Source of the DNA: a virus
Taxonomy: Duplodnaviria; Heunggongvirae; Uroviricota; Caudoviricetes
Direction: 5' to 3' (one strand)
Length of the DNA: 40,223 nucleotides
Virus record (IMG/VR): IMGVR_UViG_3300020201_000012
Location: 64,001 to 104,223 of that record
Translations under genes and position numbers: made by a program
The notes under the pieces: model-generated
What the model saw: the letters and a program-made list of their open reading frames with translations, nothing else
What the model was told of the DNA's origin: nothing
Database searches by the model: none
Shown here: positions 1 to 40,223 of the stretch, piece by piece
How the letters are laid out: the number at the start of each line of letters is the position of its first letter
Numbering within the stretch: position 1 is the stretch's first letter

Positions 1-129
1 TAAATATAAAAATAAGTTAGTAGCACAATACGGTCTAGATGCAGTTACTGCAATCTGTGAGTTATCCACAGCCCCAGAGAAGATAACAGATGAATATATA
101 AGAAATATAATAAAAACCTATAAAAGTAC

Positions 130-157
130 TTGACAAATATTATATGCGGTGTATAAT
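130..157 (+). promoter_or_regulatory. sigma70-type promoter for the TROVE/DUF2828 gene
   Basis: TTGACA (130-135), 16 nt, TATAAT (152-157). Confidence 0.75.
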
Positions 158-218
158 TATAAGTGAGCAGTTATGCTATAATAATATTGATAAATTCAAC
201 AAAGAGGATAGCCAACCC

Positions 219-1721
219 ATGAGTTTTATAAACGAACTTCAAACTAGTACTAATAAAACCGCACGTACCGAAAACGGTGCTGTGTCTAACACATCTACAC
301 TTGACCCAGTTTTAGATTTTTTTTCTAAGGCTGGGGCTATGCGTGGAAGAGAAGTAGAGGCATTTAGTCTTTTCCAAAAGGCTTTCGATGCTCACCCGCA
401 GAACGCAATTCGTGTTTTGTTCTACCTACGAGATATTCGTGGTGGACAAGGCGAGCGTTCTGTTTTTAGTTATATACTTGATCAGCTCGATGAAGATTTT
501 GTAGCCAAGATTGCACATTACATACCTGAATACGGTCGCTGGGACGAGGTGCCACTAAATGATGCTACAGCCGAAATAATCAGTCACCAATTAAGTGAAG
601 ACTTCAAACATATGGAAGAAGGATTATCTATTTCGCTTCTAGCCAAGTGGATGCCGTCTGAAAATGCCGGTAAAGCTTCTTTTAAGGATGCTCGTAAGTT
701 AGCTAAACTATTGGGTTGGGTTGGTAATCCAATCGAAATCAAAACAGTGGGCGTAGATGAAAATGGTGGTGAAGTAGAAACTATCAAGAGAATACCTAAC
801 CTTGCACCGTATCGTCGCAATGTTGTCAAGCTTCGTAAATATTACGAAAATTTCTTAGAACACTTAATGAGTGAAAAGCGTTGGGGCGAAATAGATTATT
901 CTAAGCTGCCGTCGCAGGCTCACAAAAAGCACGTTAAAGCCTTCTTCAGGAATGATGAAACTCGATATAAAGCCTACCTAGACTCAGTGACAAAAGGTGA
1001 AGCCAAGATCAACGCTGGCACACTGTTCGCCTACCAGCTGTATGACATGGTTGCTGGCTATAGGGCTACTGATGATGAGAAGAAAGCCGCTAATGCTCTA
1101 TGGGCAAATTTGCCAGACTACACAAGAGGGCAGAACGCACTTGTTTTAGCTGATGTATCTGGTTCTATGGCTGGCTTTCCTATGAGTGTCAGTGTTTCAC
1201 TGGCACTATACTTCGCCGAACGCAACGAGGGTCAGTTTAAGGACTATTTCATGACGTTCACTTCACAGTCACGTTTACAGAAGATTTCCGGTGATACTTT
1301 GGAAGCTAAGATGCGTTCGATTGAAACCGCTAACTGGGATATGGGCACCAACTTACAGTCTGCTTTCGATGCGATATTAAAGGCGGCACGAGACGGAAAT
1401 GCTACACCAGATGAAATGCCATCTACTTTGTACATCATCTCAGATATGCAGTTCGACGAAGCGACTGCAAGAAATGATAAAACTAATTTCGAAGTTATAG
1501 CTGAGAAGTTCAAGACTGCTGGTTACGAGCTACCACATGTGGTGTTCTGGAACTGTAGCGCTTACGGCAAGGATTCACCAGCAACGGTATATGATGAGAG
1601 GGTCACATTGATCTCAGGCTCTAACCAGAGTGCATTTCAGTATGCAGTTGAAGGTAAAACCCCGATGCAGAGCATGCTTGATATTCTTAACTCAGATAGA
1701 TACGCGGGTATAGTAATATAA
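219..1721 (+). CDS. Ro60-like TROVE + vWA protein (DUF2828-type)
   Basis: Motifs TENGA, LDFF, RDIRGGQGER, PEYGRWD, AKWMP, INAGTL, MIDAS-like DVSGSM, ISDMQFD, VVFWN. Start moved to ATG 219 because the track start (144) lies inside the promoter. Confidence 0.85.
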   Translation: MSFINELQTSTNKTARTENGAVSNTSTLDPVLDFFSKAGAMRGREVEAFSLFQKAFDAHPQNAIRVLFYLRDIRGGQGERSVFSYILDQLDEDFVAKIAHYIPEYGRWDEVPLNDATAEIISHQLSEDFKHMEEGLSISLLAKWMPSENAGKASFKDARKLAKLLGWVGNPIEIKTVGVDENGGEVETIKRIPNLAPYRRNVVKLRKYYENFLEHLMSEKRWGEIDYSKLPSQAHKKHVKAFFRNDETRYKAYLDSVTKGEAKINAGTLFAYQLYDMVAGYRATDDEKKAANALWANLPDYTRGQNALVLADVSGSMAGFPMSVSVSLALYFAERNEGQFKDYFMTFTSQSRLQKISGDTLEAKMRSIETANWDMGTNLQSAFDAILKAARDGNATPDEMPSTLYIISDMQFDEATARNDKTNFEVIAEKFKTAGYELPHVVFWNCSAYGKDSPATVYDERVTLISGSNQSAFQYAVEGKTPMQSMLDILNSDRYAGIVI

Positions 1722-1728
1722 AAAGTAC

Positions 1729-1757
1729 TTGACATTTAAAACTCGGTAGAGTATAAT
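1729..1757 (+). promoter_or_regulatory. consensus sigma70 promoter driving the ncRNA array
   Basis: TTGACA (1729-1734), 17 nt, TATAAT (1752-1757); no convincing ORF before the terminator at 2344. Confidence 0.85.
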
Positions 1758-1764
1758 TACAGTG

Positions 1765-1821
1765 TAGGGTTTAACAGCAATAAAAAAACAATCGCCTTGA
1801 ATGCAATTTAAATAACCCTAG
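1765..1821 (+). ncRNA. Y-like RNA unit 1 (closing stem, ACAGCAA, anticodon-like hairpin)
   Basis: TAGGGTT (1765-1771) pairs with AACCCTA (1814-1820); ACAGCAA follows the 5' strand; internal ATCGC-CTTGAAT-GCAAT; ends in CTAG. Confidence 0.6.
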
Positions 1822-1837
1822 TTTTTAGAAAAAATAT

Positions 1838-1930
1838 TAGACAGAAACAGCAAACCATATCGCCAGCAATGGCTCTACCAGGAACGGTTAGGTAGCTCCG
1901 TATAAAAAAAAGCCACCACAAACTGTCTAG
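1838..1930 (+). ncRNA. Y-like RNA unit 2
   Basis: TAGACAG (1838-1844) pairs with CTGTCTA (1923-1929); ACAGCAA; GCCA-GCAA-TGGC GNRA hairpin; CTACC/GGTAG stem with a D-loop-like AACGGTTA loop; ends in CTAG. Confidence 0.6.
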
Positions 1931-1945
1931 AATAGAAAAAGCCTG

Positions 1946-2056
1946 TAGGGGCTTCCAGCAAATACACAATCCACTGTAAATGGAGAGGTCGCAGGTTCAA
2001 ATCCTGTCAGGGCTTGCCCTGTAGCTCAGCGGTTAGAGCGCTATTAAAGCCCCTAG
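1946..2056 (+). ncRNA. Y-like RNA unit 3 containing a circularly permuted tRNA-like domain (GUA anticodon loop)
   Basis: TAGGGGCTT pairs with AAGCCCCTA (9 bp); CCAGCAA; then anticodon arm 1969-1985, AGGTC, T arm 1991-2007, loop-closed acceptor stem 2008-2021, D arm 2024-2039. Confidence 0.8.
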
Positions 2057-2144
2057 TATATAGATTATGGCCGCTGAGGCATTCGCCCTTATAAGGTGTT
2101 ATAAGACAATCACGGTTGCCATTGTCTATATTAAATCACAATAC

Positions 2145-2230
2145 AGAGCTATACAGCAACTAAAAATATTGGTTCGATTCCAATCTTCTCTTCGGATAAG
2201 ATGCCCTAACGGTAGGGGCACTAGCTCTAG
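2145..2230 (+). ncRNA. Y-like RNA unit 4 (YrlA-like T arm, capped acceptor, D arm)
   Basis: AGAGCTA pairs with TAGCTCT (2222-2228); ACAGCAA; ATTGG-TTCGATT-CCAAT; CTTCTC-TTCG-GATAAG; GCCC-TAACGGTAG-GGGC; ends in CTAG. Confidence 0.75.
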
Positions 2231-2235
2231 ATCAT

Positions 2236-2338
2236 TAGACACAAACAGCAAAAATACATATACTTTCTCGAAAGAGTCACAGTAGTACTATCGGTGATAT
2301 GGCTATCCCCCTGAATCGTACATTCCAAAAGTGTCTAG
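2236..2338 (+). ncRNA. Y-like RNA unit 5
   Basis: TAGACAC (2236-2242) pairs with GTGTCTA (2331-2337); ACAGCAA; internal CATAT/ATATG, ACTT-TCTCGAAA-GAGT and TCAC/GTGA stems; ends in CTAG. Confidence 0.6.
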
Positions 2339-2343
2339 CAAAG

Positions 2344-2365
2344 AACCTCCTTCGGGGGGTTTTTT
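2344..2365 (+). terminator. intrinsic terminator closing the ncRNA array
   Basis: AACCTCC-TTCG-GGGGGTT followed by a T run. Confidence 0.85.
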
Positions 2366-2391
2366 ATTTCCCGATGGTGTATAATAAGAGT

Positions 2392-2874
2392 ATGAAGAAA
2401 ACCAAAACGCCAGAAGAGCGTAAGCAAAGGTTGATAAAAAACCTAGAAAAAGCTCGCGCTGTCGCAAAACAGAACAGAGAACAGAAAAAAGTAGATAAAG
2501 AGGCGGGTCTTTATGTGGCACCGCCGAGAAAAAAGCCTAAAAACCTAGACAAGATTATACGTGAGATTCTTAATGATGACACGTTAGTCGATAGTATAGT
2601 TGAGAGTCAGCCAGATTACTGGAAACGCTTACCGGCGAAAAATGGTGGGTACATCATAGCCACAGTAATGATGGTCAAGGCAATGGGCGGAGACATTAAA
2701 GCAGCTGAATGGATTAGAAAAACTGGTTTTGGTGATAAGGTTATGCTCGAATCATCAGACGGTTTCTTCCAGCGTGATGAGTTTACTATTCACGTTGTGC
2801 CTTCTAAGCAATTAGAAGATGGAATAAATCTAAGTGAAGTTTTAGAAAATGAAATAAAGCAAATCGAGGAGTAG
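2392..2874 (+). CDS. probable terminase small subunit
   Basis: Basic N-terminus and KAMGGDIKAAEWIR helix typical of TerS; upstream of TerL. Start at ATG 2392, 6 nt after TATAAT; the track start lies inside the RNA array. Confidence 0.55.
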   Translation: MKKTKTPEERKQRLIKNLEKARAVAKQNREQKKVDKEAGLYVAPPRKKPKNLDKIIREILNDDTLVDSIVESQPDYWKRLPAKNGGYIIATVMMVKAMGGDIKAAEWIRKTGFGDKVMLESSDGFFQRDEFTIHVVPSKQLEDGINLSEVLENEIKQIEE

Positions 2875-2876
2875 TT

Positions 2877-3842
2877 ATGAGCCTTAATTATAAGTGGTCT
2901 TTCTCTGACTACCCGTCTAAGAAAAACGGCTTTACCGTAATGTCCACTTTTGCTTGTGGTGGTGGTAGCTCAATGGGTTATAAGCTGGCTGGGTTTGATG
3001 TAGTCGCCGCTAATGATATAGACCCACAAATGGCAGAGGTATACATACAGAATCATAATCCTAAGCAGTTTTTTGAGTGTAGTGTTACTGATCTTAAAGA
3101 CAGAAACGATCTTCCAGAAGTAGACATCCTTGATGGTAGCCCGCCGTGTTCTGTATTTAGTATTGCTGGACTGGGAAAGAAAGTCTGGGGTAAGAGTAAG
3201 AAGTTTAGAGAAGGACAAGCAGAGCAAGTACTTGATGACTTATTTTTTGAGTTTGAGAAATTAGCTCGAAAAATGAACCCTAAAGTAGTTGTGGCAGAGA
3301 ATGTCAAGTCTATGCTTCACGGTAAAGCTAGAAAATATGCAGAAGAATATTGCCGTCGAATGAATAGATCTGGTTACACAACTCAGGTATTTGTTCTAGA
3401 CGGGTCAAAGATGGGTCTTCCGCAGAAACGAGAAAGAGTATTTTTTATATCTAATAGACTCGGCAAGAAGTTAAGTCTCGAGTTTAACGACACCTTAGTC
3501 AAGTTTAGAGAAATAAGCGATGACACAGACACGGCTACAAATCTATCGCCACTCTATCAAGAGTACTGGAATAAGGCAGTAGAGGGCGAAGCAGTCGGTA
3601 AGTTCGATGCTCGTAGGAAGCTATGGATAGACAGACCCTCTAGAACGGTGACAGCAAGTGGAGCTAACTTTCACCCTTTATACCCCAGAACTATAAACTT
3701 TAAAGAAGAGCTCCTTCTATCTTCGTTTCCTCAAGATTATGATTTTACCGGAGTTAAGCCAACATACCTAATGGGCATGAGTGTCCCACCTTTAATGATG
3801 GCTCGTGTTGCCAAAGAAATACAAAAACAACTACTATCATGA
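2877..3842 (+). CDS. DNA (cytosine-5)-methyltransferase
   Basis: FACGGG motif I, catalytic GSPPCS, ENV motif VI, QKRER motif VIII. Confidence 0.9.
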   Translation: MSLNYKWSFSDYPSKKNGFTVMSTFACGGGSSMGYKLAGFDVVAANDIDPQMAEVYIQNHNPKQFFECSVTDLKDRNDLPEVDILDGSPPCSVFSIAGLGKKVWGKSKKFREGQAEQVLDDLFFEFEKLARKMNPKVVVAENVKSMLHGKARKYAEEYCRRMNRSGYTTQVFVLDGSKMGLPQKRERVFFISNRLGKKLSLEFNDTLVKFREISDDTDTATNLSPLYQEYWNKAVEGEAVGKFDARRKLWIDRPSRTVTASGANFHPLYPRTINFKEELLLSSFPQDYDFTGVKPTYLMGMSVPPLMMARVAKEIQKQLLS

Positions 3843-5275
3843 CACCAGATTTAACTATATCAGAGGTTCAAAACCTCGCAATGCAAGAGTTTAACAACCC
3901 TCAGACTGTTTCGATCGTTTTCGGGGGTGGGGCAGGTGGTGGAAAATCTTTTCTACTAGGTTTACTAACTGCGATCGCCGCCAAACAATACCCAAGAACT
4001 CGTTGGGGTCTTGCCCGTAAAGAGCTGAAGAGTTTAAAGCAGACAACCCTAGCCACTCTCATCGGTAAGGTTCACCCAGTTCTCGGCATCACAGAACACG
4101 ATTATAAATTAAATCTTCAAGATTCAACAATAGAATACTCGAATGGTTCAGAAATACTTCTACTTGACTTAACTGCAAAGCCATCCGACCCAGAAATGGA
4201 GTCCTTGGGTAGTTTAGAGTTAACCGGTGCATTCGTAGATGAGGTAGGAGAGGTTAATAAAAAAGCTTATGACATATTATCCTCTCGTGTCAATCGTTGG
4301 CTGAATAAAGAATATGGTATTACTGGAAAAGTAGTCGGAAGTTGCAACCCAAGCCCCGGATTCGTTCGCCAAGATTATTATGATAAATATGAAAAACTAG
4401 GTTCAGGTAGAATACAGCGTTGGGCTAATGGTCATGTATGGGTAAATGGTGAGCGCAAGACAGCTTATAGCGTCTATATTCGCTCTACAGTGCTTGATAA
4501 CCCTTTTATAGATGATAACTATATCGAAAACCTTAAAAGAATGCCGCCACAAGAAAAGAAACGTCTACTGGACGGCGATTGGAACTATCTAGACGAAGAT
4601 GATTCATTGTTCTCTATGAAGCTCATAGATAAGATAACAGTTTACGAAAGACCCGAAGTATTAAGAAACGATGAAGGTGAATTAGTAGACGAATTTGGAA
4701 AATTGAAGAAGTTTAATAAGTATATAGGTGTCGACCCTTCAGACTCAGGAAAAGATTCTACTGTTATTACTTTAGTAAACGAGGGAATCATAACCGATCA
4801 ATTTGAAGTTAAGTCACCAGTAGGTAAAGATGATGCTATTGGTTTCTTTATCGCGGGCAAACTTATTGCTTTCGCGGAAAAAAATGGTTTCACTAAACAC
4901 TTAGCTAGAAATATAACTATAGAAGGAAACGGAATTGGTGCCAGTTTAAGGGACTCACTAAGAGTGATGGGTTGGAACGTACAAGTGTACATGGCTACGC
5001 TTCAAACTCGCAATGATGGATTTTATGAGTTTATGGTAAACGCTGATGAAGGAAAGATTAAGATTCTTTATGAAGTGATAGAAGCTGGTAACCTACTCAG
5101 ACAGCTCACAGCGCACCGATACGACCTAGACACGGGTAAACCTCGCATTACTAAGAAAAAAGAGCTTAGAAAGCTTCTAGGGCGGTCTCCCGACCATGCT
5201 GACTCGGCTATGATAGCTAACATGGCGTCCAACAAGATGAAACCCAAAAATATAAGTTCTTATATAAGGTGGTAA
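3839..5275 (+). CDS. terL: terminase large subunit
   Basis: Walker A GGGAGGGKS, Walker B FVDEVGE, DNPF motif, RNase H-like GVDPS...D and C-terminal SPDHADS. Confidence 0.9.
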   Translation: MTPDLTISEVQNLAMQEFNNPQTVSIVFGGGAGGGKSFLLGLLTAIAAKQYPRTRWGLARKELKSLKQTTLATLIGKVHPVLGITEHDYKLNLQDSTIEYSNGSEILLLDLTAKPSDPEMESLGSLELTGAFVDEVGEVNKKAYDILSSRVNRWLNKEYGITGKVVGSCNPSPGFVRQDYYDKYEKLGSGRIQRWANGHVWVNGERKTAYSVYIRSTVLDNPFIDDNYIENLKRMPPQEKKRLLDGDWNYLDEDDSLFSMKLIDKITVYERPEVLRNDEGELVDEFGKLKKFNKYIGVDPSDSGKDSTVITLVNEGIITDQFEVKSPVGKDDAIGFFIAGKLIAFAEKNGFTKHLARNITIEGNGIGASLRDSLRVMGWNVQVYMATLQTRNDGFYEFMVNADEGKIKILYEVIEAGNLLRQLTAHRYDLDTGKPRITKKKELRKLLGRSPDHADSAMIANMASNKMKPKNISSYIRW

Positions 5276-5276
5276 T

Positions 5277-6296
5277 ATGGCTTTCGTAGCAGACACTAAG
5301 GTATTATCGAAATCTGGATGGAAACTTATAGGTGAAATATCTGGGCAAGATCAAATACTGGTACGCAACTTTTTAGGTGATGCTCAGTTTTCACAACCGT
5401 TTGCTATTAGAAAAAAGCAGCATGACGGAATAGTGTTGGCTGGCGGTTCGGACCACTACAGCTTTGAAGTTACGCCTGATCACAAAATAATATATACGAA
5501 CGATAAAGGCAAGCAGTTTGAGTCTAACGCTAGAGACGTGCCTTCCGGAAAAAGAACTTTACTACACCACCGGTCAAGATACTATCCGCAAGATGATTTT
5601 TTTAAACAATTTGTAAAAACAGGTAGCTCTATTAGGGGTGTTGAAGCGGTTGACTGGTATAAGCTAGTGGGATATATGCTAAAGAAGGGTTTAGTTGATA
5701 AAAAGAAAGATAGACTTTTCTTGTATGTAGATAAAGACAACCCCGAGAAAGATATGAATATTATTTGCGGCGTATTAGATAATATCGGGTTAGAGTGGAC
5801 GTTTGTTAAGCCAAAAACCATCGTAGTGTCTCAGAAATCTAATATAGCTAATAAGCTCGCTATTGCTCTAGGCTCTAGAAGTAGAAGAAGTATGTATATA
5901 CCCAGCAAGATGATTAACAACAGCACTACAGAGTACGCCACAGCGCTGATTGAGACGTTTATTCGTGCATCTAGAAAAGATGGTCAGGGTGTCGAAAAGA
6001 CCCTACAGTTTTCAACCTCAAATATGAAACTCATAAAAAGTATGGAGGTATTAGGTTTACTATCAGGATACACGATTAGCAACCGGTTAGTAAAACCCGC
6101 GGGGTCTAAAGTTCCAAGAGGGTTCACAAAAAGGGATTCTCATGTAGTTTATGTGAGGAAGTCGGTAAACGAAGTAAGCATAACGTCCAAAAAAGAAAAA
6201 CAATATTCAGGAAGCGTCTACGAGATAGATATATTCGAAGGTCAGGTCATAACAAAAATAGAAGGGTCTTTGCCAGTATGGATGCAACCGAAATGA
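5277..6296 (+). CDS. free-standing intein-like Hint + LAGLIDADG protein, catalytically degenerate
   Basis: AFVADTKVLSKSGWKLI (block A with Ala in place of Cys1), VTPDH (block B), YSGSVYEIDI (block F), no terminal His-Asn; the two LAGLIDADG helices lack acidic residues. Confidence 0.7.
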   Translation: MAFVADTKVLSKSGWKLIGEISGQDQILVRNFLGDAQFSQPFAIRKKQHDGIVLAGGSDHYSFEVTPDHKIIYTNDKGKQFESNARDVPSGKRTLLHHRSRYYPQDDFFKQFVKTGSSIRGVEAVDWYKLVGYMLKKGLVDKKKDRLFLYVDKDNPEKDMNIICGVLDNIGLEWTFVKPKTIVVSQKSNIANKLAIALGSRSRRSMYIPSKMINNSTTEYATALIETFIRASRKDGQGVEKTLQFSTSNMKLIKSMEVLGLLSGYTISNRLVKPAGSKVPRGFTKRDSHVVYVRKSVNEVSITSKKEKQYSGSVYEIDIFEGQVITKIEGSLPVWMQPK

Positions 6297-6598
6297 AATT
6301 TGGTGATAAGATATTCGCATATGGAAGAATGACCGATTACGATATGCACGAAGAAATAGGATTAGAAAATCCTTCTTATAATAGTGTTCTGGGATATATG
6401 CCCATAGGTGGCTTTTATATTATTCCCGAAAAGACAGATAGAATAGATGTGTACTTACCTGGATTCGTAATGGATTACATCCCCAGTTTAGCGTCACAAA
6501 CGCTATTTGCTAAAATGGAAATGGTGAACGTTACAAAATTATTATCCCTACAGGAGCCAACCCTGAAGGGAACTAATGTGTGGATGCCCATACCCTAG
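6278..6598 (+). CDS. hypothetical protein
   Basis: ORF coupled to the upstream gene (start may be ATG 6293); converges with the minus-strand block. Confidence 0.5.
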   Translation: MDATEMKFGDKIFAYGRMTDYDMHEEIGLENPSYNSVLGYMPIGGFYIIPEKTDRIDVYLPGFVMDYIPSLASQTLFAKMEMVNVTKLLSLQEPTLKGTNVWMPIP

Positions 6599-7055
6599 AA
6601 ACCAATAAGTTTCTAATTACTTCTAACTTATATACCCCTGTACCATTCGAGGCACAAGGCATACACCAATTTTCTTTACTAGAATTAGAGGTTGTTGAAG
6701 TGTTGCACCCAGAACAGGATACTGTATATTTATGTATCGCTGCTCCCGTACAGTAGCCGTCATACGGCATTGAAGGGCTTAGCCTGTTACAGAGTTCTAT
6801 AAACTCGCTACCGTGCCCCTTACCGTATCCTAGTAGTGCGTGGGTGGCTTCATGTATGGTCGTTCTATGAAACTCTTCTTCTGTGGCTATTGCTATATAC
6901 CTTTTACTATATACTATTTTTTTCTCATCATGTTTAGTCTTAGCTATAACAGAGTAACTGTTGTCGGTTTCAATACCCCAACCGCTTAAGCCTAGTAGGT
7001 CTAATATAGACCTAGAACGTTTTAGTGCTATTTCTATCTTATCTTTTTTATACAC
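6573..7055 (-). CDS. SprT-like zinc metalloprotease domain protein
   Basis: TTIHEATH...GHGSEF (HExxH plus HG..F) and C-terminal CxxC...CxxC. Confidence 0.7.
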   Translation of the reverse strand: MYKKDKIEIALKRSRSILDLLGLSGWGIETDNSYSVIAKTKHDEKKIVYSKRYIAIATEEEFHRTTIHEATHALLGYGKGHGSEFIELCNRLSPSMPYDGYCTGAAIHKYTVSCSGCNTSTTSNSSKENWCMPCASNGTGVYKLEVIRNLLVSRVWASTH

Positions 7056-7064
7056 TAATAACTC

Positions 7065-7679
7065 CTATGGGTTTACTTTTTTGAATGCTTGTGCGAACTT
7101 CTGACTGTTCAAACTTCTGAACTCCATATCACTCTCTGGCTTGAACGTAGAGAACTCAGGAATAAAACGAACGTGGCTCTTATGCATAAATGCTAAACTT
7201 GGCTTGCCTCTTCCCGGTCTTTGGTATAAACCCTCTAGCTTAGGTACTTCTGCCCAGTCACTATACACACGATCAGGGATATTAAACTTACCCCAGAGTG
7301 CTGTCTTCTTAGTCCACGGGCTGCCAAACCACCACGGCTCATACTGAAACTGTGGCTCGCCTAAATAGTTTTTCAACTCTCCCTTAGCTGGGTTCTCAAT
7401 AACCCACCAAACAGGGTTAGCTTCTTTTATTATTCTTTGGCACTCTTTAACTAGAAACATACCCTTATCTGGGTCTCGTGCTTTACCGCTTGACCTAGCG
7501 GTACTGAACTCAGTACATACAGGGTTAGCAATAATTCCGTGCACACCTTTGGGTGGGTGGTAGTTTTCTACACCAATTTTACTACCTACTAATATAACCT
7601 CATAATCGGGGTCATCTTGGTACGGCTTTGTATCACTACCTGTATCTGCACATAAGTGTAGTATTATCCTTTTTACCAT
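7065..7679 (-). CDS. small C5-type DNA methyltransferase
   Basis: ILHLCADTG, IIANPVCTEFS (PC motif), WVIENP, TKKTALWG. Confidence 0.7.
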   Translation of the reverse strand: MVKRIILHLCADTGSDTKPYQDDPDYEVILVGSKIGVENYHPPKGVHGIIANPVCTEFSTARSSGKARDPDKGMFLVKECQRIIKEANPVWWVIENPAKGELKNYLGEPQFQYEPWWFGSPWTKKTALWGKFNIPDRVYSDWAEVPKLEGLYQRPGRGKPSLAFMHKSHVRFIPEFSTFKPESDMEFRSLNSQKFAQAFKKVNP

Positions 7680-8002
7680 GGAGCACCTCCGTTCTCTACT
7701 TTTTCAATGTATTTTAAATCAGGTAGAACAACCATTATTTTTTCTATTAAGTCAGTGCTCTTTCTGTCTCCTGAGAATATTTCTACGTCTCTCTTCTTGT
7801 TCTTGTTCCAGTCGTATTCACTGTGTTCGGGGTCATATCCCCGTACCGACCATGTGTGCATACCGCCCCTAACGCCTACGGATGCCTTTATACACTCAAT
7901 ATCCTCAACTGGTATTATCTTTCTTCTCTCTCTATGACCATAGTCATAAGAGTCGTATGTGATATGTAGGTGGTTATCTTTCAGTGTTGCTGTGTTACTC
8001 AT
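7673..8002 (-). CDS. hypothetical protein
   Basis: ORF in a tightly coupled minus-strand array; start after GGAAAGG. Confidence 0.55.
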   Translation of the reverse strand: MSNTATLKDNHLHITYDSYDYGHRERRKIIPVEDIECIKASVGVRGGMHTWSVRGYDPEHSEYDWNKNKKRDVEIFSGDRKSTDLIEKIMVVLPDLKYIEKVENGGAPW

Positions 8003-8202
8003 TTTACCTTTCCTTTTATGCACCTTAAGGCAATATCGGCTAAACGATATGCGTGCTTGACCGCCTCATTAGTTTTATATGTTTTATCTTTACTCCATTG
8101 TTTGTCAGCCGTGTAATTGCGGTGATCTAAGTCTCCAACAGTAACATTGTGATACCCCCAATGGCTTAATATCTCACTTGCTATTATGCTCTCTATATTC
8201 AT
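7999..8202 (-). CDS. hypothetical protein
   Basis: ORF overlapping both neighbours. Confidence 0.5.
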   Translation of the reverse strand: MNIESIIASEILSHWGYHNVTVGDLDHRNYTADKQWSKDKTYKTNEAVKHAYRLADIALRCIKGKVK

Positions 8203-8444
8203 AATAACTTTACGTCTTTATAATCTCTCATCTTAATTGATATTTTATAATCTAATAACAGGTTTATAACTAACAGTAATAACATACCCCCAGCCCAATA
8301 TAGTACGATAGATTTTGCCGCCTCTTCGCCGATATGAGTGAACACGACTAATGACACGACTAATATGCCGATTGTTGACATTTTCATATTATCGGCAGTT
8401 TGTGATATTTTTTCTCTATACAAAAGTTTTTTATATTCGTCCAT
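8199..8444 (-). CDS. small two-TM membrane protein
   Basis: Two hydrophobic segments; AAGGAG RBS. Confidence 0.6.
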   Translation of the reverse strand: MDEYKKLLYREKISQTADNMKMSTIGILVVSLVVFTHIGEEAAKSIVLYWAGGMLLLLVINLLLDYKISIKMRDYKDVKLL

Positions 8445-8533
8445 TATTATCTCCTTAAATTATTTCTAAAAAACGTGCCTAAAATGTGTGGGGTCTATTT
8501 TTACCCTTTTTACCCTTTTCGCCCATATTATCG

Positions 8534-9247
8534 TTATTTTGTCAAGCGTGTTATCTTGAACGTCTTATCTATATTCCTTACTATACACTGGTACAGTTCA
8601 AGAAACTCTGCGTCTCTGCTGCCGATCGCCATACGACTACCATATGCATCTCTTTGTTTGAAAGCAATATCCGTCATAATGTTATCTCTTAATCCATCAC
8701 TCAGCACTTTTTTGGTTGGTGTCTGGGTAATAATAAACAGAAATACATTAAGACCAGCCCCTTCACGGACAATACGCTTCAGTGCAAGCATTGTAGCCTC
8801 ATCAGCCATCTCAACAAAGGACTGAAACTCATCAATCAGAATTACAATAGGCTTGTCCTTACAGCCTACTTTTATTCCGTTTTCTTTTCTGTCGTTACGC
8901 AACCTATCGTTTCTTTTTTCAACCTCACCTACCGTTCGCCGGATAAGGCTTGCCATTTCGTCTAACTCGCTACAGGTATAGGCTGTCTCTTCATAGTCTA
9001 TAAAGTCACTATCCTTAGTGCTGTAGATAGCAACATCAGCATACCGCACTAGACTGGGTAGTATTTGTCGCACCATTGTACTTTTACCACTCTGGCTCAT
9101 TCCGCTAATTAAACAGTGCTTTAACTGCTTGAGGTCTAGTATTACTTCATTACCAATTTCGGTGTAGCCTAGACTTATAGGAAAGTCTCCCTTGCCGTCG
9201 CCGTAATTATAGTTAGCCATTAAACCCTTGAAAAATGTTTTATTCAT
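8534..9247 (-). CDS. FtsK/SpoIIIE-family P-loop ATPase (ATPase domain only)
   Basis: HCLISGMSQSGKS (Walker A), ILIDEFQ (Walker B), REGAGLNVFLFIITQTP. Confidence 0.8.
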   Translation of the reverse strand: MNKTFFKGLMANYNYGDGKGDFPISLGYTEIGNEVILDLKQLKHCLISGMSQSGKSTMVRQILPSLVRYADVAIYSTKDSDFIDYEETAYTCSELDEMASLIRRTVGEVEKRNDRLRNDRKENGIKVGCKDKPIVILIDEFQSFVEMADEATMLALKRIVREGAGLNVFLFIITQTPTKKVLSDGLRDNIMTDIAFKQRDAYGSRMAIGSRDAEFLELYQCIVRNIDKTFKITRLTK

Positions 9248-9444
9248 ATCGTTACGTTTTCTGGGTTTAATATCGTGTCTACTAAGTCTAGTACACTATT
9301 AAATTCGTCTTGAACTTCTTCTATGTACCTTAAGTCTCCGTTCTCTGCCGTATAACTATGAGGTTTTGGGTAGTTTTCACTGTTCCACTGCCTTTCAACT
9401 ATCTCGCTTGTAAGTTCACATACTACGTCCATTGTTACATTCAT
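9244..9444 (-). CDS. hypothetical protein
   Basis: RBS plus ATGA coupling to the next gene. Confidence 0.55.
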   Translation of the reverse strand: MNVTMDVVCELTSEIVERQWNSENYPKPHSYTAENGDLRYIEEVQDEFNSVLDLVDTILNPENVTI

Positions 9445-9458
9445 ATTTTCTCCTTAGT

Positions 9459-9707
9459 TTATAGCCATTGTCTTACTTTATCCTGTGCTTCTGGGGATAA
9501 CTTGGCTAAAAGTTTCATTTGGTTAGGTAAATCAAACATACCAACCATAGTCCCCCAGTTATCCTTAAAGTTGGTTAGTTCGTTCAGCCTTTCGATATTC
9601 TCTGTTGCATAACCATATGTATCGTCATAAGTTCTCCAAATATCACACGCATTATCTCTTATCTCGTTGAATATTTTATCACTTGGTGCTTCGTAATAAC
9701 TATTCAT
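9459..9707 (-). CDS. hypothetical protein
   Basis: GGAG RBS, tight packing. Confidence 0.55.
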   Translation of the reverse strand: MNSYYEAPSDKIFNEIRDNACDIWRTYDDTYGYATENIERLNELTNFKDNWGTMVGMFDLPNQMKLLAKLSPEAQDKVRQWL

Positions 9708-10165
9708 TATATTACTCCTTCTAGTTTTCTGTTAAATATACCTTCGCAGTTTACTAACCCCCTAATAACTTCCGGTCCTGTTCTCTTTGGGTAGCTCGGC
9801 TGCAATCTTTCGATTAGTTGTTTATTGTTTAAGTTTTTATTTCCTTTTTTACTATTGCAGTGCTTGCACATAGTTTGTTTATTCGTCAGGAGTTCCATCG
9901 TACTTCTACCCCAAGCTGTTTTCTTGCATGTCGCTTTGGGTATTATATGATCTACGTTCATTAACACAAAATCATCTGTGTATAAATCAACATGTTTAAA
10001 ACCTCTTTTCTCTTCTGTCACCAGTAGTAAAACTCCTTCTCGATCACAAAGTACGCAATCTCTGCCCTTATGCACAAAAACTCTTAACCTTCCGTGGTTT
10101 TTGTAGGTTGTGTATAGATCACGCAAGGGAAGTATTTCTATCAGCTTTCTGCCATCTAGAATCAC
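9707..10165 (-). CDS. HNH endonuclease
   Basis: CVLC...MNVDHIIPK...NKQTMCKHCNSKKGN. Confidence 0.8.
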   Translation of the reverse strand: MILDGRKLIEILPLRDLYTTYKNHGRLRVFVHKGRDCVLCDREGVLLLVTEEKRGFKHVDLYTDDFVLMNVDHIIPKATCKKTAWGRSTMELLTNKQTMCKHCNSKKGNKNLNNKQLIERLQPSYPKRTGPEVIRGLVNCEGIFNRKLEGVI

Positions 10166-10166
10166 A

Positions 10167-10310
10167 CTAAGCTCCTTTTTCTATATCACTTAAATATTTT
10201 CCTATTTTATCAACCCAGCCTATTGTATCGCCTAAAAATAGTACTTCTCCGTTTGGCATAACAACAACTTCTAGTTTTGCTAGCGTTATATCTTTTGGGT
10301 TTTCTTTCAT
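10167..10310 (-). CDS. small hypothetical protein (47 aa, not in track)
   Basis: AGGAG RBS directly after motif copy A; MKENPKDITLAKLEVVVMPNGEVLFLG... Confidence 0.55.
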   Translation of the reverse strand: MKENPKDITLAKLEVVVMPNGEVLFLGDTIGWVDKIGKYLSDIEKGA

Positions 10311-10320
10311 GTCTTCTCCT

Positions 10321-10360
10321 TTTAGGGTCTACCCCTAGTTTTGCGTTGAAAACGCCATTT
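10321..10360 (-). repeat. 39-40 bp dispersed motif, copy A
   Basis: AAATGGCGTTTTCAACGCAAAACTAGGGGTAGACCCTAAA. Confidence 0.85.
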
Positions 10361-10545
10361 TACTGTCCGTTATTAATAGTAGGAATTATAACCGCAATCA
10401 GCTCGTCAGTATCTTTTAACTTTGGCGTTAGCTTGGATTCTTGTATCTGTTGATCTTCTCGTTCTTCTTCCGCCCTCTTACTTTGCCTTTTTAGCCATGA
10501 CCTTATTACTAAAATTGATAATGTAATACACCAAAATGCGTCCAT
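10360..10545 (-). CDS. small membrane-anchored hypothetical protein
   Basis: N-terminal hydrophobic segment. Confidence 0.5.
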   Translation of the reverse strand: MDAFWCITLSILVIRSWLKRQSKRAEEEREDQQIQESKLTPKLKDTDELIAVIIPTINNGQ

Positions 10546-11127
10546 CTATTCCTCCTCTTTATATATAGTATCGTACCAGACCTCTGGTTCTACCGCTTTC
10601 TTTCCTGCCCTCTCTGCATACTCGTCATACTTTGCCACAACTTCATCTCCGTAGATATAACCTAAAGCCCAATGAGTACTCTCTCCATTATGTTCTGCAA
10701 ACCTTTCTAGTGTTATAGATTCTTCATTAAAGTTGCCTGAGAACTCAATCTCTTCGTTCTCACCCACACTCATCTCAAACGTGCCCTCACCCATCCAGTC
10801 TGTAGCCGTGTCACTATCTGTATAGTCTATGGTTATCATGCCCTTCTTTTTTATGAAGGCTTCAATGAACTTATTATAGGCTTTCTTTTCCTTATCGCCG
10901 TTCATCCACTCGCCTTTTAAGTAGCCATCAATATTGCTACCATAGTTCCAGCGGCCACCCGCACCGAACGTAAATCCTACATCTCCATTCTTGTCTGGCA
11001 CTACTCCATCGGTTGAATCAACCAATAGGTAATATGCACCCTCCTGTACTTTATTGATGAATTGTAGAAACTCTTTGCCTACTTTTCGTACTGTTATGTC
11101 TCCATAGCCGTCACTTATATTAGCCAT
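10546..11127 (-). CDS. acidic hypothetical phage protein
   Basis: 193-aa ORF with RBS. Confidence 0.65.
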   Translation of the reverse strand: MANISDGYGDITVRKVGKEFLQFINKVQEGAYYLLVDSTDGVVPDKNGDVGFTFGAGGRWNYGSNIDGYLKGEWMNGDKEKKAYNKFIEAFIKKKGMITIDYTDSDTATDWMGEGTFEMSVGENEEIEFSGNFNEESITLERFAEHNGESTHWALGYIYGDEVVAKYDEYAERAGKKAVEPEVWYDTIYKEEE

Positions 11128-11600
11128 TATTTTCTCTCCTCATAGACAGTTTTTGCCTCTTGTATCGTTATTATATTATTCTTAACTACAATCTTACCAG
11201 CGTCATCTCTATCTTCACCGTACCACTCTACTTCTCCATTAAGAATATACCCTTTTGGTTCTAGAATTTTCTCAATTAAATACTCCAACCATTCAACATA
11301 CGCATAGAACTTTTCACCACCGTCCCATTCTAGCCCCCAACCGTCTTCTGTAGGTATCCACTGTAACCATAGTCCGGGCTGAGTTTCAGGAGGAGTGTTG
11401 TAACCTATTATGTTACTTTCTTCTCCTTGACCGTCGAGACCAGAATCGTCAACGTAAAACTCTCCCTCTACACCATACTTCTCATCTACATTACGTCCCA
11501 TTCTACGAGTGCTTGCCAACTTCTCTAAGAATGTTTTGTCATCTGTTGTTAGTTGCTTATTAAACTTTAGTATTCCGTCAAAACTTGTGCTGTAACCCAT
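11127..11600 (-). CDS. hypothetical phage protein
   Basis: 157-aa ORF with AGGAG RBS; WDGGEKFY...W motif. Confidence 0.65.
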   Translation of the reverse strand: MGYSTSFDGILKFNKQLTTDDKTFLEKLASTRRMGRNVDEKYGVEGEFYVDDSGLDGQGEESNIIGYNTPPETQPGLWLQWIPTEDGWGLEWDGGEKFYAYVEWLEYLIEKILEPKGYILNGEVEWYGEDRDDAGKIVVKNNIITIQEAKTVYEERK

Positions 11601-11842
11601 TATTATCTCCTTTAGTTAATCGTTTAGCTTAAAATACTTAGTGGATGCGTTCGTCAGGAACAGCTCCCACATTGCTTCTGAACCAGTTTTTTCTATAGAT
11701 ATTCTTCTTGCTATTCTTTCTATGGCTTTTTCTTGTATCGTATCATCTAGTGAACTCATATATTCTCCTTTTAATTATTCTATTACTGGTAGTATATCAC
11801 TAACTTTATCTGTTGTAAACATTGCCCCCGCACTGTTGCCCC

Positions 11843-12334
11843 CTAGTTATGAACGTCTACAGGGACAACCCATAGTTTCTTTTCTTCAGAATTTTCTAGT
11901 ATCATTTTCATAGACCTATCATCATTTACACGATTACCCCATAGGTCACCATCCATTGCATACACACAAGCGACGTTAGAATTTCCGGCCGCAACAGCAA
12001 ACTGGTAGCGAGAGATATAATGCCCAGACTCTTGTCGGTCTACGCTATCAAACTTTTCATTGTATATATCTTCGTTACTGTATCCATTAAGCATATATCG
12101 TATAGCTTCTAACGCCTCATCAAACTCTTTTCTATTATTTTCCATACCTTCTTCGATAAGTTTCTTACCTTTCTGAGAGTTTATGCCGTAAGCCTTACTT
12201 GTACCCCAGCGACCGTCCATGTCGAACCAGTCAATTGTTCCATTTTCTACCATCTCTTGACAGTCATTCTCGGCTCGCTGTAACGCTTCTTCACTGTTAT
12301 CGGCTTCCACTAACATTCTTACTAAATAGTGCAT
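11843..12334 (-). CDS. hypothetical phage protein
   Basis: 163-aa ORF with AGGAG RBS. Confidence 0.65.
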   Translation of the reverse strand: MHYLVRMLVEADNSEEALQRAENDCQEMVENGTIDWFDMDGRWGTSKAYGINSQKGKKLIEEGMENNRKEFDEALEAIRYMLNGYSNEDIYNEKFDSVDRQESGHYISRYQFAVAAGNSNVACVYAMDGDLWGNRVNDDRSMKMILENSEEKKLWVVPVDVHN

Positions 12335-12346
12335 TATATTATCTCC

Positions 12347-12565
12347 TTAAAAGTTTTCGTGTTCAGTTAATGTATCGCACTTTTCTACTGCTACTTGCAT
12401 TAGTTTATCCCAGTATTGGTTGATAATAGATTGTGGTAGGCTTATACTATACAAAACTTCTTCTACCGCCATTCTTGGAATGTCAACAAGGTCGGTTTCT
12501 GATTCGTCATAGTAAAGCTCTACGCTATCTTCAACTTCCTCGATTAATGATTCTATTGTATTCAC
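12347..12565 (-). CDS. acidic hypothetical protein
   Basis: GTG start after AGGAGG, directly downstream of motif copy B. Confidence 0.55.
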   Translation of the reverse strand: MNTIESLIEEVEDSVELYYDESETDLVDIPRMAVEEVLYSISLPQSIINQYWDKLMQVAVEKCDTLTEHENF

Positions 12566-12578
12566 CGTCTTCCTCCTT

Positions 12579-12618
12579 TTTGGGGTCAACCCACAGTTAA
12601 GCGTCGAAAACGCTATTT
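12579..12618 (-). repeat. 39-40 bp dispersed motif, copy B
   Basis: AAATAGCGTTTTCGACGCTTAACTGTGGGTTGACCCCAAA. Confidence 0.85.
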
Positions 12619-12826
12619 ATTCTGATTTATTTTCCTTGTACCAATCTACACTTAATCTTAAATCTTCCCACATAGCTTCGTGTGAACCGTTGTGGTTATT
12701 CTCGAATCTTGCTAAAATTTCCCTTGCTTGCTCGTCTGTTAAGGAGTTCTGTATGCTCTTAACGTCATCTATATGCCAGCTAAATGCTATGGCGTTTCCT
12801 TTGTTATACGTTTCTTTTGTGAACAT
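12617..12826 (-). CDS. hypothetical phage protein
   Basis: W.IDDV....LTDEQAREIL motif of small phage proteins. Confidence 0.6.
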   Translation of the reverse strand: MFTKETYNKGNAIAFSWHIDDVKSIQNSLTDEQAREILARFENNHNGSHEAMWEDLRLSVDWYKENKSE

Positions 12827-13200
12827 TATTTCTCCTCTACTCGTGTTACTTTATATTTCTTATTCTCTGCTTTTTCGCCATCAAACCCTAACCATGCCCC
12901 GCCCTCCCAGTTGCTGAAAGTAAATTCTCGTAGTATATACTCAAACACATCTTCAATGCTCCTGGATGGCGTGTCTGTATAGTTGTAATAGAACTTAACA
13001 GGCACGTTATACATATCGACATATTGTGCAATGTCTAATGGTGTGGTGAATTGTTCTCCTTTGCCAAAAAAGTATTTTCTATACTCTGAGCAAAAATTAG
13101 GATACTTTTCAATAAACTGGTCTGTAAAGTGATACCTTTTTTGCATTCTTCCGAACTTTAAATGTATATAGTTTGCTTTATCTCCGTAGTAGTCAATCAT
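12826..13200 (-). CDS. hypothetical protein
   Basis: RBS, coupled ORF. Confidence 0.55.
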   Translation of the reverse strand: MIDYYGDKANYIHLKFGRMQKRYHFTDQFIEKYPNFCSEYRKYFFGKGEQFTTPLDIAQYVDMYNVPVKFYYNYTDTPSRSIEDVFEYILREFTFSNWEGGAWLGFDGEKAENKKYKVTRVEEK

Positions 13201-13512
13201 CGTTCTTCTCCTCTACATTAAAGTTTTCTTCTATATGATTAGCTATTTCCCCTAAGTCAAAACACGGATCGTTTGCTTCGCTTTCTCCGAAGTTTTCTAG
13301 TATAAAGTTATAGATACTACGCTCTAAGGGGCTAACTCTCTCCTCTAGTTGATCTAATTGATCTCCTGTCATGGCGTTTTCTCTCTCTTCTGGTAACTCA
13401 CTCTCAGGAATTTACAGGAAAGCATGCTCTATGTCACAGATACTCATCATATCTATGCACTCTTCATCCAAGTCTTTTCTTAGCGTCACTATTCTACTCA
13501 AACTTAAAATAC

Positions 13513-13683
13513 TCATTCTGTCTCCTCTTCTATGGTTACTTTGGCAAAGTCATCTTGGTTTAATACTATATCCCATCTATCGTACATATTATTTGTAAGT
13601 CTTATTGCTTCATCCATTGTGTTGGCTTCTATCTCAACAACCCTGTTTAATATTTCTGTTATGCTTACTTTGAACTTACTCAT
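13513..13683 (-). CDS. DpnD/PcfM-like small protein
   Basis: FKVSITEILNRVVEIEA...EAI...Y...IVLNQDDF pattern. Confidence 0.55.
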   Translation of the reverse strand: MSKFKVSITEILNRVVEIEANTMDEAIRLTNNMYDRWDIVLNQDDFAKVTIEEETE

Positions 13684-14010
13684 TATCTTCCCCCTCATTA
13701 TCTAACTGCTCAAATGAATTATAGCCACTCACAGCGTACAGCACGTCCTCTAACGTATCTATATTGTAGCCGTTGATACTTGTTACTACCTTTAATGTTT
13801 CTTCTGATACATTGTGTTCTTCAACCAACTTATCCCATGCTGCTTCTACGCTCATATTGTCTCCTTAAAACATTCGTTTAGTTTAGTTTCAAACTTAAAT
13901 AACTCTTCCAGCCCGTCTAGAATTGAATTACTGTCACAGTTGTTCGTCTTGCGATCTTTTAGCCATTTTGCTAACAACTCTAAGTCAATTTTCATTATGC
14001 CTCCTTAAGT

Positions 14011-14049
14011 TTTGGGGTCTAGCCCCAGTTTACGTTCAAAACGCTATTT
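14011..14049 (-). repeat. 39-40 bp dispersed motif, copy C
   Basis: AAATAGCGTTTTGAACGTAAACTGGGGCTAGACCCCAAA. Confidence 0.85.
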
Positions 14050-14070
14050 TCCTAATTGTTTCCATTACTA

Positions 14071-14292
14071 TTAGTTACCTTCAAACATTCTAGGTTGGAC
14101 TCCTTCAAATTCCAAGTCTTTAGTAAACATATATCTAACAGAAACACCAGCCCAATATCCTTGCTGCTTAATTGTGTTTACTATGGTATTATAATCTTGA
14201 TCTATACTACCGGAAGATATAAACATATCATCTTCATCTGCTAATAGTTCGCAGAAATTAAGGACAAAATCTGTTTTCATTTTACTCGCCAT
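14071..14292 (-). CDS. hypothetical protein
   Basis: Coupled ORF. Confidence 0.5.
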   Translation of the reverse strand: MASKMKTDFVLNFCELLADEDDMFISSGSIDQDYNTIVNTIKQQGYWAGVSVRYMFTKDLEFEGVQPRMFEGN

Positions 14293-14482
14293 AACTAATT
14301 AACCTCCCAAATGTTTCTTCTGCTAATTTTAATTGCTTATAAGCACTTGCCAATACAGGATCTGCCTGTTCTAACCTATCCATAGAAAAATCACAGTACC
14401 GTTCCATCTCACCTTTCTCGTTATAGAAGTATTTGCAGTTCCATAAGAACTCTTCTCTTTCTTCCTCGCTCATCTTAACCAT
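14282..14482 (-). CDS. hypothetical protein
   Basis: Coupled ORF. Confidence 0.5.
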   Translation of the reverse strand: MVKMSEEEREEFLWNCKYFYNEKGEMERYCDFSMDRLEQADPVLASAYKQLKLAEETFGRLISYGE

Positions 14483-14661
14483 CCTTCCATTGGTTTGTCA
14501 AACATATCTTCTCTCGATATACCTTCGTTTCCGTCATATATCTCAGACCATTCGGAAGCGTAGCTTGCCTCTGCTTCTTCTATAGCTTCATCCAAAGAGT
14601 CGAAACTTCCGAGCTCTATTGAATAAAAACTGTCTTTTAGTATTATTTTCCAATTACTCAT
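14470..14661 (-). CDS. hypothetical protein
   Basis: GGAGG RBS; LGSFDSLDEAIEEA motif. Confidence 0.5.
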   Translation of the reverse strand: MSNWKIILKDSFYSIELGSFDSLDEAIEEAEASYASEWSEIYDGNEGISREDMFDKPMEGWLR

Positions 14662-14987
14662 AGTACCTCCACGCACTTAAATGTTGAATAGACATCAAAC
14701 GTTTTTCCCTGCGTAACAGGGCAAATTCCTACAAACGCTGCAATATCTTTAGCATCCTCATATACCATTCGCAAGTGGAATAGTATGTTCTCTCGTGCTT
14801 CTCTGTAAGCTTCTTGTTCTGCCATTCCATCTTCGCTCATATTTTCTTCTGCCTCACTATCTTCCCACATAGATAGAGCTTCTAGCTTACCGTCTACCAC
14901 AGCATAGAATCCATCATATGCCGAGTGAAACTCCCCGCTACTCATTTCATTAACGGAATATAGTTTGCCTACATTAAACTTTTTCAT
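14658..14987 (-). CDS. hypothetical protein
   Basis: Coupled ORF. Confidence 0.55.
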   Translation of the reverse strand: MKKFNVGKLYSVNEMSSGEFHSAYDGFYAVVDGKLEALSMWEDSEAEENMSEDGMAEQEAYREARENILFHLRMVYEDAKDIAAFVGICPVTQGKTFDVYSTFKCVEVL

Positions 14988-15751
14988 TTAGCCTCCAATT
15001 TAATTATTGCACTCTTCATATCCAGAACCGCTTCAAGAGCAAAGGACGGCATATTATATTCTCCGCCGTATTCAGTATCGATTGAATTTATCGCTTTGTT
15101 TATATCATTAGCAACATCCTTTTTAATGTTTTCTCTTATTTGTTCTTCAACTTTTTCGTGTGCCGCAATGATACTGTCCCAGTTGCACATCTCAAAGTCG
15201 TTAGTTAGATACCACTCTTCCATATGCCAACCCTCGGGTCCTGTTTCATCGCTTACCTTATCTAACCAGAACTCAATCAGGACTTCGTACTGGCACTCGT
15301 CTAGCGTCTCTCGGGTCCACTCTTCGTTCTGGTAGTCATTACTACAGAAACTATGGAACCCATCATATGAAGTAAACCTATCTTTTATTAGTTGTGGGTA
15401 GTCCTCGTGTGCCTCAACCTCTTTTCTAATTTTATTTATCTCTTCTCGAGGAATCAAACAGAACAACCTATCTGTTGAGAAGTTATATTCTTTAGGGGAA
15501 GTCATTTCATCAAACGTCAGGGTTAAGTCGTATTTATCTCCTAGGGCTGCAATAAATGCTTGACAATACTCCTTTCTTATTGCGTTGTGGTCAATATCTG
15601 CTTGCCATATTGCATCACTGTCAGGTTCCTTCTCACTATCTGTTTCATAGTCATAGTTAAAGCCGTTCTCTAAAGCTCTATCAATCTCTCCGTCGTGAAA
15701 TGACTCATAGAATCCTGAAAATGGTATCTGTATCTTTACTAAATCACTCAT
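14984..15751 (-). CDS. acidic hypothetical phage protein
   Basis: 255-aa ORF; IPFSGFYES and SPKEYNFSTDRLF motifs. Confidence 0.7.
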   Translation of the reverse strand: MSDLVKIQIPFSGFYESFHDGEIDRALENGFNYDYETDSEKEPDSDAIWQADIDHNAIRKEYCQAFIAALGDKYDLTLTFDEMTSPKEYNFSTDRLFCLIPREEINKIRKEVEAHEDYPQLIKDRFTSYDGFHSFCSNDYQNEEWTRETLDECQYEVLIEFWLDKVSDETGPEGWHMEEWYLTNDFEMCNWDSIIAAHEKVEEQIRENIKKDVANDINKAINSIDTEYGGEYNMPSFALEAVLDMKSAIIKLEAK

Positions 15752-15755
15752 TATC

Positions 15756-16046
15756 TTATACCCCTATCCATTTATTATGTTGCTTTTCAGTCTGCTCTAG
15801 CAATAAGTTACCTACTGTATCCCATTCTTGCAAAACTAGCATATGTGGATTACGGTGGTTGCTACTATCAAATCTTGCTTCTTCGTGTCCGAACACTGTA
15901 CCTTTCATACCTTCAGGGTAGTAATCTCGGGGTATAATCTCAATCATACCTCCAATAGTGTCTCTGAGTTGGTCATACTCAAACTTCTTTCCGCGGTGTA
16001 TCTCTTGAGTTGTGCCGTCCTGATTAAGTAGTGTATAGATGTGCAT
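15756..16046 (-). CDS. DUF3846-like protein
   Basis: YDQLRDTIGGMIEII...GHEEAR...VGNLLL pattern. Confidence 0.5.
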   Translation of the reverse strand: MHIYTLLNQDGTTQEIHRGKKFEYDQLRDTIGGMIEIIPRDYYPEGMKGTVFGHEEARFDSSNHRNPHMLVLQEWDTVGNLLLEQTEKQHNKWIGV

Positions 16047-16555
16047 TATTTCCCCTCTAGGCTTTTTAGCCATTTATTTACTAAACTTGCTAACTCAGCT
16101 TCCGCATCATCAAACTGAAAAGCTAACGAAGGCTCAATATCCCCATGAGTTATACCACGGTTTTCTAGCATCTCTCCATAAACAGTCTGTAGTTTATCTT
16201 TAAACTCTAGAATAGTCTCTTTGTCCTTGTAAGTATTCACAACTTTGTGGCTCCAACACCAAGAGCCTGAACCTATACAGTAGACGTGTTCTCCTGCTTG
16301 TTCGCTGAGGTAACCGGACCATCTATCTAACTCATCTTCTCGATTTGAGTCTTGACTGAGTACTTCCTTATAGCTGTCTGTCTTTTTGTCGTACTTTATT
16401 ACTTCCGGTATTTTACTTGCCAGTTTATCTGCATTTTCTTTATTCATTAGAACGTATGACCAACCGTTCCAGTAGTCATCTTCTCTAGCCCAACCGTCAA
16501 TAGTGACCACACCGTCCATACCTTCAATAAAAAGTTTTGCTTTCTTATATTTCAT
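16046..16555 (-). CDS. hypothetical phage protein
   Basis: 169-aa ORF with RBS; YWNGW motif. Confidence 0.6.
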   Translation of the reverse strand: MKYKKAKLFIEGMDGVVTIDGWAREDDYWNGWSYVLMNKENADKLASKIPEVIKYDKKTDSYKEVLSQDSNREDELDRWSGYLSEQAGEHVYCIGSGSWCWSHKVVNTYKDKETILEFKDKLQTVYGEMLENRGITHGDIEPSLAFQFDDAEAELASLVNKWLKSLEGK

Positions 16556-16568
16556 TACTAATTCTCCT

Positions 16569-16772
16569 TTAAATCATTTTTTCCATATAAAACTCTTCGG
16601 GTTTACCGTTAACTGTTACACCATCTCTCCAAGTAAGACCGATTGCGTAGCCGTTACTCTCACACACTATAAGGTATTGACCTATGGAATCTTTTATTAC
16701 CTTGTAGTTACTGTTATGATGATAGACTTTGTGTCTATCTTTTATCGCTTGTTTAATCTCTGTTAGGTTCAC
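16569..16772 (-). CDS. hypothetical phage protein
   Basis: GGAG RBS after motif copy D. Confidence 0.6.
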   Translation of the reverse strand: MNLTEIKQAIKDRHKVYHHNSNYKVIKDSIGQYLIVCESNGYAIGLTWRDGVTVNGKPEEFYMEKMI

Positions 16773-16802
16773 TTGTATTCTCCTTTAGATTAGTAAACTA
16801 TA

Positions 16803-16841
16803 TTTGGGGTCCAGCGGCAGTTAACGTCGAAAACGCTATTT
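16803..16841 (-). repeat. 39-40 bp dispersed motif, copy D
   Basis: AAATAGCGTTTTCGACGTTAACTGCCGCTGGACCCCAAA; contains the stop codon of the upstream gene. Confidence 0.85.
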
Positions 16842-17717
16842 ACCGTTATGGACACTACCTTCGTTCCAGTAACTCTGAACGAATCCGTAACACGCCTGAA
16901 CACCATAACCGCTGGACCTCTCGTTGTCGTTCAGGAACTCTATGTCTTTTCTTTTTATAGTTACATCTCCTGTGAGTTGTGCCTCTGTTATCCCCGCACC
17001 ATTACTTCTATCGTACATCACAAGGTTTGTTCCTTTCTTTATCACTAGGTTTTTGCTGTCGCTGGACACAACATCTATAATATCTGCTAAGTCCCCGAAA
17101 CAAAAGTGTAGAACACCGTTATATAAGGAGCACATGTTATCATATAACTCATCTACACTTACCTTAGCTTCCCTTGCTGGCATATCAGGAAACCAACCTT
17201 TAAGCACGCCAGGTCCTGATGTTCTTGAGCCGCCGCGGAGCTTATCAAGAAAATCTTTAGGATTAATACCTAAAACTTTTAAAGACTCTCTCACGTCTGA
17301 ATAGTTGACCGGTCCTGAATAAGCCCAGTCATAGAAGTTCCAGTCAGCGTTCCACATTACCCCTGATATGTTTACTGTCGTGTTGGATATAAGCTGGTTC
17401 CAGCCGTGGTCGTCTAGATAATAGGATGGGTAAAAACCGTCTTCGGCGAGCCAACCATCTATATCTTCCTGAGTTGCACCTGTCTCATCTCTACATTTCT
17501 CCCAGTAATAATCAAACTCTCCATCGTAACCACTATTACACATTGCATATTCCTCAATATCACAACGAACTTGATCTGCTTTTCCCTCTAAGATTTCATT
17601 TACCTGTTCACTGGACAACTCATCTCTATAATCTATATATATTTTCTCTGAATTATTCTCCACATAGCTACATATCTTATCTTCGATTGTCTTTACTTTG
17701 ACGTGGACTACACTCAT
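16836..17717 (-). CDS. hypothetical phage protein
   Basis: 293-aa acidic ORF. Confidence 0.7.
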   Translation of the reverse strand: MSVVHVKVKTIEDKICSYVENNSEKIYIDYRDELSSEQVNEILEGKADQVRCDIEEYAMCNSGYDGEFDYYWEKCRDETGATQEDIDGWLAEDGFYPSYYLDDHGWNQLISNTTVNISGVMWNADWNFYDWAYSGPVNYSDVRESLKVLGINPKDFLDKLRGGSRTSGPGVLKGWFPDMPAREAKVSVDELYDNMCSLYNGVLHFCFGDLADIIDVVSSDSKNLVIKKGTNLVMYDRSNGAGITEAQLTGDVTIKRKDIEFLNDNERSSGYGVQACYGFVQSYWNEGSVHNGK

Positions 17718-17908
17718 AGCTTGCCCTCCTTAATTAGTTTTATTCCTAATGCTTTCTGAATAGCTTCAAAATACCTCATAGCTTCCTTTAGTTGTAGGTA
17801 GTCTGATGCTTCATAGTTGTATCCGCCATACCACTGCTGATTAGCTGTTCTTAGGATTTCTAGATACTCCACACACGTGTACTCATGTAGTTTAATCTTC
17901 ACTTTCAA
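17714..17908 (-). CDS. hypothetical protein
   Basis: Coupled ORF. Confidence 0.5.
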   Translation of the reverse strand: MKVKIKLHEYTCVEYLEILRTANQQWYGGYNYEASDYLQLKEAMRYFEAIQKALGIKLIKEGKL

Positions 17909-18104
17909 AATCCTCCATCGATATTACTTCCATACCGTAATTGGAATCGCGGTATATATACTCTTTACCCTCGAACGAACCCGTTCCTATCTGTTCTAGG
18001 TCCGTGGCTAGTTTTAAGAGTTTGGCTTTTACTGTTCCTGTTTCTTCGTCTGCTATAGCATAAATATCTGCTAAGGAACTATAGCTTAATGAATAGTTAG
18101 TCAT
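17892..18104 (-). CDS. hypothetical protein
   Basis: GAGG RBS. Confidence 0.5.
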   Translation of the reverse strand: MTNYSLSYSSLADIYAIADEETGTVKAKLLKLATDLEQIGTGSFEGKEYIYRDSNYGMEVISMEDFESED

Positions 18105-18218
18105 TTTCCTCTACCGTTTCTATTATTATGAACTTTGGTAAACTTTCTACGCCTAGCAATGATTCGAACGAGTCTCTAAGCATCCACCCAAAATCACTTG
18201 TGTCTAATACTCTTCTCA

Positions 18219-18680
18219 TTACTTCTCCGTGTGCCAGTTAAGTTCTGCTACATCGTATAGTCTATCCCATACGCCATCGTAGAAGTTCCAACCAGCACCG
18301 TTAACACCAATAACATACTCTCCATCTAGTTCATAGACGTAAACGGAAGTTCTATTACCATCTTTATCTAGGACACAGAGTTCTTCGCTCATTTCGTCAT
18401 CTATGTATTGCTCATAAGTTTCGTAGATGTTTCCTTCTAATTCTCTCTCTATCTTGTTTCTTATTCTGACGTCCTGTATTTCACCAACCGTAGCCACTAG
18501 CTTGCGAGAGTTTTCATAGAACTTAGTTCCGTCAAACTCATTACAAATCCACATAGTACCCCACATAGGGAGGTTTGGTACATATCCGTTAAAAGATTTA
18601 AATAGTCGTCCTGCCCAATCTTGGGGGATGCTATTCATATCTTTTTCTACCCATTTTTTGATTGCATCTTTCTTATTCAT
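18219..18680 (-). CDS. hypothetical phage protein
   Basis: LPMWGTMW and GVNGAGWNFYDGVW motifs; AGGAG RBS. Confidence 0.65.
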   Translation of the reverse strand: MNKKDAIKKWVEKDMNSIPQDWAGRLFKSFNGYVPNLPMWGTMWICNEFDGTKFYENSRKLVATVGEIQDVRIRNKIERELEGNIYETYEQYIDDEMSEELCVLDKDGNRTSVYVYELDGEYVIGVNGAGWNFYDGVWDRLYDVAELNWHTEK

Positions 18681-18939
18681 TTTATCTCCTTAATTAACTT
18701 AAATATTTTATACCCTGAGTAGGCGTTCTTTTCTGCTTCTTCCAGAGTCGAAAAGTAATCTACTTCTATATCTCCGTGTGATGAACAACAGGGTATATAA
18801 ATCACCATATATTCATTCTGTTCCATAATCATTACCTACATCTTTCCATACATAGTCATAGCTAGGACAGTCAGTGGCATCATAACTTTCATCTACTAAC
18901 TCTCCACAATTTACACATAACTTCATGCAGTCTCCTTTT

Positions 18940-18978
18940 TTTAGGGTCTACTGGCAGTTTACGTTCGGAACGCGATTT
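18940..18978 (-). repeat. 39-40 bp dispersed motif, copy E
   Basis: AAATCGCGTTCCGAACGTAAACTGCCAGTAGACCCTAAA; overlaps the 3' end of ORF 18948-19166. Confidence 0.85.
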
Positions 18979-19166
18979 CTCTCTTGTTCTATAATAGGAA
19001 GTAGCCTGTCTACCTCATCGGCATATAGGACAACTAACTTAGAGTCAGCTACACCTTTCCTGTAGTAGTGTTCATAAATAAACACGTTACCGCTTGGCAT
19101 TATTTCCGCGTGTCTAGATAAACCGTTGGTAGTATCTCCTACTTTATGTAGTAAAACATTTTTCAC
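18948..19166 (-). CDS. hypothetical protein
   Basis: GGAGG RBS; C-terminus encoded by motif copy E. Confidence 0.5.
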   Translation of the reverse strand: MKNVLLHKVGDTTNGLSRHAEIMPSGNVFIYEHYYRKGVADSKLVVLYADEVDRLLPIIEQERNRVPNVNCQ

Positions 19167-19217
19167 TATTAACCTCCGTCTGTTTAATTTCTTTTACTGT
19201 CGGGTTACATCCTCTAA

Positions 19218-19526
19218 CTATACCTCTACTACCTCTGATATTTCCGATAATAGCATCGCGCATACTGCTTGCTTGTGCTCATGTCTAGGTGCAAAGGATG
19301 TAGCTAATGCTTTGTAATAGCGTAGTATTCTATTCCTATACTCAAGATCAATACTAGCCTTAAAATTTAAGGAAAGCCCACTAAAAAACTGCTTATTAAA
19401 CATTTTATTGTATGGATTACTATCTTTATCAAAGCCACCGTCCTCGGCTATTTTTAACATATTAGGATCTACGTTTAGGTTTGAGAAGTTTATATCTCTA
19501 TCTCTTAATTCGGGAACATTAATCAT
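19218..19526 (-). CDS. hypothetical phage protein
   Basis: SFAPRHEHKQAVCAMLL motif; AGGAG RBS. Confidence 0.6.
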   Translation of the reverse strand: MINVPELRDRDINFSNLNVDPNMLKIAEDGGFDKDSNPYNKMFNKQFFSGLSLNFKASIDLEYRNRILRYYKALATSFAPRHEHKQAVCAMLLSEISEVVEV

Positions 19527-19834
19527 CGGTTGTCTCCTGTTAGGGTTTTATTTGTCAACCTAGTTCGCACAATAACAACTTTGGAAAAGCCAAGGAATCG
19601 AACGGAAATATTTATTGTTCTCTTGTCTGGCATGCCTTTTCCGTGCTTTATATCAAAATACCTCATAGCTCATAGCCCTCTATTAAGCATTGGATAGCTA
19701 TTAGTTTTGCTAATTTATTGTCTATTTTGCTGTCAGTCATATCATCTCCCGTGAGCGTTAAGTTTATTTATAGTAGTAGGATGCTGCTCACGCTACATCC
19801 TACTACTTACACCTCTGAGAACTCAATCTCAGAT

Positions 19835-19873
19835 TTTGGGGTCCATCGGCAGTTTACGCTCCGAGCGTCATTT
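19835..19873 (-). repeat. 39-40 bp dispersed motif, copy F
   Basis: AAATGACGCTCGGAGCGTAAACTGCCGATGGACCCCAAA. Confidence 0.85.
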
Positions 19874-20045
19874 CGCTTTACCGGAAACTGTAATTTGTTT
19901 ATGAAAGACCCTAATATCCTATGAATTTCATAGGATATATTGGATATTCTAAGCTTTTGTTGGAAAACTTGGGGGCATTACAGGAGTCGAACCCATACAT
20001 AGTGGAACCGCCACTGCCCATCAGTCGGACAGCTACTCATAATAG

Positions 20046-20414
20046 CTATCCATTTAAGAATTGTCTGTAGATCTCATTGGTGTACATTGTCCACGCTTCG
20101 TAACCTACACCCCACTTTTCACGATCTATCCATACTCGATATGCTACTTTTACATTAGTAGCAAGATCATTTGGATCTTCGCCTTCTCTGTAGTGGAGGC
20201 AACCTACTTGCAAGACTCCATACGAGCCCACACAGACTCCGTGGTCTTCACCCATACTTAAGTTATGCACTAAAGGATCACAGCCTCGATTTTCTGCTTG
20301 TGCTATGGCTTGCATAGTATTCACGTCCCAACCTTGGTATTTTGCAATCTCTTGTGCTACTAACTCACATGGACTGAGCTGATCTTTAACTTCGGGAACA
20401 GCAACCCGCTCTAT
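20046..20414 (-). CDS. lytic transglycosylase (SLT/lysozyme-like) domain, probably reached by -1 frameshift
   Basis: CELVAQEIAKYQGWDVNTMQAIAQAEN...SYGVLQV...NVKVAYRVW...AWTMY; the frame is open about 30 codons upstream of the track's GTG. Confidence 0.65.
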   Translation of the reverse strand: MERVAVPEVKDQLSPCELVAQEIAKYQGWDVNTMQAIAQAENRGCDPLVHNLSMGEDHGVCVGSYGVLQVGCLHYREGEDPNDLATNVKVAYRVWIDREKWGVGYEAWTMYTNEIYRQFLNG

Positions 20415-20605
20415 TTTTTTACTTCAGGAACCTCAGTGGGTGTAACTTGGGAGTTAAGAACTACCTTGTTTTCTACTGTTACTGTTGCATTCCGTTGGTA
20501 GTTTACACCACCTAGAAACGCTACGATTCCTGTTGCTAACGTTACTAATAGGACAGTCTTAACCTGTTCTACTACGTTAGTTGTTATTGGTTTATTGAAA
20601 GACAT
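20411..20605 (-). CDS. single-TM membrane anchor protein ending at an A_AAA_AAA slippery site
   Basis: AAGGAG RBS; hydrophobic VLLVTLATGIVAFLGG; ends GTA AAA AAA TAG. Confidence 0.65.
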   Translation of the reverse strand: MSFNKPITTNVVEQVKTVLLVTLATGIVAFLGGVNYQRNATVTVENKVVLNSQVTPTEVPEVKK

Positions 20606-20646
20606 TGTGTCTCCTTTTTATTTAATTTATATTTTGTCTGAAGGAT

Positions 20647-20685
20647 TTTCGGGTCCAGCGGCAGTTTACGCGCTAAAAGCTATTT
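20647..20685 (-). repeat. 39-40 bp dispersed motif, copy G
   Basis: AAATAGCTTTTAGCGCGTAAACTGCCGCTGGACCCGAAA. Confidence 0.8.
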
Positions 20686-20802
20686 TTCTTTTTAGGAAAA
20701 AACTAGCTAGGACATAAACTTGCTGGAAAACCAAAAAAATCGGAACAAACAAACAATCCGCCATTATTGACGGATTGTATAATTTGTTCTCTCCTATAGT
20801 TT

Positions 20803-21153
20803 TTATATGTTTTCTATAACCTCCAAACTAGCCAACAGCATTTCTTCCTCGTCAGCGTCTATATACTCTCCGAGGTCATATTTTTCTATGATCGCATTAT
20901 AGTGCAAGGACTGTTTACTTTTAGCCATACGGATATGGTGAAACACCCACGGAAGCGTTTTGCAAACTGAGATCATCGAACCAACGGGAAGCAATACCAT
21001 ACCGCTACTGCTAAACTTTACAAGTTTCCCGTTTGTTGTGAACTTCTTGGTACACGTTTTTAATTTAATTAAACCGCGTCCGTTTTCTGTATCTATTACG
21101 GAATACATATTATCCCCGAACTTCACAAGTTTGGAGGCTACCGCCGTCCTCAT
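20803..21153 (-). CDS. hypothetical protein
   Basis: 116-aa ORF; start uncertain. Confidence 0.5.
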   Translation of the reverse strand: MRTAVASKLVKFGDNMYSVIDTENGRGLIKLKTCTKKFTTNGKLVKFSSSGMVLLPVGSMISVCKTLPWVFHHIRMAKSKQSLHYNAIIEKYDLGEYIDADEEEMLLASLEVIENI

Positions 21154-21376
21154 AGACTACTACAGTCTTGCAAGGTATAGGCGTTCCGAACATTGCCCAA
21201 TCTATTAGGAAAGGTATAGCCAAACCGATTAGGATACCGAAAAAAATTGGGATCCATCGACAGTTTACGTTCTGGACGCGATTTCCCATTATTTTCCCCC
21301 GAATTTTTGCTCGATCTGGATTACTTATTTCCACACTTCTTTTTCCGTTTGTCAATTTTATATTTTCCGTACGCAT
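21110..21376 (-). CDS. membrane protein containing motif copy H
   Basis: GAAAGGA RBS; TM segment IPIFFGILIGLAIPFLI. Confidence 0.5.
   Translation of the reverse strand: MRTENIKLTNGKRSVEISNPDRAKIRGKIMGNRVQNVNCRWIPIFFGILIGLAIPFLIDWAMFGTPIPCKTVVVYEDGGSLQTCEVRG
21246..21284 (-). repeat. 39-40 bp dispersed motif, copy H (intragenic)
   Basis: AAATCGCGTCCAGAACGTAAACTGTCGATGGATCCCAAT. Confidence 0.75.
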
Positions 21377-21419
21377 AGCATTTTCCTTTCAATTTGTCAA
21401 GTATTTTATGATATAATTT

Positions 21420-21449
21420 TAGGGAAAAGTCAATGTTGACTTTTCCCTA
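21420..21449. other. 14-bp perfect inverted repeat (terminator or operator)
   Basis: TAGGGAAAAGTCAA-TG-TTGACTTTTCCCTA. Confidence 0.7.
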
Positions 21450-21458
21450 TAACTAGTG

Positions 21459-21800
21459 TTATTTTTTAGCTTTAGCGTTTGCAACCATTGCACGTGCCTG
21501 TTCCTCAGAACAACCAAACATTGCAACGGCACTAGCGACTAGTGAATCGGTACTAGCACTTGAGCGTGTAGCTTTAATCTTCTCTGTAGCTTTTACAAGC
21601 AGAACAGCATTGTCGTTTTTGCCCGCATACTCATATACCGTTACTTTTGCTTTTGCGTACTCTGCTCTTATCGTTTCGATGTTTTCCTTATCGTCTTTAC
21701 TTTTGTTTATCTGTAAAGCATAGACTGTCACACCGTCTACGCTAATAGGGAGCACCCATTCACCCATTTTTACAGCTTGTACTGTTGTTTTTGTTGACAT
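21459..21800 (-). CDS. hypothetical protein
   Basis: 113-aa Ala/Lys-rich ORF with an upstream TTGACT-18-TACAAT promoter (21876-21904). Confidence 0.6.
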   Translation of the reverse strand: MSTKTTVQAVKMGEWVLPISVDGVTVYALQINKSKDDKENIETIRAEYAKAKVTVYEYAGKNDNAVLLVKATEKIKATRSSASTDSLVASAVAMFGCSEEQARAMVANAKAKK

Positions 21801-22029
21801 TTTATACTCGTTTCTGTTACATCATTATTAATTGATTAAGTGCATACAGTCGATGTTTTAACTGTATGCATACATTGTAGCATTAGCATTAGCATTTAGT
21901 CAATACGCTTATGGTGTAATAAACGCAACCGTTATGCACAAGTACCAGAACATATAACCAGGGGATTACAAGTCTTGACAGATCTAAAAATAATTGTATA
22001 ATAGACCTGCTGCGGTCTACCCGTAAAAA

Positions 22030-22058
22030 AAAATAACCACTATTGTAGTGGTTATTTT
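22030..22058 (-). terminator. intrinsic terminator after ORF 22075-22329
   Basis: 13-bp inverted repeat followed on the minus strand by a T run. Confidence 0.75.
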
Positions 22059-22074
22059 GCAAGCGTTTGAACGT

Positions 22075-22329
22075 TTACATCTCGAATATAATATTCTGTT
22101 CTCGTGCCGTTAAACTCTGTAGTAGGCTACGACCACGGCCTATAATATCACGGTCTATAACTTGATAGGCTAGTGTTAGCACTTGATTACGCCTAAACTC
22201 TGATGTTTGAGCCGTATTGTGATTGTATTCTGTAGTGTCTATACAATAACCGTTTTTACTGTATATGCTCACAAAATTATTGTGTGTAGTAACTGTTATG
22301 GTGTAACTTCTATATTCTGTAATTGTCAT
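22075..22329 (-). CDS. hypothetical protein
   Basis: GAAGGG RBS; followed by a terminator. Confidence 0.5.
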   Translation of the reverse strand: MTITEYRSYTITVTTHNNFVSIYSKNGYCIDTTEYNHNTAQTSEFRRNQVLTLAYQVIDRDIIGRGRSLLQSLTAREQNIIFEM

Positions 22330-22941
22330 TGTGTACCCTTCTCTGTCTTCTTGAATATTGCCAATACCTCTAATAGAGTATAGCCGTCTGCTACTATTGC
22401 ATATTCAAACCAGAGGTCTAGTGCCTTGCGGTCGTTTACGGTTAGCGTCATTTTGTACCCTTCTTTTAATTTATACTAACAGTATGACTTATAAACATAA
22501 ACATTACAAGCACGAACGGTGTAGAATTTACAGCCATATATATACTGATCTGTCAACATGCACAGCTTGCAAGATCTGTCAAAAGATTTTCTAATAGGTA
22601 TGGTATAATATGTTTTTAGAATTAACAGGGGTCGTATAACATATACTTGACAAAAAATCTACTTGACACTTGACAAAATCTCTGAAACCGTTCATTATAT
22701 TTTCCAAACCTCAGGGGCGCGACCCCCCACAAATTTTTTTTTCAAATATTCGATAAATGACGTTAACCTATCTAAACCGGTTAGTGCTAATTTTGGGATC
22801 CACCGCTAGTTTAATGCACTGGTTTACACTCACTGGTTAATTGTAAGCAAAGCTCTACAACACTTATAATTGTTAGAGTGTGTTCTTTGTACTATACTCT
22901 ATACAGTAAGGGCACAAAGGCACCCGCGGAAACAACGGTAA

Positions 22942-22970
22942 TTGACCTCCAGGCTCTCATCTGCTATAAT
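22942..22970 (+). promoter_or_regulatory. sigma70-type promoter with no downstream ORF
   Basis: TTGACC, 17 nt, TATAAT with an extended TG. Confidence 0.7.
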
Positions 22971-22976
22971 AGTATT

Positions 22977-23249
22977 AGGTACGAAATAGTACCAGCTGCA
23001 GGGTGAGGTTGACCAGACCGAGTTGTACGCAGGATAAAGAGTACATCAAACTGGCTCAACGTTTAGATAATCGGTTAATATCTGAGCTTTACACTACATA
23101 GAACGAAACTGTACCTTAACAAATTATATAGTCTAGAATAAGCAATTTGCTCTTCTACCCATATAAAGAAATAAAAGAATGTTATGTAGGTAATGCTCTG
23201 AATACTAAACCCCTCATGCGCGGCATGTAAGAAATATGGGGTTATTTTT
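22977..23249 (+). ncRNA. candidate structured ncRNA
   Basis: AGGTAC/GTACCT enclosing stem (22977/23111), GTTGACCAG/CTGGCTCAAC stem, AGATA/TATCT hairpin; terminator-like AACCCC..GGGGTT plus T run at 23207-23249. Confidence 0.4.
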
Positions 23250-23416
23250 GGTACCCTAAAATAGCTATATAAGCCTAATGTGTTATAATATATATAAGAG
23301 ACCCCTACCCTACTCAGTCTCGGTACTATTTTGCAATAACACAGGTAGCCGCTTGGCAGTGACCTGTGTTTTTGTTTGCGGAGGTTTTATGGGGGGGTTT
23401 ATGCTATGATAGATAT

Positions 23417-23767
23417 ATGGCAGGTTGGATACACAGACTTAGTAACATTGATGCAGACGGTAAAACAGCAGACTGTCTTAAATGCGGGCGAGTAGATGTA
23501 AAACTTAAGAAAAATAAAGCTCCAAGATGCATTGTTGCACACCGAGAAGAGAAGAAAAAATACTCAGTTTACAAATACAGAGATCGTCACCCCGGGCGAC
23601 CAGACATGTGTGATGTTTGTGGTTCAGCCGAAAGAATATGCTGGGATCATGATCACCAGACTGGGGTACATCGCGGATGGCTATGCAATAAGTGTAATAG
23701 TGCGTTAGGTTTTGTGGGTGACAACGTAGAGACACTTGAAAAGCTCATAAAATATTTAAAACGATAG
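23417..23767 (+). CDS. endonuclease VII-like (His-Me finger) nuclease
   Basis: CDVCG...ICWDHDHQTGVHRGWLCNKCNSALG; ATG 6 nt after TGCTATGAT. Confidence 0.85.
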   Translation: MAGWIHRLSNIDADGKTADCLKCGRVDVKLKKNKAPRCIVAHREEKKKYSVYKYRDRHPGRPDMCDVCGSAERICWDHDHQTGVHRGWLCNKCNSALGFVGDNVETLEKLIKYLKR

Positions 23768-23934
23768 GGCTATGAAGGGGTTTTTTGTTTATAAAGATAA
23801 TTACGTTAAGAGGGCACTGATATACCCCCAAAATTTTTTTTACCAGAATTCGCTTGACAATTAATTTTTATGGCGTATAATTAAGGTATGAATCAATTCA
23901 CTAGAGAACAAGAACTAACTAGAGGGGGTACAAA

Positions 23935-24207
23935 ATGATGAAGGTACGGGTAAAGATTAAAGAATATAAAGACACTCAGATGGGCATAGAAGAGGCTTCG
24001 TCTTGGAATATAGGAACTGTTGTAGGGGAGTCTGACGCTATGAGGTCGAAAGCCAACCCAACCTTTAACGACACAATACTAGGTGCCGCGAGCTATCTTG
24101 ATAAAAGATTTCTGGTTAAGCTTGAAGACGGTAAGGTGATCGAGGTATGGGACGACGAGACATATGAACTTCTACCCGAAGATATGAATAAGAAAGGCTC
24201 AAAATGA
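23935..24207 (+). CDS. hypothetical protein
   Basis: GAGGGGG RBS downstream of a TTGACA/TATAAT promoter (23854-23881). Confidence 0.55.
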   Translation: MMKVRVKIKEYKDTQMGIEEASSWNIGTVVGESDAMRSKANPTFNDTILGAASYLDKRFLVKLEDGKVIEVWDDETYELLPEDMNKKGSK

Positions 24208-24563
24208 AAGTAATAAAGTCAGAAGATAATTTATTAGAGTTTGATAATGGGCTAAAGGTTTAGGTAATGAGTAAAATATACACAGTATGGGTTGATTACG
24301 GTTTAGAAGGTTGGCAACCTAATGACTTTGAAACCGAAGAACAATGTATTGAGTTTATACTTAGTGGACAGCCTTTTGTCAGTAAGTTAAGAATTACAGA
24401 GCAAAAGACTATAACAATAGTCGAAAGAGACCTATGACCACCCAACACTCCATACAAATCCGCCTAAGTAGCGAGGGGGAAGCAAAATGAGTGACGAATT
24501 GACAAAAAGTCTAGCAGTAATAGCCTGGGGTCTAATGTGGTATATCGCAGGAAGACTAAGTAA

Positions 24564-24818
24564 ATGACCCCACCCAAAACCAGTCAATCATGTGCGCGAC
24601 AGTTAATAAAAAGCGATCTCAAGGAAGCAATCCAAGTAATGGATAGTGCAGCGTACAAACAAAGATCAAGCTGTATAAAGGCACACGGACTAAATCGAGA
24701 AACCCCGCCCAAATCTAGTCTATTGTGTATACATTGTACTAACCAAAGTAAATACGAGTACTTAGGGATGAAGTTATGTTATCCCCACTACTTGTCGGAG
24801 GAACGAGCAAATGATTAG
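24564..24818 (+). CDS. hypothetical Cys/His-rich protein
   Basis: Coupled ORF; CIHC...LCYPH. Confidence 0.45.
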   Translation: MTPPKTSQSCARQLIKSDLKEAIQVMDSAAYKQRSSCIKAHGLNRETPPKSSLLCIHCTNQSKYEYLGMKLCYPHYLSEERAND

Positions 24819-25032
24819 ACAAATGTACAATAAGTTTCGGCTAAGTATGGTGCTTGATGACATTGAAAGACTAGAACATCAGAAACATTTTCTGTCAGTG
24901 TTTTTCTGTGGCGAAATTACCTACCCAATAAAATTAAAGCGATGGGAACGAGACTACGCAAAGGCAAAAGCAAAACTAAAGCTATTAAATACCGCCCAAA
25001 CCAATCTAACGGAGGAGAGGGTAAATGAGTAG
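24811..25032 (+). CDS. hypothetical protein
   Basis: GGAGG RBS, coupled. Confidence 0.5.
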   Translation: MIRQMYNKFRLSMVLDDIERLEHQKHFLSVFFCGEITYPIKLKRWERDYAKAKAKLKLLNTAQTNLTEERVNE

Positions 25033-25261
25033 CCAGAAAATAACTTGCCCTAATTGTGAGCATCAGTTTGCTTGGGGTGACGCAGCAATTAGTGAACAGC
25101 AGAAGGCTATACTGATTCTTAATGCACACGGACACTCCATAAGAGGTATCGGGCGTATGATGAATCTCGCCCCTGAAAGTGTGAGATACCGTATTAAAGA
25201 AGCAAATCGTTGTAAGTTTGTAGCATCCAAAGTGAAGGAGAAAGATGGCTCAGATGAGTAA
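25025..25261 (+). CDS. Zn-ribbon plus helix-turn-helix DNA-binding protein
   Basis: CPNC; HGHSIRGIGRMMNLAPESVRYRIK HTH pattern. Confidence 0.6.
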   Translation: MSSQKITCPNCEHQFAWGDAAISEQQKAILILNAHGHSIRGIGRMMNLAPESVRYRIKEANRCKFVASKVKEKDGSDE

Positions 25262-25475
25262 AATAAATAGGTTTATAGATATGACTTATTGGCGATTCAA
25301 AAGATGGCTCAGGGTTTGTGCTGAGTGTGGTAAGAAAACCACCCCAAAATTAGGTAGAGTAAACTTCTCATTTAGTTTTGAGAAACCCAAAAGATATTGG
25401 CATTATAGTTGTCAGGTACTTGAAAGAAAAAGAAGAACGAATCATGACCGCCCAAACCAATCTAACAGTAAATAA
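25245..25475 (+). CDS. hypothetical Zn-finger-like protein
   Basis: CAECGK...WHYSC. Confidence 0.45.
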   Translation: MAQMSKINRFIDMTYWRFKRWLRVCAECGKKTTPKLGRVNFSFSFEKPKRYWHYSCQVLERKRRTNHDRPNQSNSK

Positions 25476-25485
25476 GGAGTAAGGT

Positions 25486-25677
25486 ATGAGTAATACATTA
25501 GATGAAGCAATAAAAATAATGAAAACACCTGAGAAAGTTTACTGTCCTGAGTGCCAAGAGAACCTGCTTGCCCCTATGGACAGGCTATCAATAGCTCTAT
25601 ACGGAAAATGCACAACCCACGACCTAGAGGAACACCAAGAAAATAATCTATTCACAATAATTGAAGGTGTATTATGA
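25486..25677 (+). CDS. hypothetical Zn-ribbon protein
   Basis: AAGGAG RBS; CPEC. Confidence 0.55.
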   Translation: MSNTLDEAIKIMKTPEKVYCPECQENLLAPMDRLSIALYGKCTTHDLEEHQENNLFTIIEGVL

Positions 25678-26033
25678 CCCCCAAACCCCAAGATAATAAG
25701 ACTATAGAGGAGATATTTGACAATTACAGAGAATCAATAGTGAACGGACTAAAGAAGGGCTTGCCCTACCCTGACGTAGCCGTAGATGCTGAAAACATCG
25801 CCAAAAAACAATCTCAAGCCCTCATAACAAAAGCTCACGAAGACGAGTTGAAGTGTGTGAGAGCTGGTGGGCATGATGATGTCGGGTTATTGGCAGAAGC
25901 AAGAATAGACGAGCTGATTAAAGCGTTCACACAAGTTGTTGGTGACGAGACAGTCTCGTTAAGGTCTAAATTTGTTAAGCGTTTTACCAAGTACCTAAAA
26001 GCCAGATATAAGCAACTTAAGGAGAATCTATGA
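25674..26033 (+). CDS. MTPKPQ-module hypothetical protein
   Basis: Starts MTPKPQDNKT. Confidence 0.6.
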   Translation: MTPKPQDNKTIEEIFDNYRESIVNGLKKGLPYPDVAVDAENIAKKQSQALITKAHEDELKCVRAGGHDDVGLLAEARIDELIKAFTQVVGDETVSLRSKFVKRFTKYLKARYKQLKENL

Positions 26034-26362
26034 CCCACAAACCCCAAGCTGACACACTAGCTACTTGCCCTGATGGACATACAGGAGTACCTAGACCGAC
26101 TAACGGGATGCCTCAACCGTGCAGTAATTCTTATTGCACTTATTACCGCCAAATGCAAACCCCTCAAGCTAATAAGACTATGGATGATAAATGTTTATTG
26201 TGTCACGAAACTAGAGCCTGTATAAGGGCCGACCAACTTATATGCGGTGTTCAAGGCTACGACATCGATGATTTTTCGGAGTATTACAATGGAAAGCACC
26301 ACTTTGTAATGACAAAAAAACTTAAAAAAGATTTAGAGAACTGGAGTGAACAATATGAGTAG
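26030..26362 (+). CDS. hypothetical protein with two MTPKPQ-like modules
   Basis: MTHKPQADT at the start and MQTPQANKT internally (26153). Confidence 0.6.
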   Translation: MTHKPQADTLATCPDGHTGVPRPTNGMPQPCSNSYCTYYRQMQTPQANKTMDDKCLLCHETRACIRADQLICGVQGYDIDDFSEYYNGKHHFVMTKKLKKDLENWSEQYE

Positions 26363-26633
26363 CCCTAAACCCCAAGCTGGTAAGACTGAGTTAGAAATAC
26401 AGATAGCCGATATACTTTGGGTATTTGGTAGGCGTGGGTTTACCGACACCGAAAGTGTTGATGACTCAGTAAGAGAAACAACCCAAGCCGTAAATGCCTA
26501 CTACTTAGGATTAGCACCAAAGCATCAACGAGAAATTACACCGATAACAGAAGACCACAACGAATGGGCTGTGGGCTACAATCAAGGAGTAGCGGACTAC
26601 CAATATAATATGAAGAAAGGTTCTCATGATTGA
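26355..26633 (+). CDS. MTPKPQ-module hypothetical protein
   Basis: Starts MSSPKPQAGKT. Confidence 0.6.
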   Translation: MSSPKPQAGKTELEIQIADILWVFGRRGFTDTESVDDSVRETTQAVNAYYLGLAPKHQREITPITEDHNEWAVGYNQGVADYQYNMKKGSHD

Positions 26634-26856
26634 TCTATTAGAAATTCAAAAGCTCGCTACGCTAATTGAAGAGCATACAGCATATTGCCAAGAGCAGTAT
26701 CAGCCGGGTGGGTCATTGAAACATTTAACAACCGAGAAGGCATTAAGCTTTCAGAATGATATGATACAATCTCTTAGTCACCTTGGCATGTGGCTGAGAA
26801 CAGTAAAAAGCCTCGAGCTAAAGAAAGGTTCTTATGACCCCCAAACCCCAAGCTAA
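26626..26856 (+). CDS. hypothetical protein
   Basis: Coupled via AAGAAAGGTTCTCATGA. Confidence 0.5.
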   Translation: MIDLLEIQKLATLIEEHTAYCQEQYQPGGSLKHLTTEKALSFQNDMIQSLSHLGMWLRTVKSLELKKGSYDPQTPS

Positions 26857-27013
26857 TAAGACTATAGATGAATTAAAGGCAAAGCTAGAGCAACTCAATG
26901 AAGATATGCTCAAGTGGCATGATAGCGATGATGATGCATACGCAATGCACTTCAAAAATGTCGGCGACTATCTCTTGGAACAAATAGCTATTACAGAGGA
27001 GGACGTTTTATGA
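26834..27013 (+). CDS. MTPKPQ-module protein (59 aa, not in track)
   Basis: MTPKPQANKTIDELKAKLEQ...EEDVL*. Confidence 0.6.
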   Translation: MTPKPQANKTIDELKAKLEQLNEDMLKWHDSDDDAYAMHFKNVGDYLLEQIAITEEDVL

Positions 27014-27315
27014 CCACTAATAAGACTGTAGAAGATAATATGAAACCGGAAGTTAAAGCATCACTGACAAACAATATGCCAATGACTACACCTAAAGAGA
27101 TAGTGTTGCATCTCACAATGTTTGCACACTTCTCTGGTAATTGGCAAAAACCAATAGGGCCAAAAGACACCCAAATATATGTTAAAGCTATTGAAGCCCT
27201 CATAACAGAAGCAGAACTAAAGGCTAGGAAAAACGAAGTTGGCATGATAAATATGGGTGATAACGAATATGCAGCCAAACGGCTAGCCCAACTAAAGGAG
27301 GTGAGTGATGAATAA
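27010..27315 (+). CDS. hypothetical protein with a partial module
   Basis: Starts MTTNKTVE. Confidence 0.55.
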   Translation: MTTNKTVEDNMKPEVKASLTNNMPMTTPKEIVLHLTMFAHFSGNWQKPIGPKDTQIYVKAIEALITEAELKARKNEVGMINMGDNEYAAKRLAQLKEVSDE

Positions 27316-27547
27316 ACAATTAGCATTTGGCGATATTGTAGTAGTAGAATCAGACCAGATAGGTGTGATAGTTAAATCCTGGGGAAGAGATAACCACGAT
27401 AACCCGCCAAAATACGAGGTTTATGTTAGGAACTATAGAACTATAAAAGAATACTATGAGCCTGACGTAGACCGTTATCTGGTTAGACATAAAGAGTTAG
27501 ACGAGAACGAGATCGAATGGCAATATAATGGAGTAAAGTTAACATGA
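27305..27547 (+). CDS. SH3/KOW-like hypothetical protein
   Basis: FGDIVVV...GVIVK...YEVYV pattern. Confidence 0.5.
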   Translation: MMNKQLAFGDIVVVESDQIGVIVKSWGRDNHDNPPKYEVYVRNYRTIKEYYEPDVDRYLVRHKELDENEIEWQYNGVKLT

Positions 27548-27921
27548 CACATAGGGCTACTAATAAAATTATAAACGAAGTACTACAAGAGGTCTTTAGG
27601 CACGGCTACGAGTTTCACAACGAGTTTCCAGAAGAAGACATAAGCAAAATAACAGACTCTTGTATAGCAGAACACCAGCAACGAATAATTCAAGCTATGA
27701 CCCAAGTGGTGCCGAAAAAAGACAAGAAGAATAAACGGGTATGTTCAGACAAGGTAACCCCAAAACACGTACATAATATGATGCATACAGATAAAATAGT
27801 TGTCAGATACTATAGTGGTGAGCGAAGACTTGAGAAAATAGTGTTCTCACCTGAAACATTGCACGAATATCTACAACACTTCATACAGGATGGCGCCCAT
27901 AAAAAAGTAAAGAAGAGTTAA
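27544..27921 (+). CDS. hypothetical protein
   Basis: Coupled ORF. Confidence 0.5.
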   Translation: MTHRATNKIINEVLQEVFRHGYEFHNEFPEEDISKITDSCIAEHQQRIIQAMTQVVPKKDKKNKRVCSDKVTPKHVHNMMHTDKIVVRYYSGERRLEKIVFSPETLHEYLQHFIQDGAHKKVKKS

Positions 27922-28060
27922 CGATGAGAAAATCAGATAAATACAATACTCCCTACGACAGAGACATGGCCGACATCGCTCGCCGAAAGAATAACCGACC
28001 GTCTAACACTTCAAGACTTGTATGGATTATTATATGGTTTATATTGATTGTGATATTTGT

Positions 28061-28210
28061 ATGAGCCTGAAGAATATAATAGAAAAAATAGCTACCATAA
28101 TTTTGGCATCACTAGTTTTAACGCTAATGTTGACCGCCGCCTTCTTCACATCACCTTACATGGGCTTTGCAATGCTCGGTGTATTAGCCCTCTTCTCGTT
28201 TAAGAAGTAG
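28061..28210 (+). CDS. small two-TM membrane protein
   Basis: IATIILASLVLTLMLTAAFF and MGFAMLGVLALF hydrophobic segments. Confidence 0.5.
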   Translation: MSLKNIIEKIATIILASLVLTLMLTAAFFTSPYMGFAMLGVLALFSFKK

Positions 28211-28297
28211 AATTGTGCTATAATAAGATTAGATAAACGCTGAGAGCGTAAGCGTAAAACAATGAGTGCAGATTAGCACCGTAAGAAAAAAGCAAAC

Positions 28298-30811
28298 GTG
28301 GAAATAAAAAATAGACTCAAAAACGCAATAGCGGGATTCAAAAAAATAAACAGTCAGGGAACTGACCCAAACCACTTCTTGAAGTACGGCTCTCGTCGTA
28401 TGAATTCATCTTGGTCAACACCGAACATAACTGATGAAGACTTCTATACGGGGTATGGTTTTGCAGTAATAAACAAACGAGCAAACCGCTCGGTATCTTT
28501 AGGTAAGAAATTTCTTTTTACAGAAGCCAAAGAAGAAATAGTTAAGAAAGCAAATGATGACGGTACGCGGGTTGTTCACCCTTACTTAGATTTAATTCGT
28601 AATTCTATTGACTTCTCTGAAAGAGATTTCTGGTACAATATTTCAACCTATCTAGACCTAGAGGGTGTTTATTATTTGATGGCTGTTCGTACTGTGGTTA
28701 CTGGTGGCAAAGTAGGTAATATACAAAAATTTACCATGCTCAACCCTTACTGGGTCAAACCCGTAGTTAACTCTAAGGGTATTCTTGGTGGTTACGCCGA
28801 ATCTAACCCGCATCTCGGTAATAGAGTTATTGCTAAGGAAATGATTATACCTATTACTCTTCTAAACCCATTTGATGAGACTAAGACTTACTCTTTAGCT
28901 GATGCCTCACGAGACTCTCAGTTTACACTTAAGCAAGCTAACGACTTTGCTCGTGAGTCTATTGATGGCAACTTAAATGCACCAGGTATTTTAAGTTCTG
29001 CTATCGAACTTCCTGATGACCAATTTGAAAACTTCGTAAATCGTATAAAGAACCACGGCCGTGGTGAGCCTCTATTTGGCAACGGTTCAGGTACAATCTC
29101 ATGGACTGATATGCAGACCGACTTAGACAAAGCCGCTCTCGATAAAATCAACTCAATAAACCGCGACGTTCTACTTGCGGTAGCCGGTACATCAAAAACC
29201 GGTGTTGGTGTAGAAGAATCAGGCACGGGCCGAGAAGTTTCACGAACTCAAAAAGATGACTTTACTGAAAATGCTGTTATGCCTCAAATAGAGAATATAA
29301 TCGATTCTTTAAACCTTGACTATCGTAGATTTTATGATACTGAATACAAAAAGAATAACTACATTATTGCGCTTAATAACCCACTAGAAACAAACAAAGA
29401 TGCAGAACAAGCTGACGTTGACATTCGCGACTCTCAGTTCGTGCTATTGCAGGCACTCATCGCTAGGGGCTACTCTATAGATGTGGCGTCTAAATATGCT
29501 AAGGGGTTGATTGACATCACCGACTTAGGTGAACCAACAGAAGTAGTTGAACCACCCGTACTACCAGATGACACGACGCCTACTGCTGAGGTGACACCTG
29601 TAACACCAGTAGTAGAACCTAACCAGTATAAAGACAAGAGTTTTGATATTTATGAAGGCTACCCTATACCGGTCAATCAGTACTTAGGCGAACACGCCGA
29701 ACAGTTTAATGCTATATCAGAAAACGGTAGTTTTATCTACTCTACTGAAGAAGTCAAGAAAGTAACTATTGATCACTTAAAAGAAGTAGACAACGCTCTT
29801 ATTGCAATCGTAGATGATAATACTTTTATCAAATTAGGCAACTTTGAACAAGGTGCTGACCGTGCCGCTATTATTGCTAAGTTAAATAAAAGATATACCA
29901 ATCAGCCCGTGGCTGTAAAAAAAAAGATTAATTTAGATCATCATCACGATGTGCCCGAGATTATAAAGAACGCCTCATTTGACAAACAGGCTCAAATAGA
30001 TTCTAGCACTGCTCAGCTGGAATCTTCTTCTAGGGCTGCCCAGAATAAACTATATGAATGGTATGTAAATCAAATAAACGAAGGTGTAGATAGCCCGCAG
30101 CTTACTAATCTCGAGCAGTTCATAAATTCACTTACCCTACCTTTCGCTGTATACTTTACAGTTATGTTTCCTATCTATGCATCTTTTAGGGTTAGACAGA
30201 CAGCAGATGATCTCGGTATAACCGATCAAGTGCCAGTTGTAGCGTTGACCACCGAAGTTAAGGATACTATAGATCAGTTTGCAAGAAGGGACGCTACATC
30301 CCACATTAATACAATTAGAACAGACATCGAAAACGCTATAGCAACAATTCGTAGTAGTAGTCCGACCCCCGAAGAGTTTAGGCAACAGTTTCAGCAATTG
30401 TTTCAAGAAATACAGCAACGTCGCTCTCTAACTATTGCTAGCAACGCCGCTACAAGAATTTTTAATATATCTCAATATGAAGCTGATTTACAGTTTCTAA
30501 CTCGTGCCGGCTTAGTCAAGAAAGCTTATAAGGTGCTATTCTCTTTGACCGGTGCCCCGTGTTCTTTTTGTTCTTCAGTTATTGCAGAGACTAACGCGTC
30601 TCCGATTCCGTTCACTACAGCTTTTGCCAACATGGGTGATGTCATAGAAGCAGATGATAAAAAACTATCAATCAACTTCGAGAACATAATGGCCGGTAGT
30701 GTTCACACAAACTGTAATTGTGCCTATCGTTTAATAGTTAAGGATGATGTCACTGAGTCCTCTAGTCGTAGCGGAGCCATCACCGTTGATAATAGTCAAG
30801 TTGCTATCTAG
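28298..30811 (+). CDS. portal protein fused to a MuF/head-morphogenesis-like C-terminal domain
   Basis: N-terminal ~400 aa with portal features (YLDLEGVYY, LNPYWVKP, PGIL, F.ENAVMP); Pro-rich linker; CSFC...VHTNCNC MuF-type motif. Confidence 0.75.
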   Translation: MEIKNRLKNAIAGFKKINSQGTDPNHFLKYGSRRMNSSWSTPNITDEDFYTGYGFAVINKRANRSVSLGKKFLFTEAKEEIVKKANDDGTRVVHPYLDLIRNSIDFSERDFWYNISTYLDLEGVYYLMAVRTVVTGGKVGNIQKFTMLNPYWVKPVVNSKGILGGYAESNPHLGNRVIAKEMIIPITLLNPFDETKTYSLADASRDSQFTLKQANDFARESIDGNLNAPGILSSAIELPDDQFENFVNRIKNHGRGEPLFGNGSGTISWTDMQTDLDKAALDKINSINRDVLLAVAGTSKTGVGVEESGTGREVSRTQKDDFTENAVMPQIENIIDSLNLDYRRFYDTEYKKNNYIIALNNPLETNKDAEQADVDIRDSQFVLLQALIARGYSIDVASKYAKGLIDITDLGEPTEVVEPPVLPDDTTPTAEVTPVTPVVEPNQYKDKSFDIYEGYPIPVNQYLGEHAEQFNAISENGSFIYSTEEVKKVTIDHLKEVDNALIAIVDDNTFIKLGNFEQGADRAAIIAKLNKRYTNQPVAVKKKINLDHHHDVPEIIKNASFDKQAQIDSSTAQLESSSRAAQNKLYEWYVNQINEGVDSPQLTNLEQFINSLTLPFAVYFTVMFPIYASFRVRQTADDLGITDQVPVVALTTEVKDTIDQFARRDATSHINTIRTDIENAIATIRSSSPTPEEFRQQFQQLFQEIQQRRSLTIASNAATRIFNISQYEADLQFLTRAGLVKKAYKVLFSLTGAPCSFCSSVIAETNASPIPFTTAFANMGDVIEADDKKLSINFENIMAGSVHTNCNCAYRLIVKDDVTESSSRSGAITVDNSQVAI

Positions 30812-31369
30812 GCTTTGAGCTATACTTAAAACACTTTTCGGTTTATATGTCAACTTATCAGACCAAACAATAAGTACGGGTATGCCTTGTCTTGACAAAT
30901 AATTGATTTTATTATTAAATAAGTCTACTGCGTCTTTCTTATTGTGAAAACCACCACCGAAAATCTCTATTACAACATTTTCTTTAACTAAATACAAGTC
31001 TACGTTATATTTTGAGAATGCTTTCTGTGGTGTATTTTTTACACCGAGCTTATTGCATAAATCTACTAAGGGCTGTTCATAAACCGGATCAATAACAGGT
31101 TTGTTCTGCCTACTAAGAGCTAATCTAGATCGGTGAGTTGCCGTGTGTACTGAGCCCAGATTTGCTTCTGAGGCTTTTTGTGTTATAGCCTTGTTTTCTT
31201 CAGGGGTGCGTCTGTCAGCCGACATCTGATTGGTCATGTTGTGCCCCCTCAGCCCGATGCCACTCTTTTTTAGTAGCCCCCTAACGTAAGAATTACTTAC
31301 GCCGAACTTCTTAGCTATTAGATAAGATGCCACACCGCGGCGATAGTAGTAGATTATTTGCTTATCCAT
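30731..31369 (-). CDS. HTH plus DUF559/Vsr-like PD-(D/E)XK endonuclease (homing-type)
   Basis: IAKKFGVSNSYVRGLLKK HTH; YNVDLYL...VVIEIFGGGFH nuclease motif; own TGCTAAGAT -10 element. Confidence 0.7.
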   Translation of the reverse strand: MDKQIIYYYRRGVASYLIAKKFGVSNSYVRGLLKKSGIGLRGHNMTNQMSADRRTPEENKAITQKASEANLGSVHTATHRSRLALSRQNKPVIDPVYEQPLVDLCNKLGVKNTPQKAFSKYNVDLYLVKENVVIEIFGGGFHNKKDAVDLFNNKINYLSRQGIPVLIVWSDKLTYKPKSVLSIAQSLDSNLTIINGDGSATTRGLSDIILNY

Positions 31370-31433
31370 CTATTCTTATCTTAGCAGATAATGTATAATA
31401 AGTATAGAACAAATAAAAACCGAAAGAGTTTAT

Positions 31434-31616
31434 ATGACACCAAAAATCGAGATTATCGGCGACAGCCTATCAGGGCCATACACCATAAAAATTAACGACA
31501 CCATAGTGAACAATGTTGAGGGTTACAGCCTATTCATGCAAGACGGGGTTCACAAGGTAACCATAACTCTTATTACCGACGACTTTCGGCTGAGAAGAGG
31601 AAAAGCAAAGTCGTGA
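31434..31616 (+). CDS. hypothetical protein
   Basis: Downstream of TATAAT at 31394; coupled to the next gene. Confidence 0.5.
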   Translation: MTPKIEIIGDSLSGPYTIKINDTIVNNVEGYSLFMQDGVHKVTITLITDDFRLRRGKAKS

Positions 31617-32272
31617 AAATAATTAATAACAACAATCTACCAACTGCTCGAATGTCAGAATTATCTATTCTGCAAGGCGACCTAAAATTTTTATCAAAAG
31701 ATAATTATGACAAACTAAAAAAGAGTATAGAGAAGCACGGTTTTTATGTGCCAGTTCACGTATGGATAGATAAAGACGACAAGAAATGGTTGTTGGACGG
31801 AACACAGAGAAAGCATGTGTTATCAACAGAGGGCTGGGATAATCCCATACCGTACTTAATTATACAGGCCCCTAATATGGAAGAGGCGGCTGAGAGGCTT
31901 CTGACTATAACTTCTCAGTACGGCACGATTACCCAAGAAGGAATCGACGAGTTCATAGCAACTTTCGAATTACCTGAGATTGAGATCAAACAACTAACTA
32001 ATTTTGATGCTATATTTGAGTTCCCCTTGTTGCCGCCTGAACCTGAACCACAGAACCTAGAGCTCGAATCAGATCTAGATGTAGAGGTAGATAGCCAAGA
32101 CGGTGTACTATATGCTCTCGGACCTCATCGTGTAATGTGTGGTGATCCGCGTGAAGCAGAAATAGCACCAGAGAAGATGGATGCTTACCGAAAGAAGTAT
32201 CAAAGAATAATCACGGGAAGTGAAGATGGCTGGCAATCGGCTACCCCCTCAGTTGACGAAGAATCTGAGTGA
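31613..32272 (+). CDS. ParB/Srx-like N-terminal domain protein with a truncated MTase start
   Basis: KLKKSIEKHGFYVPVHVW...LLDGTQR; LGPHRVMCGD near the C-terminus. Confidence 0.7.
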   Translation: MKIINNNNLPTARMSELSILQGDLKFLSKDNYDKLKKSIEKHGFYVPVHVWIDKDDKKWLLDGTQRKHVLSTEGWDNPIPYLIIQAPNMEEAAERLLTITSQYGTITQEGIDEFIATFELPEIEIKQLTNFDAIFEFPLLPPEPEPQNLELESDLDVEVDSQDGVLYALGPHRVMCGDPREAEIAPEKMDAYRKKYQRIITGSEDGWQSATPSVDEESE

Positions 32273-32462
32273 CCCTTTCAGTGCCGGTCAGCTGACGGGT
32301 ATGTTAGTTATGCTGGCTTTCGTAGAGAAGAACAAGGGCATAGAAGATCATACACTCTACGAGCTGAAGACCCTCACAGCCAACCTGCTACAAGAGTACT
32401 TCGATCGGCCGAGTGAAGATATACACTTAATGATAAACAATCTAGTGAAAGAGGTAAAATGA
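32220..32462 (+). CDS. hypothetical protein (start uncertain)
   Basis: ORF coupled to neighbours. Confidence 0.5.
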   Translation: MKMAGNRLPPQLTKNLSDPFSAGQLTGMLVMLAFVEKNKGIEDHTLYELKTLTANLLQEYFDRPSEDIHLMINNLVKEVK

Positions 32463-32680
32463 AGACAATAGAACAAATATTAGAACTAACAAAGAACCCA
32501 TACTATAAGCTCAGCCCAGAAGAGGAAGTTATACTAAACGATTTTTTATTAGCACAACAGGCTACGGAATTAGCGACATCTCAGGAGACAGATTCAGGCA
32601 AGTCATCGCAGAAAACCCGTGTGACTGTTCGTAACATTGTGAAAAAAACAATACCTAGAGCAGAAGAGTCTGGGCTTTAG
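32459..32680 (+). CDS. hypothetical protein
   Basis: GAGG RBS, ATGA coupling. Confidence 0.55.
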   Translation: MKTIEQILELTKNPYYKLSPEEEVILNDFLLAQQATELATSQETDSGKSSQKTRVTVRNIVKKTIPRAEESGL

Positions 32681-33061
32681 GTTAACCTTAAAGGTACGAG
32701 AACAGTTAAACGTACTACTTAGGGCTAAGTCAGATAGGTATAAAACCTTCTCAGAGCCTTTCTGATGCGTTTTTAGAGAAAAAGTGGTAAGTATTACGCT
32801 TTGCGGTATCTTGTACGTTGTAGAGCCTCTACGTGCGTGATGGCCCAATAAGTTATAATTATATTCTTGCGAGTGTTGTATCTTAGGTTCGAGGCTAACA
32901 GAGTATAGTAAAATGCTATAATAAGAGTAGACATAAACAAAATCCTCCGCGATTATTGCGATGTTCCTTGAGTAACGGGTAAGCGTCTCTCACATAGGGT
33001 GTCTAAGGTTTCTAGTGACGAAACCAATCTCGCATAAAAAACAATCTTACCAAAGGATAAA

Positions 33062-33406
33062 ATGGACTCAATAACCATAAGATATGGCGAAAGCCTTACG
33101 CTACCTATAGACACTGGTGATGCCAGCGCTACTTCTGCTTCAATCTATGTTGGCAAGCCAGGAGTTATTTTTGTTATTAGCAAAACTATTTCACTCGTCA
33201 GCGGAAAAGGGGTATTTATACTCGCATCTGTTGATACCCGAATTCCCCTAGGCACGTACTACTATCAGATTAACGTAACTGACGCACTTGGTTATGTAGA
33301 GAAATACCCAACGGCAGATATGGACTGTGATGGCGGCGAACAAGGTGAAAGCGACTTTCCTAAGTTTATAGTACGTGAGGCTCTCGACGAAATAGAGGTT
33401 TCGTAA
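33062..33406 (+). CDS. BppU-like / Ig-like virion protein
   Basis: ITIRYGESLTL...GTYYYQINVTD beta-sandwich pattern. Confidence 0.5.
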   Translation: MDSITIRYGESLTLPIDTGDASATSASIYVGKPGVIFVISKTISLVSGKGVFILASVDTRIPLGTYYYQINVTDALGYVEKYPTADMDCDGGEQGESDFPKFIVREALDEIEVS

Positions 33407-33735
33407 TGATTAGCATACGTCTTAGCAAACAGAACAAGACGATAAAACTACTCAACCAAAACGGCACTCTTCGTTTAACTAGAGAGTCTAAGACGGTTAA
33501 GGTTGTTAACCGCTCGAATAATATTCGCCTAACCCACGGCGGTAAAACCGGCCCAGTGAGTACAGTTCCTGGCCCAGAAGGACCACAAGGCCCTACTGGT
33601 GTTAGTACATTCGTAAGGGTACACCATTTAGCAAATGCAGCGGTGGCAAGGCCCATAGCGATATTTGTAGAATGGGTAGGCAGCGTCGCACCGCTAAACG
33701 CGACCACACAAGACACATGGATACACACCCCATAA
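33406..33735 (+). CDS. small structural protein with a short collagen-like segment
   Basis: GPVSTVPGPEGPQGPTG. Confidence 0.55.
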   Translation: MISIRLSKQNKTIKLLNQNGTLRLTRESKTVKVVNRSNNIRLTHGGKTGPVSTVPGPEGPQGPTGVSTFVRVHHLANAAVARPIAIFVEWVGSVAPLNATTQDTWIHTP

Positions 33736-33793
33736 CGGGATTATTGTATAATATAAAGAGTACTAATATACTCAAACAAAAAAAGGAAAAACA

Positions 33794-34330
33794 ATGGCAA
33801 CAGTCATCATCAACAGACTAACAGGAGCGGGCCCAGCAGCTACTGATATTACGTCTATCAACACTCGTGCGAACGCAGAAGACGCTCACACAACAGCAGG
33901 TACTACTAACAGCATTTTAGTTCCAGCAGCAGGTACCAACTATTCATACTGGGTTACAACTCGGCTTGAAGTTACTGCAATCACAGCAGGTACAGTAGAC
34001 AACGTTCAGTGGTTCACTGACGGTGCTAATAACTTCGGTACGGGGGTTACTTGTTCTGTAGGTACAGCAACTGGTTACACACAAGCTTCTGGTACTGCGG
34101 GTACTACAGGCCTTCAATTAACAGTAGGCAACTTTGGAACATTTACACTAGGTAACGCTAACGCATTCACCTACACAACAGGTTCACCGCTAACCGTAAC
34201 CGGTACAACAAGCACTACCGGTCAGTTCGGTAGTCGTGTGGTATATCAAATCGAAGTCGGTACAACAGCCCTTTCAGGTGCAACAGCAACTGAAACATTC
34301 ACATGGCGCTTTGACGACACATCAAGCTAA
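33794..34330 (+). CDS. Thr/Gly/Ala-rich virion structural protein
   Basis: Composition and AAGGA RBS. Confidence 0.6.
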   Translation: MATVIINRLTGAGPAATDITSINTRANAEDAHTTAGTTNSILVPAAGTNYSYWVTTRLEVTAITAGTVDNVQWFTDGANNFGTGVTCSVGTATGYTQASGTAGTTGLQLTVGNFGTFTLGNANAFTYTTGSPLTVTGTTSTTGQFGSRVVYQIEVGTTALSGATATETFTWRFDDTSS

Positions 34331-34351
34331 GATTAAAAAAAAGGAAAAAAT

Positions 34352-34600
34352 ATGACACATGCAAAAGTAGGCGACAGAGTAACGATTCTAACTAACACCC
34401 CTGAAGGTCATCCTGTCACGGGCACTGTTAAGGTAGTTCAAGAAGAAGCCGGCAAAGTAGTTGGGGTTGAACTCGACGAATATACAGTATATGGTCACAG
34501 TCTTGACGGTCTAGTAGACGAACGCGAACAAGGCGGCGATCTACCAGTAATCGGTAAGGGTTGGTGGGCTAACCACGACAACGTACAAATACAAGAATAA
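34352..34600 (+). CDS. SH3/KOW-like hypothetical protein
   Basis: KVGDRVTI...GTVKVV...VGVELDE. Confidence 0.55.
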   Translation: MTHAKVGDRVTILTNTPEGHPVTGTVKVVQEEAGKVVGVELDEYTVYGHSLDGLVDEREQGGDLPVIGKGWWANHDNVQIQE

Positions 34601-34654
34601 ATAAAAACATTTTAATTATCTCTAATGCAATAGAGAGAGAGGTGATGCAACACC

Positions 34655-34978
34655 GTGAAAACTATACAACTTACAAGAAACATGAACACTGTCGTTAGCG
34701 ATGGTGACTATGAAGAACTTTCTAAGTACAAATGGCTTGCTGCCTACAAAAATAAAGCTGGCAAGCCATATTTTTATGCTGCCAGAAATATATACCCTAA
34801 CGGTCGTGAAAAACCAATCATGGTATATATGCACAGAGAAATAGCTAAGGGCTCAAACGGCAAGACTACAGCTATAGACCACATTAATGGTTTGACTCTC
34901 GACAATCGTAGAGATAATTTGCGAATAGCCACTCGTGCCCAGAATTTAGCTAATAAAATTAATACTAAAGGAGTATAG
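34655..34978 (+). CDS. HNH homing endonuclease (HNH_3 type, no AP2 domain)
   Basis: SKYKW...YMHREI...IDHINGLTLDNRRDNLRIAT..QN. Confidence 0.85.
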   Translation: MKTIQLTRNMNTVVSDGDYEELSKYKWLAAYKNKAGKPYFYAARNIYPNGREKPIMVYMHREIAKGSNGKTTAIDHINGLTLDNRRDNLRIATRAQNLANKINTKGV

Positions 34979-34980
34979 AA

Positions 34981-35418
34981 ATGAATAATATTGGCGATAA
35001 ATTTAGATGGGTAGTATATACTAACGAGGGCGGAAGTGTCTCTCAAGTTACAGCTACCGGACAAAAGAACTCTTACGAAGACTTGCCACTTACCGACTTG
35101 AGAACATTCGAGTTATGGGACTGGCAGGCTGACCAAAGAGTTCTTCTTGTTAACTTCAAAAAGGGTGAACGACTGGTTTGGCGTAGACGAAAAGAAATGT
35201 CTGCCGGTAACGACATCACAGAGACCTGCCATATCGTAGGTAAAATAGGTAAAGATGGTCAAAAGGGTATCTTAGGTATCTTTGAATCTGACGGTCATAT
35301 TGAGGCTATTGGCGAATTTTTACCAAACAGTAACTGGTTCTACCCACCTTCAGGCGAAACTGAGAAACAGGCTGTGAGCCCACCCCTTGTATCTAACCCC
35401 CTAACTGAAAGGAGTTAG
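34981..35418 (+). CDS. hypothetical protein
   Basis: GGAG RBS; ORF within the structural cluster. Confidence 0.6.
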   Translation: MNNIGDKFRWVVYTNEGGSVSQVTATGQKNSYEDLPLTDLRTFELWDWQADQRVLLVNFKKGERLVWRRRKEMSAGNDITETCHIVGKIGKDGQKGILGIFESDGHIEAIGEFLPNSNWFYPPSGETEKQAVSPPLVSNPLTERS

Positions 35419-35420
35419 TA

Positions 35421-36404
35421 ATGGCAGATGTAAAAGTAAGTGCTTTACCAGCATATACAGCACCAATTAACACAGACGTAATACCTATTGTTGACGTAAC
35501 AGCAGTAGCTAGTAAGAAGATAGCAATATCCGACCTATTCACGTTGCCCGAAACAGTATCTCCAACCACACCAGCAGCAGCTAAGGTTAAGGTATTCGGG
35601 CGAAGTAAGGGTGGAAGAATGATGATTGCACAGATAGGTCCATCAGGACTTGATACAGCCATGCAACCTTTCTTGGGTAGCAATAAAATGGCGATATGGT
35701 CACACTCAGGTAACTCCACCGCCATCACCGCACCAACACTGTTTCTTCTTAACATGGCTCACGTTGCAGGTAATCAAGAAGGTGCAGCAACGGCTAGAAA
35801 CCTTACCGCAGCAACTAACATACTAAACGGAGTACGAAGGTTTGGGCTTGTTACAAACGCAGCCGCCAACCTAAGCGTAGGAATTAGACAGCTAATTACT
35901 CAGTGGTTTAGGGGTGACGCAACGACTAAGGGTGGATTCTTTATGACAGCTCGTTTCGGTTACAACACAGCCGCTTCTGGTAATCGTGGATTCGTAGGTT
36001 TCTCAAGTGTAACTGCAGCCTACACAATAACTGCCGACCCCTCAGCAACAGGTACAGGCTCGACTGGTATTTGTATTGGCTTTGGCTTTGATGCTGCTGA
36101 TACTAACTGGCAAGTGTTTAGACGAACAGCAACAGGTGACGCAGTAACAAAGACCGACACAGGCATGGCTAAACCAGTTGCAGGTAAGTTCTACGAAGCG
36201 GCAATCTTTTCAGCACCAGAAGCTACATCTGTTTCTCTTACTCTCCAAGACCTAAGCACAGGAGCAATATACAACCTATCTACCTCAACTGCATTACCGC
36301 CACAAAACACTCTAATGTCACAGCGTATCTGGGGCAACACAGGCACAAGCACTACAGTTCTAGGACTAGACACATCACTAATGTATATAGAAACAGACTA
36401 CTAA
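35421..36404 (+). CDS. tail fibre / minor structural protein
   Basis: N-terminal VKVSALPA...DVIPIVD...KKIAISDL motif common in phage fibre proteins; Thr/Ala/Gly-rich beta composition. Confidence 0.6.
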   Translation: MADVKVSALPAYTAPINTDVIPIVDVTAVASKKIAISDLFTLPETVSPTTPAAAKVKVFGRSKGGRMMIAQIGPSGLDTAMQPFLGSNKMAIWSHSGNSTAITAPTLFLLNMAHVAGNQEGAATARNLTAATNILNGVRRFGLVTNAAANLSVGIRQLITQWFRGDATTKGGFFMTARFGYNTAASGNRGFVGFSSVTAAYTITADPSATGTGSTGICIGFGFDAADTNWQVFRRTATGDAVTKTDTGMAKPVAGKFYEAAIFSAPEATSVSLTLQDLSTGAIYNLSTSTALPPQNTLMSQRIWGNTGTSTTVLGLDTSLMYIETDY

Positions 36405-36448
36405 AATGTCTGGTTCTACCGCCAAACTAACTATTGTAGGTTAGTTAT

Positions 36449-39400
36449 ATGGACAGGTATCTATTAGACAATATTGTCGATACTTATTTTTTTGACGGCT
36501 CTGATGCTGCTGCTACTGACCCAAACAGTAACTGGTCTAATGATGCGAATGCCTTTGATGGTAGTATTGCGACTGTATCTACGGGTACTTCAACGGGTTC
36601 TACGGCTATTAGGTTTCTTATGGCGGAGGGTACAAATGCTCCTGCGAGTGGCAGTACGATAACAACCGTTCGGGCACGTATGCACGGAACGGCGGCGGCG
36701 GTTGGGCAAATTGATGCCGCAATATACACCGATACACTAGCAGAATTATTGGGTACAACTACTAAAACTGGTGATAACGGATATGGTTCTTATATAACCC
36801 TTTCTACTCCTACGGGTGGTTGGACTTGGGCTAAACTTCAAGCCTTAGAGGTAAAAATATATACAGTAACTATTGACTTGTCCAGTCCTACGGTAAGTAG
36901 AGTAGAAATAGAAGTAACCTCATCTGACCCCACAGACGGCTATCTTCTTGAAGATGGTACTGGTGTTTATTTAATTGATGTCAACTTACAGGTTGCTCTA
37001 AACACTCCTGCTAATGCAGCCACAAGCGTATCAACCACCCCAACCCTAGAGTTTACTGGTACAGATGCAGAGAGTAATGATATACGGTATAACGTACAGG
37101 TAGATACGGTTAATACTTTTGATGGTGGCAATAGTGTGATAGATAGTTATTCTGAGTCTAACCAAAATACTACTTTTACTTATGGTAATACATCTAGCTC
37201 TGCTTCATTTTTTGGTCAGACATTTACTGGCGACGGAGGTGTGTTAAAAAAGGCTACTTTTTTCATAGGTAAAAGGTCGGGTATTACTGGCAATATCTTT
37301 GCCAAGGTATACGCACATACTGGTACTTTTGGAACATCAGGAGTACCGACTGGAGGTGTTTTAGCAACTTCTGACGCAGTAGATTCAAGTACCCTGACAA
37401 CTAACCTTGCTCTAAAAGATTTTACTTTTAGCGGTGGAAATAAAATTACCTTAACCGCCAGCACTAGATATGTCGTTTTAGTAGACTGTGAAGCAACATC
37501 TTCCGCCACCGCTATAGATGTTGGTGTAGATTCAACAAGCCCAACACACGGAGGCAACTTTGTTGATGACGACCTTAGTACTTGGAACGCGTACTCTGGT
37601 TTTGATATTCCATTTTACATTTATAAAGACTCAGCACTCCTCGACAAAGTCTCTAACATAGACCCAGGTTTCGCCAACACCGTAACCCCTGCTGACACCG
37701 ACCCATTTAACTCAGGTGAAAAAGCAGATTACGATGTACAAGCTGGAGATATACTTACCGCCTCAACCACTTACTACTGGCGAGCAAGAGGACTAGACCC
37801 TACTGGTAGTAATACTTATGGGGCGTGGAGTGCTACTCGAAGCTTTACGACTGCTGCTCCTCTGGTGTCTACCCTAACTGATAACTTTAACGACAATGCT
37901 ATTAATGCGACGCTATGGACTGGTAGTGGTGGTGCTGTTGTCGAAACCAACCAACAACTTGAGATTACGTCAACACTGGCTGCACTTTATCACCAGCTCA
38001 CCAGCAATAGCCGTTATAGTCTTATTGGTTCTAGTATCTATGTTCGAGTTAAAACGGCTGGTAATCAGGCATTAACGTCCCGTCAGACAATCTTGTATAT
38101 GGAAGCTGATGCGAATAACAAAATCTATTTGCAAATAGACAATGACTTAATCGGTGCAAACTTTGTCGTGGCAGGAGTTCCAACATATGCTGTAGCCACT
38201 ACGGCTTATGCAGGTGGTTCAGTATGGCTACAGCTCAGAGAATCAGGTGGTACAACCTACTATGACTACTCAACCAATGGGGTATCGTATACAAACCTAT
38301 ATTCACACGCTAATCCTATAACTTTGACTAGTATGGAAGCTGGCTTACAGGTTGGTAACTGGTCAGTTATGGCATCAACAAGCATGTCTACCTTTGATAA
38401 CTTGAATGTAGAGCTAGTAAAAACCTTAACTCATACTACAGATTCTAACAGACGTCGTGCTACTACTCTTACCCATACAACTAGTTCTAACAGACGACTT
38501 GCAAAGACCAATACCCATACCACCGACTCTAACAGACGTGTTGGGACGGCAGCGTTTACTTTAACTCATACAACTGATGCAAACAGACGAGTAGCAAAAA
38601 CTCTCACCCACACAACTGATACACTAAAAAGAACCGCTACCTTACTAAGCCACACCACCTCATCTAACAGACGTGCAGTTAAAACTCTTAGTCACACAAC
38701 TTCTGCAAATAGAAGAAGAATAAACATACTTACCCACACTACCGACTCTAATAGACGTCTAGTCAATACTCGTACACACACAACAGATGCCCTTAAAAAA
38801 GTATCTGGTAAAACTCTTACTCATACCACTGACTCTAACAGACGATTAGTCAACACTCGTACCCACACTACAGACTCTAATAGAAGATTAGTCAATACTA
38901 GAACCCATACTACAAACTCTAATAGACGGTTAGTCAACACACGTACTCACACTACCGACTCTAACCGACGTTCGTCGAAGGCTCTGACTCATACAGCTGA
39001 CGCGAACAAGCGTACTGTTAATACCCAAACTCACACAACCAGTTCTAATAGAAGGTCGGTTAATACTAGAACCCATACCACCGATGCCCTAAAGCGCAGA
39101 CAACTCACCTTAACCCATACCACAGATGCCAACAGACGGGTTGCAAAAACACTCGCTCACACAACTGACGCCAACCGACGTTCGTCGAATATCTTAACCC
39201 ATACTACTGATGTCAACAGACGTACAGCCAAAATTCTTACCCACACGACCTCTTCTAACAGACGGCTTGTTAGTGCTATAAGTCATACTACCAGTTCGAA
39301 TAAGCGTGTTGCTAACATAACTCGGGCCCACACAACTGATGCACTAAAGCGAGTAGCTGCTACGCTAACCCATACTACTTCAGCTAATAGAAGAGCGATA

Positions 39401-40223
39401 AAGACCTTAACTCATACTACAGACTCACTAAGACGTGCACGTCTAACTCTTACTCACACAACTAGCTCTAACAGAAGACTAGTTAATACTAGAACTCACA
39501 CAACAGACTCTAATAGAAAGCGAGCTGGCTTAACTGTAGGTCACGCAACCGACACGCTTAAACGTGCACGAACAATTGTCACTCATACAACTAATTCGTT
39601 ATTGAGTAGACAGCTAGTTCTTGATCACACAACAGACGTGTCTAAGCGAGTACAGACTGCTAGAACCCACACAACTAATTCTCTGCTTCGTAAGCAGCTT
39701 GTATTAACTCATACTACTGACACTCTTAAGCGAGCAAGAAATGTCGCTTCACACGCTACTGATGCACTAAAACGAAGTACCGCTACGCTCGTTCACACTA
39801 CAAACAGCTTCCTAAGACGAACACTCACGGCATTTCATACGACTAATGCCAACAGAAGAATAGTTGGAAAGACAGTTACTCACACAGCCAGCGCGAACAA
39901 GATGGTCGCAGGTAATGTAGTATCTCATACGACTAGTGCTAATAGAAGGGTAGTTGGAAAAATAACTACCCATACTACTGATTCACTGAAGCGTAGAATT
40001 AGTGTTCTATCTCATACTACCAACGCGCTGTTACGTAAGATATTCACAGTACAACACACTAACGACGCTAACAGGCGTGCATCAAAAACTCTAACCCACA
40101 CTACTGACGCAAACAGAAGAGCGGTCAAAACACTTACTCACACGACTAGTGCTAATAAGCGTGCTGCTGGGAACATTCTTACCCACACTACTAGTGCTAA
40201 CAGAAGACTAGTTAATACTAGAA
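36449..40223 (+). CDS. large fibre-like virion protein (>1258 aa, 3'-partial) with FN3-like and lectin-like domains and a His/Thr/Arg repeat region
   Basis: Hand translation from ATG 36449 shows no stop before the window end; YYWRARG...GAWSATRSFTT (FN3-like); DNFNDN...WLQLRESGGTTYYDYS (ConA/LamG-like). Confidence 0.8.
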   Translation, partial: MDRYLLDNIVDTYFFDGSDAAATDPNSNWSNDANAFDGSIATVSTGTSTGSTAIRFLMAEGTNAPASGSTITTVRARMHGTAAAVGQIDAAIYTDTLAELLGTTTKTGDNGYGSYITLSTPTGGWTWAKLQALEVKIYTVTIDLSSPTVSRVEIEVTSSDPTDGYLLEDGTGVYLIDVNLQVALNTPANAATSVSTTPTLEFTGTDAESNDIRYNVQVDTVNTFDGGNSVIDSYSESNQNTTFTYGNTSSSASFFGQTFTGDGGVLKKATFFIGKRSGITGNIFAKVYAHTGTFGTSGVPTGGVLATSDAVDSSTLTTNLALKDFTFSGGNKITLTASTRYVVLVDCEATSSATAIDVGVDSTSPTHGGNFVDDDLSTWNAYSGFDIPFYIYKDSALLDKVSNIDPGFANTVTPADTDPFNSGEKADYDVQAGDILTASTTYYWRARGLDPTGSNTYGAWSATRSFTTAAPLVSTLTDNFNDNAINATLWTGSGGAVVETNQQLEITSTLAALYHQLTSNSRYSLIGSSIYVRVKTAGNQALTSRQTILYMEADANNKIYLQIDNDLIGANFVVAGVPTYAVATTAYAGGSVWLQLRESGGTTYYDYSTNGVSYTNLYSHANPITLTSMEAGLQVGNWSVMASTSMSTFDNLNVELVKTLTHTTDSNRRRATTLTHTTSSNRRLAKTNTHTTDSNRRVGTAAFTLTHTTDANRRVAKTLTHTTDTLKRTATLLSHTTSSNRRAVKTLSHTTSANRRRINILTHTTDSNRRLVNTRTHTTDALKKVSGKTLTHTTDSNRRLVNTRTHTTDSNRRLVNTRTHTTNSNRRLVNTRTHTTDSNRRSSKALTHTADANKRTVNTQTHTTSSNRRSVNTRTHTTDALKRRQLTLTHTTDANRRVAKTLAHTTDANRRSSNILTHTTDVNRRTAKILTHTTSSNRRLVSAISHTTSSNKRVANITRAHTTDALKRVAATLTHTTSANRRAIKTLTHTTDSLRRARLTLTHTTSSNRRLVNTRTHTTDSNRKRAGLTVGHATDTLKRARTIVTHTTNSLLSRQLVLDHTTDVSKRVQTARTHTTNSLLRKQLVLTHTTDTLKRARNVASHATDALKRSTATLVHTTNSFLRRTLTAFHTTNANRRIVGKTVTHTASANKMVAGNVVSHTTSANRRVVGKITTHTTDSLKRRISVLSHTTNALLRKIFTVQHTNDANRRASKTLTHTTDANRRAVKTLTHTTSANKRAAGNILTHTTSANRRLVNTR
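38417..40223 (+). repeat. 42 tandem ~14-aa coding repeats (consensus T-H-T-T-D/S-S/A-N-R-R-x-x-K/N-T-L/R)
   Basis: Counted by hand translation; continues past the window end. Confidence 0.9.

Follow-up and report, generated by a model that had tools for sequence, protein, structure and literature searches.

The window, a stretch of 40,223 nucleotides from a phage of a microbial mat metagenome, contains a gene for a DUF2828 protein, directly followed on the same strand by an array of five small RNA units that share a terminal handle and differ in their inserts. Most likely, this locus represents a second, apparently unpublished lineage of the Ro/Y-RNA particle. Ro60 and its Y RNAs form a long-studied and still poorly understood RNA-surveillance particle. 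To our knowledge, its bacterial and phage versions have been catalogued for TROVE-annotated proteins only. The DUF2828 protein is probably the core of a divergent Ro60-type particle, in which the five RNAs of the array, expressed from their own promoter, would be the counterparts of Y RNAs, with the handle bound by the protein and the insert acting as effector. The anatomy of the locus, the modelled fold of the protein, the covarying stem of the RNAs and their strand-specific linkage to the protein family were established by computational analysis. The features of the locus are the following:

130-157, plus strand: promoter of the Ro-like gene, TTGACA-16-TATAAT, 12/12 consensus positions
219-1721, plus strand: gene of a 500-amino-acid protein with DUF2828 and DUF7788 (vWA, MIDAS motif DxSxS); Ro60-like ring fold in the model
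1729-1757, plus strand: promoter of the RNA array, TTGACA-17-TATAAT, 12/12 consensus positions
1765-1821, plus strand: unit 1, minimal, 57 nt; stem 1765-1771/1814-1820, ACAGCAA 1774-1780, terminal base G1821
1838-1930, plus strand: unit 2, 93 nt; stem 1838-1844/1923-1929, ACAGCAA 1847-1853
1946-2056, plus strand: unit 3, 111 nt; stem 1946-1954/2047-2055, CCAGCAA 1955-1961
2061-2128, plus strand: structured element without the handle; 10-bp closing stem UAGAUUAUGG/CCAUUGUCUA with one mismatch
2144-2230, plus strand: unit 4, 87 nt; stem 2145-2151/2222-2228, first pair C2144.A2229 mismatched, ACAGCAA 2153-2159
2236-2338, plus strand: unit 5, 103 nt; stem 2236-2242/2331-2337, ACAGCAA 2245-2251
2344-2366, plus strand: intrinsic terminator of the array, CCUCC-UUCG-GGGGG (hairpin 2346-2359), followed by a U run

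An earlier note on this DNA had placed a consensus promoter and a UUCG terminator around the array. Both were recovered, and the gene itself has a further promoter of equally perfect consensus; the context AAAAGTACTTGACA lies upstream of both promoters. Since transcription usually starts about 7 nt past the -10 hexamer, the array transcript would begin around 1764-1765, at the 5' end of unit 1. This first unit lies 44 nt past the stop codon of the DUF2828 gene, while the next gene downstream starts at 2392 and has its own -10 element. ARAGORN found no tRNA gene in the window, and none is present within 30 kb of the array. With its array isolated between a consensus promoter and a terminator and with no tRNA genes close by, the window is a clean example of an RNA array beside a DUF2828 gene. 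Among public sequencing runs, the sequence was recovered from DNA metagenomes (microbial mat, freshwater) and from no RNA run, and at the nucleotide level the array had no match in 50,697 phage records. Other RNA-encoding systems were rejected on anatomy alone: no endoribonuclease toxin (type III toxin-antitoxin), reverse transcriptase (retron) or cas gene (CRISPR) is located nearby, and the units are not direct repeats.

The start codon of the protein at position 219 was set by alignments of homologs. The protein matches the Pfam families PF11443 (1.4e-33) and PF25043 (3.5e-41) as well as PHROG 850, annotated as 'RNA-binding protein' (8e-131). An AlphaFold2 model with a pLDDT of 92.6 has Xenopus Ro60 (2I91) as its best match in the PDB, with a VIA-align Z-score of 22.9 and an rmsd of 4.0 Å over 402 residues across positions 9-488; below Ro60, vWA-only matches follow at a Z-score of about 10. 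Using Foldseek against the PDB, the 12 best matches are all Ro60/TROVE structures, and the top matches among the Swiss-Prot models of the AlphaFold database are Ro60 of Deinococcus, mouse and human, telomerase p80 and TEP1. As modelled, the protein folds as a Ro60-type HEAT-repeat ring closed by a C-terminal vWA domain, whose MIDAS residues D312, S314 and S316 are invariant among 80 homologs. On the sequence level, no match to TROVE (PF05731) was present at E<=0.1, and neither phmmer with the single sequence nor an 80-sequence profile found a Ro60 chain in the PDB. Thus, of the earlier reading of this gene as TROVE/Ro60-like, the fold stands and the TROVE sequence assignment does not: the data support a protein that is Ro60-like in fold, not TROVE-like in sequence.

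A search of the AlphaFold database clusters with the protein leads to DUF2828/DUF7788 proteins. The DUF2828 family comprises 6,073 clusters at 50% identity and is represented in 695 sequenced phages, among them phages of the Felix O1 type and of Listeria, Staphylococcus and mycobacteria; most of its genes are annotated as hypothetical.

The handle of the RNAs consists of a terminal stem of 7-9 bp with an invariant G:C as third pair, CAGCAA 7-8 nt past that G, an A-rich 3' side and one unpaired 3' G. The five stem-closed units described before are indeed present with perfect stems of 7-9 bp; the start of unit 4 had to be corrected to 2144, where the C.A mismatch precedes the stem. All five carry (A/C)CAGCAA after the 5' strand and end in CTAG, which is the local form of a family-wide C-Y-N-G. 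A covariance model, R1, was trained on 62 units of other phages, excluding the sequence of the window. Its top five matches in the whole 40-kb window, both strands included, are exactly the five units with exact boundaries. The observation that the closing stems differ and still pair extends to the whole family: 99% of cells in the handle stems pair, a fraction inflated by the pairing-requiring scan from which these units came, and 124 double-sided changes were counted compared with 38 in shuffles, while in slid stem controls only 24-42% of cells pair. In the 104-kb genome, [AC]CAGCAA occurs 30 times on the plus and 17 times on the minus strand, and the five that have stems of 7 bp or more are clustered inside 580 nt, which is far beyond chance. 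A looser handle scan of the whole genome gave chance matches; the most handle-like of these, at 25073-25175 of the window, was unreported by R1 and sits in an apparent small helix-turn-helix frame (no overlapping ORF of at least 80 amino acids).

The inserts of the five units are diverse. Unit 1 has a perfect 7-bp stem (R1 29.6 bits, E 3.3e-5) around an A-rich cargo, whose only anticodon-like feature is at best a weak hairpin (loop CUUGAAU), and its overall fold is not more stable than that of shuffled sequence. The cargo of unit 2 (R1 24.2 bits, E 8e-4; fold z -2.25) has a GCCACCA stretch and small hairpins, of which one resembles a D arm, and is not clearly tRNA-like; no meaningful homologs of it were found in 84 viral loci. 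Unit 5 (R1 30.5 bits, E 2.1e-5) carries two hairpins that are not tRNA-like. The relative L004, which is 76% identical, keeps the 3' one (L004 5437-5468, 33 nt at 94% identity), and at the first one the sequence of L004 differs while a hairpin is retained. The element at 2061-2128, between units 3 and 4, is highly stable (MFE -26.2 kcal/mol, z -3.6, none of 200 shuffles equally stable) and its stem starts handle-like, yet it carries neither CAGCAA nor the terminal G. It was not reported by R1 and has no homolog in the other loci; its membership in the system is uncertain.

Units 3 and 4, on the other hand, are tRNA-like, and here the earlier statement that each unit encloses a different tRNA-like cargo holds, which it does not for units 1, 2 and 5. 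The cargo of unit 3 (R1 E 0.21, ends exact; fold z -2.2) is a circularly permuted tRNA mimic, in which an anticodon-like arm (1970-1984, loop CUGUAAA) is followed by a T arm (1991-2007), an acceptor hairpin closed by UU (2008-2021) and a D arm (2024-2039). As read from its sequence, unit 4 (R1 14.7 bits, E 0.2, ends exact; fold z -1.9) displays the topology of YrlA lacking the anticodon arm, namely a T arm (2168-2184), an acceptor-like hairpin closed by UUCG (2185-2200) and a D arm (2203-2219); its cargo has no meaningful match in other loci.

One could regard units 3 and 4 as permuted or decayed tRNA genes, either functional after processing or pseudogenes, with the flanks serving as processing signals. 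The Rfam tRNA model matches at 1942-2011 with 29 bits, exactly at its threshold, the loop of unit 3 contains a Tyr-like GUA and the 24 tRNAs of the phage include no tRNA-Tyr, and the phage encodes a CCA-adding enzyme, whose gene is found together with that of an RlaP-type nucleotidyltransferase 6-10 kb upstream. Nevertheless, we regard this as most improbable. The Rfam match pairs the acceptor 3' strand with sequence just upstream of unit 3, ARAGORN does not call the units, and the acceptor helix ends in a loop of 2 nt or of UUCG, with neither discriminator nor CCA. Furthermore, the homolog of unit 3 in L004 presents another anticodon-like loop on the same stem, three units of the array show no clear tRNA features, and across the family the handle is kept in hundreds of units with unrelated cargo.

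Within the family, the cargo ranges from about 25 to more than 200 nt, and 121 of 193 units are short (40-75 nt) and lack any tRNA-like core. Compared with shuffles, these 121 are enriched in hairpin loops of 7 nt (37 versus 5.5) and in loops that combine U at position 2 with a purine at position 6 (19 versus 0.6). That such short units act as anticodon decoys is offered as a hypothesis only, because a minority of units is concerned and the triplets show no dominant identity.

The earlier note had proposed a covariance-model search beside DUF2828 genes, and searches of this kind speak for a pairing of gene and RNAs. Of the roughly 160 related loci of phages and prokaryotes that were checked, most have the two side by side. 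For 84 viral loci, with protein homologs of 36-76% identity, the gene strand carries 205 strict handles and the opposite strand 7; each locus has 1-8 units, and for 166 of 189 handle units the distance to the gene is at most 1 kb. A loose handle scan gave 284 matches compared with 19-66 per strand for scrambled control motifs. In 80 independent loci from prokaryote genomes, R1 yielded 103 matches at E<=0.01, all 103 on the gene strand. The linkage spans mycobacteriophages, proteobacterial phages, Clostridia genomes and contigs binned as archaeal. Mycobacteriophage Faith1, for example, encodes a protein of 46% identity, and its 'Ro-like' gene is immediately followed by three units and a terminator. 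Among 143 flanking ORFs no conserved protein neighbour was found, the commonest family being HNH endonucleases with 11 members, and therefore the RNAs are the only constant partner of the gene. In three whole bacterial genomes carrying the gene, R1 gave no match among the 150 of thousands of first-look candidates that were scored, with E-values that scale with genome size, a result that says nothing against the linkage. Linkage to the gene strand in both of the independent sets of loci, a stem that covaries and a variable cargo bear out the earlier idea of a constant handle with a variable module; binding of the handle by the protein and a function of the module are predicted.

A different view would be that the units are small RNAs of the phage that act autonomously, for instance as tRNA decoys or as processing modules in RNA operons. 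They would lie close to the DUF2828 gene only as part of the same 'RNA island', and another factor would bind the handle. In many phages, units do occur among tRNA genes. Felix O1-type phages encode a 34%-identical DUF2828 homolog directly upstream of a tRNA array, with weak handle matches between the tRNAs in phage wV8, and in the locus L008 a tRNA array lies downstream. To this group belongs Bas63, whose Ro60-like gp130 counters the Ppl defence (PhageMaP, bioRxiv 10.1101/2024.10.10.617714). Gp130 resembles the present protein in its Ro60-like structure, and its location directly upstream of the tRNA array is that of the 34%-identical DUF2828 homolog of Felix O1-type phages, to which it was matched by position and description only. 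The Bas63 protein alone, expressed from a plasmid or in T7, countered Ppl without added phage RNAs (bioRxiv 10.1101/2024.10.10.617714), so that at least the anti-Ppl activity may not need the RNAs. Against such autonomy, the array follows the gene directly in the present phage despite the missing tRNA genes nearby, the linkage is strand-specific, close and spread over the phages and prokaryotes named above, and there is no other conserved neighbour as a potential binder. Autonomous RNAs therefore appear unlikely to us. The authors of the Bas63 study suggested that some 'tRNA genes' may be Y RNAs, and identified no such RNAs (bioRxiv 10.1101/2024.10.10.617714). Concerning the novelty claimed earlier, the Ro60 likeness and partner Y RNAs had thus already been floated for the Bas63 protein, while for RNAs with the CAGCAA handle we found no published description in the literature.

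The classical systems offer the closest comparison. Y RNAs are encoded less than 4 kb from classical Ro60 genes on the same strand (PMC4201824). Ro60 proteins bind Y RNA at the outside of their ring and take up single-stranded RNA ends in its hole. The DUF2828 locus likewise combines a vWA ring protein with same-strand small RNAs within a few kb, as known for Ro60 (Rsr, TROVE) and YrlA. YrlA-type RNAs also combine a protein-binding terminal stem with a permuted tRNA-mimic module of T arm, loop-closed acceptor and D arm, which is seen here in units 3 and 4 only. In contrast to TROVE Ro60, the present protein is of the DUF2828/DUF7788 type with no similarity on the sequence level; where YrlA has a bulged helix of the CGAA type, the handle has (A)CAGCAA and an invariant G:C, and the arrays contain up to 8 units, most of them with only a small hairpin. 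With neither a CGAA-type motif nor detectable TROVE sequence homology, it is the fold and the gene order that carry the analogy to Ro/Y RNA.

Could the units simply be ordinary members of the YrlA/Y RNA family, bound in the classical Ro60 manner? The shared order of T arm, closed acceptor and D arm would fit, and the Rfam check suggested earlier indeed gave partial matches to YrlA (RF02553), with 38.8 bits in the window (model positions 24-84, at 1984-2042 in unit 3), 45.9 in L004 and 48.3 in L008. All of these are under the gathering score of 69, however, and in the window the tRNA-like core alone aligns, leaving model positions 1-23 and 85-114 unaligned, while in L008 many positions of the flanking YrlA helix align as non-pairs. 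This agrees with the previous remark that the handle is unlike the classical Ro-binding helix. Moreover, most units of the family are short and without any tRNA-like core, the protein is not TROVE by sequence, and the survey of Chen et al. (2014) was confined to TROVE-annotated genomes (PMC4201824). Ordinary YrlA membership is accordingly very unlikely.

A phage precedent exists in the Thermus phage phiLo, whose Ro60 binds two upstream Y-like RNAs and the host PNPase in vitro and for which an anti-host-defence role was proposed (PMC12135203). Both phages encode a Ro60-fold protein with partner RNAs, or candidates thereof, beside the gene (Yrl1 and Yrl2 in phiLo; PMC12135203), and our model matches the phiLo Ro60 structures 9KOP and 9L5Y with a Z-score of 14. 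The phiLo protein is a recognised Ro60 homolog with CGAA-motif RNAs, whereas for the present family the binding of RNAs is a prediction.

Mechanistically, a DUF2828 particle of the Ro60 type would work as follows. The array would be transcribed from its own strong promoter and processed into five small RNAs, which would do for the DUF2828 protein what Y RNAs do for Ro60. The constant handle is the predicted protein-binding site, where the stem with its G:C third pair, the single-stranded (A)CAGCAA, the A-rich 3' side and the unpaired 3' G may all contribute. The variable insert would be the effector module. Units 3 and 4 would imitate the body of a tRNA, so that the particle could show tRNA-shaped surfaces to tRNA-recognising enzymes. 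Most likely it would engage tRNA- or RNA-directed enzymes of host or phage, such as nucleases, repair and modification enzymes or exoribonucleases, and may thereby act as a decoy or adaptor during infection, in counter-defence or RNA maintenance. The upstream genes of the RlaP-type nucleotidyltransferase and the CCA-adding enzyme also speak for a particle of this type.

The pairing of DUF2828 with a defined RNA family provides a testable function for genes that are mostly hypothetical. The handle RNAs also explain many regions of phage genomes that pass as 'aberrant tRNA' or as empty intergenic sequence. With one handle and many cargos, they represent a natural modular scaffold to study tRNA mimicry by phages, be it for anti-defence or RNA repair.

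A similar layout has been described for the Class I RNAs of Dictyostelia, which are 42-65 nt long with a covarying 6-bp terminal stem and a variable remainder, and in which a conserved 5' G pairs with C, followed by a short UG(U) tail (PMC7919456). The published search pattern is GTTGRCCTTACAGCAA ... GTCAACTG (PMC5054030), and in D. discoideum the 11-nt motif reads CCUUACAGCAA and the RNAs end in CUGU. Class I RNAs were reported to be unique to dictyostelids, are bound by the RRM protein Rnp1A and have the promoter element DUSE. As judged from the published descriptions, they share with the phage RNAs an unstructured motif ending in ACAGCAA right after the 5' strand. They differ in the distance from G to CAGCAA (10 nt compared with 7-8 nt), in the longer motif with other first four bases and in the tail; in addition, the promoter of the phage array is of the bacterial sigma-70 type without DUSE, and its source is a phage and not a eukaryote. 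That the CAGCAA-handle RNAs of phages and prokaryotes and the Class I RNAs are of the same kind, with DUF2828-type Ro-like proteins as common partner, strikes us as quite improbable. If true, it would imply an ancient second Ro/Y-RNA system across kingdoms, of which the phage versions would show exchangeable baits shaped like tRNAs or anticodon arms. DUF2828-type Ro-like proteins are present in eukaryotes, too.

The viral record is complete with 104,223 bp, the window represents its final 40 kb, and this DNA has been found again in microbial-mat metagenomes. Here, a DUF2828 gene is followed by an array of five RNA units, each with a stem, a motif and a CTAG end, arranged as follows (window positions).

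130-157, + strand: promoter of the gene, 12/12 consensus match
219-1721, + strand: DUF2828 ORF, start at 219 (homolog-supported), stop at 1721
1729-1757, + strand: second promoter, ahead of the array, 12/12 consensus match
1765-1821, + strand: unit 1
1838-1930, + strand: unit 2
1946-2056, + strand: unit 3
2144-2230, + strand: unit 4
2236-2338, + strand: unit 5
2346-2365, + strand: terminator with UUCG loop
From 2392: next gene, then a C5 DNA methylase and the large terminase

The roughly 580 nt between the second promoter and the terminator hold no credible ORF. The extended context AAAAGTACTTGACA is common to both promoters (window 122-157 and 1721-1757) and has a third genome copy at G000:C1:42449-42471 (coordinates on the whole record); promoters of this context are probably a phage-specific class of strong promoters. 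Downstream, the genes of the C5 cytosine DNA methylase and the large terminase overlap by 4 nt, the methylase being first (window 2877-5275). ARAGORN detected 24 tRNA genes at G000:C1:24092-36364, about 30 kb from the array, and none in the window; one of the 24 has an odd anticodon loop, and the set includes no tRNA for Tyr, His or Ala. RNA-end enzymes cluster 6-10 kb upstream of the DUF2828 gene (G000:C1:54378-58167; 378-4167 of the fetched locus L086), where the genes comprise an RlaP-type nucleotidyltransferase, a 309-aa protein of unknown family, a weak match to 3'-5' exoribonucleases and a CCA-adding enzyme.

The five units share a handle, which consists of the closing stem, CAGCAA and an unpaired 3' G and encloses a variable insert, the cargo. 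The closing stems are perfect over 7-9 bp, [A/C]CAGCAA follows 0-2 nt further in and CTAG stands at the end. The [A/C]CAGCAA motif occurs 30 times on one strand of the genome and 17 times on the other, and only the five array copies combine it with a short-range stem of at least 7 bp in the whole genome. A covariance model of the handle units (R1) was trained on 62 short units from other phages, the window being deliberately left out, and was run over the whole length of the window on both strands with filters off. Its five best matches are the five units with exact ends (E 2e-5, 3e-5, 8e-4, 0.2 and 0.2), the weaker two being those whose inserts are longest, and the next-best match has an E of 1.9. 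Since the top five are the five units with exact ends and the motif is rare, the observation is real and well beyond chance. This confirms the promoter, terminator and five stem-closed units described in the earlier note; a covariance-model search of the kind proposed there also recovered handle units beside DUF2828 genes in prokaryote genomes. A further candidate at 25073-25175 (7-bp stem, GCAGCAA, 3' G) is a chance match, which R1 does not report and which, by frame reading, falls in a small helix-turn-helix ORF.

In the 62-unit alignment, 99% of the cells at the seven stem pairs are paired, a fraction inflated by the pairing-demanding scan with which the units were ascertained; when the 3' strand was slid by 1-3 columns as a control, pairing fell to 24-42%. 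Double-sided changes are present at six of the seven pairs (124 cells vs 38 in column shuffles), and the third pair is G:C without exception. Neither the range of pair types per position, as in pair 1 with UA 28, AU 23 and GC 5, nor the strand asymmetry depends on ascertainment by pairing. The base before CAGCAA is A in 118/193 units, the base after it is U in 108/193, and the insert is rich in A on its 3' side.

The linkage of these units to the gene was followed in 84 viral loci encoding proteins of 36-76% identity. A loose scan for CAGCAA preceded by a stem of at least 7 bp yielded 284 units on the gene strand vs 70 on the opposite one, and six scrambled motifs as a control gave 19-66 per strand. 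The strict scan, which additionally requires G:C at the third stem pair and G as the third base past that C, yielded 205 vs 7. CAGCAA stands exactly 7 or 8 nt past the conserved G in 175 of the 193 distinct units. The gene lies within 1 kb for 166/189 units; of the 189, 104 are upstream and 85 downstream, and a locus carries 1 to 8 units. In mycobacteriophage Faith1, a terminator and three units are located directly behind the gene, and their stems start with UGG and end with CCA-G, vs UAG and CUA-G. Furthermore, 80 loci drawn independently from prokaryote genomes, including Clostridia, Synergistota, Mycolicibacterium and contigs binned as Saccharibacteria or archaea, gave 103 R1 matches at E<=0.01, all on the gene strand and spread over about 56 loci. 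Among the ORFs that flank the gene most closely on either side in the viral loci (143 ORFs), no conserved protein neighbor was found, the commonest family being HNH endonuclease (11/143); thus, the RNA is the sole constant neighbor of the gene. Occasional RNA-repair neighbors, each at 1/143 flanking ORFs, are cREC_REC, a cyclic-phosphate-processing receiver domain (2478-2921 of locus L003), RtcB and a SpoU methylase.

For the product of 219-1721, Pfam reports the DUF2828 and DUF7788 domains and, weakly, vWA, but not TROVE. PHROGs annotates the DUF2828 protein as 'RNA-binding protein', and mycobacteriophage homologs of 46-47% identity are annotated as 'Ro-like RNA binding protein'; the family comprises 695 phage records and 6,073 clusters at 50% identity. 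An AlphaFold model built on an 80-sequence alignment (mean pLDDT 92.6, pTM 0.91) placed Ro60/TROVE structures at all of the first twelve ranks in Foldseek. VIA-align superimposed it on Xenopus Ro60 with Z 22.9 and an rmsd of 4.0 Å over 402 residues, covering 9-488, followed by Thermus phage Ro60 (Z 14) and Deinococcus Rsr (Z 12.7), and matches after this group reach about Z 10 in the vWA domain only. Among the Swiss-Prot models, the best matches are likewise TROVE proteins, namely Ro60 proteins, telomerase p80 and TEP1. The MIDAS motif is intact. Sequence methods did not detect the Ro60 relationship, while the modeled fold matches Ro60/TROVE; the protein is therefore a Ro60-fold member of a separate sequence family. 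Of the Ro60-like TROVE/DUF2828 gene originally proposed, the Ro60 likeness holds at the level of fold and the TROVE assignment finds no match in sequence.

The cargos differ between the units. Unit 3 is a full, permuted cloverleaf with an anticodon-like arm (loop CUGUAAA), a variable stretch, a T arm, a UU-closed acceptor helix, UA and a D arm, and its handle sits where tRNA positions 26 and 27 would join. The suggested Rfam comparison with YrlA gave a partial match: positions 24-84 of the model align to unit 3 with 38.8 bits, which is under the threshold of 69; the Rfam tRNA model attains its 29-bit threshold only because it pairs bases immediately 5' of the unit with the acceptor strand. The loop of unit 3 contains a Tyr-like GUA, and the phage tRNA set is without Tyr. 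Unit 4 has the YrlA layout proper, with a T arm, a UUCG-closed acceptor-like hairpin and a D arm, and no anticodon arm. In L004, the locus of the closest relative (76% identical), the 3' hairpin of unit 5 is conserved and the 5' hairpin persists with different sequence. The cargo of unit 2 (1856-1922) carries a hairpin like a D arm as well as GCCACCA, which recalls the 3' end of a tRNA but is not conserved among relatives; before GCCACCA, a helix of 4-5 bp with UGGCU may form, and the whole resembles acceptor stem, discriminator and CCA. Unit 1 is a minimal unit, the type that dominates the family (121/193 are <=75 nt), and folds no better than shuffled sequence. The claim that every unit encloses tRNA-like cargo applies to units 3 and 4, but not clearly to units 1, 2 and 5. 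Across the family, T-loop motifs are present in 36/72 long units, and the hairpins of short units favor 7-nt loops (37/95 vs 5.5 in shuffles), 19 of which are anticodon-loop-like with U at position 2 and a purine at 6 (vs 0.6 in shuffles). Mimicry of tRNA parts is therefore a real tendency and not a rule.

The stretch between units 3 and 4 includes an element without a handle (2061-2128) that is very stable (z -3.6). Its 10-bp closing stem has the UAGA start and UCUA end of the handle stems, but CAGCAA and the 3' G are missing; decay of a former unit or a partner RNA of another kind could account for it. The L004 array consists of six handle units and two handle-less spacers of ~130 and ~240 nt (4797-4927 and 5043-5285), which may hold further RNAs.

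The system would work like Ro60/YrlA and is most likely a second lineage of Ro/Y-RNA particle with predicted expression and binding. The Ro60/Y-RNA-like reading of the earlier note is supported, with corrections. In contrast to Ro60/YrlA, the protein is not TROVE by sequence, and the RNAs stay below the RF02553 threshold and are without the CGAA-type helix. The search of Chen et al. was limited to genomes annotated with TROVE proteins (PMC4201824). No family in Rfam 15 matches the handle, and a full-text search of the open-access literature turned up no account of it. By their published description, the Class I RNAs of Dictyostelia (search pattern GTTGRCCTTACAGCAA ... GTCAACTG) are closely parallel in layout but differ in spacing and context.

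Mechanistically, the fold and gene order, along with the known case of Ro60 and its Y RNAs, suggest that the DUF2828 protein would bind the handle and that the inserts would serve as effector modules. The 5' end of unit 1 is probably the transcription start, because it lies ~7 nt past the -10 hexamer, and the remaining ends would require processing in the short A/U-rich spacers. That such a particle exists is considered likely. It may present tRNA-shaped baits, although this decoy mechanism ranks well below the particle itself and is rather doubtful. Ro60 of phiLo and its RNAs bind and dampen the host PNPase (PMC12135203), and the Ro60-like protein of Bas63, encoded upstream of a tRNA array, counters the Ppl defence even alone (bioRxiv 10.1101/2024.10.10.617714). 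Together with the RlaP-type and CCA-adding enzymes, these cases would favor a role in counter-defence or RNA maintenance. Felix O1-type phages carry upstream of a tRNA array, the position of the Bas63 gene, a 34%-identical DUF2828 gene that may encode the same protein, and weak handle matches are present between their tRNAs.

What the first reader, a model, noticed from the sequence alone, without database searches (positions are those of the whole stretch)
1969..2040. Circularly permuted, nearly complete tRNA (GUA anticodon) nested in unit 3
Seen order 5'->3': anticodon arm (A)TCCA-CTGTAAA-TGGA(G), variable loop AGGTC, T arm GCAGG-TTCAAAT-CCTGT, acceptor stem CAGGG-CTTG-CCCTG sealed by a G(CUUG)C tetraloop, U8-A9, then D arm GCTC-AGCGGTTA-GAGC and G26. 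Joining 2016-2040 to 1969-2013 gives an ordinary cloverleaf, so the break is at position 26/27. There is no CCA and the acceptor end is sealed, so it cannot be charged as transcribed. YrlA RNAs lack an anticodon loop, whereas this one keeps a Tyr-type loop on a short-variable-arm body. Inference: either a non-chargeable tRNA decoy or a permuted tRNA precursor needing excision, ligation and reopening.
Basis: partly seen in the sequence, partly recalled or inferred. Interest (0 to 1): 0.85.

Follow-up and report, generated by a model that had tools for sequence, protein, structure and literature searches.

The report
Rearranged tRNA look-alike, phage Ro partner
A phage carries a small RNA gene that folds like a complete tRNA whose strand order is rearranged and whose amino-acid end is sealed; it is most likely a tRNA mimic displayed by the phage's Ro60-like RNA-binding protein rather than a working tRNA, and its anticodon-like triplet changes unusually fast between related phages.

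Summary
Positions 1969-2042 contain an anticodon-type hairpin, variable loop, T arm, sealed 5-bp acceptor hairpin and D arm. ARAGORN calls the re-permuted sequence tRNA-Tyr(GTA).

The element is unit 3 of five stem-closed RNAs, each with a stem plus CAGCAA "handle". They lie between a consensus promoter and a terminator, just after a DUF2828/DUF7788 gene whose model matches Ro60 best.

Eleven close orthologues and about 30 distant ones keep the same architecture. All helices covary, including the Levitt 15:48 pair.

One correction: two pairs formed in trans place the strand break at 28/29, not 26/27.

The loop frame (C/A32, U33, A37, A38) is conserved but the triplet is not (GUA, GUU, UUU, UGA, GAU and others). 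In near-identical pairs the triplet differs at 31% of sites, against 0% for loop flanks and 9% elsewhere.

A maturing permuted tRNA is unlikely. Acceptor stems vary from 5 to 8 bp under stable tetraloops, there is no CCA although all 24 true tRNAs of this phage encode it, and non-tRNA units carry the same closing stem.

Best reading: a non-chargeable, YrlA-like tRNA mimic that partners a Ro-like protein, here with a full anticodon arm. The anticodon-nuclease decoy idea remains open.

This scan has already noted the same RNA family in at least 61 other genomes. I found no published description.

The parts
144..1721 (+). Gene for the Ro60-like protein (DUF2828 + DUF7788, 525 aa), presumed protein partner of the RNAs
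   Evidence: Pfam PF11443 and PF25043. PHROG 850 'RNA-binding protein'. Homologues are annotated 'Ro-like RNA binding protein' in mycobacteriophages. The AlphaFold model's top 10 Foldseek PDB hits are all Ro60/TROVE structures.
1729..1757 (+). Consensus sigma-70 type promoter of the RNA array (TTGACA-17-TATAAT)
   Evidence: 12 of 12 matches. Also present in L010 and L002.
1765..1821 (+). Unit 1: handle (stem + ACAGCAA) enclosing a short hairpin
   Evidence: Unit parser. Orthologous first units occur in all related arrays.
1838..1930 (+). Unit 2: handle enclosing a GCAA-capped hairpin and a D-arm-like hairpin
   Evidence: In L010, L170, L172 and L174 a YrlA-type module replaces it.
1946..1954 (+). 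Unit 3 closing stem, 5' strand (UAGGGGCUU)
   Evidence: Pairs with 2047-2055. 9 bp in the MFE, centroid and RNAalifold structures. Three pairs show double changes in orthologues.
1955..1961 (+). Handle motif CCAGCAA, the family hallmark (A/C)CAGCAA next to the 5' strand of the stem
   Evidence: Present in every unit of the array and in 162 of 178 DUF2828 loci on the gene's strand: 580 units against 135 on the opposite strand.
1962..1970 (+). A-rich 5' linker between the handle and the anticodon-type hairpin
   Evidence: Variable in length and sequence among orthologues.
1971..1983 (+). Anticodon-type hairpin: cis pairs C1971-G1983, C1972-G1982, A1973-U1981 (tRNA positions 29-31:39-41) and 7-nt loop CUGUAAA (32-38, triplet GUA at 1976-1978). 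U1970 can add a fourth cis pair with A1984.
   Evidence: The three cis pairs covary in 21 homologues. Loop profile is U33 39/45, A37 40/45, A38 40/45, with positions 34-36 variable.
1984..1985 (+). A42 and G43: 3' strand of the two trans pairs that complete the 5-bp anticodon stem
   Evidence: Pair with U2042 and C2041. Pair types are AU17/CG3 and GC18/AU2. These pairs were not used to select the sequences.
1986..1990 (+). Class-I type variable loop AGGUC (positions 44-48)
   Evidence: C1990 (position 48) with G2029 (position 15) forms the Levitt pair, CG12/UA7 across homologues. The 26:44 combination is G.A or A-U/U-A in 16 of 21.
1991..2007 (+). T arm GCAGG-UUCAAAU-CCUGU
   Evidence: Three of the five pairs show double changes.
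2008..2021 (+). Sealed acceptor-like hairpin, 5 bp plus CUUG tetraloop. No free end, no discriminator base, no CCA.
   Evidence: All six aligned pairs covary. Orthologues have 5-8 bp with loops of 3-7 nt.
2022..2040 (+). U8 A9, D arm GCUC-AGCGGUUA-GAGC, and G26
   Evidence: The D arm, variable loop and T-arm 5' half are letter-for-letter those of many bacterial tRNA-Ile2(CAU) and some tRNA-Val genes.
2041..2042 (+). C27 and U28: 5' strand of the trans pairs. The chain then leaves the cloverleaf, so the break is at 28/29.
2043..2056 (+). 3' linker (2043-2046) and closing stem 3' strand AAGCCCCUA (2047-2055), followed by G, giving the unit-end CUAG
2145..2229 (+). Unit 4: handle enclosing a minimal T arm, UUCG-sealed acceptor and D arm, without an anticodon hairpin
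   Evidence: R1 scores it 31.5 bits. Absent from L010.
2236..2338 (+). Unit 5: handle enclosing a conserved non-tRNA core
   Evidence: The core is conserved in the last unit of every related array.
2346..2366 (+). Intrinsic terminator of the array

Best explanation
Positions 1946-2056 encode one of five small RNAs made from a dedicated promoter directly downstream of a phage Ro60-like (DUF2828/DUF7788) gene.

Each RNA has the same "handle": a terminal stem with (A/C)CAGCAA beside its 5' strand. The handle is inferred to dock the RNA on the Ro-like ring protein, as the conserved stem/CGAA region does for Y RNAs on Ro60. The variable insert is the working end.

In unit 3 the insert is a circularly permuted tRNA mimic with a D/T elbow, class-I variable loop, sealed acceptor hairpin and a full 5-bp anticodon stem with a 7-nt loop. 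The chain enters at position 29 and leaves after position 28.

It cannot be aminoacylated or decode. It most likely presents a tRNA-shaped surface, including an anticodon loop, to tRNA-recognising proteins. These could be modification enzymes (as shown for YrlA), an exoribonuclease partner (as in Ro-Y RNA-PNPase particles), or host tRNA-directed nucleases.

Shown: sequence anatomy, conservation, covariation, genomic linkage and the fold similarity of the protein.

Inferred: expression, protein binding, and which partner the mimic engages.
For: Anatomy and tRNA-likeness:
-.

Conservation and covariation:
- 11 close orthologues keep the handle, hairpin and all arms, while the T, acceptor and D arms change by compensatory substitutions. 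Two different tRNA bodies sit on the same handle and hairpin.
- In 21 diverse homologues 99% of cells are paired against 67% in shuffles, with covariation score 0.90 against 0.24 (0 of 500 shuffles reach it). Slid controls give 27-48% paired.
- The Levitt 15:48 pair covaries.

Reach of the family:
- Model R1 finds further members at 50-69 bits in other phage contigs, mycobacteriophage LeBron and Felix O1.
- Handle units are 4.3 times more frequent on the DUF2828 gene's strand and occur in 162 of 178 loci.

Protein partner:
- The protein model's top PDB matches are Ro60 from Deinococcus, Thermus phage phiLo, human and Xenopus.

Literature:
- YrlA tRNA-like Y RNAs next to Ro60 are modified by tRNA enzymes (PMC4201824).
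- Phage phiLo Ro60 binds two phage Y-like RNAs and host PNPase (PMC12135203).
- Bas63 gp130 is described as structurally similar to Ro60, lies just upstream of a run of tRNA genes as the DUF2828 gene does in Felix O1, and counters the Ppl defence (10.1101/2024.10.10.617714).

Genome context:
- 24 tRNAs and an RNA ligase / Pnkp / PTH2 / RlaP / CCA-adding block.
Against: - There are no RNA data. All sequencing runs holding this DNA are microbial-mat DNA metagenomes, so transcription, processing and mature ends are unknown.
- There is no direct evidence that the DUF2828 protein binds the handle.
- The protein-to-Ro60 match has high Foldseek probability but low TM (0.30-0.38), on a model with pLDDT 74. 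Sequence searches do not reach Ro60 or TROVE.
- The YrlA Rfam score is below the gathering threshold (38.8 against 69).
- Among close orthologues the anticodon stem UCCA/UGGA does not vary, so its pairing is proven only by the distant set. That set was partly selected for having a hairpin.
- G1958-C2041 pairing with the handle motif is an alternative for C2041 in the single-sequence fold.
Confidence: 0.75

Rival explanations
1. Anticodon-nuclease bait or decoy. This is a specific version of the mimic idea. The anticodon-type loop imitates the target loop of host tRNA-cleaving defence nucleases. The RNA either soaks them up or, once cut, is handed to the phage repair enzymes, and the triplet is retuned as hosts change.
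For: - In pairs at least 85% identical outside the loop, the triplet differs at 13 of 42 sites. The loop flanks differ at 0 of 56 and the rest at 100 of 1125.
- The window and L010 are 94% identical yet carry GUA and UUU.
- L144, L103 and L101 are 96-98% identical yet carry GUA, GCA and CCA.
- Frequent triplets are UUU, GUU, GAU, GUA and UGA. tRNA-Lys is the PrrC target, and phage tRNA repair counters it (PMC2610378 abstract).
- The genome carries RNA ligase and Pnkp.
- A Ro60-like protein of Bas63, encoded just upstream of tRNA genes, counters a defence system.
Against: - A fast triplet inside a conserved loop frame is also expected if the triplet is simply unconstrained.
- The pairs compared are not independent.
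- No nuclease is known for several of the triplets seen.
- Ppl, the only defence experimentally linked to such a Ro60-like protein, is not known to cut tRNA.
- There are no cleavage data.
Confidence: 0.18
2. Ordinary YrlA. The hairpin would be the "V" stem-loop that Chen et al. described upstream of the T arm in many YrlA RNAs, not an anticodon arm, so nothing is added to the known family.
For: - Chen et al. [quoted passage not shown]
- The Rfam YrlA model aligns to 1984-2042.
Against: - The hairpin lies 5' of the trans pairs 27:43 and 28:42, not between them and the T arm.
- A normal 4-5-nt class-I variable loop follows it, and C48 of that loop makes the Levitt pair.
- Its loop is 7 nt with the U33/A37 anticodon-loop signature, seen in 20 of 43 modules against 1 expected.
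- The GNCGAA Ro-binding motif of YrlA is absent and CAGCAA stands in its place.
- The partner protein is not a Pfam TROVE protein.
Confidence: 0.08
3. Permuted tRNA gene. The transcript would be cut out, its ends joined at the anticodon stem by the phage RNA ligase, the acceptor loop opened, CCA added, and the product would serve as the tRNA-Tyr missing from the phage's tRNA set.
For: - ARAGORN reads the re-permuted sequence as tRNA-Tyr.
- The phage has 24 tRNAs but none for Tyr.
- It encodes RNA ligase, Pnkp and a CCA-adding-type enzyme.
Against: - The acceptor stem is 5 bp here and 5-8 bp in orthologues, capped by stable CUUG, UUCG or GUAA loops, with no discriminator base.
- All 24 true tRNAs of the phage encode CCA and this element does not.
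- The triplet differs among orthologues on the same body: GUA, GUU and UUU on body A.
- The variable loop is short, unlike bacterial tRNA-Tyr, which has a long variable arm (own knowledge).
- The closing stem is an unbroken 9-bp helix with no bulge-helix-bulge, and the same stem plus motif encloses units with no tRNA parts.
- In some relatives the handle sits inside the acceptor loop instead.
Confidence: 0.03
4. Decaying tRNA relic or chance resemblance with no function of its own.
For: - The linear Rfam tRNA hit at 1942-2011 is exactly at threshold (29 bits).
Against: - The linear reading is not conserved. L002 has no complement for the acceptor strand.
- The permuted architecture is conserved with compensatory changes across phages whose Ro-like proteins are only 35-90% identical.
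Confidence: 0.02

Closest known systems
YrlA, the tRNA-like bacterial and mycobacteriophage Y RNA bound by Ro60/Rsr (Rfam RF02553; Chen et al. 2014, PMC4201824)
   Same: - Encoded next to a Ro-type ring protein gene.
- Same permuted order: T arm, sealed acceptor stem-loop, D arm.
- Covarying Levitt pair.
- Anticodon-stem pairs made by the 5' and 3' strands.
- Terminal stem with a conserved single-stranded motif on its 5' side.
- Not chargeable.
   Different: - Only two trans pairs, after which the 5' strand folds back into a hairpin with a 7-nt anticodon-type loop.
- The motif is CAGCAA rather than GNCGAA.
- The partner is DUF2828/DUF7788, not Pfam TROVE.
- Five units in one array.
- The Rfam score is 38.8 bits against a gathering score of 69.
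Deinococcus radiodurans Yrn1 (as modelled by Chen et al. 2014)
   Same: - A Y RNA drawn with a potential 5-bp anticodon arm as well as a T arm.
   Different: - Yrn1's loop has 6 nt.
- It has no full D arm and no variable arm.
- Its arm order relative to the RNA ends differs, and it is judged to have evolved independently.
Yrl1/Yrl2 of Thermus phage phiLo with phiRo60 (PMC12135203)
   Same: - Phage-encoded Ro60 homologue with several adjacent Y-like RNAs.
- The RNP also binds host PNPase.
   Different: - The phiLo RNAs are described as stem-bulge-stem with a CGAA motif, and no tRNA-like domain is mentioned.
- phiRo60 is a recognisable Ro60.
Circularly permuted tRNA genes of the red alga Cyanidioschyzon merolae (own knowledge; not read here)
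   Same: - The 3' part of the cloverleaf is encoded upstream of the 5' part.
   Different: - Those genes mature through a circular intermediate made by the splicing endonuclease at a bulge-helix-bulge, followed by RNase P and RNase Z cuts at real acceptor ends plus CCA.
- Here the acceptor is a short sealed hairpin, there is no bulge-helix-bulge, and the setting is a bacteriophage.
Class I RNAs of dictyostelid social amoebae (PMC7919456)
   Same: - A short terminal stem joins the 5' and 3' ends.
- A conserved 11-nt single-stranded motif sits next to its 5' strand.
- The unit 3 11-mer GCUUCCAGCAA has the five near-invariant letters T3, C6, C9, A10 and A11.
- The interior is variable.
   Different: - Class I RNAs are 42-65 nt, eukaryotic and reported as Dictyostelia-specific.
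- They have no tRNA-like insert.
- Their known binder is an RRM protein.
- The literal motif sequence is from my memory. Only the five positions were checked against the paper.

Membership tests
YrlA (Rfam RF02553) | Scores at or above the Rfam gathering threshold (69 bits) | tested here: not met
   38.8 bits, with a local match to model positions 24-84 only. It is not reported at all in gathering mode.
YrlA (Rfam RF02553) | tRNA-like domain in the order T arm, closed acceptor stem-loop, D arm, with tRNA tertiary pairs (Levitt 15:48 covariation) | tested here: met
   (15:48 is CG12/UA7).
YrlA (Rfam RF02553) | Encoded within a few kb of a Ro60/TROVE protein gene | tested here: inconclusive
   The RNA lies 225 nt downstream of a DUF2828/DUF7788 gene. 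There is no Pfam TROVE hit and no PDB sequence hit. The predicted fold matches Ro60 structures best, with Foldseek probability 1.00, E 3e-6 and TM 0.30-0.38.
YrlA (Rfam RF02553) | GNCGAAN0-1G motif near the 5' end (proposed Rsr contact) | tested here: not met
   There is no CGAA in 1946-1990. (A/C)CAGCAA occupies the equivalent place in every unit.
YrlA (Rfam RF02553) | No anticodon loop: the anticodon-stem strands run on into the Ro-binding helix | tested here: not met
   Two trans pairs are followed by a cis hairpin with a 7-nt U33/A37-type loop.
Functional tRNA (Rfam RF00005) | Contiguous cloverleaf found by tRNA finders | tested here: not met
   ARAGORN finds none in the native window. The linear Rfam hit of 29.0 bits sits exactly at threshold, uses a degenerate D region, and is not conserved in L002.
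Functional tRNA (Rfam RF00005) | 7-bp acceptor stem with free ends, discriminator base and CCA (encoded or added) | tested here: not met
   The stem is 5 bp sealed by CUUG. Orthologues have 5-8 bp sealed stems. The phage's own 24 tRNAs all end in encoded CCA.
Functional tRNA (Rfam RF00005) | Anticodon conserved among orthologues | tested here: not met
   GUA, GUU, UUU and UGA occur among 11 orthologues. The triplet is the fastest-changing site.
Circularly permuted tRNA genes (C. merolae type) | Bulge-helix-bulge at the junction of the precursor ends, for the splicing endonuclease | tested here: not met
   The closing stem is a continuous 9-bp helix without bulges. The same stem closes non-tRNA units.
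Circularly permuted tRNA genes (C. merolae type) | Circular or re-ligated intermediate and a mature CCA-ended tRNA | not testable with these tools
   No RNA runs hold this sequence.
DUF2828-linked 'handle' RNAs (uncurated family seen in this scan) | Terminal stem, (A/C)CAGCAA next to its 5' strand, a variable insert, and location on the strand of a DUF2828 gene | tested here: met
   One search counts 580 units in 162 of 178 loci, against 135 on the opposite strand. Also seen in LeBron and Felix O1.
Dictyostelid Class I RNA | 6-bp terminal stem plus an 11-nt motif with T3, C6, C9, A10 and A11; 42-65 nt; Dictyostelia | tested here: inconclusive
   The stem-plus-motif geometry and the five letters fit. 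The length (111 nt), the organism and the tRNA insert do not.

The most novel reading that the evidence does not exclude
Phage Ro-like particles display a programmable anticodon-loop bait. The permuted tRNA mimic keeps a constant body and loop frame while its triplet is exchanged to match whichever host anticodon nuclease (or other anticodon-reading factor) the phage must neutralise or sense. The mimic works together with the phage's own tRNA set and RNA-repair enzymes.
Probability: 0.17. Interest if true: 0.85.

Novelty: new variant of a known kind. Interest (0 to 1): 0.6.

Why it matters
Ro60 and its Y RNAs are a conserved but poorly understood RNA-surveillance particle, and YrlA showed that bacterial Y RNAs mimic tRNA.

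This element shows that a second, sequence-divergent Ro-like family (DUF2828/DUF7788) travels with its own RNA family. That protein family is present in hundreds of cultured phages, including Felix O1, A511 and cluster L mycobacteriophages. One recurrent member of its RNA family is a complete tRNA mimic including an anticodon arm.

This gives a concrete, testable ligand for a protein family whose only reported phenotype is counter-defence, in Bas63. The fast-changing triplet in a fixed loop frame points to what the mimic may be aimed at.

Felix O1 and Bas63 carry family members, so the question can be addressed in standard laboratory strains.

Tried and rejected
- DNA similarity searches of 1700-2400 against phage records and E. 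coli genomes found nothing.
- The protein search in genome contigs found no relative.
- An exact-pattern search for the handle plus hairpin in viral contigs returned only the contig of L002.
- A PDB sequence search with the protein profile gave no Ro60 hit, and NCBIfam gave nothing.
- No RNA sequencing run holds the stretch, so expression, ends and circular junctions could not be examined. Laying DNA contigs showed only a few substitutions, none in unit 3.
- The module is not a recent copy of any of the phage's own 24 tRNAs (best 51 of 68 letters).
- Model R1 also hits tandem true tRNAs at 25-50 bits (anticodon and T arms of one tRNA plus the D arm of the next). These were removed by overlap with ARAGORN calls.
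- The linear tRNA reading (1942-2011) was considered and rejected.
- Mechanical ORFs over the region were dismissed. Units are gained, lost and swapped between close relatives, which would break any reading frame.
- The Annual Review on bacterial Ro60 (PMC10870794) is not held.

Full report
**Observation.** It holds hairpin UCCA-CUGUAAA-UGGA, AGGUC, T arm GCAGG-UUCAAAU-CCUGU, hairpin CAGGG-CUUG-CCCUG, UA, D arm GCUC-AGCGGUUA-GAGC, and G.
- ARAGORN finds no tRNA in the native 40-kb window. It calls the re-permuted sequence tRNA-Tyr(gta) at default stringency.
- Rfam gives a local YrlA match at 1984-2042 (38.8 bits; gathering score 69; E 6.9e-7 in an 801-nt search). It also gives a threshold-level linear tRNA match at 1942-2011.
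- The linear reading needs CCUG(1942-1945) to pair with CAGG(2008-2011). It is not conserved in the closest divergent homologue.
- The MFE and centroid folds of 1946-2056 contain all four arms and a 9-bp closing stem, with z = -2.68.

**Surroundings.** ORF 144-1721 is a DUF2828 + DUF7788 protein.
- Its relatives in cluster L mycobacteriophages are annotated "Ro-like RNA binding protein". 695 cultured-phage records hold a homologue, among them Felix O1, Listeria A511, and Staphylococcus and Vibrio phages.
- An AlphaFold model (pLDDT 74) finds Ro60 structures as its ten best PDB matches. These are Deinococcus Rsr, Thermus phage phiLo Ro60, and human and Xenopus Ro. Foldseek probability is 1.00 but TM is low, 0.30-0.38.
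- A perfect TTGACA-17-TATAAT promoter (1729-1757) and a terminator (2346-2366) bracket about 600 nt with no credible ORF.
- This space holds five units, each closed by a stem that starts UAG and ends CUAG, with (A/C)CAGCAA right after the 5' strand. The finding is the insert of unit 3.

**Homologues.** Protein searches gave many relatives at 70-91% identity. I fetched eleven contigs with such proteins.
- All have the same gene order (NinG, Ro-like gene, RNA array, small ORF, terminase) and an orthologue of unit 3. That orthologue has the identical closing stem, CCAGCAA, and hairpin UCCA-N7-UGGA-G.
- The T, acceptor and D arms differ by compensatory changes and fall into two body types.
- The acceptor hairpin is 5-8 bp with loops of 3-7 nt.
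- The 7-nt loop is CUGUAAA, CUGUUAA, CUUUUAA or CUUGAAU.
- Units are gained, lost or replaced between close relatives. L010, whose protein is 91% identical, lacks unit 4 and has a YrlA-type unit 2.

**Beyond the close group.** A structure-blind descriptor for T arm, sealed hairpin and D arm found 43 non-tRNA modules in the 178 loci. Almost all were on the strand of the DUF2828 gene.
- Twenty of them are preceded by a hairpin of at least 3 bp whose 7-nt loop has U at position 2 and A at position 6. Shuffling gives 1 expected, and 0 of 1000 shuffles reach 20.
- An alignment of 21 diverse members (A3) shows 99% pairing and a covariation score of 0.90 against 0.24 in shuffles. Slid controls give 27-48% pairing.
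- The three cis pairs of the hairpin each have 5-8 double changes.
- The Levitt pair 15:48 is G:C in 12 and A:U in 7.
- Two pairs not used in selecting the sequences also covary. The base after the hairpin pairs with the base after N26 (GC18/AU2), and the last hairpin base pairs with the next one (AU17/CG3).
- These two pairs complete a 5-bp anticodon stem from 3 cis and 2 trans pairs. The strand break is therefore at 28/29, not 26/27, and A1969 does not pair with G1985.
- A covariance model built from A3 recovers further members at 50-69 bits. These include mycobacteriophage LeBron and an unannotated element between tRNA-Asp and tRNA-Lys of Felix O1, each with the CAGCAA handle.
- Handle units number 580 on the gene's strand in 162 of 178 loci, against 135 on the other strand.
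- In one sub-group the handle unit is inserted in the acceptor loop instead of at the anticodon stem.

**The loop.** Over 45 members the loop profile is C/A32, U33 (39/45), variable 34-36, A37 (40/45) and A38 (40/45). This is the frame of a real anticodon loop.
- Triplets seen include UUU (10), GUU (6), GAU (6), GUA (4) and UGA (4).
- In pairs at least 85% identical outside the loop, the triplet differs at 13 of 42 sites. The four flanking loop positions differ at 0 of 56 and the rest at 100 of 1125.
- The window and L010 are 94% identical but carry GUA and UUU.
- The pairs are not independent. A free triplet in a constrained frame fits both relaxed constraint and retuning.

**Origin of the body.** The D arm, variable loop and T-arm 5' half of unit 3 (39 nt) are letter-for-letter those of ordinary bacterial tRNAs. 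Of 116 genome matches, 109 are tRNA-Ile2(CAU), mostly Bacteroidota and Verrucomicrobiota, and 7 are tRNA-Val. Such tRNAs also occur in the source microbial-mat metagenomes. The module is not close to any of the phage's own tRNAs.

**Genome context.** The phage contig is 104 kb at 40% GC.
- It has 24 tRNA genes, all with encoded CCA, and none for Tyr, His or Ala.
- It has a block encoding RNA ligase, Pnkp, PTH2, RlaP, an exoribonuclease-like protein and a CCA-adding-type enzyme.

**Interpretation.** The data fit a Ro/Y-RNA-type particle.
- A conserved handle would dock on the Ro-like ring, and a variable effector insert would do the work. Here the insert is a non-chargeable, circularly permuted tRNA mimic.
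- This parallels YrlA, which is encoded next to Ro60, has the same T-acceptor-D order and Levitt covariation, and is modified by TruB and DusA (PMC4201824).
- It also parallels phage phiLo Ro60, which binds two phage Y-like RNAs and host PNPase (PMC12135203).
- Four things differ from YrlA: the full anticodon arm, the CAGCAA motif in place of GNCGAA, the divergent protein family, and the five-unit array.
- The YrlA "V" stem-loop is not a good match for the hairpin. The hairpin lies outside the trans pairs and is followed by a normal class-I variable loop.
- The permuted-precursor idea is disfavoured by the sealed acceptor stems of variable length, the missing CCA, the changing triplets on one body, the bulge-free closing stem, and the use of the same stem for non-tRNA units.
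It fits the triplet turnover, the repair genes, and the counter-defence phenotype of the Ro60-like gp130 of Bas63 (preprint 10.1101/2024.10.10.617714). It has no direct support.

**Novelty.** I found no paper or Rfam family describing DUF2828-linked handle RNAs or a Y RNA with a 7-nt anticodon-type loop.
- Earlier agents of this scan have reported the same RNA family in at least 61 other genomes. They also noted its likeness to dictyostelid Class I RNAs.
- I checked that likeness only as far as the five invariant motif positions given in PMC7919456.
- I rate the element a new variant of a known kind, namely Ro/Y-RNA tRNA mimicry.

Noticed in passing
window 2058-2140: A structured spacer between units 3 and 4 has no CAGCAA handle. 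It contains a 7-bp hairpin AGACAAU...AUUGUCU and is conserved almost unchanged in L010 (4404-4488). Function unknown.
   Followed up: no
window 2236-2338 (unit 5): The last unit of every related array keeps a core GGUGAUAUGGCUAUCCCC(C)UGAAUCGUAC that is not tRNA-like. One metagenome variant (run X2) has a 22-nt duplication behind 2263.
   Followed up: partly
window 2022-2039 and 1987-2006: The D arm and the variable loop plus T arm of unit 3 are letter-for-letter those of ordinary bacterial tRNA-Ile2(CAU) genes (109 of 116 genome matches, mostly Bacteroidota and Verrucomicrobiota) and some tRNA-Val. This may hint at the host group or at recombination with tRNA genes.
   Followed up: partly
genome G000 C1:24092-36364 (outside the window): There are 24 tRNA genes, all with encoded CCA, and one extra aberrant tRNA-like call. 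No tRNA-Tyr, tRNA-His or tRNA-Ala is present.
   Followed up: partly
L301 (G000 C1:50500-58600), 658-7670: An RNA repair and tRNA-end maintenance block: RNA ligase (PF09414), Pnkp (AAA_33 + HAD_PNKP), PTH2, RlaP, an exoribonuclease-like protein and a CCA-adding-type nucleotidyltransferase. It lies 6-13 kb upstream of the Ro-like gene.
   Followed up: yes
L144:4236-4365, L103:4235-4362, L101:5744-5871 (also L128, L134, L135, L164): In these phage contigs the CAGCAA handle unit is inserted into the acceptor loop of the tRNA mimic instead of at the anticodon stem. Three nearly identical copies differ in the triplet (GUA, GCA, CCA).
   Followed up: partly
L178 (Felix O1, NC_005282) 4838-4905 and 4918-5050: Two unannotated handle units lie between tRNA-Asp and tRNA-Lys, about 1 kb downstream of the DUF2828 gene (ORF42). 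The second holds a permuted tRNA-like module (R1 49.5 bits).
   Followed up: partly
L180 (Listeria phage A511) 498-1049: A ROOL RNA match (87.5 bits, below the gathering score of 99.1) lies upstream of the DUF2828 gene. An RtcB-type 'tRNA splicing ligase' gene lies a few genes downstream.
   Followed up: no
window 1955-1961 and all unit handles: The 11 letters ending in CAGCAA fit the five invariant positions of the dictyostelid Class I RNA motif, and DUF2828 proteins also occur in eukaryotes.
   Followed up: partly

What the first reader, a model, noticed from the sequence alone, without database searches (positions are those of the whole stretch)
2145..2230. Unit 4 is a minimal tRNA-elbow mimic with a UUCG-capped acceptor stem
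Seen: T arm ATTGG-TTCGATT-CCAAT, acceptor-like hairpin CTTCTC-TTCG-GATAAG (one mismatch), and D arm GCCC-TAACGGTAG-GGGC with the conserved GG, but no anticodon arm. This matches the T-acceptor-D order I recall for YrlA effector domains, but with an independent sequence from unit 3. Two different extra-stable tetraloops (CUUG, UUCG) capping the acceptor in units 3 and 4 point to selection on RNA structure.
Basis: partly seen in the sequence, partly recalled or inferred. Interest (0 to 1): 0.7.

Follow-up and report, generated by a model that had tools for sequence, protein, structure and literature searches.

The report
Elbow-only tRNA mimic, Ro-like partner RNA
An uncultured 104-kb phage encodes, right after the gene for a Ro60-shaped protein, a small RNA that copies only the "elbow" and sealed top half of a tRNA and carries a conserved handle shared with many other phages; it is most likely one of that protein's partner RNAs, a cousin of the known Ro/Y-RNA particle.

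Summary
Window 2145-2228 folds as closing stem, ACAGCAA box, T arm, UUCG-capped acceptor-like hairpin and D arm with GG. There is no anticodon arm.

It is not chance. A model built from unit 4 alone finds full-length relatives in dozens of phage contigs. All 23 base pairs covary (94% paired against 59% in shuffles). A model built only from those relatives scores unit 4 at 86.7 bits (E 2.6e-20).

It is not a tRNA (ARAGORN, Rfam) and not a YrlA by Rfam's model, and it lacks YrlA's GNCGAA box. It belongs to an RNA family defined by a short stem plus ACAGCAA, found beside DUF2828 genes. The window's DUF2828 protein models as a Ro60 ring (top 13 PDB matches are all Ro60).

Most likely unit 4 is a Y-RNA-like adaptor. 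The handle would bind the Ro-like protein and the bare tRNA elbow would engage a tRNA-reading factor. Expression, binding and D/T-loop contact are untested.

Caveats: the nearest relative's counterpart has no D arm, and UUCG caps are not conserved.

This scan has met the handle family before on other DNA. I found no published description of it.

The parts
144..1721 (+). Gene for the DUF2828+DUF7788 protein with a Ro60-like fold, the presumed protein partner
   Evidence: Pfam DUF7788 3.8e-41 and DUF2828 1.7e-33. 46-47% identical to mycobacteriophage 'Ro-like RNA binding protein'. AlphaFold model pLDDT 84.8; the top 13 PDB matches are all Ro60, best 1yvr with E 1.7e-7 and TM 0.54 over the full length. 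No sequence-level PDB match.
1729..1757 (+). Consensus sigma-70-type promoter (TTGACA, 17 nt, TATAAT) for the RNA array
   Evidence: 12 of 12 hexamer matches. The first module's stem begins about 8 nt downstream.
1765..1820 (+). Unit 1: handle-only module (stem UAGGGUU/AACCCUA, ACAGCAA at 1774-1780)
   Evidence: Sequence; weak R2 hit 1766-1819 through the handle.
1837..1930 (+). Unit 2: handle module (stem UUAGACAG/CUGUCUAG, ACAGCAA at 1847-1853)
   Evidence: Sequence; stem scan.
1946..2055 (+). Unit 3: handle module carrying a full permuted tRNA-like body (anticodon-like arm, T arm, CUUG-capped acceptor, D arm)
   Evidence: Partial YrlA match 1984-2042, 38.8 bits, E 6.9e-7, below the gathering score of 69; stem scan.
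2060..2129 (+). Long hairpin between units 3 and 4, without a CAGCAA handle
   Evidence: 12-bp stem AUAGAUUAUGGC/GCCAUUGUCUAU.
2145..2228 (+). Unit 4, the finding: closing stem, UA-CAGCAA handle, 8-nt spacer, T arm, UUCG-capped acceptor-like hairpin, D arm; no anticodon arm
   Evidence: fold; relatives; covariation; 86.7 bits with a model that excludes the window.
2154..2159 (+). CAGCAA box of unit 4's handle
   Evidence: Invariant in the MAFFT alignment of 18 modules. Present in units 1, 2, 3 (as CCAGCAA), 4 and 5.
2168..2184 (+). T arm AUUGG-UUCGAUU-CCAAU
   Evidence: T stems of relatives change on both sides, e.g. ACGGG/CCCGU and UUAGG/CCUAA.
2185..2200 (+). Acceptor-like hairpin CUUCUC-UUCG-GAUAAG, sealed, with no 3' end and no CCA
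   Evidence: All 6 pairs of this helix change on both sides among relatives.
2203..2219 (+). D arm GCCC(U)-AACGGUA-(G)GGGC with G2211 G2212 in the place of G18 G19
   Evidence: Class consensus gccccAAUGGUaggggc. GG in 40 of 42 D-like hairpins.
2235..2338 (+). Unit 5: handle module (stem UUAGACAC/GUGUCUAG, ACAGCAA at 2245-2251), conserved in L004
2346..2370 (+). Intrinsic terminator closing the array
   Evidence: CCUCC-UUCG-GGGGG followed by a U run.

Best explanation
Unit 4 is one module of a roughly 600-nt noncoding transcript. The transcript runs from the promoter at 1729-1757 to the terminator at 2346-2370 and follows the gene for a Ro60-fold (DUF2828) protein.

Each module is a Y-RNA-like adaptor with two parts. 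The first is a handle: a covarying closing stem followed by ACAGCAA. This is the family's constant part and, by analogy with Ro60 and Y RNAs, the likely binding site for the Ro-like ring protein. The second is a variable payload.

Unit 4's payload is the minimal tRNA 'top': the T arm stacked on a sealed acceptor-like helix, plus a D arm whose GG can dock on the T loop to form the elbow. The closing stem stands where the anticodon stem would be.

Because unit 4 has no anticodon loop and no free CCA end, it cannot decode or be charged. It would present only the elbow and minihelix surface to a factor that reads tRNA shape, such as TruB or TrmA, RNase P, a CCA-adding or repair enzyme, or a host nuclease. 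It could either tether that factor to the Ro-like protein or titrate it.

Shown here: the anatomy, its conservation and covariation, the link to DUF2828 genes, and the protein's Ro60-like fold. Inferred: transcription and processing, protein binding at the handle, formation of the elbow, and the identity of the recruited factor.
For: Anatomy and signals.

The family is real. A single-sequence model finds full-length relatives, including some with different T stems. Pairing is 94.1% against 58.9% in shuffles, 23 of 23 pairs change on both sides, and sliding the partners drops pairing to 34-53%. The leave-window-out model scores unit 4 at 86.7 bits.

The elbow-only class recurs. There are 46 distinct short-spacer modules; 42 have a D-like hairpin and 40 of those carry GG.

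Link to the protein. 60 of 159 loci fetched by an RNA pattern alone carry a DUF2828 homolog within the flanks. Handle modules lie beside the gene in protein-seeded loci. They also lie beside it in 5 of 5 cultivated phages inspected: Felix O1, Aeromonas 4_4572, Listeria LMTA-94, Staphylococcus SEP9 and Mycobacterium Faith1.

Protein fold: Ro60-like.

Precedents. YrlA RNAs sit beside Ro60 genes, mimic tRNA and are modified by TruB and DusA (PMC4201824). Thermus phage phiLo Ro60 binds phage Y-like RNAs and host PNPase (PMC12135203).

No conserved ORF overlaps the unit.
Against: No expression data could be obtained.

Rfam's YrlA and tRNA models do not match unit 4, and the GNCGAA Ro-binding box of YrlA is absent, so binding by the Ro-like protein is analogy only.

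The positional counterpart in the closest relative (L004 5287-5360; proteins 76% identical) keeps the T arm and UUCG-capped helix but has no D arm. The elbow is therefore not indispensable in this lineage.

Unit 4's stacked T and acceptor helices total 11 bp, not 12, and include a C/U mismatch. The thermodynamic model slightly prefers another hairpin to the T arm (T-arm pair probabilities 0.08-0.28).

In the Felix O1-type phage Bas63, the Ro60-like gp130 alone counters the Ppl defence, even when moved into T7. So a protein of this kind can act without the phage's RNAs (bioRxiv 10.1101/2024.10.10.617714). That gp130 is a DUF2828 ortholog is inferred from the matching Felix O1 gene order, not checked.
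Confidence: 0.6

Rival explanations
1. Free-standing decoy or sponge. Unit 4 acts without the Ro-like protein, soaking up a host factor that recognises the tRNA elbow or T arm, such as a modification enzyme, RNase P or Z, or a defence nuclease. On this reading the stem plus ACAGCAA is a processing or stability signal that releases modules from the precursor, not a protein handle.
For: The tRNA-like part is conserved and covaries. Both fit a conflict over tRNAs. Bas63 gp130 works without phage RNAs.
Against: The handle follows DUF2828 genes across unrelated phages, including modules with no tRNA-like payload at all. That is hard to explain by a generic processing signal. With no anticodon loop, unit 4 cannot be bait for anticodon nucleases.
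Confidence: 0.2
2. Decaying remnant. Unit 4 is a degenerate copy of a unit-3-type permuted tRNA-like module, or the junction of two former tandem tRNA genes, that lost its anticodon arm and has no function of its own.
For: 11-bp instead of 12-bp stack, a mismatch in the acceptor helix, and no U8/N9 in canonical register. The L004 counterpart has lost the D arm. 19 of 103 modules keep an NCCA relic, pointing to descent from tRNA genes.
Against: The same short-spacer architecture recurs in 46 distinct modules with compensatory changes in every helix. Unit 4 lies close to the class consensus, at 86.7 bits. It is identical in contigs from four other mat metagenomes, while neighbouring positions vary.
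Confidence: 0.07
3. Precursor of a two-piece tRNA-like RNA. RNase P cuts at the acceptor cap and the 3' end is trimmed and given CCA, as in M. smegmatis YrlA, yielding a chargeable or ribosome-binding molecule.
For: M. smegmatis YrlA is cut by RNase P and CCA is added in vivo (PMC4201824). Many relatives keep NCCA in the cap.
Against: Unit 4's cap is a closed C(UUCG)G tetraloop with no CCA, and its acceptor helix has 6-7 pairs with a mismatch. Chen et al. saw no cleavage of YrlAs lacking a 7-bp acceptor stem.
Confidence: 0.05

Closest known systems
YrlA, the tRNA-like Y RNA of bacterial and mycobacteriophage Ro60/Rsr (Rfam RF02553; Chen et al. 2014, PMC4201824)
   Same: Permuted tRNA-like domain in the order T arm, acceptor-like hairpin, D arm, closed by a helix in the place of the anticodon stem. 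Encoded next to, and on the same strand as, a Ro60-shaped protein gene. The neighbouring unit 3 gives a partial YrlA match.
   Different: Unit 4 gives no YrlA hit at E<=10. It lacks the GNCGAA(N)G box and has ACAGCAA after a variable stem instead. It has no V arm. The partner protein is DUF2828/DUF7788, which has no detectable sequence similarity to TROVE Ro60. It is one of five or six modules under a single promoter.
Thermus phage phiLo Ro60 with Yrl1 and Yrl2 (PMC12135203)
   Same: A phage-encoded Ro60-type ring protein with phage-encoded partner RNAs beside the gene, proposed to hijack a host enzyme (PNPase).
   Different: That protein is a canonical TROVE Ro60 and its RNAs were picked by a CGAA motif. 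No tRNA-elbow module or ACAGCAA handle is described.
Class I RNAs of dictyostelid social amoebae (Kjellin et al. 2021, PMC7919456)
   Same: A short covarying stem joins the 5' and 3' ends. An unpaired conserved 11-nt motif follows the 5' strand, with invariant positions that fit ...C..CAA. Conserved AAG start and CUGU end, and a variable interior. Phage modules read (U)AGG-stem-NA-CAGCAA ... stem-CUG(U).
   Different: Eukaryotic, 42-65 nt, with no tRNA-like payload. The known binder is an RRM protein (Rnp1A/CIBP). Homology with the phage handle is not shown. The full motif sequence is from my memory and does not appear in the text I read.
Bas63 gp130, the Ro60-like counter-defence protein of a Felix O1-type phage (bioRxiv 10.1101/2024.10.10.617714)
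   Same: A phage protein structurally like Ro60, lying directly upstream of tRNA-type genes. The authors guess that some of these are Y RNAs. Felix O1's DUF2828 gene has the same position and is followed by four handle modules.
   Different: The function shown, countering the Ppl defence, needs the protein only. No partner RNA was identified. Orthology with the window's protein is inferred, not tested.
tRNA and other tRNA mimics (tmRNA tRNA-like domain, plant-virus TLS, mascRNA); comparison from general knowledge
   Same: T loop UUCGAUU, D-loop GG, coaxial T and acceptor helices.
   Different: No anticodon arm, no free 5' or 3' acceptor end, no CCA. Not detected by ARAGORN or RF00005.

Membership tests
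YrlA (Rfam RF02553) | Scores at or above the family's gathering threshold (69 bits) with the Rfam covariance model | tested here: not met
   No YrlA match on 2145-2230 even at E<=10 over an 801-nt search. Only unit 3 matches, partially (38.8 bits).
YrlA (Rfam RF02553) | GNCGAA(N0-1)G motif near the 5' end, the presumed Rsr-binding site (Chen et al. 2014) | tested here: not met
   The motif is absent from 2145-2230; the conserved box is UACAGCAA.
YrlA (Rfam RF02553) | tRNA-like domain with T arm, acceptor-like stem-loop and D arm in that 5'-to-3' order | tested here: met
   the order is as in the YrlA consensus structure line.
YrlA (Rfam RF02553) | Encoded within 4 kb of, and on the same strand as, a TROVE-domain Ro60 ortholog | tested here: inconclusive
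   It lies 424 nt downstream on the same strand. However, the protein matches DUF2828/DUF7788, not TROVE, in Pfam. It resembles Ro60 by predicted fold only.
YrlA (Rfam RF02553) | Bound by Ro60/Rsr and modified by TruB (Psi55) and DusA in vivo | not testable with these tools
   Needs immunoprecipitation and modification mapping.
Stem-plus-ACAGCAA 'handle' RNAs beside DUF2828 genes (no published name found; seen repeatedly in this scan) | Closing stem of 6-10 covarying pairs joining the module's two ends | tested here: met
   AGAGCUA/UAGCUCU. All 7 pairs change on both sides among relatives, with 92% of cells paired.
Stem-plus-ACAGCAA 'handle' RNAs beside DUF2828 genes (no published name found; seen repeatedly in this scan) | CAGCAA 1-4 nt after the 5' strand of the stem | tested here: met
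   UA then CAGCAA at 2154-2159; invariant in alignment A1.
Stem-plus-ACAGCAA 'handle' RNAs beside DUF2828 genes (no published name found; seen repeatedly in this scan) | Lies in an array next to a DUF2828 gene | tested here: met
   Array of the pattern A-A-B-C-A directly after the gene. 60 of 159 RNA-pattern loci carry the gene.
Stem-plus-ACAGCAA 'handle' RNAs beside DUF2828 genes (no published name found; seen repeatedly in this scan) | Physical binding of the handle by the DUF2828 protein | not testable with these tools
   Inference from co-location only.
tRNA | Cloverleaf with anticodon arm and open acceptor end | tested here: not met
   ARAGORN finds no tRNA in the window. RF00005 gives no hit on unit 4. 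There is no anticodon arm and the acceptor is capped.
tRNA elbow (functional mimicry, not a family) | T loop U54-U55-C56-R57-A58 and D-loop G18 G19 available for the interloop pairs | tested here: met
   UUCGAUU and AACGGUA in unit 4. GG in 40 of 42 relatives' D-like hairpins.
tRNA elbow (functional mimicry, not a family) | The D loop and T loop actually dock in the folded RNA | not testable with these tools
   Needs probing or a solved structure. The L004 counterpart lacks the D arm.

The most novel reading that the evidence does not exclude
Unit 4 represents a distinct 'elbow-only' payload class within an undescribed RNP family made of a Ro60-fold DUF2828 protein and ACAGCAA-handle RNAs. On this reading, phages display a bare tRNA elbow and minihelix on a Ro-like ring to capture or mislead a host factor that reads tRNA shape, as part of counter-defence. 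The handle would be homologous to that of dictyostelid Class I RNAs, which would make this an ancient RNP spanning viruses and eukaryotes.
Probability: 0.3. Interest if true: 0.8.

Novelty: new variant of a known kind. Interest (0 to 1): 0.6.

Why it matters
Ro60/Y-RNA particles are known from animals, some bacteria and a few phages. How Y RNAs choose their effectors remains open.

Here a protein family with no sequence similarity to Ro60, found in about 700 sequenced phages, travels with arrays of small RNAs. These RNAs share one handle and carry interchangeable payloads.

Unit 4 is the simplest tRNA-shaped payload: an elbow plus a sealed top half and nothing else. That makes it a clean probe for asking which cellular or phage factor is recruited through tRNA shape alone.

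One protein of this type has been reported to defeat a bacterial defence system (Bas63 gp130). The RNAs may therefore be a missing half of a counter-defence mechanism. The Felix O1-type phages, which also carry handle modules, offer a laboratory system for testing this.

Tried and rejected
Database and alignment searches that gave nothing:
- BLASTN of 1700-2400 against GenBank phages: no match.
- Rfam at gathering and at E<=10, and ARAGORN: nothing on unit 4.
- phmmer of the protein against PDB sequences: nothing.
- MAFFT alignments of modules (A1, A2) were too poor downstream of the T arm for counting pairs. I used model-guided alignments instead; these lean towards the modelled structure.

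Expression:
- No RNA holder is listed among public runs.
- The four DNA runs laid are contigs from microbial-mat metagenomes in which unit 4 is identical. They say nothing about expression or covariation.

Coding potential:
- The overlapping ORFs (2067-2285 on +, 2126-2251 on -) have no conserved protein-level matches in 168 related loci. A coding reading is rejected.
- Other CAGCAA-plus-stem matches elsewhere in the 104-kb genome are weak 6-7-pair matches, several with G-U pairs. I treated them as chance.

Tertiary-pair check:
- The base before the T stem is U in 12, A in 9 and G in 2 of 23 relatives. I make no claim of a 15-48 Levitt pair.

Literature searches:
- 'DUF2828', 'Ro-like + phage + Y RNA' and 'ACAGCAA' returned nothing relevant.
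- My guessed accession for Bas63 was a different phage, so the orthology of gp130 was not checked.

Not attempted: complex prediction, because it takes proteins only.

Full report
**Setting.** The window is the last 40 kb of a complete 104-kb IMG/VR phage record. Close variants occur in microbial-mat metagenomes. The finding lies in a 670-nt gap with no conserved ORF.

- Upstream of the gap is a 525-aa gene (144-1721).
- Downstream are a small ORF, a C5 methylase and the large terminase.
- The gap opens with a perfect TTGACA-17-TATAAT promoter (1729-1757) and closes with a UUCG-capped intrinsic terminator (2346-2370).
- The same genome carries 24 ordinary tRNA genes elsewhere, all with encoded CCA.
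I did not test that.

- T arm: AUUGG-UUCGAUU-CCAAU (2168-2184).
- Hairpin abutting it: CUUCUC-UUCG-GAUAAG (2185-2200), with one C/U mismatch.
- Linker: AU.
- D arm: GCCC-UAACGGUAG-GGGC (2203-2219).

First, the unit is closed by a 7-bp stem, AGAGCUA (2145-2151) with UAGCUCU (2222-2228). Second, the 5' strand of that stem is followed by UA-CAGCAA and an A-rich 8-nt spacer.

There is no hairpin between the handle and the T arm, so there is no anticodon arm. The closing stem occupies the place of the anticodon stem, as in YrlA.

Two registers are equally stable. U2184 can pair with A2168 (T stem 5 bp, acceptor 6 bp) or with A2201 (4 bp and 7 bp). The D stem can also extend through U2207-G2215, which leaves the canonical-looking loop AACGGUA.

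The tRNA-like fold is 0.7-1.4 kcal/mol above the minimum-energy fold. That fold replaces only the weak T arm with another hairpin. Nearest-neighbour energies ignore T-loop and tertiary stabilisation, so this is a caveat and not a refutation.

**Is it more than chance?** The T-arm consensus GGTTCRANTCC occurs 3 times in the window against 0.15 expected.

The comparative evidence is stronger. The closest relative, L004, has a protein 76% identical. It shows the same array layout, with a T-arm plus UUCG-capped module in the same position.

- A pattern scan of IMG/VR for CAGCAA, a gap, and this T arm returned more than 118 contigs. A narrower scan with a 7-13 nt gap returned 56.
- Among 103 distinct modules with a closing stem, 86 have a hairpin abutting the T arm, and 74 also have a D arm with GG.
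- Restricting to short spacers and allowing any T-stem sequence gives 46 distinct 'elbow-only' modules. Of these, 42 have a D-like hairpin and 40 carry GG, although GG was not required in that parse.

To avoid relying on my own parser, I built a covariance model from unit 4 alone (R1). It found full-length matches in dozens of contigs. Some had T stems I had not searched for, such as ACGGG/CCCGU in L040 and UUAGG/CCUAA in L140 and L128.

On the model-guided alignment of 24 relatives, without the window:
- 94.1% of cells pair, against 58.9% in shuffles;
- all 23 pairs change on both sides;
- sliding the 3' partners by 1-3 columns drops pairing to 34-53% (similar).

These alignments are fitted to the structure and the sequences are related, so the numbers are generous. 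Even so, the acceptor and closing stems are essentially unrelated in sequence from phage to phage, yet they still pair.

A second model built only from those 24 relatives (R2) scores unit 4 at 86.7 bits, E 2.6e-20. This is the best hit in the 40-kb window. The seeds were chosen with R1, so the test is not fully independent. It does show that unit 4 sits close to the class consensus (gccccAAUGGUaggggc for the D arm).

**What it is not.**
- ARAGORN finds no tRNA in the window.
- Rfam's tRNA and YrlA models give nothing on unit 4 even at E<=10. Unit 3 gives a partial YrlA match of 38.8 bits, below the gathering score of 69.
- YrlA's GNCGAA(N)G box (PMC4201824) is absent.
- The overlapping ORFs are not conserved.

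**The family it belongs to.** All the window's units except the hairpin at 2060-2129 share one frame: (U)AG-stem, 1-3 nt, CAGCAA, payload, stem', (C)UAG.

The same frame lies beside DUF2828 genes in:
- the protein-seeded IMG/VR loci;
- mycobacteriophage Faith1;
- Felix O1, Aeromonas phage 4_4572, Listeria phage LMTA-94 and Staphylococcus phage SEP9.

In none of these records is it annotated.

The link also holds in the other direction. 60 of 159 loci fetched by the RNA pattern alone contain a DUF2828 homolog within their flanks, although some of those loci are real tRNAs or truncated contigs. By comparison, 695 of 50,697 phage records (about 1.4%) have the gene at all.

Arrays mix three kinds of module: handle-only, full tRNA-like and elbow-only. 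The window reads A-A-B-C-A and L004 reads A-B-B-C-A.

**The protein.** It has no detectable sequence similarity to any solved structure and carries Pfam DUF2828/DUF7788 rather than TROVE. An AlphaFold model made from a 22-sequence alignment has pLDDT 84.8 and pTM 0.83. Its 13 best PDB matches are all Ro60: Xenopus, human, Deinococcus Rsr and Thermus phage phiLo. These align over the full length (TM 0.38-0.54, E down to 1.7e-7). vWA domains follow only after them.

**Mechanism, and how sure I am.** I rate it about 0.9 that unit 4 is a real, selected, structured RNA module of the handle family.

I rate it about 0.6 that it works as a Y-RNA-like adaptor, with the handle held by the Ro-like ring and the elbow-only payload engaging a factor that reads tRNA shape. 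This rests on three things: co-location, the protein's fold, and precedent.

- YrlA is bound by Rsr, is modified by TruB and DusA, and in M. smegmatis is cut by RNase P.
- phiLo Ro60 with its Yrl RNAs assembles with host PNPase.

The payload has no anticodon loop and no free CCA end. It therefore cannot decode, be charged, or bait anticodon nucleases. What it offers is the T loop, the elbow and the minihelix.

**Evidence pulling the other way.**
- The L004 counterpart lacks the D arm.
- The T-plus-acceptor stack is one pair short of a tRNA's and contains a mismatch.
- Acceptor caps are heterogeneous. UUCG is the commonest tetraloop but accounts for only 4 of 24 four-base caps.
- 19 of 103 modules instead keep an NCCA relic of a tRNA 3' end, about 12 times the chance expectation.
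- Bas63 gp130, a Ro60-like protein of a Felix O1-type phage, counters the Ppl defence on its own, even in T7.

The last point suggests the RNAs modulate or redirect the protein rather than being required for all its activities. It also keeps alive the rival that the RNAs act as free decoys.

**Comparison with what is known.** Functionally and architecturally the nearest relative is YrlA, but two defining features were tested and not met. I therefore file unit 4 as working like a YrlA effector domain, not as a YrlA.

The handle closely resembles the defining features of dictyostelid Class I RNAs: a terminal stem, an unpaired motif with invariant ...C..CAA next to the 5' strand, an AAG start and a CUGU end (PMC7919456). 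I checked the published description but not homology.

I found no paper describing the phage handle RNAs. The PhageMaP preprint only guesses that some 'tRNA genes' next to gp130 may be Y RNAs.

This scan has noted the DUF2828/handle family many times on other DNA, including a tRNA-like RNA without an anticodon arm. Those notes gave me leads.

**Verdict.** Unit 4 is a new variant of the Ro/Y-RNA theme and a clean example of a recurrent elbow-only class. Expression, protein binding and elbow formation remain to be shown.

Noticed in passing
window 19960-20040, minus strand: A third T-arm-like element (GGTTCGACTCC at 19983-19993) sits among tRNA-like fragments in a stretch where ARAGORN calls no tRNA. 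It may be a tRNA remnant or another mimic, and it lies far from the Ro-like locus.
   Followed up: no
window 2060-2129: A long hairpin between units 3 and 4 (12-bp stem AUAGAUUAUGGC/GCCAUUGUCUAU) has no CAGCAA handle. G2115 reads A in contigs from all four other mat metagenomes.
   Followed up: partly
window 2263 (unit 5): One metagenome contig (run X4) carries a 22-nt tandem duplication (TTTCTCGAAAGAGTCACAGTAG) inside unit 5, so module interiors tolerate insertions.
   Followed up: no
L004:5287-5360: The positional counterpart of unit 4 in the closest relative keeps the handle, T arm and UUCG-capped 7-bp helix. It replaces the D arm with AUUUU.
   Followed up: partly
many loci, e.g. L028:3430-3526, L053:4211-4303, L033: 19 of 103 T-arm handle modules keep NCCA directly after the 7-nt acceptor strand, about 12 times chance. 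This looks like a relic of an encoded tRNA 3' end. It may mark modules that RNase P opens, as reported for M. smegmatis YrlA.
   Followed up: partly
L132:5086-5170: A handle module in non-permuted order: D arm, anticodon-like arm, then T arm. The closing stem stands in the acceptor's place, so the handle frame accepts tRNA bodies in either topology.
   Followed up: no
L171 (Salmonella phage Felix O1, AF320576.1 23.8-24.8 kb): Four unannotated handle modules are interleaved with the annotated tRNA genes downstream of ORF86 (DUF2828). The fourth carries a tRNA-like body (R2 29.3 bits). Several annotated small 'unknown' ORFs overlap them.
   Followed up: partly
whole genome G000, 24-36 kb: The phage encodes 24 tRNA genes in two clusters, all with genomically encoded CCA. 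One (24622-24692) has an irregular anticodon loop according to ARAGORN.
   Followed up: no

What the first reader, a model, noticed from the sequence alone, without database searches (positions are those of the whole stretch)
10321..21284. Eight co-oriented copies of a 39-40 bp motif punctuate the accessory gene block
Seen at 10321, 12579, 14011, 16803, 18940, 19835, 20647 and 21246, all on the minus strand. Consensus is about AAAT-NRCGYT-N3-RACG-(N)-WAACTG-N4-TRGAYCCYAAA. Three conserved blocks are separated by variable N3-N5 stretches, and there is a short covarying palindrome (GCGTT-TTC-AACGC, ACGCT-CGG-AGCGT, CGTT-CCG-AACG). Most copies sit on or just after an upstream stop codon and just before the next RBS; two are read through in the same frame (NRVPNVNCQ, NRVQNVNCRW). 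It has no sigma70 -35/-10 and no U tract. Inference: a phage-specific promoter/operator, an mRNA processing site, or a recombination site that lets gene cassettes be gained and lost. I found no complete copy outside this block.
Basis: partly seen in the sequence, partly recalled or inferred. Interest (0 to 1): 0.8.

Follow-up and report, generated by a model that had tools for sequence, protein, structure and literature searches.

The report
Phage gene-cassette boundary repeat
An uncultured 104-kb phage and its relatives mark gene junctions in a fast-changing block of small genes with a conserved, one-directional 25-40 base signal, probably a phage-specific transcription signal that also acts as a crossover point for gene swapping.

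Summary
They stand far above chance: PWM 28-38 bits against at most 15 in shuffles.

I found two more elements:
- a complete core copy at 6484-6508(-), after the last gene of the block;
- a half copy at 22791-22813(-).

There are no others in the 104-kb genome.

A 24-26 nt core (AAAT-R-GCGTT-N5-CG-(C)-TAAAC-W-G) recurs, always in the sense orientation, in the equivalent block of about six related phage lineages. The 16 nt after the core differ by lineage.

Two positions are fixed across lineages:
- a head copy 34-67 nt after a strong intrinsic terminator that closes a short sigma70-driven unit;
- a terminal copy after the last gene.

The hairpin shows no covariation in 33 copies. I found no Rfam family, no phage RNA polymerase or sigma, and no bacterial genome carrying multiple copies.

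Gene order between relatives repeatedly breaks at the motif. Copies are about 92% alike where the neighbouring genes are 64-70% alike.

My best reading (about 0.4) is a phage-specific promoter-type signal that also serves as a recombination handle, analogous to T4-type PeSLs but without their sigma70 promoter. The main rivals are stoperator-like roadblock sites and an mRNA-level site. No RNA data exist, so the mechanism is inferred.

The parts
10321..10360 (-). Motif copy c1. The stop of the upstream 61-aa ORF abuts the motif start; the RBS and ATG of a 47-aa ORF lie 25 nt after the core.
   Evidence: 28.9 bits
12579..12618 (-). Motif copy c2 (25-nt core variant). The upstream stop overlaps the first bases; the RBS and GTG follow.
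   Evidence: 35.7 bits
14011..14050 (-). Motif copy c3. It is 92% identical over 37 nt to a non-orthologous copy in contig L156.
   Evidence: (37.4 bits)
16803..16842 (-). Motif copy c4. It supplies the TAG stop of the conserved 293-aa gene. A copy sits at the same junction in L156, G005 and G008.
18940..18979 (-). Motif copy c5. It is read through by the last 10 codons of ORF 18948-19166.
19835..19874 (-). Motif copy c6. It is the only copy with compensatory changes in the short palindrome. It lies in a 500-nt gap with no ORF directly after it.
20647..20686 (-). Motif copy c7, the 'head' copy. It lies 67 nt after the intrinsic terminator at 20753-20778. The RBS and ATG of the 64-aa gene lie 56 nt after the core.
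21246..21285 (-). Motif copy c8. It is embedded in the 5' coding part of a small membrane-type ORF (ATG at 21289) and lies upstream of the terminator.
6484..6508 (-). Terminal core copy (25 nt, without this genome's 3' half). It lies 64 nt after the stop of the last gene of the block and antisense inside the + gene 6278-6598. The same place is occupied in G002, G005 and G008, and by the last copy in G001.
   Evidence: (35.1 bits)
22791..22813 (-). Half copy (3' half only), in the divergent control region upstream of the leftward sigma70-type promoters.
   Evidence: (31.6 bits; not in the training set)
20753..20778 (-). Intrinsic terminator (11-bp stem plus T-rich tail) that closes the short promoter-proximal unit just before head copy c7.
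   Evidence: equivalent terminators before the head copies of G001 and G005
22030..22058 (-). Strong intrinsic terminator (13-bp stem, T9) after the first two leftward genes.
21874..21903 (-). Sigma70-type promoter-like site (TTGACT-18-TACAAT with TG) ahead of ORFs 21459-21800 and 20803-21153.
   Evidence: consensus match only
20803..21153 (-). 116-aa ORF directly before the terminator. It is syntenic with a 100-105-aa protein family in G001, G005 and G008. It is a candidate trans-acting factor by inference only.
   Evidence: G001 vs G005, E 8e-8; this ORF against the family profile, E 0.085: not significant
6573..7055 (-). SprT-like metalloprotease gene, the last gene of the leftward block. 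It is conserved in all relatives.

Best explanation
The motif is a family-specific, orientation-dependent transcription signal. It punctuates a hypervariable array of small, probably early-expressed accessory genes.

Proposed mechanism:
1. Host RNA polymerase starts at ordinary sigma70-type promoters at the head of the leftward block.
2. It transcribes a short unit of small proteins and stops at a strong intrinsic terminator.
3. The long ORFan array behind the terminator is then transcribed from the motif copies, which act as delayed-early/middle-type promoters. These are recognised only with a phage-made specificity factor, possibly the small proteins of the promoter-proximal unit.
4. The start point would lie inside or at the 3' edge of the 24-26 nt core, in the A/T-rich TAAAC followed by a G-rich run.

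The same 25-40 nt recurs in direct orientation at many gene junctions and carries stop codons in two or three frames. It therefore also works as a portable cassette boundary where homologous exchange swaps genes, as PeSLs do in T4-type phages.

Shown: the repeat, its conservation, its strandedness, its two anchor positions, the terminator in front of the head copy, and gene-order breaks at copies.

Inferred: promoter activity, the position of the start point, the factor, and the recombination mechanism.
For: (1) Non-random and restricted. There are nine core copies and one half copy, all on the coding strand of one 16-kb block, and none elsewhere in 104 kb.

(2) Conserved in relatives. G001 has 6 copies, G002 has 2 plus one at its contig end, G005 has 6, G008 has 6 and L156 has 5. 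All are in the sense orientation of the equivalent block between terminase and portal.

(3) Terminator before the head copy. In three lineages a strong intrinsic terminator sits 34-67 nt upstream of the head copy: window 20753-20778 then c7; G001 62928-62957 then 62862; G005 51141-51167 then 51107. Behind it, 14 kb of genes in the window show no enrichment of sigma70-type sites (52 found, 56.9 expected) and no further terminator. Something must restart transcription there.

(4) Recognition by sequence, not by fold. The three blocks AAAT, GCGTT and CG-TAAAC-W-G are nearly invariant, while the putative stems show no covariation.

(5) A phage-encoded or cis-acting reader. No bacterial genome among about 186,000 species holds more than one match.

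(6) Cassette-boundary anatomy like PeSLs (PMC2839356). The upstream ORF's stop lies inside the motif in most copies (TAG at core positions 4-6, TAA in CGTAAAC), and the RBS and start codon follow 8-56 nt after the core.

(7) Exchange at the motif:
- G000 and G002 share the gene before c1 but not the gene after it.
- G005 and G008 differ by a 716-nt and a 423-nt insertion whose left edges sit at the 3' edge of motif copies 3 and 4.
- L156 copy 2803 and G002 copy 2183 share the downstream gene but not the upstream one.
- c3/c4 and L156 copies 4662/7015 share the upstream gene but not the downstream one.

(8) Copies are kept or homogenised beyond their surroundings. c3 is 92% identical to a non-orthologous L156 copy, where the genes are 64-70% identical. 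The 16-nt 3' half is 58% identical within lineages and 36% between them.
Against: No RNA data exist, so no transcription start has been seen.

No sigma-70 region 2, no T7-type RNA polymerase and no large unassigned conserved ORF was found. The T7-family search rang in no control genome, so it is weak evidence.

The motif fits no promoter class that I know. TAAACT could pass for a -10, but several copies in G001, G005 and G008 read TAAACA, which lacks the T at -7 that is critical by textbook knowledge.

In G005 49830, G005 46363 and G008 7085 the Shine-Dalgarno sequence overlaps or directly follows the core. A start 6-8 nt downstream of the core would therefore strip the RBS. A promoter reading requires a start inside the core.

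The terminal copy has no gene to drive. It would make antisense RNA to the conserved + gene 6278-6598 that contains it, and beyond that to the terminase operon.

The two small candidate factors gave low-confidence models and no informative fold match. The window's 116-aa ORF is not significantly similar to the family in the relatives.

On recombination: inserted segments are not flanked by the motif on both sides, a third G005/G008 indel and several G000/L156 replacements have motif-free edges, and none of the strain-level joints or loose ends in four other samples lies at a copy.
Confidence: 0.4

Rival explanations
1. Stoperator-like roadblock or operator sites. A phage DNA-binding protein binds the asymmetric site in short intergenic spaces and halts elongating RNA polymerase. 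This silences the accessory array late in infection or in a carrier state, and the terminal copy protects the convergent terminase operon.
For: The site is asymmetric and strictly co-oriented with transcription. It lies in short intergenic spaces that overlap stop codons, which is how stoperators of cluster A mycobacteriophages are described (PMC9283540). Recognition is by sequence, not fold. The conserved terminal copy after the last gene is natural for a stop signal. Overlap with the RBS is no problem for this reading.
Against: The copies are confined to one block rather than spread over the genome and its promoters. The core is 24-26 nt, about twice a stoperator. No repressor candidate was identified. 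This reading leaves the 14-kb array behind the terminator without a promoter. The half copy at 22791-22813 lacks the conserved core.
Confidence: 0.2
2. An mRNA-level signal. The core is read in the polycistronic transcript by a sequence-specific RNA-binding protein or endonuclease. That protein cuts the message into cistrons, trims its 3' end at the terminal copy, or controls translation of the next gene.
For: The motif is always on the sense strand, between a stop codon and the next Shine-Dalgarno sequence, sometimes overlapping it. The terminal copy 64-79 nt after the last stop codon would define a 3' end. The phage carries an unusual set of RNA-handling genes: a Ro60-like protein, polynucleotide kinase-phosphatase, RNA ligase and a tRNA nucleotidyltransferase.
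Against: Neither candidate hairpin shows covariation in 33 copies. There is no Rfam match, even at E up to 5. The distance to the start codon varies from 8 to 139 nt, and two copies have no ORF behind them. The head copy lies behind a strong terminator, so little transcript would reach it without a separate restart. The half copy lies upstream of the leftward promoters.
Confidence: 0.2
3. A dedicated recombination site of an integron-like cassette platform. A phage recombinase acts on the copies, with the head and terminal copies as the fixed ends of the array. There is no regulatory role.
For: Two anchor copies bracket the hypervariable array in every lineage. Gene order breaks at the copies on either side. 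The 3' half is homogenised within genomes. Stop codons occur in several frames.
Against: No tyrosine or serine recombinase appeared among the proteins scanned; this was not an exhaustive scan. The motif has no attC-like long imperfect inverted repeat. Inserts are not bounded by two copies, and many indels end at plain gene starts. No joints at copies were seen in four other samples. By general knowledge, 25-40 bp of identity is enough for general phage recombination, so no special enzyme is needed.
Confidence: 0.1
4. Weak intrinsic terminators for antisense (+ strand) transcription. The reverse complement reads as one or two short hairpins followed by T-rich tails.
For: The consensus scan lists the reverse complement of several copies as terminator-like, at 10322, 10343, 12600, 14012 and 19856 in the window and at 6344 and 8651 of L101.
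Against: The stems are only 3-5 bp, and the fourth pair is broken in half of the copies. The strict conservation of AAAT and TAAAC-W-G is not explained. The G-tract/C-tract hairpin is present in only 3 of 9 copies here. The terminal copy lies inside the coding part of a + strand gene, where a + strand terminator would truncate its mRNA.
Confidence: 0.04

Closest known systems
PeSLs (promoter-early stem-loops) of T4-type myoviruses (Arbiol et al. 2010, PMC2839356; Comeau et al. 2014, PMC4122927)
   Same: A repeated composite motif concentrated in the hyperplastic, ORFan-rich regions. It begins at the stop codon of the upstream gene and ends at the Shine-Dalgarno sequence and start codon of the next gene. 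Insertions and replacements between related phages have edges at the motif. A terminator function sits beside a restart function.
   Different: PeSLs are built on a consensus sigma70 -35/-10 promoter plus a stable stem-loop, often polyG/polyC, that terminates transcription. This motif has no sigma70 promoter and no conserved stable stem. Its core is a 24-26 nt sequence of unknown reader. It occurs in an unrelated group of tape-measure-bearing tailed phages of 72-104 kb. The number of copies is 5-10, not about 50.
Stoperators of cluster A mycobacteriophages (L5 gp71-type repressors; PMC9283540)
   Same: An asymmetric site in short intergenic spaces, strictly oriented with the direction of transcription, in many copies per genome, read by sequence.
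   Different: Stoperators are 13-mers spread over the whole genome, including the early promoters, and are bound by a known immunity repressor of a temperate phage. Here the site is about twice as long and confined to one block. No repressor or integrase was seen.
Phage-specific promoter classes: T4 middle promoters (MotA box plus -10) and the roughly 20-bp promoters of T7-type single-subunit polymerases (from my own knowledge, not tested against data here)
   Same: A long, contiguous, asymmetric, highly conserved motif in front of genes. It lies downstream of early terminators. An A/T-rich stretch is followed by a G-rich stretch, as at T7-type start sites. Dependence on a phage-made factor is inferred.
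   Different: The spacing does not fit a MotA box plus -10. The T at -7 is not kept. No single-subunit polymerase or sigma gene was found. One conserved copy has no gene downstream.
Integron attC sites
   Same: Co-oriented sites at the junctions of promoterless gene cassettes, with a fixed first site and a last site after the last cassette.
   Different: There is no long imperfect inverted repeat, no integron integrase was seen, and the sites lie in front of only some of the genes.

Membership tests
PeSL (T4-type promoter-early stem-loop) | Repeated intergenic motif concentrated in hypervariable ORFan regions, running from the upstream stop codon to the downstream Shine-Dalgarno sequence and start codon | tested here: met
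   All copies lie in one block where few of the 41 called minus-strand ORFs have a homologue in any relative. The stops lie inside the motif, and the RBS and start follow 8-56 nt after the core.
PeSL (T4-type promoter-early stem-loop) | Consensus sigma70 -35 and -10 boxes inside the motif | tested here: not met
   The scan finds a -35/-10 pair in only one copy (16824-16797), by a chance downstream TATAGT. No conserved hexamer pair lies at 16-18 bp spacing.
PeSL (T4-type promoter-early stem-loop) | Stable stem-loop that terminates or attenuates transcription | tested here: not met
   Only 3 invariant pairs. The fourth pair is broken in 17 of 33 copies and there is no covariation. A G-tract/C-tract hairpin occurs in 3 of 9 copies of this genome. 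Separate true terminators lie 34-67 nt upstream of the head copies.
PeSL (T4-type promoter-early stem-loop) | Indel and replacement edges between related phages at the motif; mini-circles formed between copies | tested here: inconclusive
   Several edges fall at copies, but others fall at motif-free gene starts, and no insert is flanked by two copies. Circles cannot be tested with the tools available here. No joints at copies were seen in four samples.
Stoperator system (cluster A mycobacteriophages) | Asymmetric site in short intergenic spaces, oriented with transcription | tested here: met
   All 33 aligned copies from six phages, the half copy and the truncated G002 copy are on the sense strand of their block.
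Stoperator system (cluster A mycobacteriophages) | Sites spread over the genome, including the early promoters; 13-bp site | tested here: not met
   The copies are confined to 16 kb of 104 kb. The core is 24-26 nt. None overlaps a sigma70-type promoter.
Stoperator system (cluster A mycobacteriophages) | Cognate immunity repressor that binds the site | not tested
No repressor candidate was identified.
Promoter of a phage single-subunit (T7-type) RNA polymerase | The phage encodes the polymerase | tested here: not met
   PF00940 has no match in six frames, though the controls did not ring, so sensitivity is unproven. All ORFs of 700 aa or more are accounted for (portal, tape measure, ribonucleotide reductase, a repeat protein) or lie in the structural module: the 739-aa one has only a marginal capsid hit at E 0.2.
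Promoter of a phage single-subunit (T7-type) RNA polymerase | Transcripts start at a fixed base at the 3' edge of the motif | not testable with these tools
   No RNA run holds this phage.
Integron attC / cassette array | Long imperfect inverted repeat (R''-L''...L'-R') and an adjacent integron integrase | tested here: not met
   The motif is asymmetric apart from GCG/CGC. No recombinase family appeared among the proteins scanned; the scan was not exhaustive.
Any curated RNA family (Rfam 15) | Match to a covariance model | tested here: not met
   No match at the copies, even at E up to 5.

The most novel reading that the evidence does not exclude
The 24-26 nt core is the promoter (or loading site) of an unrecognised transcription-specificity system. 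In this reading, one or two roughly 100-aa proteins of no known family, made from the short sigma70-driven unit just upstream, redirect host RNA polymerase to a promoter unlike any sigma-type site. The array they switch on is a self-shuffling, integron-like platform of accessory (possibly anti-defence) cassettes bounded by fixed head and terminal copies.
Probability: 0.15. Interest if true: 0.8.

Novelty: new variant of a known kind. Interest (0 to 1): 0.5.

Why it matters
Repeated regulatory motifs that double as crossover points are the best-supported explanation for how T4-type phages shuffle their accessory genes. This finding shows an anatomically similar system in an unrelated, uncultured phage group from microbial mats, built on a signal that is not a host sigma70 promoter.

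If the signal is a promoter, it points to an undescribed way of redirecting host RNA polymerase.

If it is a roadblock or an RNA site, it extends stoperator-like or RegA-like global control to new phages.

In practice the core sequence is a ready marker. It finds the hypervariable cassette array of this phage family in metagenomes and delimits its ORFan genes, which are plausible host-takeover or anti-defence candidates.

Tried and rejected
- **GenBank phages:** megablast of the block and tblastn of the portal gave no match.
- **IMG/VR, this genome's full 3' half:** the exact pattern gave only single, chance-level hits. The 3' half is therefore lineage-specific.
- **Rfam:** nothing at the copies at E up to 5.
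- **Covariation:** hairpin 1 (GCGTT/AACGC) and an alternative hairpin with TAAACTG in the loop show no covariation. An earlier permutation hint for the second hairpin (p 0.003) rested on non-independent copies, and I do not rely on it.
- **Polymerase and sigma:** searches for sigma-70 region 2 and for the T7-type polymerase in the genome found nothing.
- **Other promoter classes:** sigma54, ECF, FliA, T4-late and extended -10 readings of the motif were checked by eye and rejected for wrong spacing or non-conserved key bases.
- **Bacterial genomes:** the core pattern gave 94 single hits and no genome with several. There is no host regulon and no prophage copy.
- **RNA data:** no RNA holder is listed for this phage.
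- **Contigs of four other mat samples laid on 6000-23500:** no joint or loose end lies at a copy. A few contig ends (14038 twice, 16810, 19831, 20646) touch copies, but the listing is partial and coverage is low.
- **The conserved 293-aa protein next to copy c4:** no PDB, Pfam, PHROG or Atlas lead.
- **The two small promoter-proximal proteins:** no Pfam family. AlphaFold models have mean pLDDT 64 and 55, and Foldseek found no match with E below 0.09.
- **The window's 116-aa ORF against its positional counterparts in the relatives:** BLASTP found nothing and hhalign gave E 0.085.
- **Readings set aside without a formal test:** ops/RfaH-type pause site, nut/boxA, Chi, pac site, T-arm mimic, CRISPR-like repeat and frameshift signal. 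The reasons were copy number, spacing or non-conserved key positions.

Full report
**Setting.** The window is bases 64001-104223 of a 104,223-bp IMG/VR phage record rated complete. The record closes on itself: the 1258-codon ORF that runs off the window's end stops 11 codons into the start of the record. The genome encodes a terminase, portal, tape measure, class II ribonucleotide reductase, DnaB, RNA ligase, polynucleotide kinase-phosphatase, a Ro60-like protein and many tRNAs. It has no relative in GenBank phages. Its DNA is held by several microbial-mat metagenomes. Between the terminase operon (+ strand, ending at 6598) and the portal (28298) lie two diverging blocks of small genes. The finding concerns the leftward block, 22451 down to 6573.

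- The eight copies are at the stated coordinates, all on the minus strand.
- A loose pattern for the 3' half gives 16 window matches against 3.8 +/- 1.9 expected.
- A weight matrix of the 3' half separates nine sites (28.7-37.9 bits) from everything else in the genome (at most 10.0 bits; shuffle maximum 14.6). The ninth site, 22791-22813, was not in the training set and has only the 3' half.
- A matrix of the 5' core finds the eight copies plus a further complete core at 6484-6508, at 27.9-37.4 bits. No other site in this genome reached the 12-bit listing threshold.
- The genome therefore holds ten elements, all on one strand and all within 16 kb.
- Most upstream ORFs end inside the motif, at the TAG of AAATAG or the TAA of CGTAAAC. 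A Shine-Dalgarno sequence and start codon follow 8-56 nt after the core.

**Relatives.**
- A terminase search gave two syntenic phages: G001 (88 kb, complete) and G002 (a 40-kb fragment).
- They lack the window's 3' half but carry the 5' core on the sense strand of the equivalent block.
- Scanning IMG/VR and JGI metagenomes with the core found more carriers: G005/G006, G007-G009 and contig L156.
- An HMM of the core lists 6 copies in G001, 2 in G002, 6 in G005, 6 in G008 and 5 in L156. G002's contig also begins inside a further copy.
- The 33-copy alignment gives the consensus AAAT-R-GCGTT-N5-CG-(C)-TAAAC-W-G, with AAAT, GCGTT, CG and TAAAC invariant or nearly so.
- The next 16 nt depend on lineage. 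The window and L156 share a G-run, GAC and C-run followed by AAAA. G001 has an A-run then a T-run about 8-11 nt on. G005/G008 have ACATAAATT. This 3' half is 58% identical within lineages and 36% between them, while the core is about 80% in both comparisons.
- No bacterial genome of about 186,000 species has more than one match to the core. The reader of the signal is thus the phage itself, or the signal acts in cis.

**Not a structured RNA as far as can be seen.** The pairing comes from invariant GCG and CGC. The fourth pair is broken in 17 of 33 copies, and there is a single compensatory cell. An alternative hairpin that would present TAAACTG in its loop fares no better. An earlier permutation hint rested on orthologous copies. 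Predicted folds differ from copy to copy. Rfam has nothing. The element is recognised by sequence.

**Architecture.** The head of the leftward block has sigma70-type promoter-like sites (about 22700-22520 and 21903-21874) and two strong intrinsic terminators (22058-22030 and 20778-20753). No further terminator lies on that strand for 14 kb. There are also no more sigma70-like sites than in shuffled sequence (52 found, 56.9 expected).
- Copy c7 lies 67 nt behind the second terminator.
- The same order recurs in G001: promoter-proximal small ORFs, a strong terminator, then the first motif copy. There the terminator is at 62957-62928 and a tandem pair of copies follows from 62862.
- It also recurs in G005: terminator at 51167-51141, copy at 51107.
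- At the other end, every lineage has a last copy 64 or 79 nt after the stop of the last ORF. That ORF is the SprT-like gene in G000, G002, G005 and G008. The copy lies antisense within a conserved + strand gene whose protein is only 40-63% identical between phages.
- Between these two anchors, the number and places of the copies vary with gene content.

**Gene content and breakpoints.** The block is hypervariable. Few of its ORFs have a homologue in any relative. Breaks of gene order often coincide with the motif.
- G000 and G002 share the gene before c1, with 87% identity over the last 61 nt up to the motif, but not the gene after it.
- G005 and G008 (about 90% identical) differ by a 716-nt and a 423-nt insertion. 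The left edge of each lies at the 3' edge of a copy. The two inserts share a 155-nt piece, so a small gene sits behind different copies in the two phages.
- L156 copy 2803 and G002 copy 2183 have the same downstream gene but different upstream genes.
- c3 and c4 share their upstream genes with L156 copies 4662 and 7015, but not what follows.
- Between c6 and c5, and their L156 counterparts, I detected no homology in the intervening sequence.
- Copy c3 is 92% identical to a non-orthologous L156 copy, where genes are 64-70% identical.

Against a dedicated recombination site:
- A third G005/G008 indel runs from one start codon to the next with no motif.
- Several G000/L156 replacements have motif-free edges.
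- No insert is bounded by two copies.
- The strain-level joints and loose ends seen in four other mat samples (for example 7667/7998, 18228 and 22031/22447) are not at copies.

**Mechanism.** I rank a transcription-initiation signal first, at about 0.4.

For it:
- It is the only reading that explains how the long array behind a strong, conserved terminator gets transcribed.
- It fits a long, asymmetric, sequence-read and strictly oriented motif.
- It fits an A/T-rich TAAAC followed by a G-rich run.

Weaknesses:
- No polymerase or sigma gene was found.
- The motif does not fit any promoter class I know.
- The Shine-Dalgarno sequence overlaps or abuts the core in G005 49830, G005 46363 and G008 7085. 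This forces the start point into the core.
- The terminal copy has nothing to drive.

The small proteins of the promoter-proximal unit are the natural candidates for a specificity factor. The roughly 100-aa protein next to the terminator is homologous between G001 and G005 (E 8e-8). The window's 116-aa counterpart is only positionally equivalent. Models of these proteins were poor and matched nothing.

A stoperator-like roadblock (about 0.2) explains the orientation, the intergenic placement and the terminal copy (PMC9283540). It does not explain the restriction to one block or the missing promoter.

An mRNA-level site (about 0.2) explains the placement between stop codon and RBS and the terminal copy. 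It has no structural support and requires read-through of the terminator.

A dedicated integron-like recombination site (about 0.1) and antisense terminators (about 0.04) are less likely.

In every reading, the repeated 25-40 nt of near identity in direct orientation are a substrate for homologous exchange. The breakpoint pattern suggests that such exchange happens.

**Comparison with what is known.** The closest described system is the PeSL of T4-type phages (PMC2839356; PMC4122927). It has the same anatomy from stop codon to start codon, the same association with ORFan-rich hyperplastic regions and the same link to indels. The two features that define a PeSL are absent here: a consensus sigma70 promoter and a terminating stem-loop. 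The finding is therefore an analogue, not a member. Stoperators share the orientation rule but not the size, distribution or known repressor. I class it as a new variant of a known kind. It is of moderate interest as it stands, and higher if the reader of the signal turns out to be a new way of redirecting RNA polymerase.

Noticed in passing
window 36449-40223 and genome start: The giant ORF that runs off the window's end is completed 11 codons into the start of the record (1269 aa in all). The 'linear' record therefore closes on itself, as a circle or a circularly permuted genome.
   Followed up: partly
window 21975-22002 (+) and 23854-23881 (+): Two perfect 12/12 sigma70 consensus promoters (TTGACA-16-TATAAT) on the + strand. 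The first points rightward from inside the head of the leftward block, antisense to its first genes.
   Followed up: no
window 22540-22700 (-): The leftward control region holds three TGTCAAG repeats and two TTGACAGATC repeats. These may be stacked promoters or operator sites.
   Followed up: no
L045:3720-4370 (G001 63423-64070): Four to six copies of ATATAGCGT(G) lie in the divergent control region of the relative G001. They look like iterons or operators.
   Followed up: no
window 20803-21153 and 21459-21800; L045:3290-3607 and 3826-4110; L101:11276-11578 and 11580-11885: There is a two-gene promoter-proximal unit of roughly 100-aa proteins of no known family, closed by a strong terminator. 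In G001, G005 and G008 the first protein ends in a shared ML-NG-..-E-IAKLGL motif. The terminators of G000 and G001 look related (both begin ACAATCC).
   Followed up: partly
window 18229-18847 and 22031-22447: In four other microbial-mat samples, contigs of this phage lack or replace these two segments: two small genes after copy c5, and the first leftward genes. This is strain-level cassette variation, and its edges are not at motif copies.
   Followed up: partly
L047:1-40 (G002 contig start): The 40-kb relative's contig begins inside a motif copy. The repeat appears to break assemblies.
   Followed up: no
genome 51157-53550, 57207-58169 and window 144-1721: The phage carries an RNA-repair kit: RNA ligase, polynucleotide kinase-phosphatase, a tRNA nucleotidyltransferase and a Ro60-like protein.
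   Followed up: no
genome 59423-59737 (-): A 104-aa HNH endonuclease is 77% identical in all relatives. This is far above the family average, as expected of a packaging-associated HNH.
   Followed up: no
window 9707-10165 (-): A free-standing HNH endonuclease gene lies in the accessory block. It is shared only with G002.
   Followed up: no

What the first reader, a model, noticed from the sequence alone, without database searches (positions are those of the whole stretch)
36449..40223. Unannotated giant ORF with 42+ polycationic His-Thr-Thr-x-x-Asn-Arg-Arg repeats
It is missing from the track because it has no stop in the window. About 655 aa of acidic/neutral beta domains are followed by 600+ aa of 14-15-aa repeats, each with one invariant His and usually two basic residues, and almost no acidic residues except one Asp. 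Codons are diversified, but a run of near-identical HTTDSNRRLVNTRT units (about 38730-38970) indicates recent expansion. Inference: a beta-solenoid or metal-stapled fibre presenting a long Arg ladder that binds polyanions (cell-surface polymers, eDNA, minerals). I cannot assign it to a known repeat family.
Basis: partly seen in the sequence, partly recalled or inferred. Interest (0 to 1): 0.7.

Follow-up and report, generated by a model that had tools for sequence, protein, structure and literature searches.

The report
Phage fibre with undescribed His-Thr-Thr-Asp repeat
This is the front 3.8 kb of a real phage structural gene, cut off by an assembly break, whose long stalk is built from a 14-residue His-Thr-Thr-Asp repeat that occurs in many uncultured phages but matched no curated family, solved structure or searched paper.

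Summary
ORF 36449-40222 (+) has 1258 codons and no stop. An acidic all-beta N-terminal part of 655 aa (pI 4.2) is followed by 42 His-anchored units (33 of 14 aa), with a net charge of about +2 per unit (pI 12).

The window is the last 40 kb of a 104-kb uncultured phage from microbial mats. Synteny with sister phages shows the contig is a circular permutation broken inside this repeat array. Other assemblies run about 460 nt further.

The repeat defines a virus-restricted family: 114 protein clusters and about 15 IMG/VR contigs, but only 1 true hit in 185,579 prokaryote genomes and none in 50,697 cultured phages. It has no Pfam, PHROG, NCBIfam or PDB match. Only T-H-T-T-D plus two hydrophobic positions are conserved. 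Charge ranges from +2.4 to -2.2 per unit, so the arginine ladder is a clade trait.

The "recent expansion" claim fails: peptide-identical units are only 81-83% identical in DNA.

A monomer AlphaFold2 model did not fold (pLDDT 34), so the fold is unknown.

Best reading: a modular virion adhesin fibre with glycan-binding-type heads on an undescribed, probably oligomeric, shaft.

The parts
36449..40222 (+). 3'-open ORF (P0001, 1258 codons) for the modular fibre protein. It is truncated by the contig end.
   Evidence: Synteny showing truncation. Contigs of other runs extend about 461 nt beyond 40223.
36473..36928 (+). Module A (aa 9-160): a beta-sandwich that also occurs alone or in other positions in relatives, for example just before the repeats in P0005 and P0033.
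   Evidence: AF2 pLDDT about 95. Independent occurrence in many proteins.
36986..37858 (+). Module B (aa 180-470): read as an FN3-like / beta-sandwich / FN3-like string. It is the most widespread module.
   Evidence: AF2 pLDDT about 93. 5405 hits at E<1e-3 for the N-terminal part, most over aa 180-470. Weak Ig_Rha78A_N match. Fold matches to CBM32, CBM51 and F-lectin, and to phage minor tail and central fibre proteins.
37862..38413 (+). Module C (aa 472-655): a low-confidence linker (474-540) followed by a beta-sandwich of probable LamG/ConA-like type.
   Evidence: AF2 pLDDT 65-83 for aa 545-635. phrog_14065 at E 1.6e-8. 29% identity to a gene of Streptomyces phage Ponzi annotated as glycoside hydrolase.
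38414..40222 (+). Array of 42 units of the 14/15-aa repeat. Consensus here: H-T-T-[DSN]-[SA]-[NL]-[RK]-R-x-x-x-T-[LR]-T.
   Evidence: Strain variants keep H-T-T-D-A-N-R-R and change only unit positions 9-14.
38735..38947 (+). Units 8-12, the run flagged as 'near-identical'. The peptides are identical or nearly so, but the DNA is 79-83% identical.
40200..40223 (+). The last 24 nt of the contig are an exact copy of 39471-39494. This is the likely cause of the assembly break.
   Evidence: All four assemblies laid on the region fragment inside the array.
35421..36404 (+). Upstream neighbour P0002 (327 aa, phrog_13925, function unknown). It occupies the same variable slot and replaces a 131-aa gene of sister phage L020.
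34981..35418 (+). 145-aa protein. Homologues precede the repeat gene in most related loci.
33794..34330 (+). 178-aa protein, the best-conserved gene of this phage group (48-89% identity). It marks the upstream edge of the variable slot that holds the repeat gene.
28298..30811 (+). Portal protein, which places the locus in the virion structural block.
   Evidence: PF04860 at E 2e-13 and phrog_2662.

Best explanation
The ORF is the first 1258 codons of a longer phage structural gene. The contig is a circular permutation of the genome, and the assembly broke inside the gene's own repeat array.

The protein is a modular virion-surface fibre (adhesin). At the N-terminus are three acidic beta-sandwich modules of the kind used for glycan binding by phage tail and receptor-binding proteins. 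They are followed by a very long shaft of at least 42 units, and probably at least 53. Each unit is 14 or 15 aa and is built around T-H-T-T-D. By analogy with the sister phages, the missing end holds more units and a cap of about 40 aa (NGxW three times).

The shaft repeat is a generic, virus-restricted building block. It is combined with many different head domains (Kelch, LamG, glycoside hydrolase families 5, 8 and 18) and with different C-terminal caps.

I infer that the invariant His, Thr and Asp, together with the hydrophobic positions 6 and 13, form the core or inter-chain contacts of an elongated, probably trimeric, assembly. Positions 7-11 would face solvent and set the surface charge. 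In this phage clade that charge is strongly cationic, and it may add non-specific attraction to anionic cell envelopes or mat matrix.

Shown: gene reality, truncation, modularity, family distribution and the conservation pattern.
Inferred: virion location, oligomeric state, fold, and any role of charge or metal.
For: - Truncation and circular permutation. In sister phages L019 and L020 the gene after the repeat gene is the orthologue (66% and 56% identity) of the first gene of our contig, and the following eight genes are colinear. The genes upstream of the L020 repeat gene match window 33062-35418. In run X1 a 1575-nt contig covers 39110-40223 and continues for 461 nt.
- Structural context. 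The portal lies upstream. Connector-sized genes, a tape measure protein, a minor tail protein and an endolysin lie downstream across the junction.
- Family. 114 clusters at E<=1e-3 with varied N-terminal Pfam domains. 14 and 15 aa are the dominant spacings in nearly all of them. About 15 IMG/VR contigs carry true arrays, against 1 of 9 pattern hits in 185,579 prokaryote genomes.
- Conservation. T at position 3 is 96% and D at position 4 is 85-90% conserved over 1644 units anchored on the His motif, and positions 6, 7 and 13 are hydrophobic. Strain SNPs spare the H-T-T-D-x-N-R-R half. Identical peptides carry diverged codons.
- Head modules. The AF2 model has mean pLDDT 80. Fold matches include Douge central fibre gp20, phi812 baseplate proteins, CBM32, CBM51 and F-lectin. 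Among viral models, the named matches are mostly minor tail, host-specificity, tail-fibre and receptor-binding proteins.
- No N-terminal hydrophobic signal-like stretch is visible, which fits assembly in the cytoplasm.
Against: - There is no direct evidence that the protein is in virions. No cultured relative exists.
- The gene lies between the portal and the putative capsid gene, not after the tape measure where siphovirus fibre genes usually sit. The attachment site (tail, neck or head) is therefore open.
- The variable end is N-terminal, the opposite of classical tail fibres.
- The shaft did not fold as a monomer in AlphaFold2, so order itself is inferred only from conservation and composition.
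- The Chou-Fasman profile is mixed alpha/beta and does not decide the fold.
Confidence: 0.6

Rival explanations
1. Capsid (head) fibre or decoration. The fibre is anchored on the capsid through its C-terminal cap or shaft and projects the N-terminal glycan-binding modules outwards, like T4 Hoc, phi29 gp8.5 or SPP1 gp12. This is a variant of the best explanation that differs in attachment site and orientation.
For: In this phage and in L019, L020, L044 and L025 the gene lies directly upstream of the 591-750-aa gene that gives the only, weak, capsid-protein match (8eb4_A, E 0.2), and downstream of the portal. The variable N-terminus and clade-conserved C-terminal cap fit a Hoc-like orientation. 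From my own knowledge, decoration and head-fibre genes commonly sit next to the capsid gene (lambda D, SPP1 gp12, phi29 gp8.5).
Against: Named fold matches of the N-terminal modules are nearly all tail proteins, none a head decoration protein. In L037 the repeat gene follows a run of large tail-like genes. The tail tip genes of this phage are small and include no other long fibre. The capsid assignment of the 739-aa gene is itself weak.
Confidence: 0.25
2. Monomeric beta-solenoid with a histidine ladder and an arginine ladder that binds polyanions.
For: A T-H-T (TxT-like) triplet is present in 35 of 42 units. The 14-15-residue period is within the range of the tightest known beta-rolls and insect antifreeze solenoids (my own knowledge). 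Asn and Leu alternate at position 6, as in solenoid interiors. The units carry about +2 net charge each.
Against: AlphaFold2 with 71 homologues gives pLDDT 34 and no strands, although regular solenoids are usually easy targets. Gly and Pro, common at solenoid turns, are almost absent (1.6% and 0.4%). The charge is reversed in many relatives with the same core.
Confidence: 0.1
3. An intrinsically disordered, Thr-rich spacer, possibly O-glycosylated, that simply distances the head domains from the particle.
For: The monomer prediction gives no confident structure. Thr makes up 25% of the array. Other notes of this scan read Thr-rich phage stalks as sugar-coated spacers.
Against: The period is strict, with an invariant His. 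H-T-T-D is conserved at only about 30% overall identity. About 23% of residues are Leu, Val or Ile, and Pro is almost absent. Purifying selection acts on exact peptides. No glycosyltransferase appeared among the neighbours I scanned, though the genome was not scanned systematically.
Confidence: 0.12
4. An internal or ejected virion protein whose polycationic array binds the packaged DNA.
For: The gene lies in the head-gene region between portal and capsid genes. The array has pI 12.
Against: The head modules are lectin-, FN3- and LamG-like, and in relatives Kelch domains or chitinase- and cellulase-type hydrolases. These are typical of external adhesins. Many family members are acidic.
Confidence: 0.03

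Closest known systems
His-containing metal-binding fibre tips of phages and R-type pyocins (T4 gp37 needle with HxH-coordinated iron; from my own knowledge; PMC6116203 and PMC11705849 were listed but not read)
   Same: A phage fibre protein with periodically spaced invariant His in Thr/Ser-rich, Gly-poor sequence. If the shaft is trimeric, the His could line the axis.
   Different: There is one His per 14/15 aa and no HxH (0 in P0001; 8 of 2534 family units). The arrays hold 42-93 units rather than a handful of sites. No sequence similarity to any PDB chain. Metal binding is untested.
Triple beta-spiral shafts of adenovirus fibre and reovirus sigma1 (15-residue pseudo-repeat; my own knowledge)
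   Same: A viral fibre shaft made of many short repeats of about 15 residues, ending in a distinct terminal domain.
   Different: The spiral needs a conserved Gly or Pro turn and a set hydrophobic pattern. Here Pro is 0 and Gly is 8 of 603 residues. No profile match was found.
Alpha/beta coiled coils with repeated beta-layers (Hartmann et al. 2016, PMC4786415)
   Same: A short periodic repeat in which a Thr-containing triplet is followed by an acidic residue and an amphipathic stretch. Beta-layers occur in several phage fibres.
   Different: The beta-layer consensus is [aliphatic]-A-T-K-polar-[D/E], with nonad or hexad spacing. Here the motif is T-H-T-T-D-[AS]-hydrophobic at 14/15 spacing. Neither the consensus nor the period fits.
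Mycobacteriophage Douge central fibre gp20 (PDB 8zdp) and actinophage 'minor tail proteins'
   Same: The N-terminal 655 aa shares the string of FN3 and lectin-like beta-sandwich modules by fold (Foldseek E 2e-6 in PDB; down to 6e-10 in BFVD).
   Different: TM-scores over the whole model are low (0.1-0.24), so this is module-level resemblance only. None of these proteins carries the H-T-T-D shaft.
Head fibres and decoration proteins encoded next to the capsid gene (SPP1 gp12 collagen-like trimer, phi29 gp8.5, T4 Hoc; my own knowledge)
   Same: The gene sits beside the putative capsid gene. The variable outward-facing domains with a more conserved opposite end resemble Hoc.
   Different: No sequence or fold similarity was found. 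These proteins are far smaller, and capsid attachment is untested here.

Membership tests
Any curated repeat or domain family (Pfam-A, PHROGs v4, NCBIfam 20) | A significant, consistent profile match over the repeat region | tested here: not met
   P0001:650-1258 gives only sub-threshold chance hits in Pfam, none in PHROGs and none in NCBIfam. Across 71 family members the hits scatter over 62 unrelated Pfam families, none in more than 4 members.
Proteins of known structure (PDB) | Sequence or profile similarity to a solved chain | tested here: not met
   phmmer with P0001 gave 0 hits at E<=1. hmmsearch with the 71-sequence profile gave 0 hits at E<=10.
HxH metal-binding fibre tip (T4 gp37 type) | His-x-His motifs supplying six His per metal in a trimer | tested here: not met
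   0 HxH in the 603-aa array, and 8 of 2534 family units.
HxH metal-binding fibre tip (T4 gp37 type) | Homotrimer with metal ions on the axis | not testable with these tools
   The one available trimer job returned no verdict. Metal content needs purified protein.
Triple beta-spiral (adenovirus and reovirus shaft) | About 15-residue repeat with a conserved Gly/Pro turn | tested here: not met
   The period is similar (14/15), but Pro is 0 and Gly is 8 of 603. Family-wide, Gly is 1.6% and Pro 0.4%.
Alpha/beta coiled coil (beta-layer fibres) | Consensus [aliphatic]-A-T-K-polar-[D/E] with nonad (9) or hexad (6+7n) spacing | tested here: not met
   The unit profile was compared with the published consensus and registers. 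Neither motif nor period fits.
Monomeric beta-solenoid (antifreeze-like TxT coils, 14-residue beta-roll) | Each repeat forms one coil of a self-folding single-chain helix | tested here: inconclusive
   A T-H-T triplet is present in 35 of 42 units, but the AF2 monomer with alignment gave pLDDT 34 and no strands. A failed prediction does not exclude the fold.
Collagen-like phage fibres | Gly-X-Y triplet runs | tested here: not met
   No run of four or more G-X-Y triplets.
Phage virion fibre / adhesin (functional class) | Encoded in the structural gene block of a tailed phage | tested here: met
   Portal upstream. Connector-sized genes, tape measure, minor tail protein and endolysin downstream across the contig junction. 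The same order is found in sister phages.
Phage virion fibre / adhesin (functional class) | Modular exchange of binding or enzymatic domains on a constant shaft | tested here: met
   Relatives carry Kelch, LamG, GH18, GH5 and GH8 domains (Pfam) or other N-terminal regions. C-terminal caps also vary.
Phage virion fibre / adhesin (functional class) | Physical presence on the virion and a role in adsorption | not testable with these tools
   No cultured relative was found. No RNA or proteome data were available.

The most novel reading that the evidence does not exclude
The H-T-T-D array is a previously unknown fibrous protein fold found only in viruses. It would be an obligate trimer in which every 14-residue unit places one His (and Asp4) on the axis, giving a ladder of 40-90 ion or metal sites. 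The outward-facing half of the unit is free to evolve from strongly cationic to strongly acidic, so phages can tune the electrostatics of a fibre that may be very long.
Probability: 0.2. Interest if true: 0.8.

Novelty: new variant of a known kind. Interest (0 to 1): 0.55.

Why it matters
Phage fibres decide which cells a phage can reach, and their shafts come in only a few structurally understood types: coiled coil, triple beta-helix, beta-spiral and collagen. This shaft repeat is common in environmental phages and reaches 93 units in one protein. It is under strong purifying selection, yet it is absent from Pfam, PHROGs, NCBIfam and the PDB, and the prediction methods tried here gave no confident fold.

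Solving one fragment would probably add a new fibre architecture and allow hundreds of 'hypothetical' giant phage genes to be annotated. The invariant His and the tunable surface charge also make it a candidate scaffold for metal- or charge-programmed protein fibres.

For this genome, the result also shows that the '100% complete, linear' record is a circular permutation with a gap inside this gene.

Tried and rejected
- Homotrimer prediction (three copies of P0001:641-876 with alignment A2, ESMFold2). ipSAE was 0.00 and the tool returned 'no answer'. This is not evidence either way.
- Sequencing runs. No RNA holder was listed, so nothing can be said about expression.
- Aeromonas phage AVP3 'putative tail protein' tblastn hit. 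Rejected: the matched frame is full of stop codons and lies antisense to the annotated gene.
- Continuation of the ORF at the contig start. The first bases do not continue the repeat: the frame closes after 10 codons. The junction sequence is missing, not merely permuted.
- The search for related loci. With the N-terminal part it found module relatives, none with the repeat. With P0002 it found nothing.
- Atlas feature search of the repeat. Only unnamed viral clusters, with scores below 0.9.
- Search with the 57-aa C-terminal cap of P0005. It found only itself.
- Literature search for the motif strings. No relevant paper.
- Specific partnership with the 178-aa neighbour. Rejected: only about 5 of 17 loci with enough downstream sequence carry a repeat gene.
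- Repeat-number variation between samples. A contig join 38818->39029 skips 210 nt, exactly five units, in three runs. It has only 25-33 nt on its short side, so it may be a k-mer artefact and I treat it as a hint only.
- Chou-Fasman profile of the unit. Mixed and undecided.
Full report
**1. The observation**

The ORF at 36449-40222 (+) is real and open to the last full codon of the window. It has 1258 codons.

- From aa 656 on it is a regular array with 42 His. The spacings are 33 x 14, 7 x 15 and 1 x 17 residues.
- The array has no Glu, Pro, Cys, Trp or Tyr and only 8 Gly. It holds 150 Thr, 82 Arg and 30 Lys. Its net charge is +87 and its pI is 12.0.
- The preceding 655 aa are acidic, with net charge -36 and pI 4.2.

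**2. Why the ORF has no stop**

The window is the last 40,223 bases of a 104,223-bp IMG/VR virus record. The start of the record does not continue the repeat. However, two sister phages settle the question. These are L019 (92,959-bp contig, protein P0005) and L020 (72,923-bp contig, protein P0003).

- In both, the repeat gene is followed by a 750- or 726-aa gene that is 66% or 56% identical to the first gene of our record (G000 75-2294).
- The next eight genes, up to the tape measure, are colinear.
- The genes upstream of the L020 repeat gene match window 33062-35418.

So the record is a circular permutation whose ends lie inside this gene.

The cause is visible. The final 24 nt recur exactly at 39471-39494. 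All four public assemblies laid on the region fragment inside the array.

- One contig of run X1 covers 39110-40223 and continues for 461 nt, about 11 more units.
- A loose end at 38920, seen in four runs, reads in frame as a further unit that is absent from the window.
- The phage recurs in seven microbial-mat metagenome samples.

**3. What the repeat is**

No curated family matches it.

- Pfam gave only sub-threshold chance hits. PHROGs, NCBIfam and PDB (phmmer) gave none.
- A PDB search with a 71-sequence profile gave 0 hits at E<=10.
- A Pfam scan of all 71 aligned relatives gave only scattered hits, spread over 62 families with none in more than 4 members.

Yet the repeat is common.

- A search of 5.8 billion clustered proteins found 114 proteins at E<=1e-3, all unnamed or 'hypothetical'. 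14 and 15 aa are the dominant spacings in almost every one.
- A degenerate DNA pattern for three H-T-T-D motifs at 42-nt spacing found true arrays in about 15 IMG/VR contigs.
- In 185,579 prokaryote genomes the same pattern gave one true member among nine hits. That member sits on an 8-kb contig with phage-like neighbours.
- No match was found in 50,697 cultured phage genomes, using three different queries. The single AVP3 hit is an antisense artefact.

The unit profile comes from 1227 units of 14 aa and 417 units of 15 aa.

- His at position 1 is the anchor of the pattern, so it is invariant by construction. Thr2 is 76-88% conserved, Thr3 96-98% and Asp4 85-90%.
- Positions 6, 7 and 13 (or 14 in 15-mers) are hydrophobic, and position 12 and the last position are Thr/Ser-rich.
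- Positions 8-11 are variable.

In P0001, position 6 is Asn (58%) or Leu (35%), and positions 7-8 are Arg or Lys.

**4.

First, the cationic character is not a family trait. Net charge per unit runs from +2.4 to -2.2 with the same core. Most close relatives are cationic (L054, L055, L059, L020, L033, L019), though L056 is not. More distant relatives are acidic, with units such as HTTDSVLKALDNEIT.

Second, the run of identical HTTDSNRRLVNTRT peptides is not a recent expansion.

- Units 8, 10 and 11 are 81-83% identical in DNA, with 5-8 synonymous differences in 14 codons. No pair of complete 14-aa units exceeds 83%. TRF reports only 71-78% matches.
- In a strain variant seen in three other samples, the 17 changed codons include 9 synonymous changes. 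All 8 replacements lie outside H-T-T-D-x-N-R-R.

This is purifying selection on the peptide.

**5. The fold**

AlphaFold2 on P0001:641-960 with 71 homologues gave mean pLDDT 34 and no secondary structure. The single trimer job gave no verdict and counts for nothing.

Sequence features argue for an ordered fibre rather than a disordered spacer:

- a strict period;
- an invariant polar core motif, conserved at about 30% overall identity;
- about 23% Leu, Val and Ile;
- almost no Pro or Gly.

The known shaft types I could test do not fit.

| Shaft type | Result |
|---|---|
| HxH metal-binding tip | No HxH motif |
| Triple beta-spiral | No Gly/Pro turn |
| Collagen-like | No Gly-X-Y runs |
| Beta-layer alpha/beta coiled coil | Neither consensus nor spacing fits |

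The fold is therefore unknown. I favour an oligomeric, probably trimeric, shaft by analogy with other phage fibres. This is inference.

**6. The rest of the protein and its context**

The N-terminal 655 aa model well (mean pLDDT 80) as three beta modules.

- Each module occurs on its own in thousands of metagenomic proteins.
- By fold they resemble CBM32, CBM51 and F-lectin type sugar-binding sandwiches.
- They also resemble phage tail proteins: Douge central fibre gp20, phi812 baseplate proteins, actinophage minor tail proteins and host-specificity proteins.

In relatives the shaft carries Kelch propellers, LamG domains or GH18, GH5 and GH8 domains instead. The C-terminal caps also differ. 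The sister phages have a cap of about 40 aa with three NGxW motifs. So the shaft is the constant element and both ends are exchangeable.

The gene sits in a variable slot.

- Upstream are a highly conserved 178-aa gene and a 145-aa gene.
- Downstream is the 739-aa gene, which may be a capsid gene. Its only hint is a weak PDB match, E 0.2.
- In sister phages the slot holds one to three giant genes, including a 2565-aa protein with 93 units in L019.
- The 178-aa gene often occurs without any repeat gene, so the link is positional, not obligate.

The tail-tip genes after the tape measure are small (131 to 521 aa, one with a LamG domain) and include no other long fibre.

**7. Verdict**

This is a real, truncated gene for a modular virion fibre or adhesin, and its shaft is an undescribed, virus-restricted 14/15-aa H-T-T-D repeat (confidence 0.6).

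- Open: where it attaches (tail or neck about 0.5, head about 0.25), the oligomeric state, the fold, and any metal binding.
- Possible but untested: that the arginine-rich surface helps binding to anionic envelopes or mat matrix. At best this is a clade-specific function.

The scan has not recorded this repeat on other DNA.

Noticed in passing
window 34655-34978: An HNH endonuclease gene (PF13392, E 7e-9) sits between the 82-aa and 145-aa genes. It is absent from the same place in sister phage L020, so it looks like a mobile insertion inside the structural block.
   Followed up: partly
window 33794-34330: The 178-aa protein is by far the best-conserved gene of this phage group: 48-89% identity in 29 viral loci whose neighbours have often diverged beyond recognition. 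It has no family, structure or name, only a weak Big_7 hint. It may be a core virion component and is worth folding.
   Followed up: partly
window 35421-36404 (P0002): This 327-aa protein lies directly upstream. Its last 283 aa match the C-terminus of phrog_13925 (function unknown, E 4e-30). From memory, its N-terminus (MADVKVSALP...) resembles the conserved N-terminal motif of many phage tail-fibre proteins. It replaces a 131-aa gene of L020, so it may be a second fibre gene in the same slot.
   Followed up: no
L019:2316-10001: Sister phage L019 has three giant genes in the slot. One is a 2561-aa protein (2565-aa open frame) with 93 H-T-T-D units, the largest array seen. Another is a 1313-aa Kelch protein that shares module A of P0001 at 53% identity.
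   Followed up: partly
G000:C1:75-2294 (L022:75-2294): The first gene of the record (739 aa) has a long Glu/Thr/Val-rich low-complexity stretch after about 170 aa. Its only hint is a weak match to a major capsid protein (8eb4_A, E 0.2). It may be a protease or scaffold fused to a capsid protein, but it has no Pfam, PHROG or NCBIfam match.
   Followed up: partly
window 37851-37857: Other mat samples carry in-frame 3-nt deletions in the short linker between modules B and C (around aa 468-470, sequence TTAAPL). This suggests a tolerant hinge.
   Followed up: no
window 38818-39029: Contigs of three other samples join 38818 to 39029, skipping 210 nt, which is exactly five 14-aa units. Only 25-33 nt lie on the short side, so this may be real repeat-number variation or a k-mer artefact.
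   Followed up: partly
L012:727-3708: An unrelated viral contig that shares module A encodes a 994-aa protein. Its C-terminus has a different His/Tyr-rich periodic motif with HxH-like spacing (…THYHTGYASTTHYHTQY…), which may be a classical metal-binding fibre tip.
   Followed up: no
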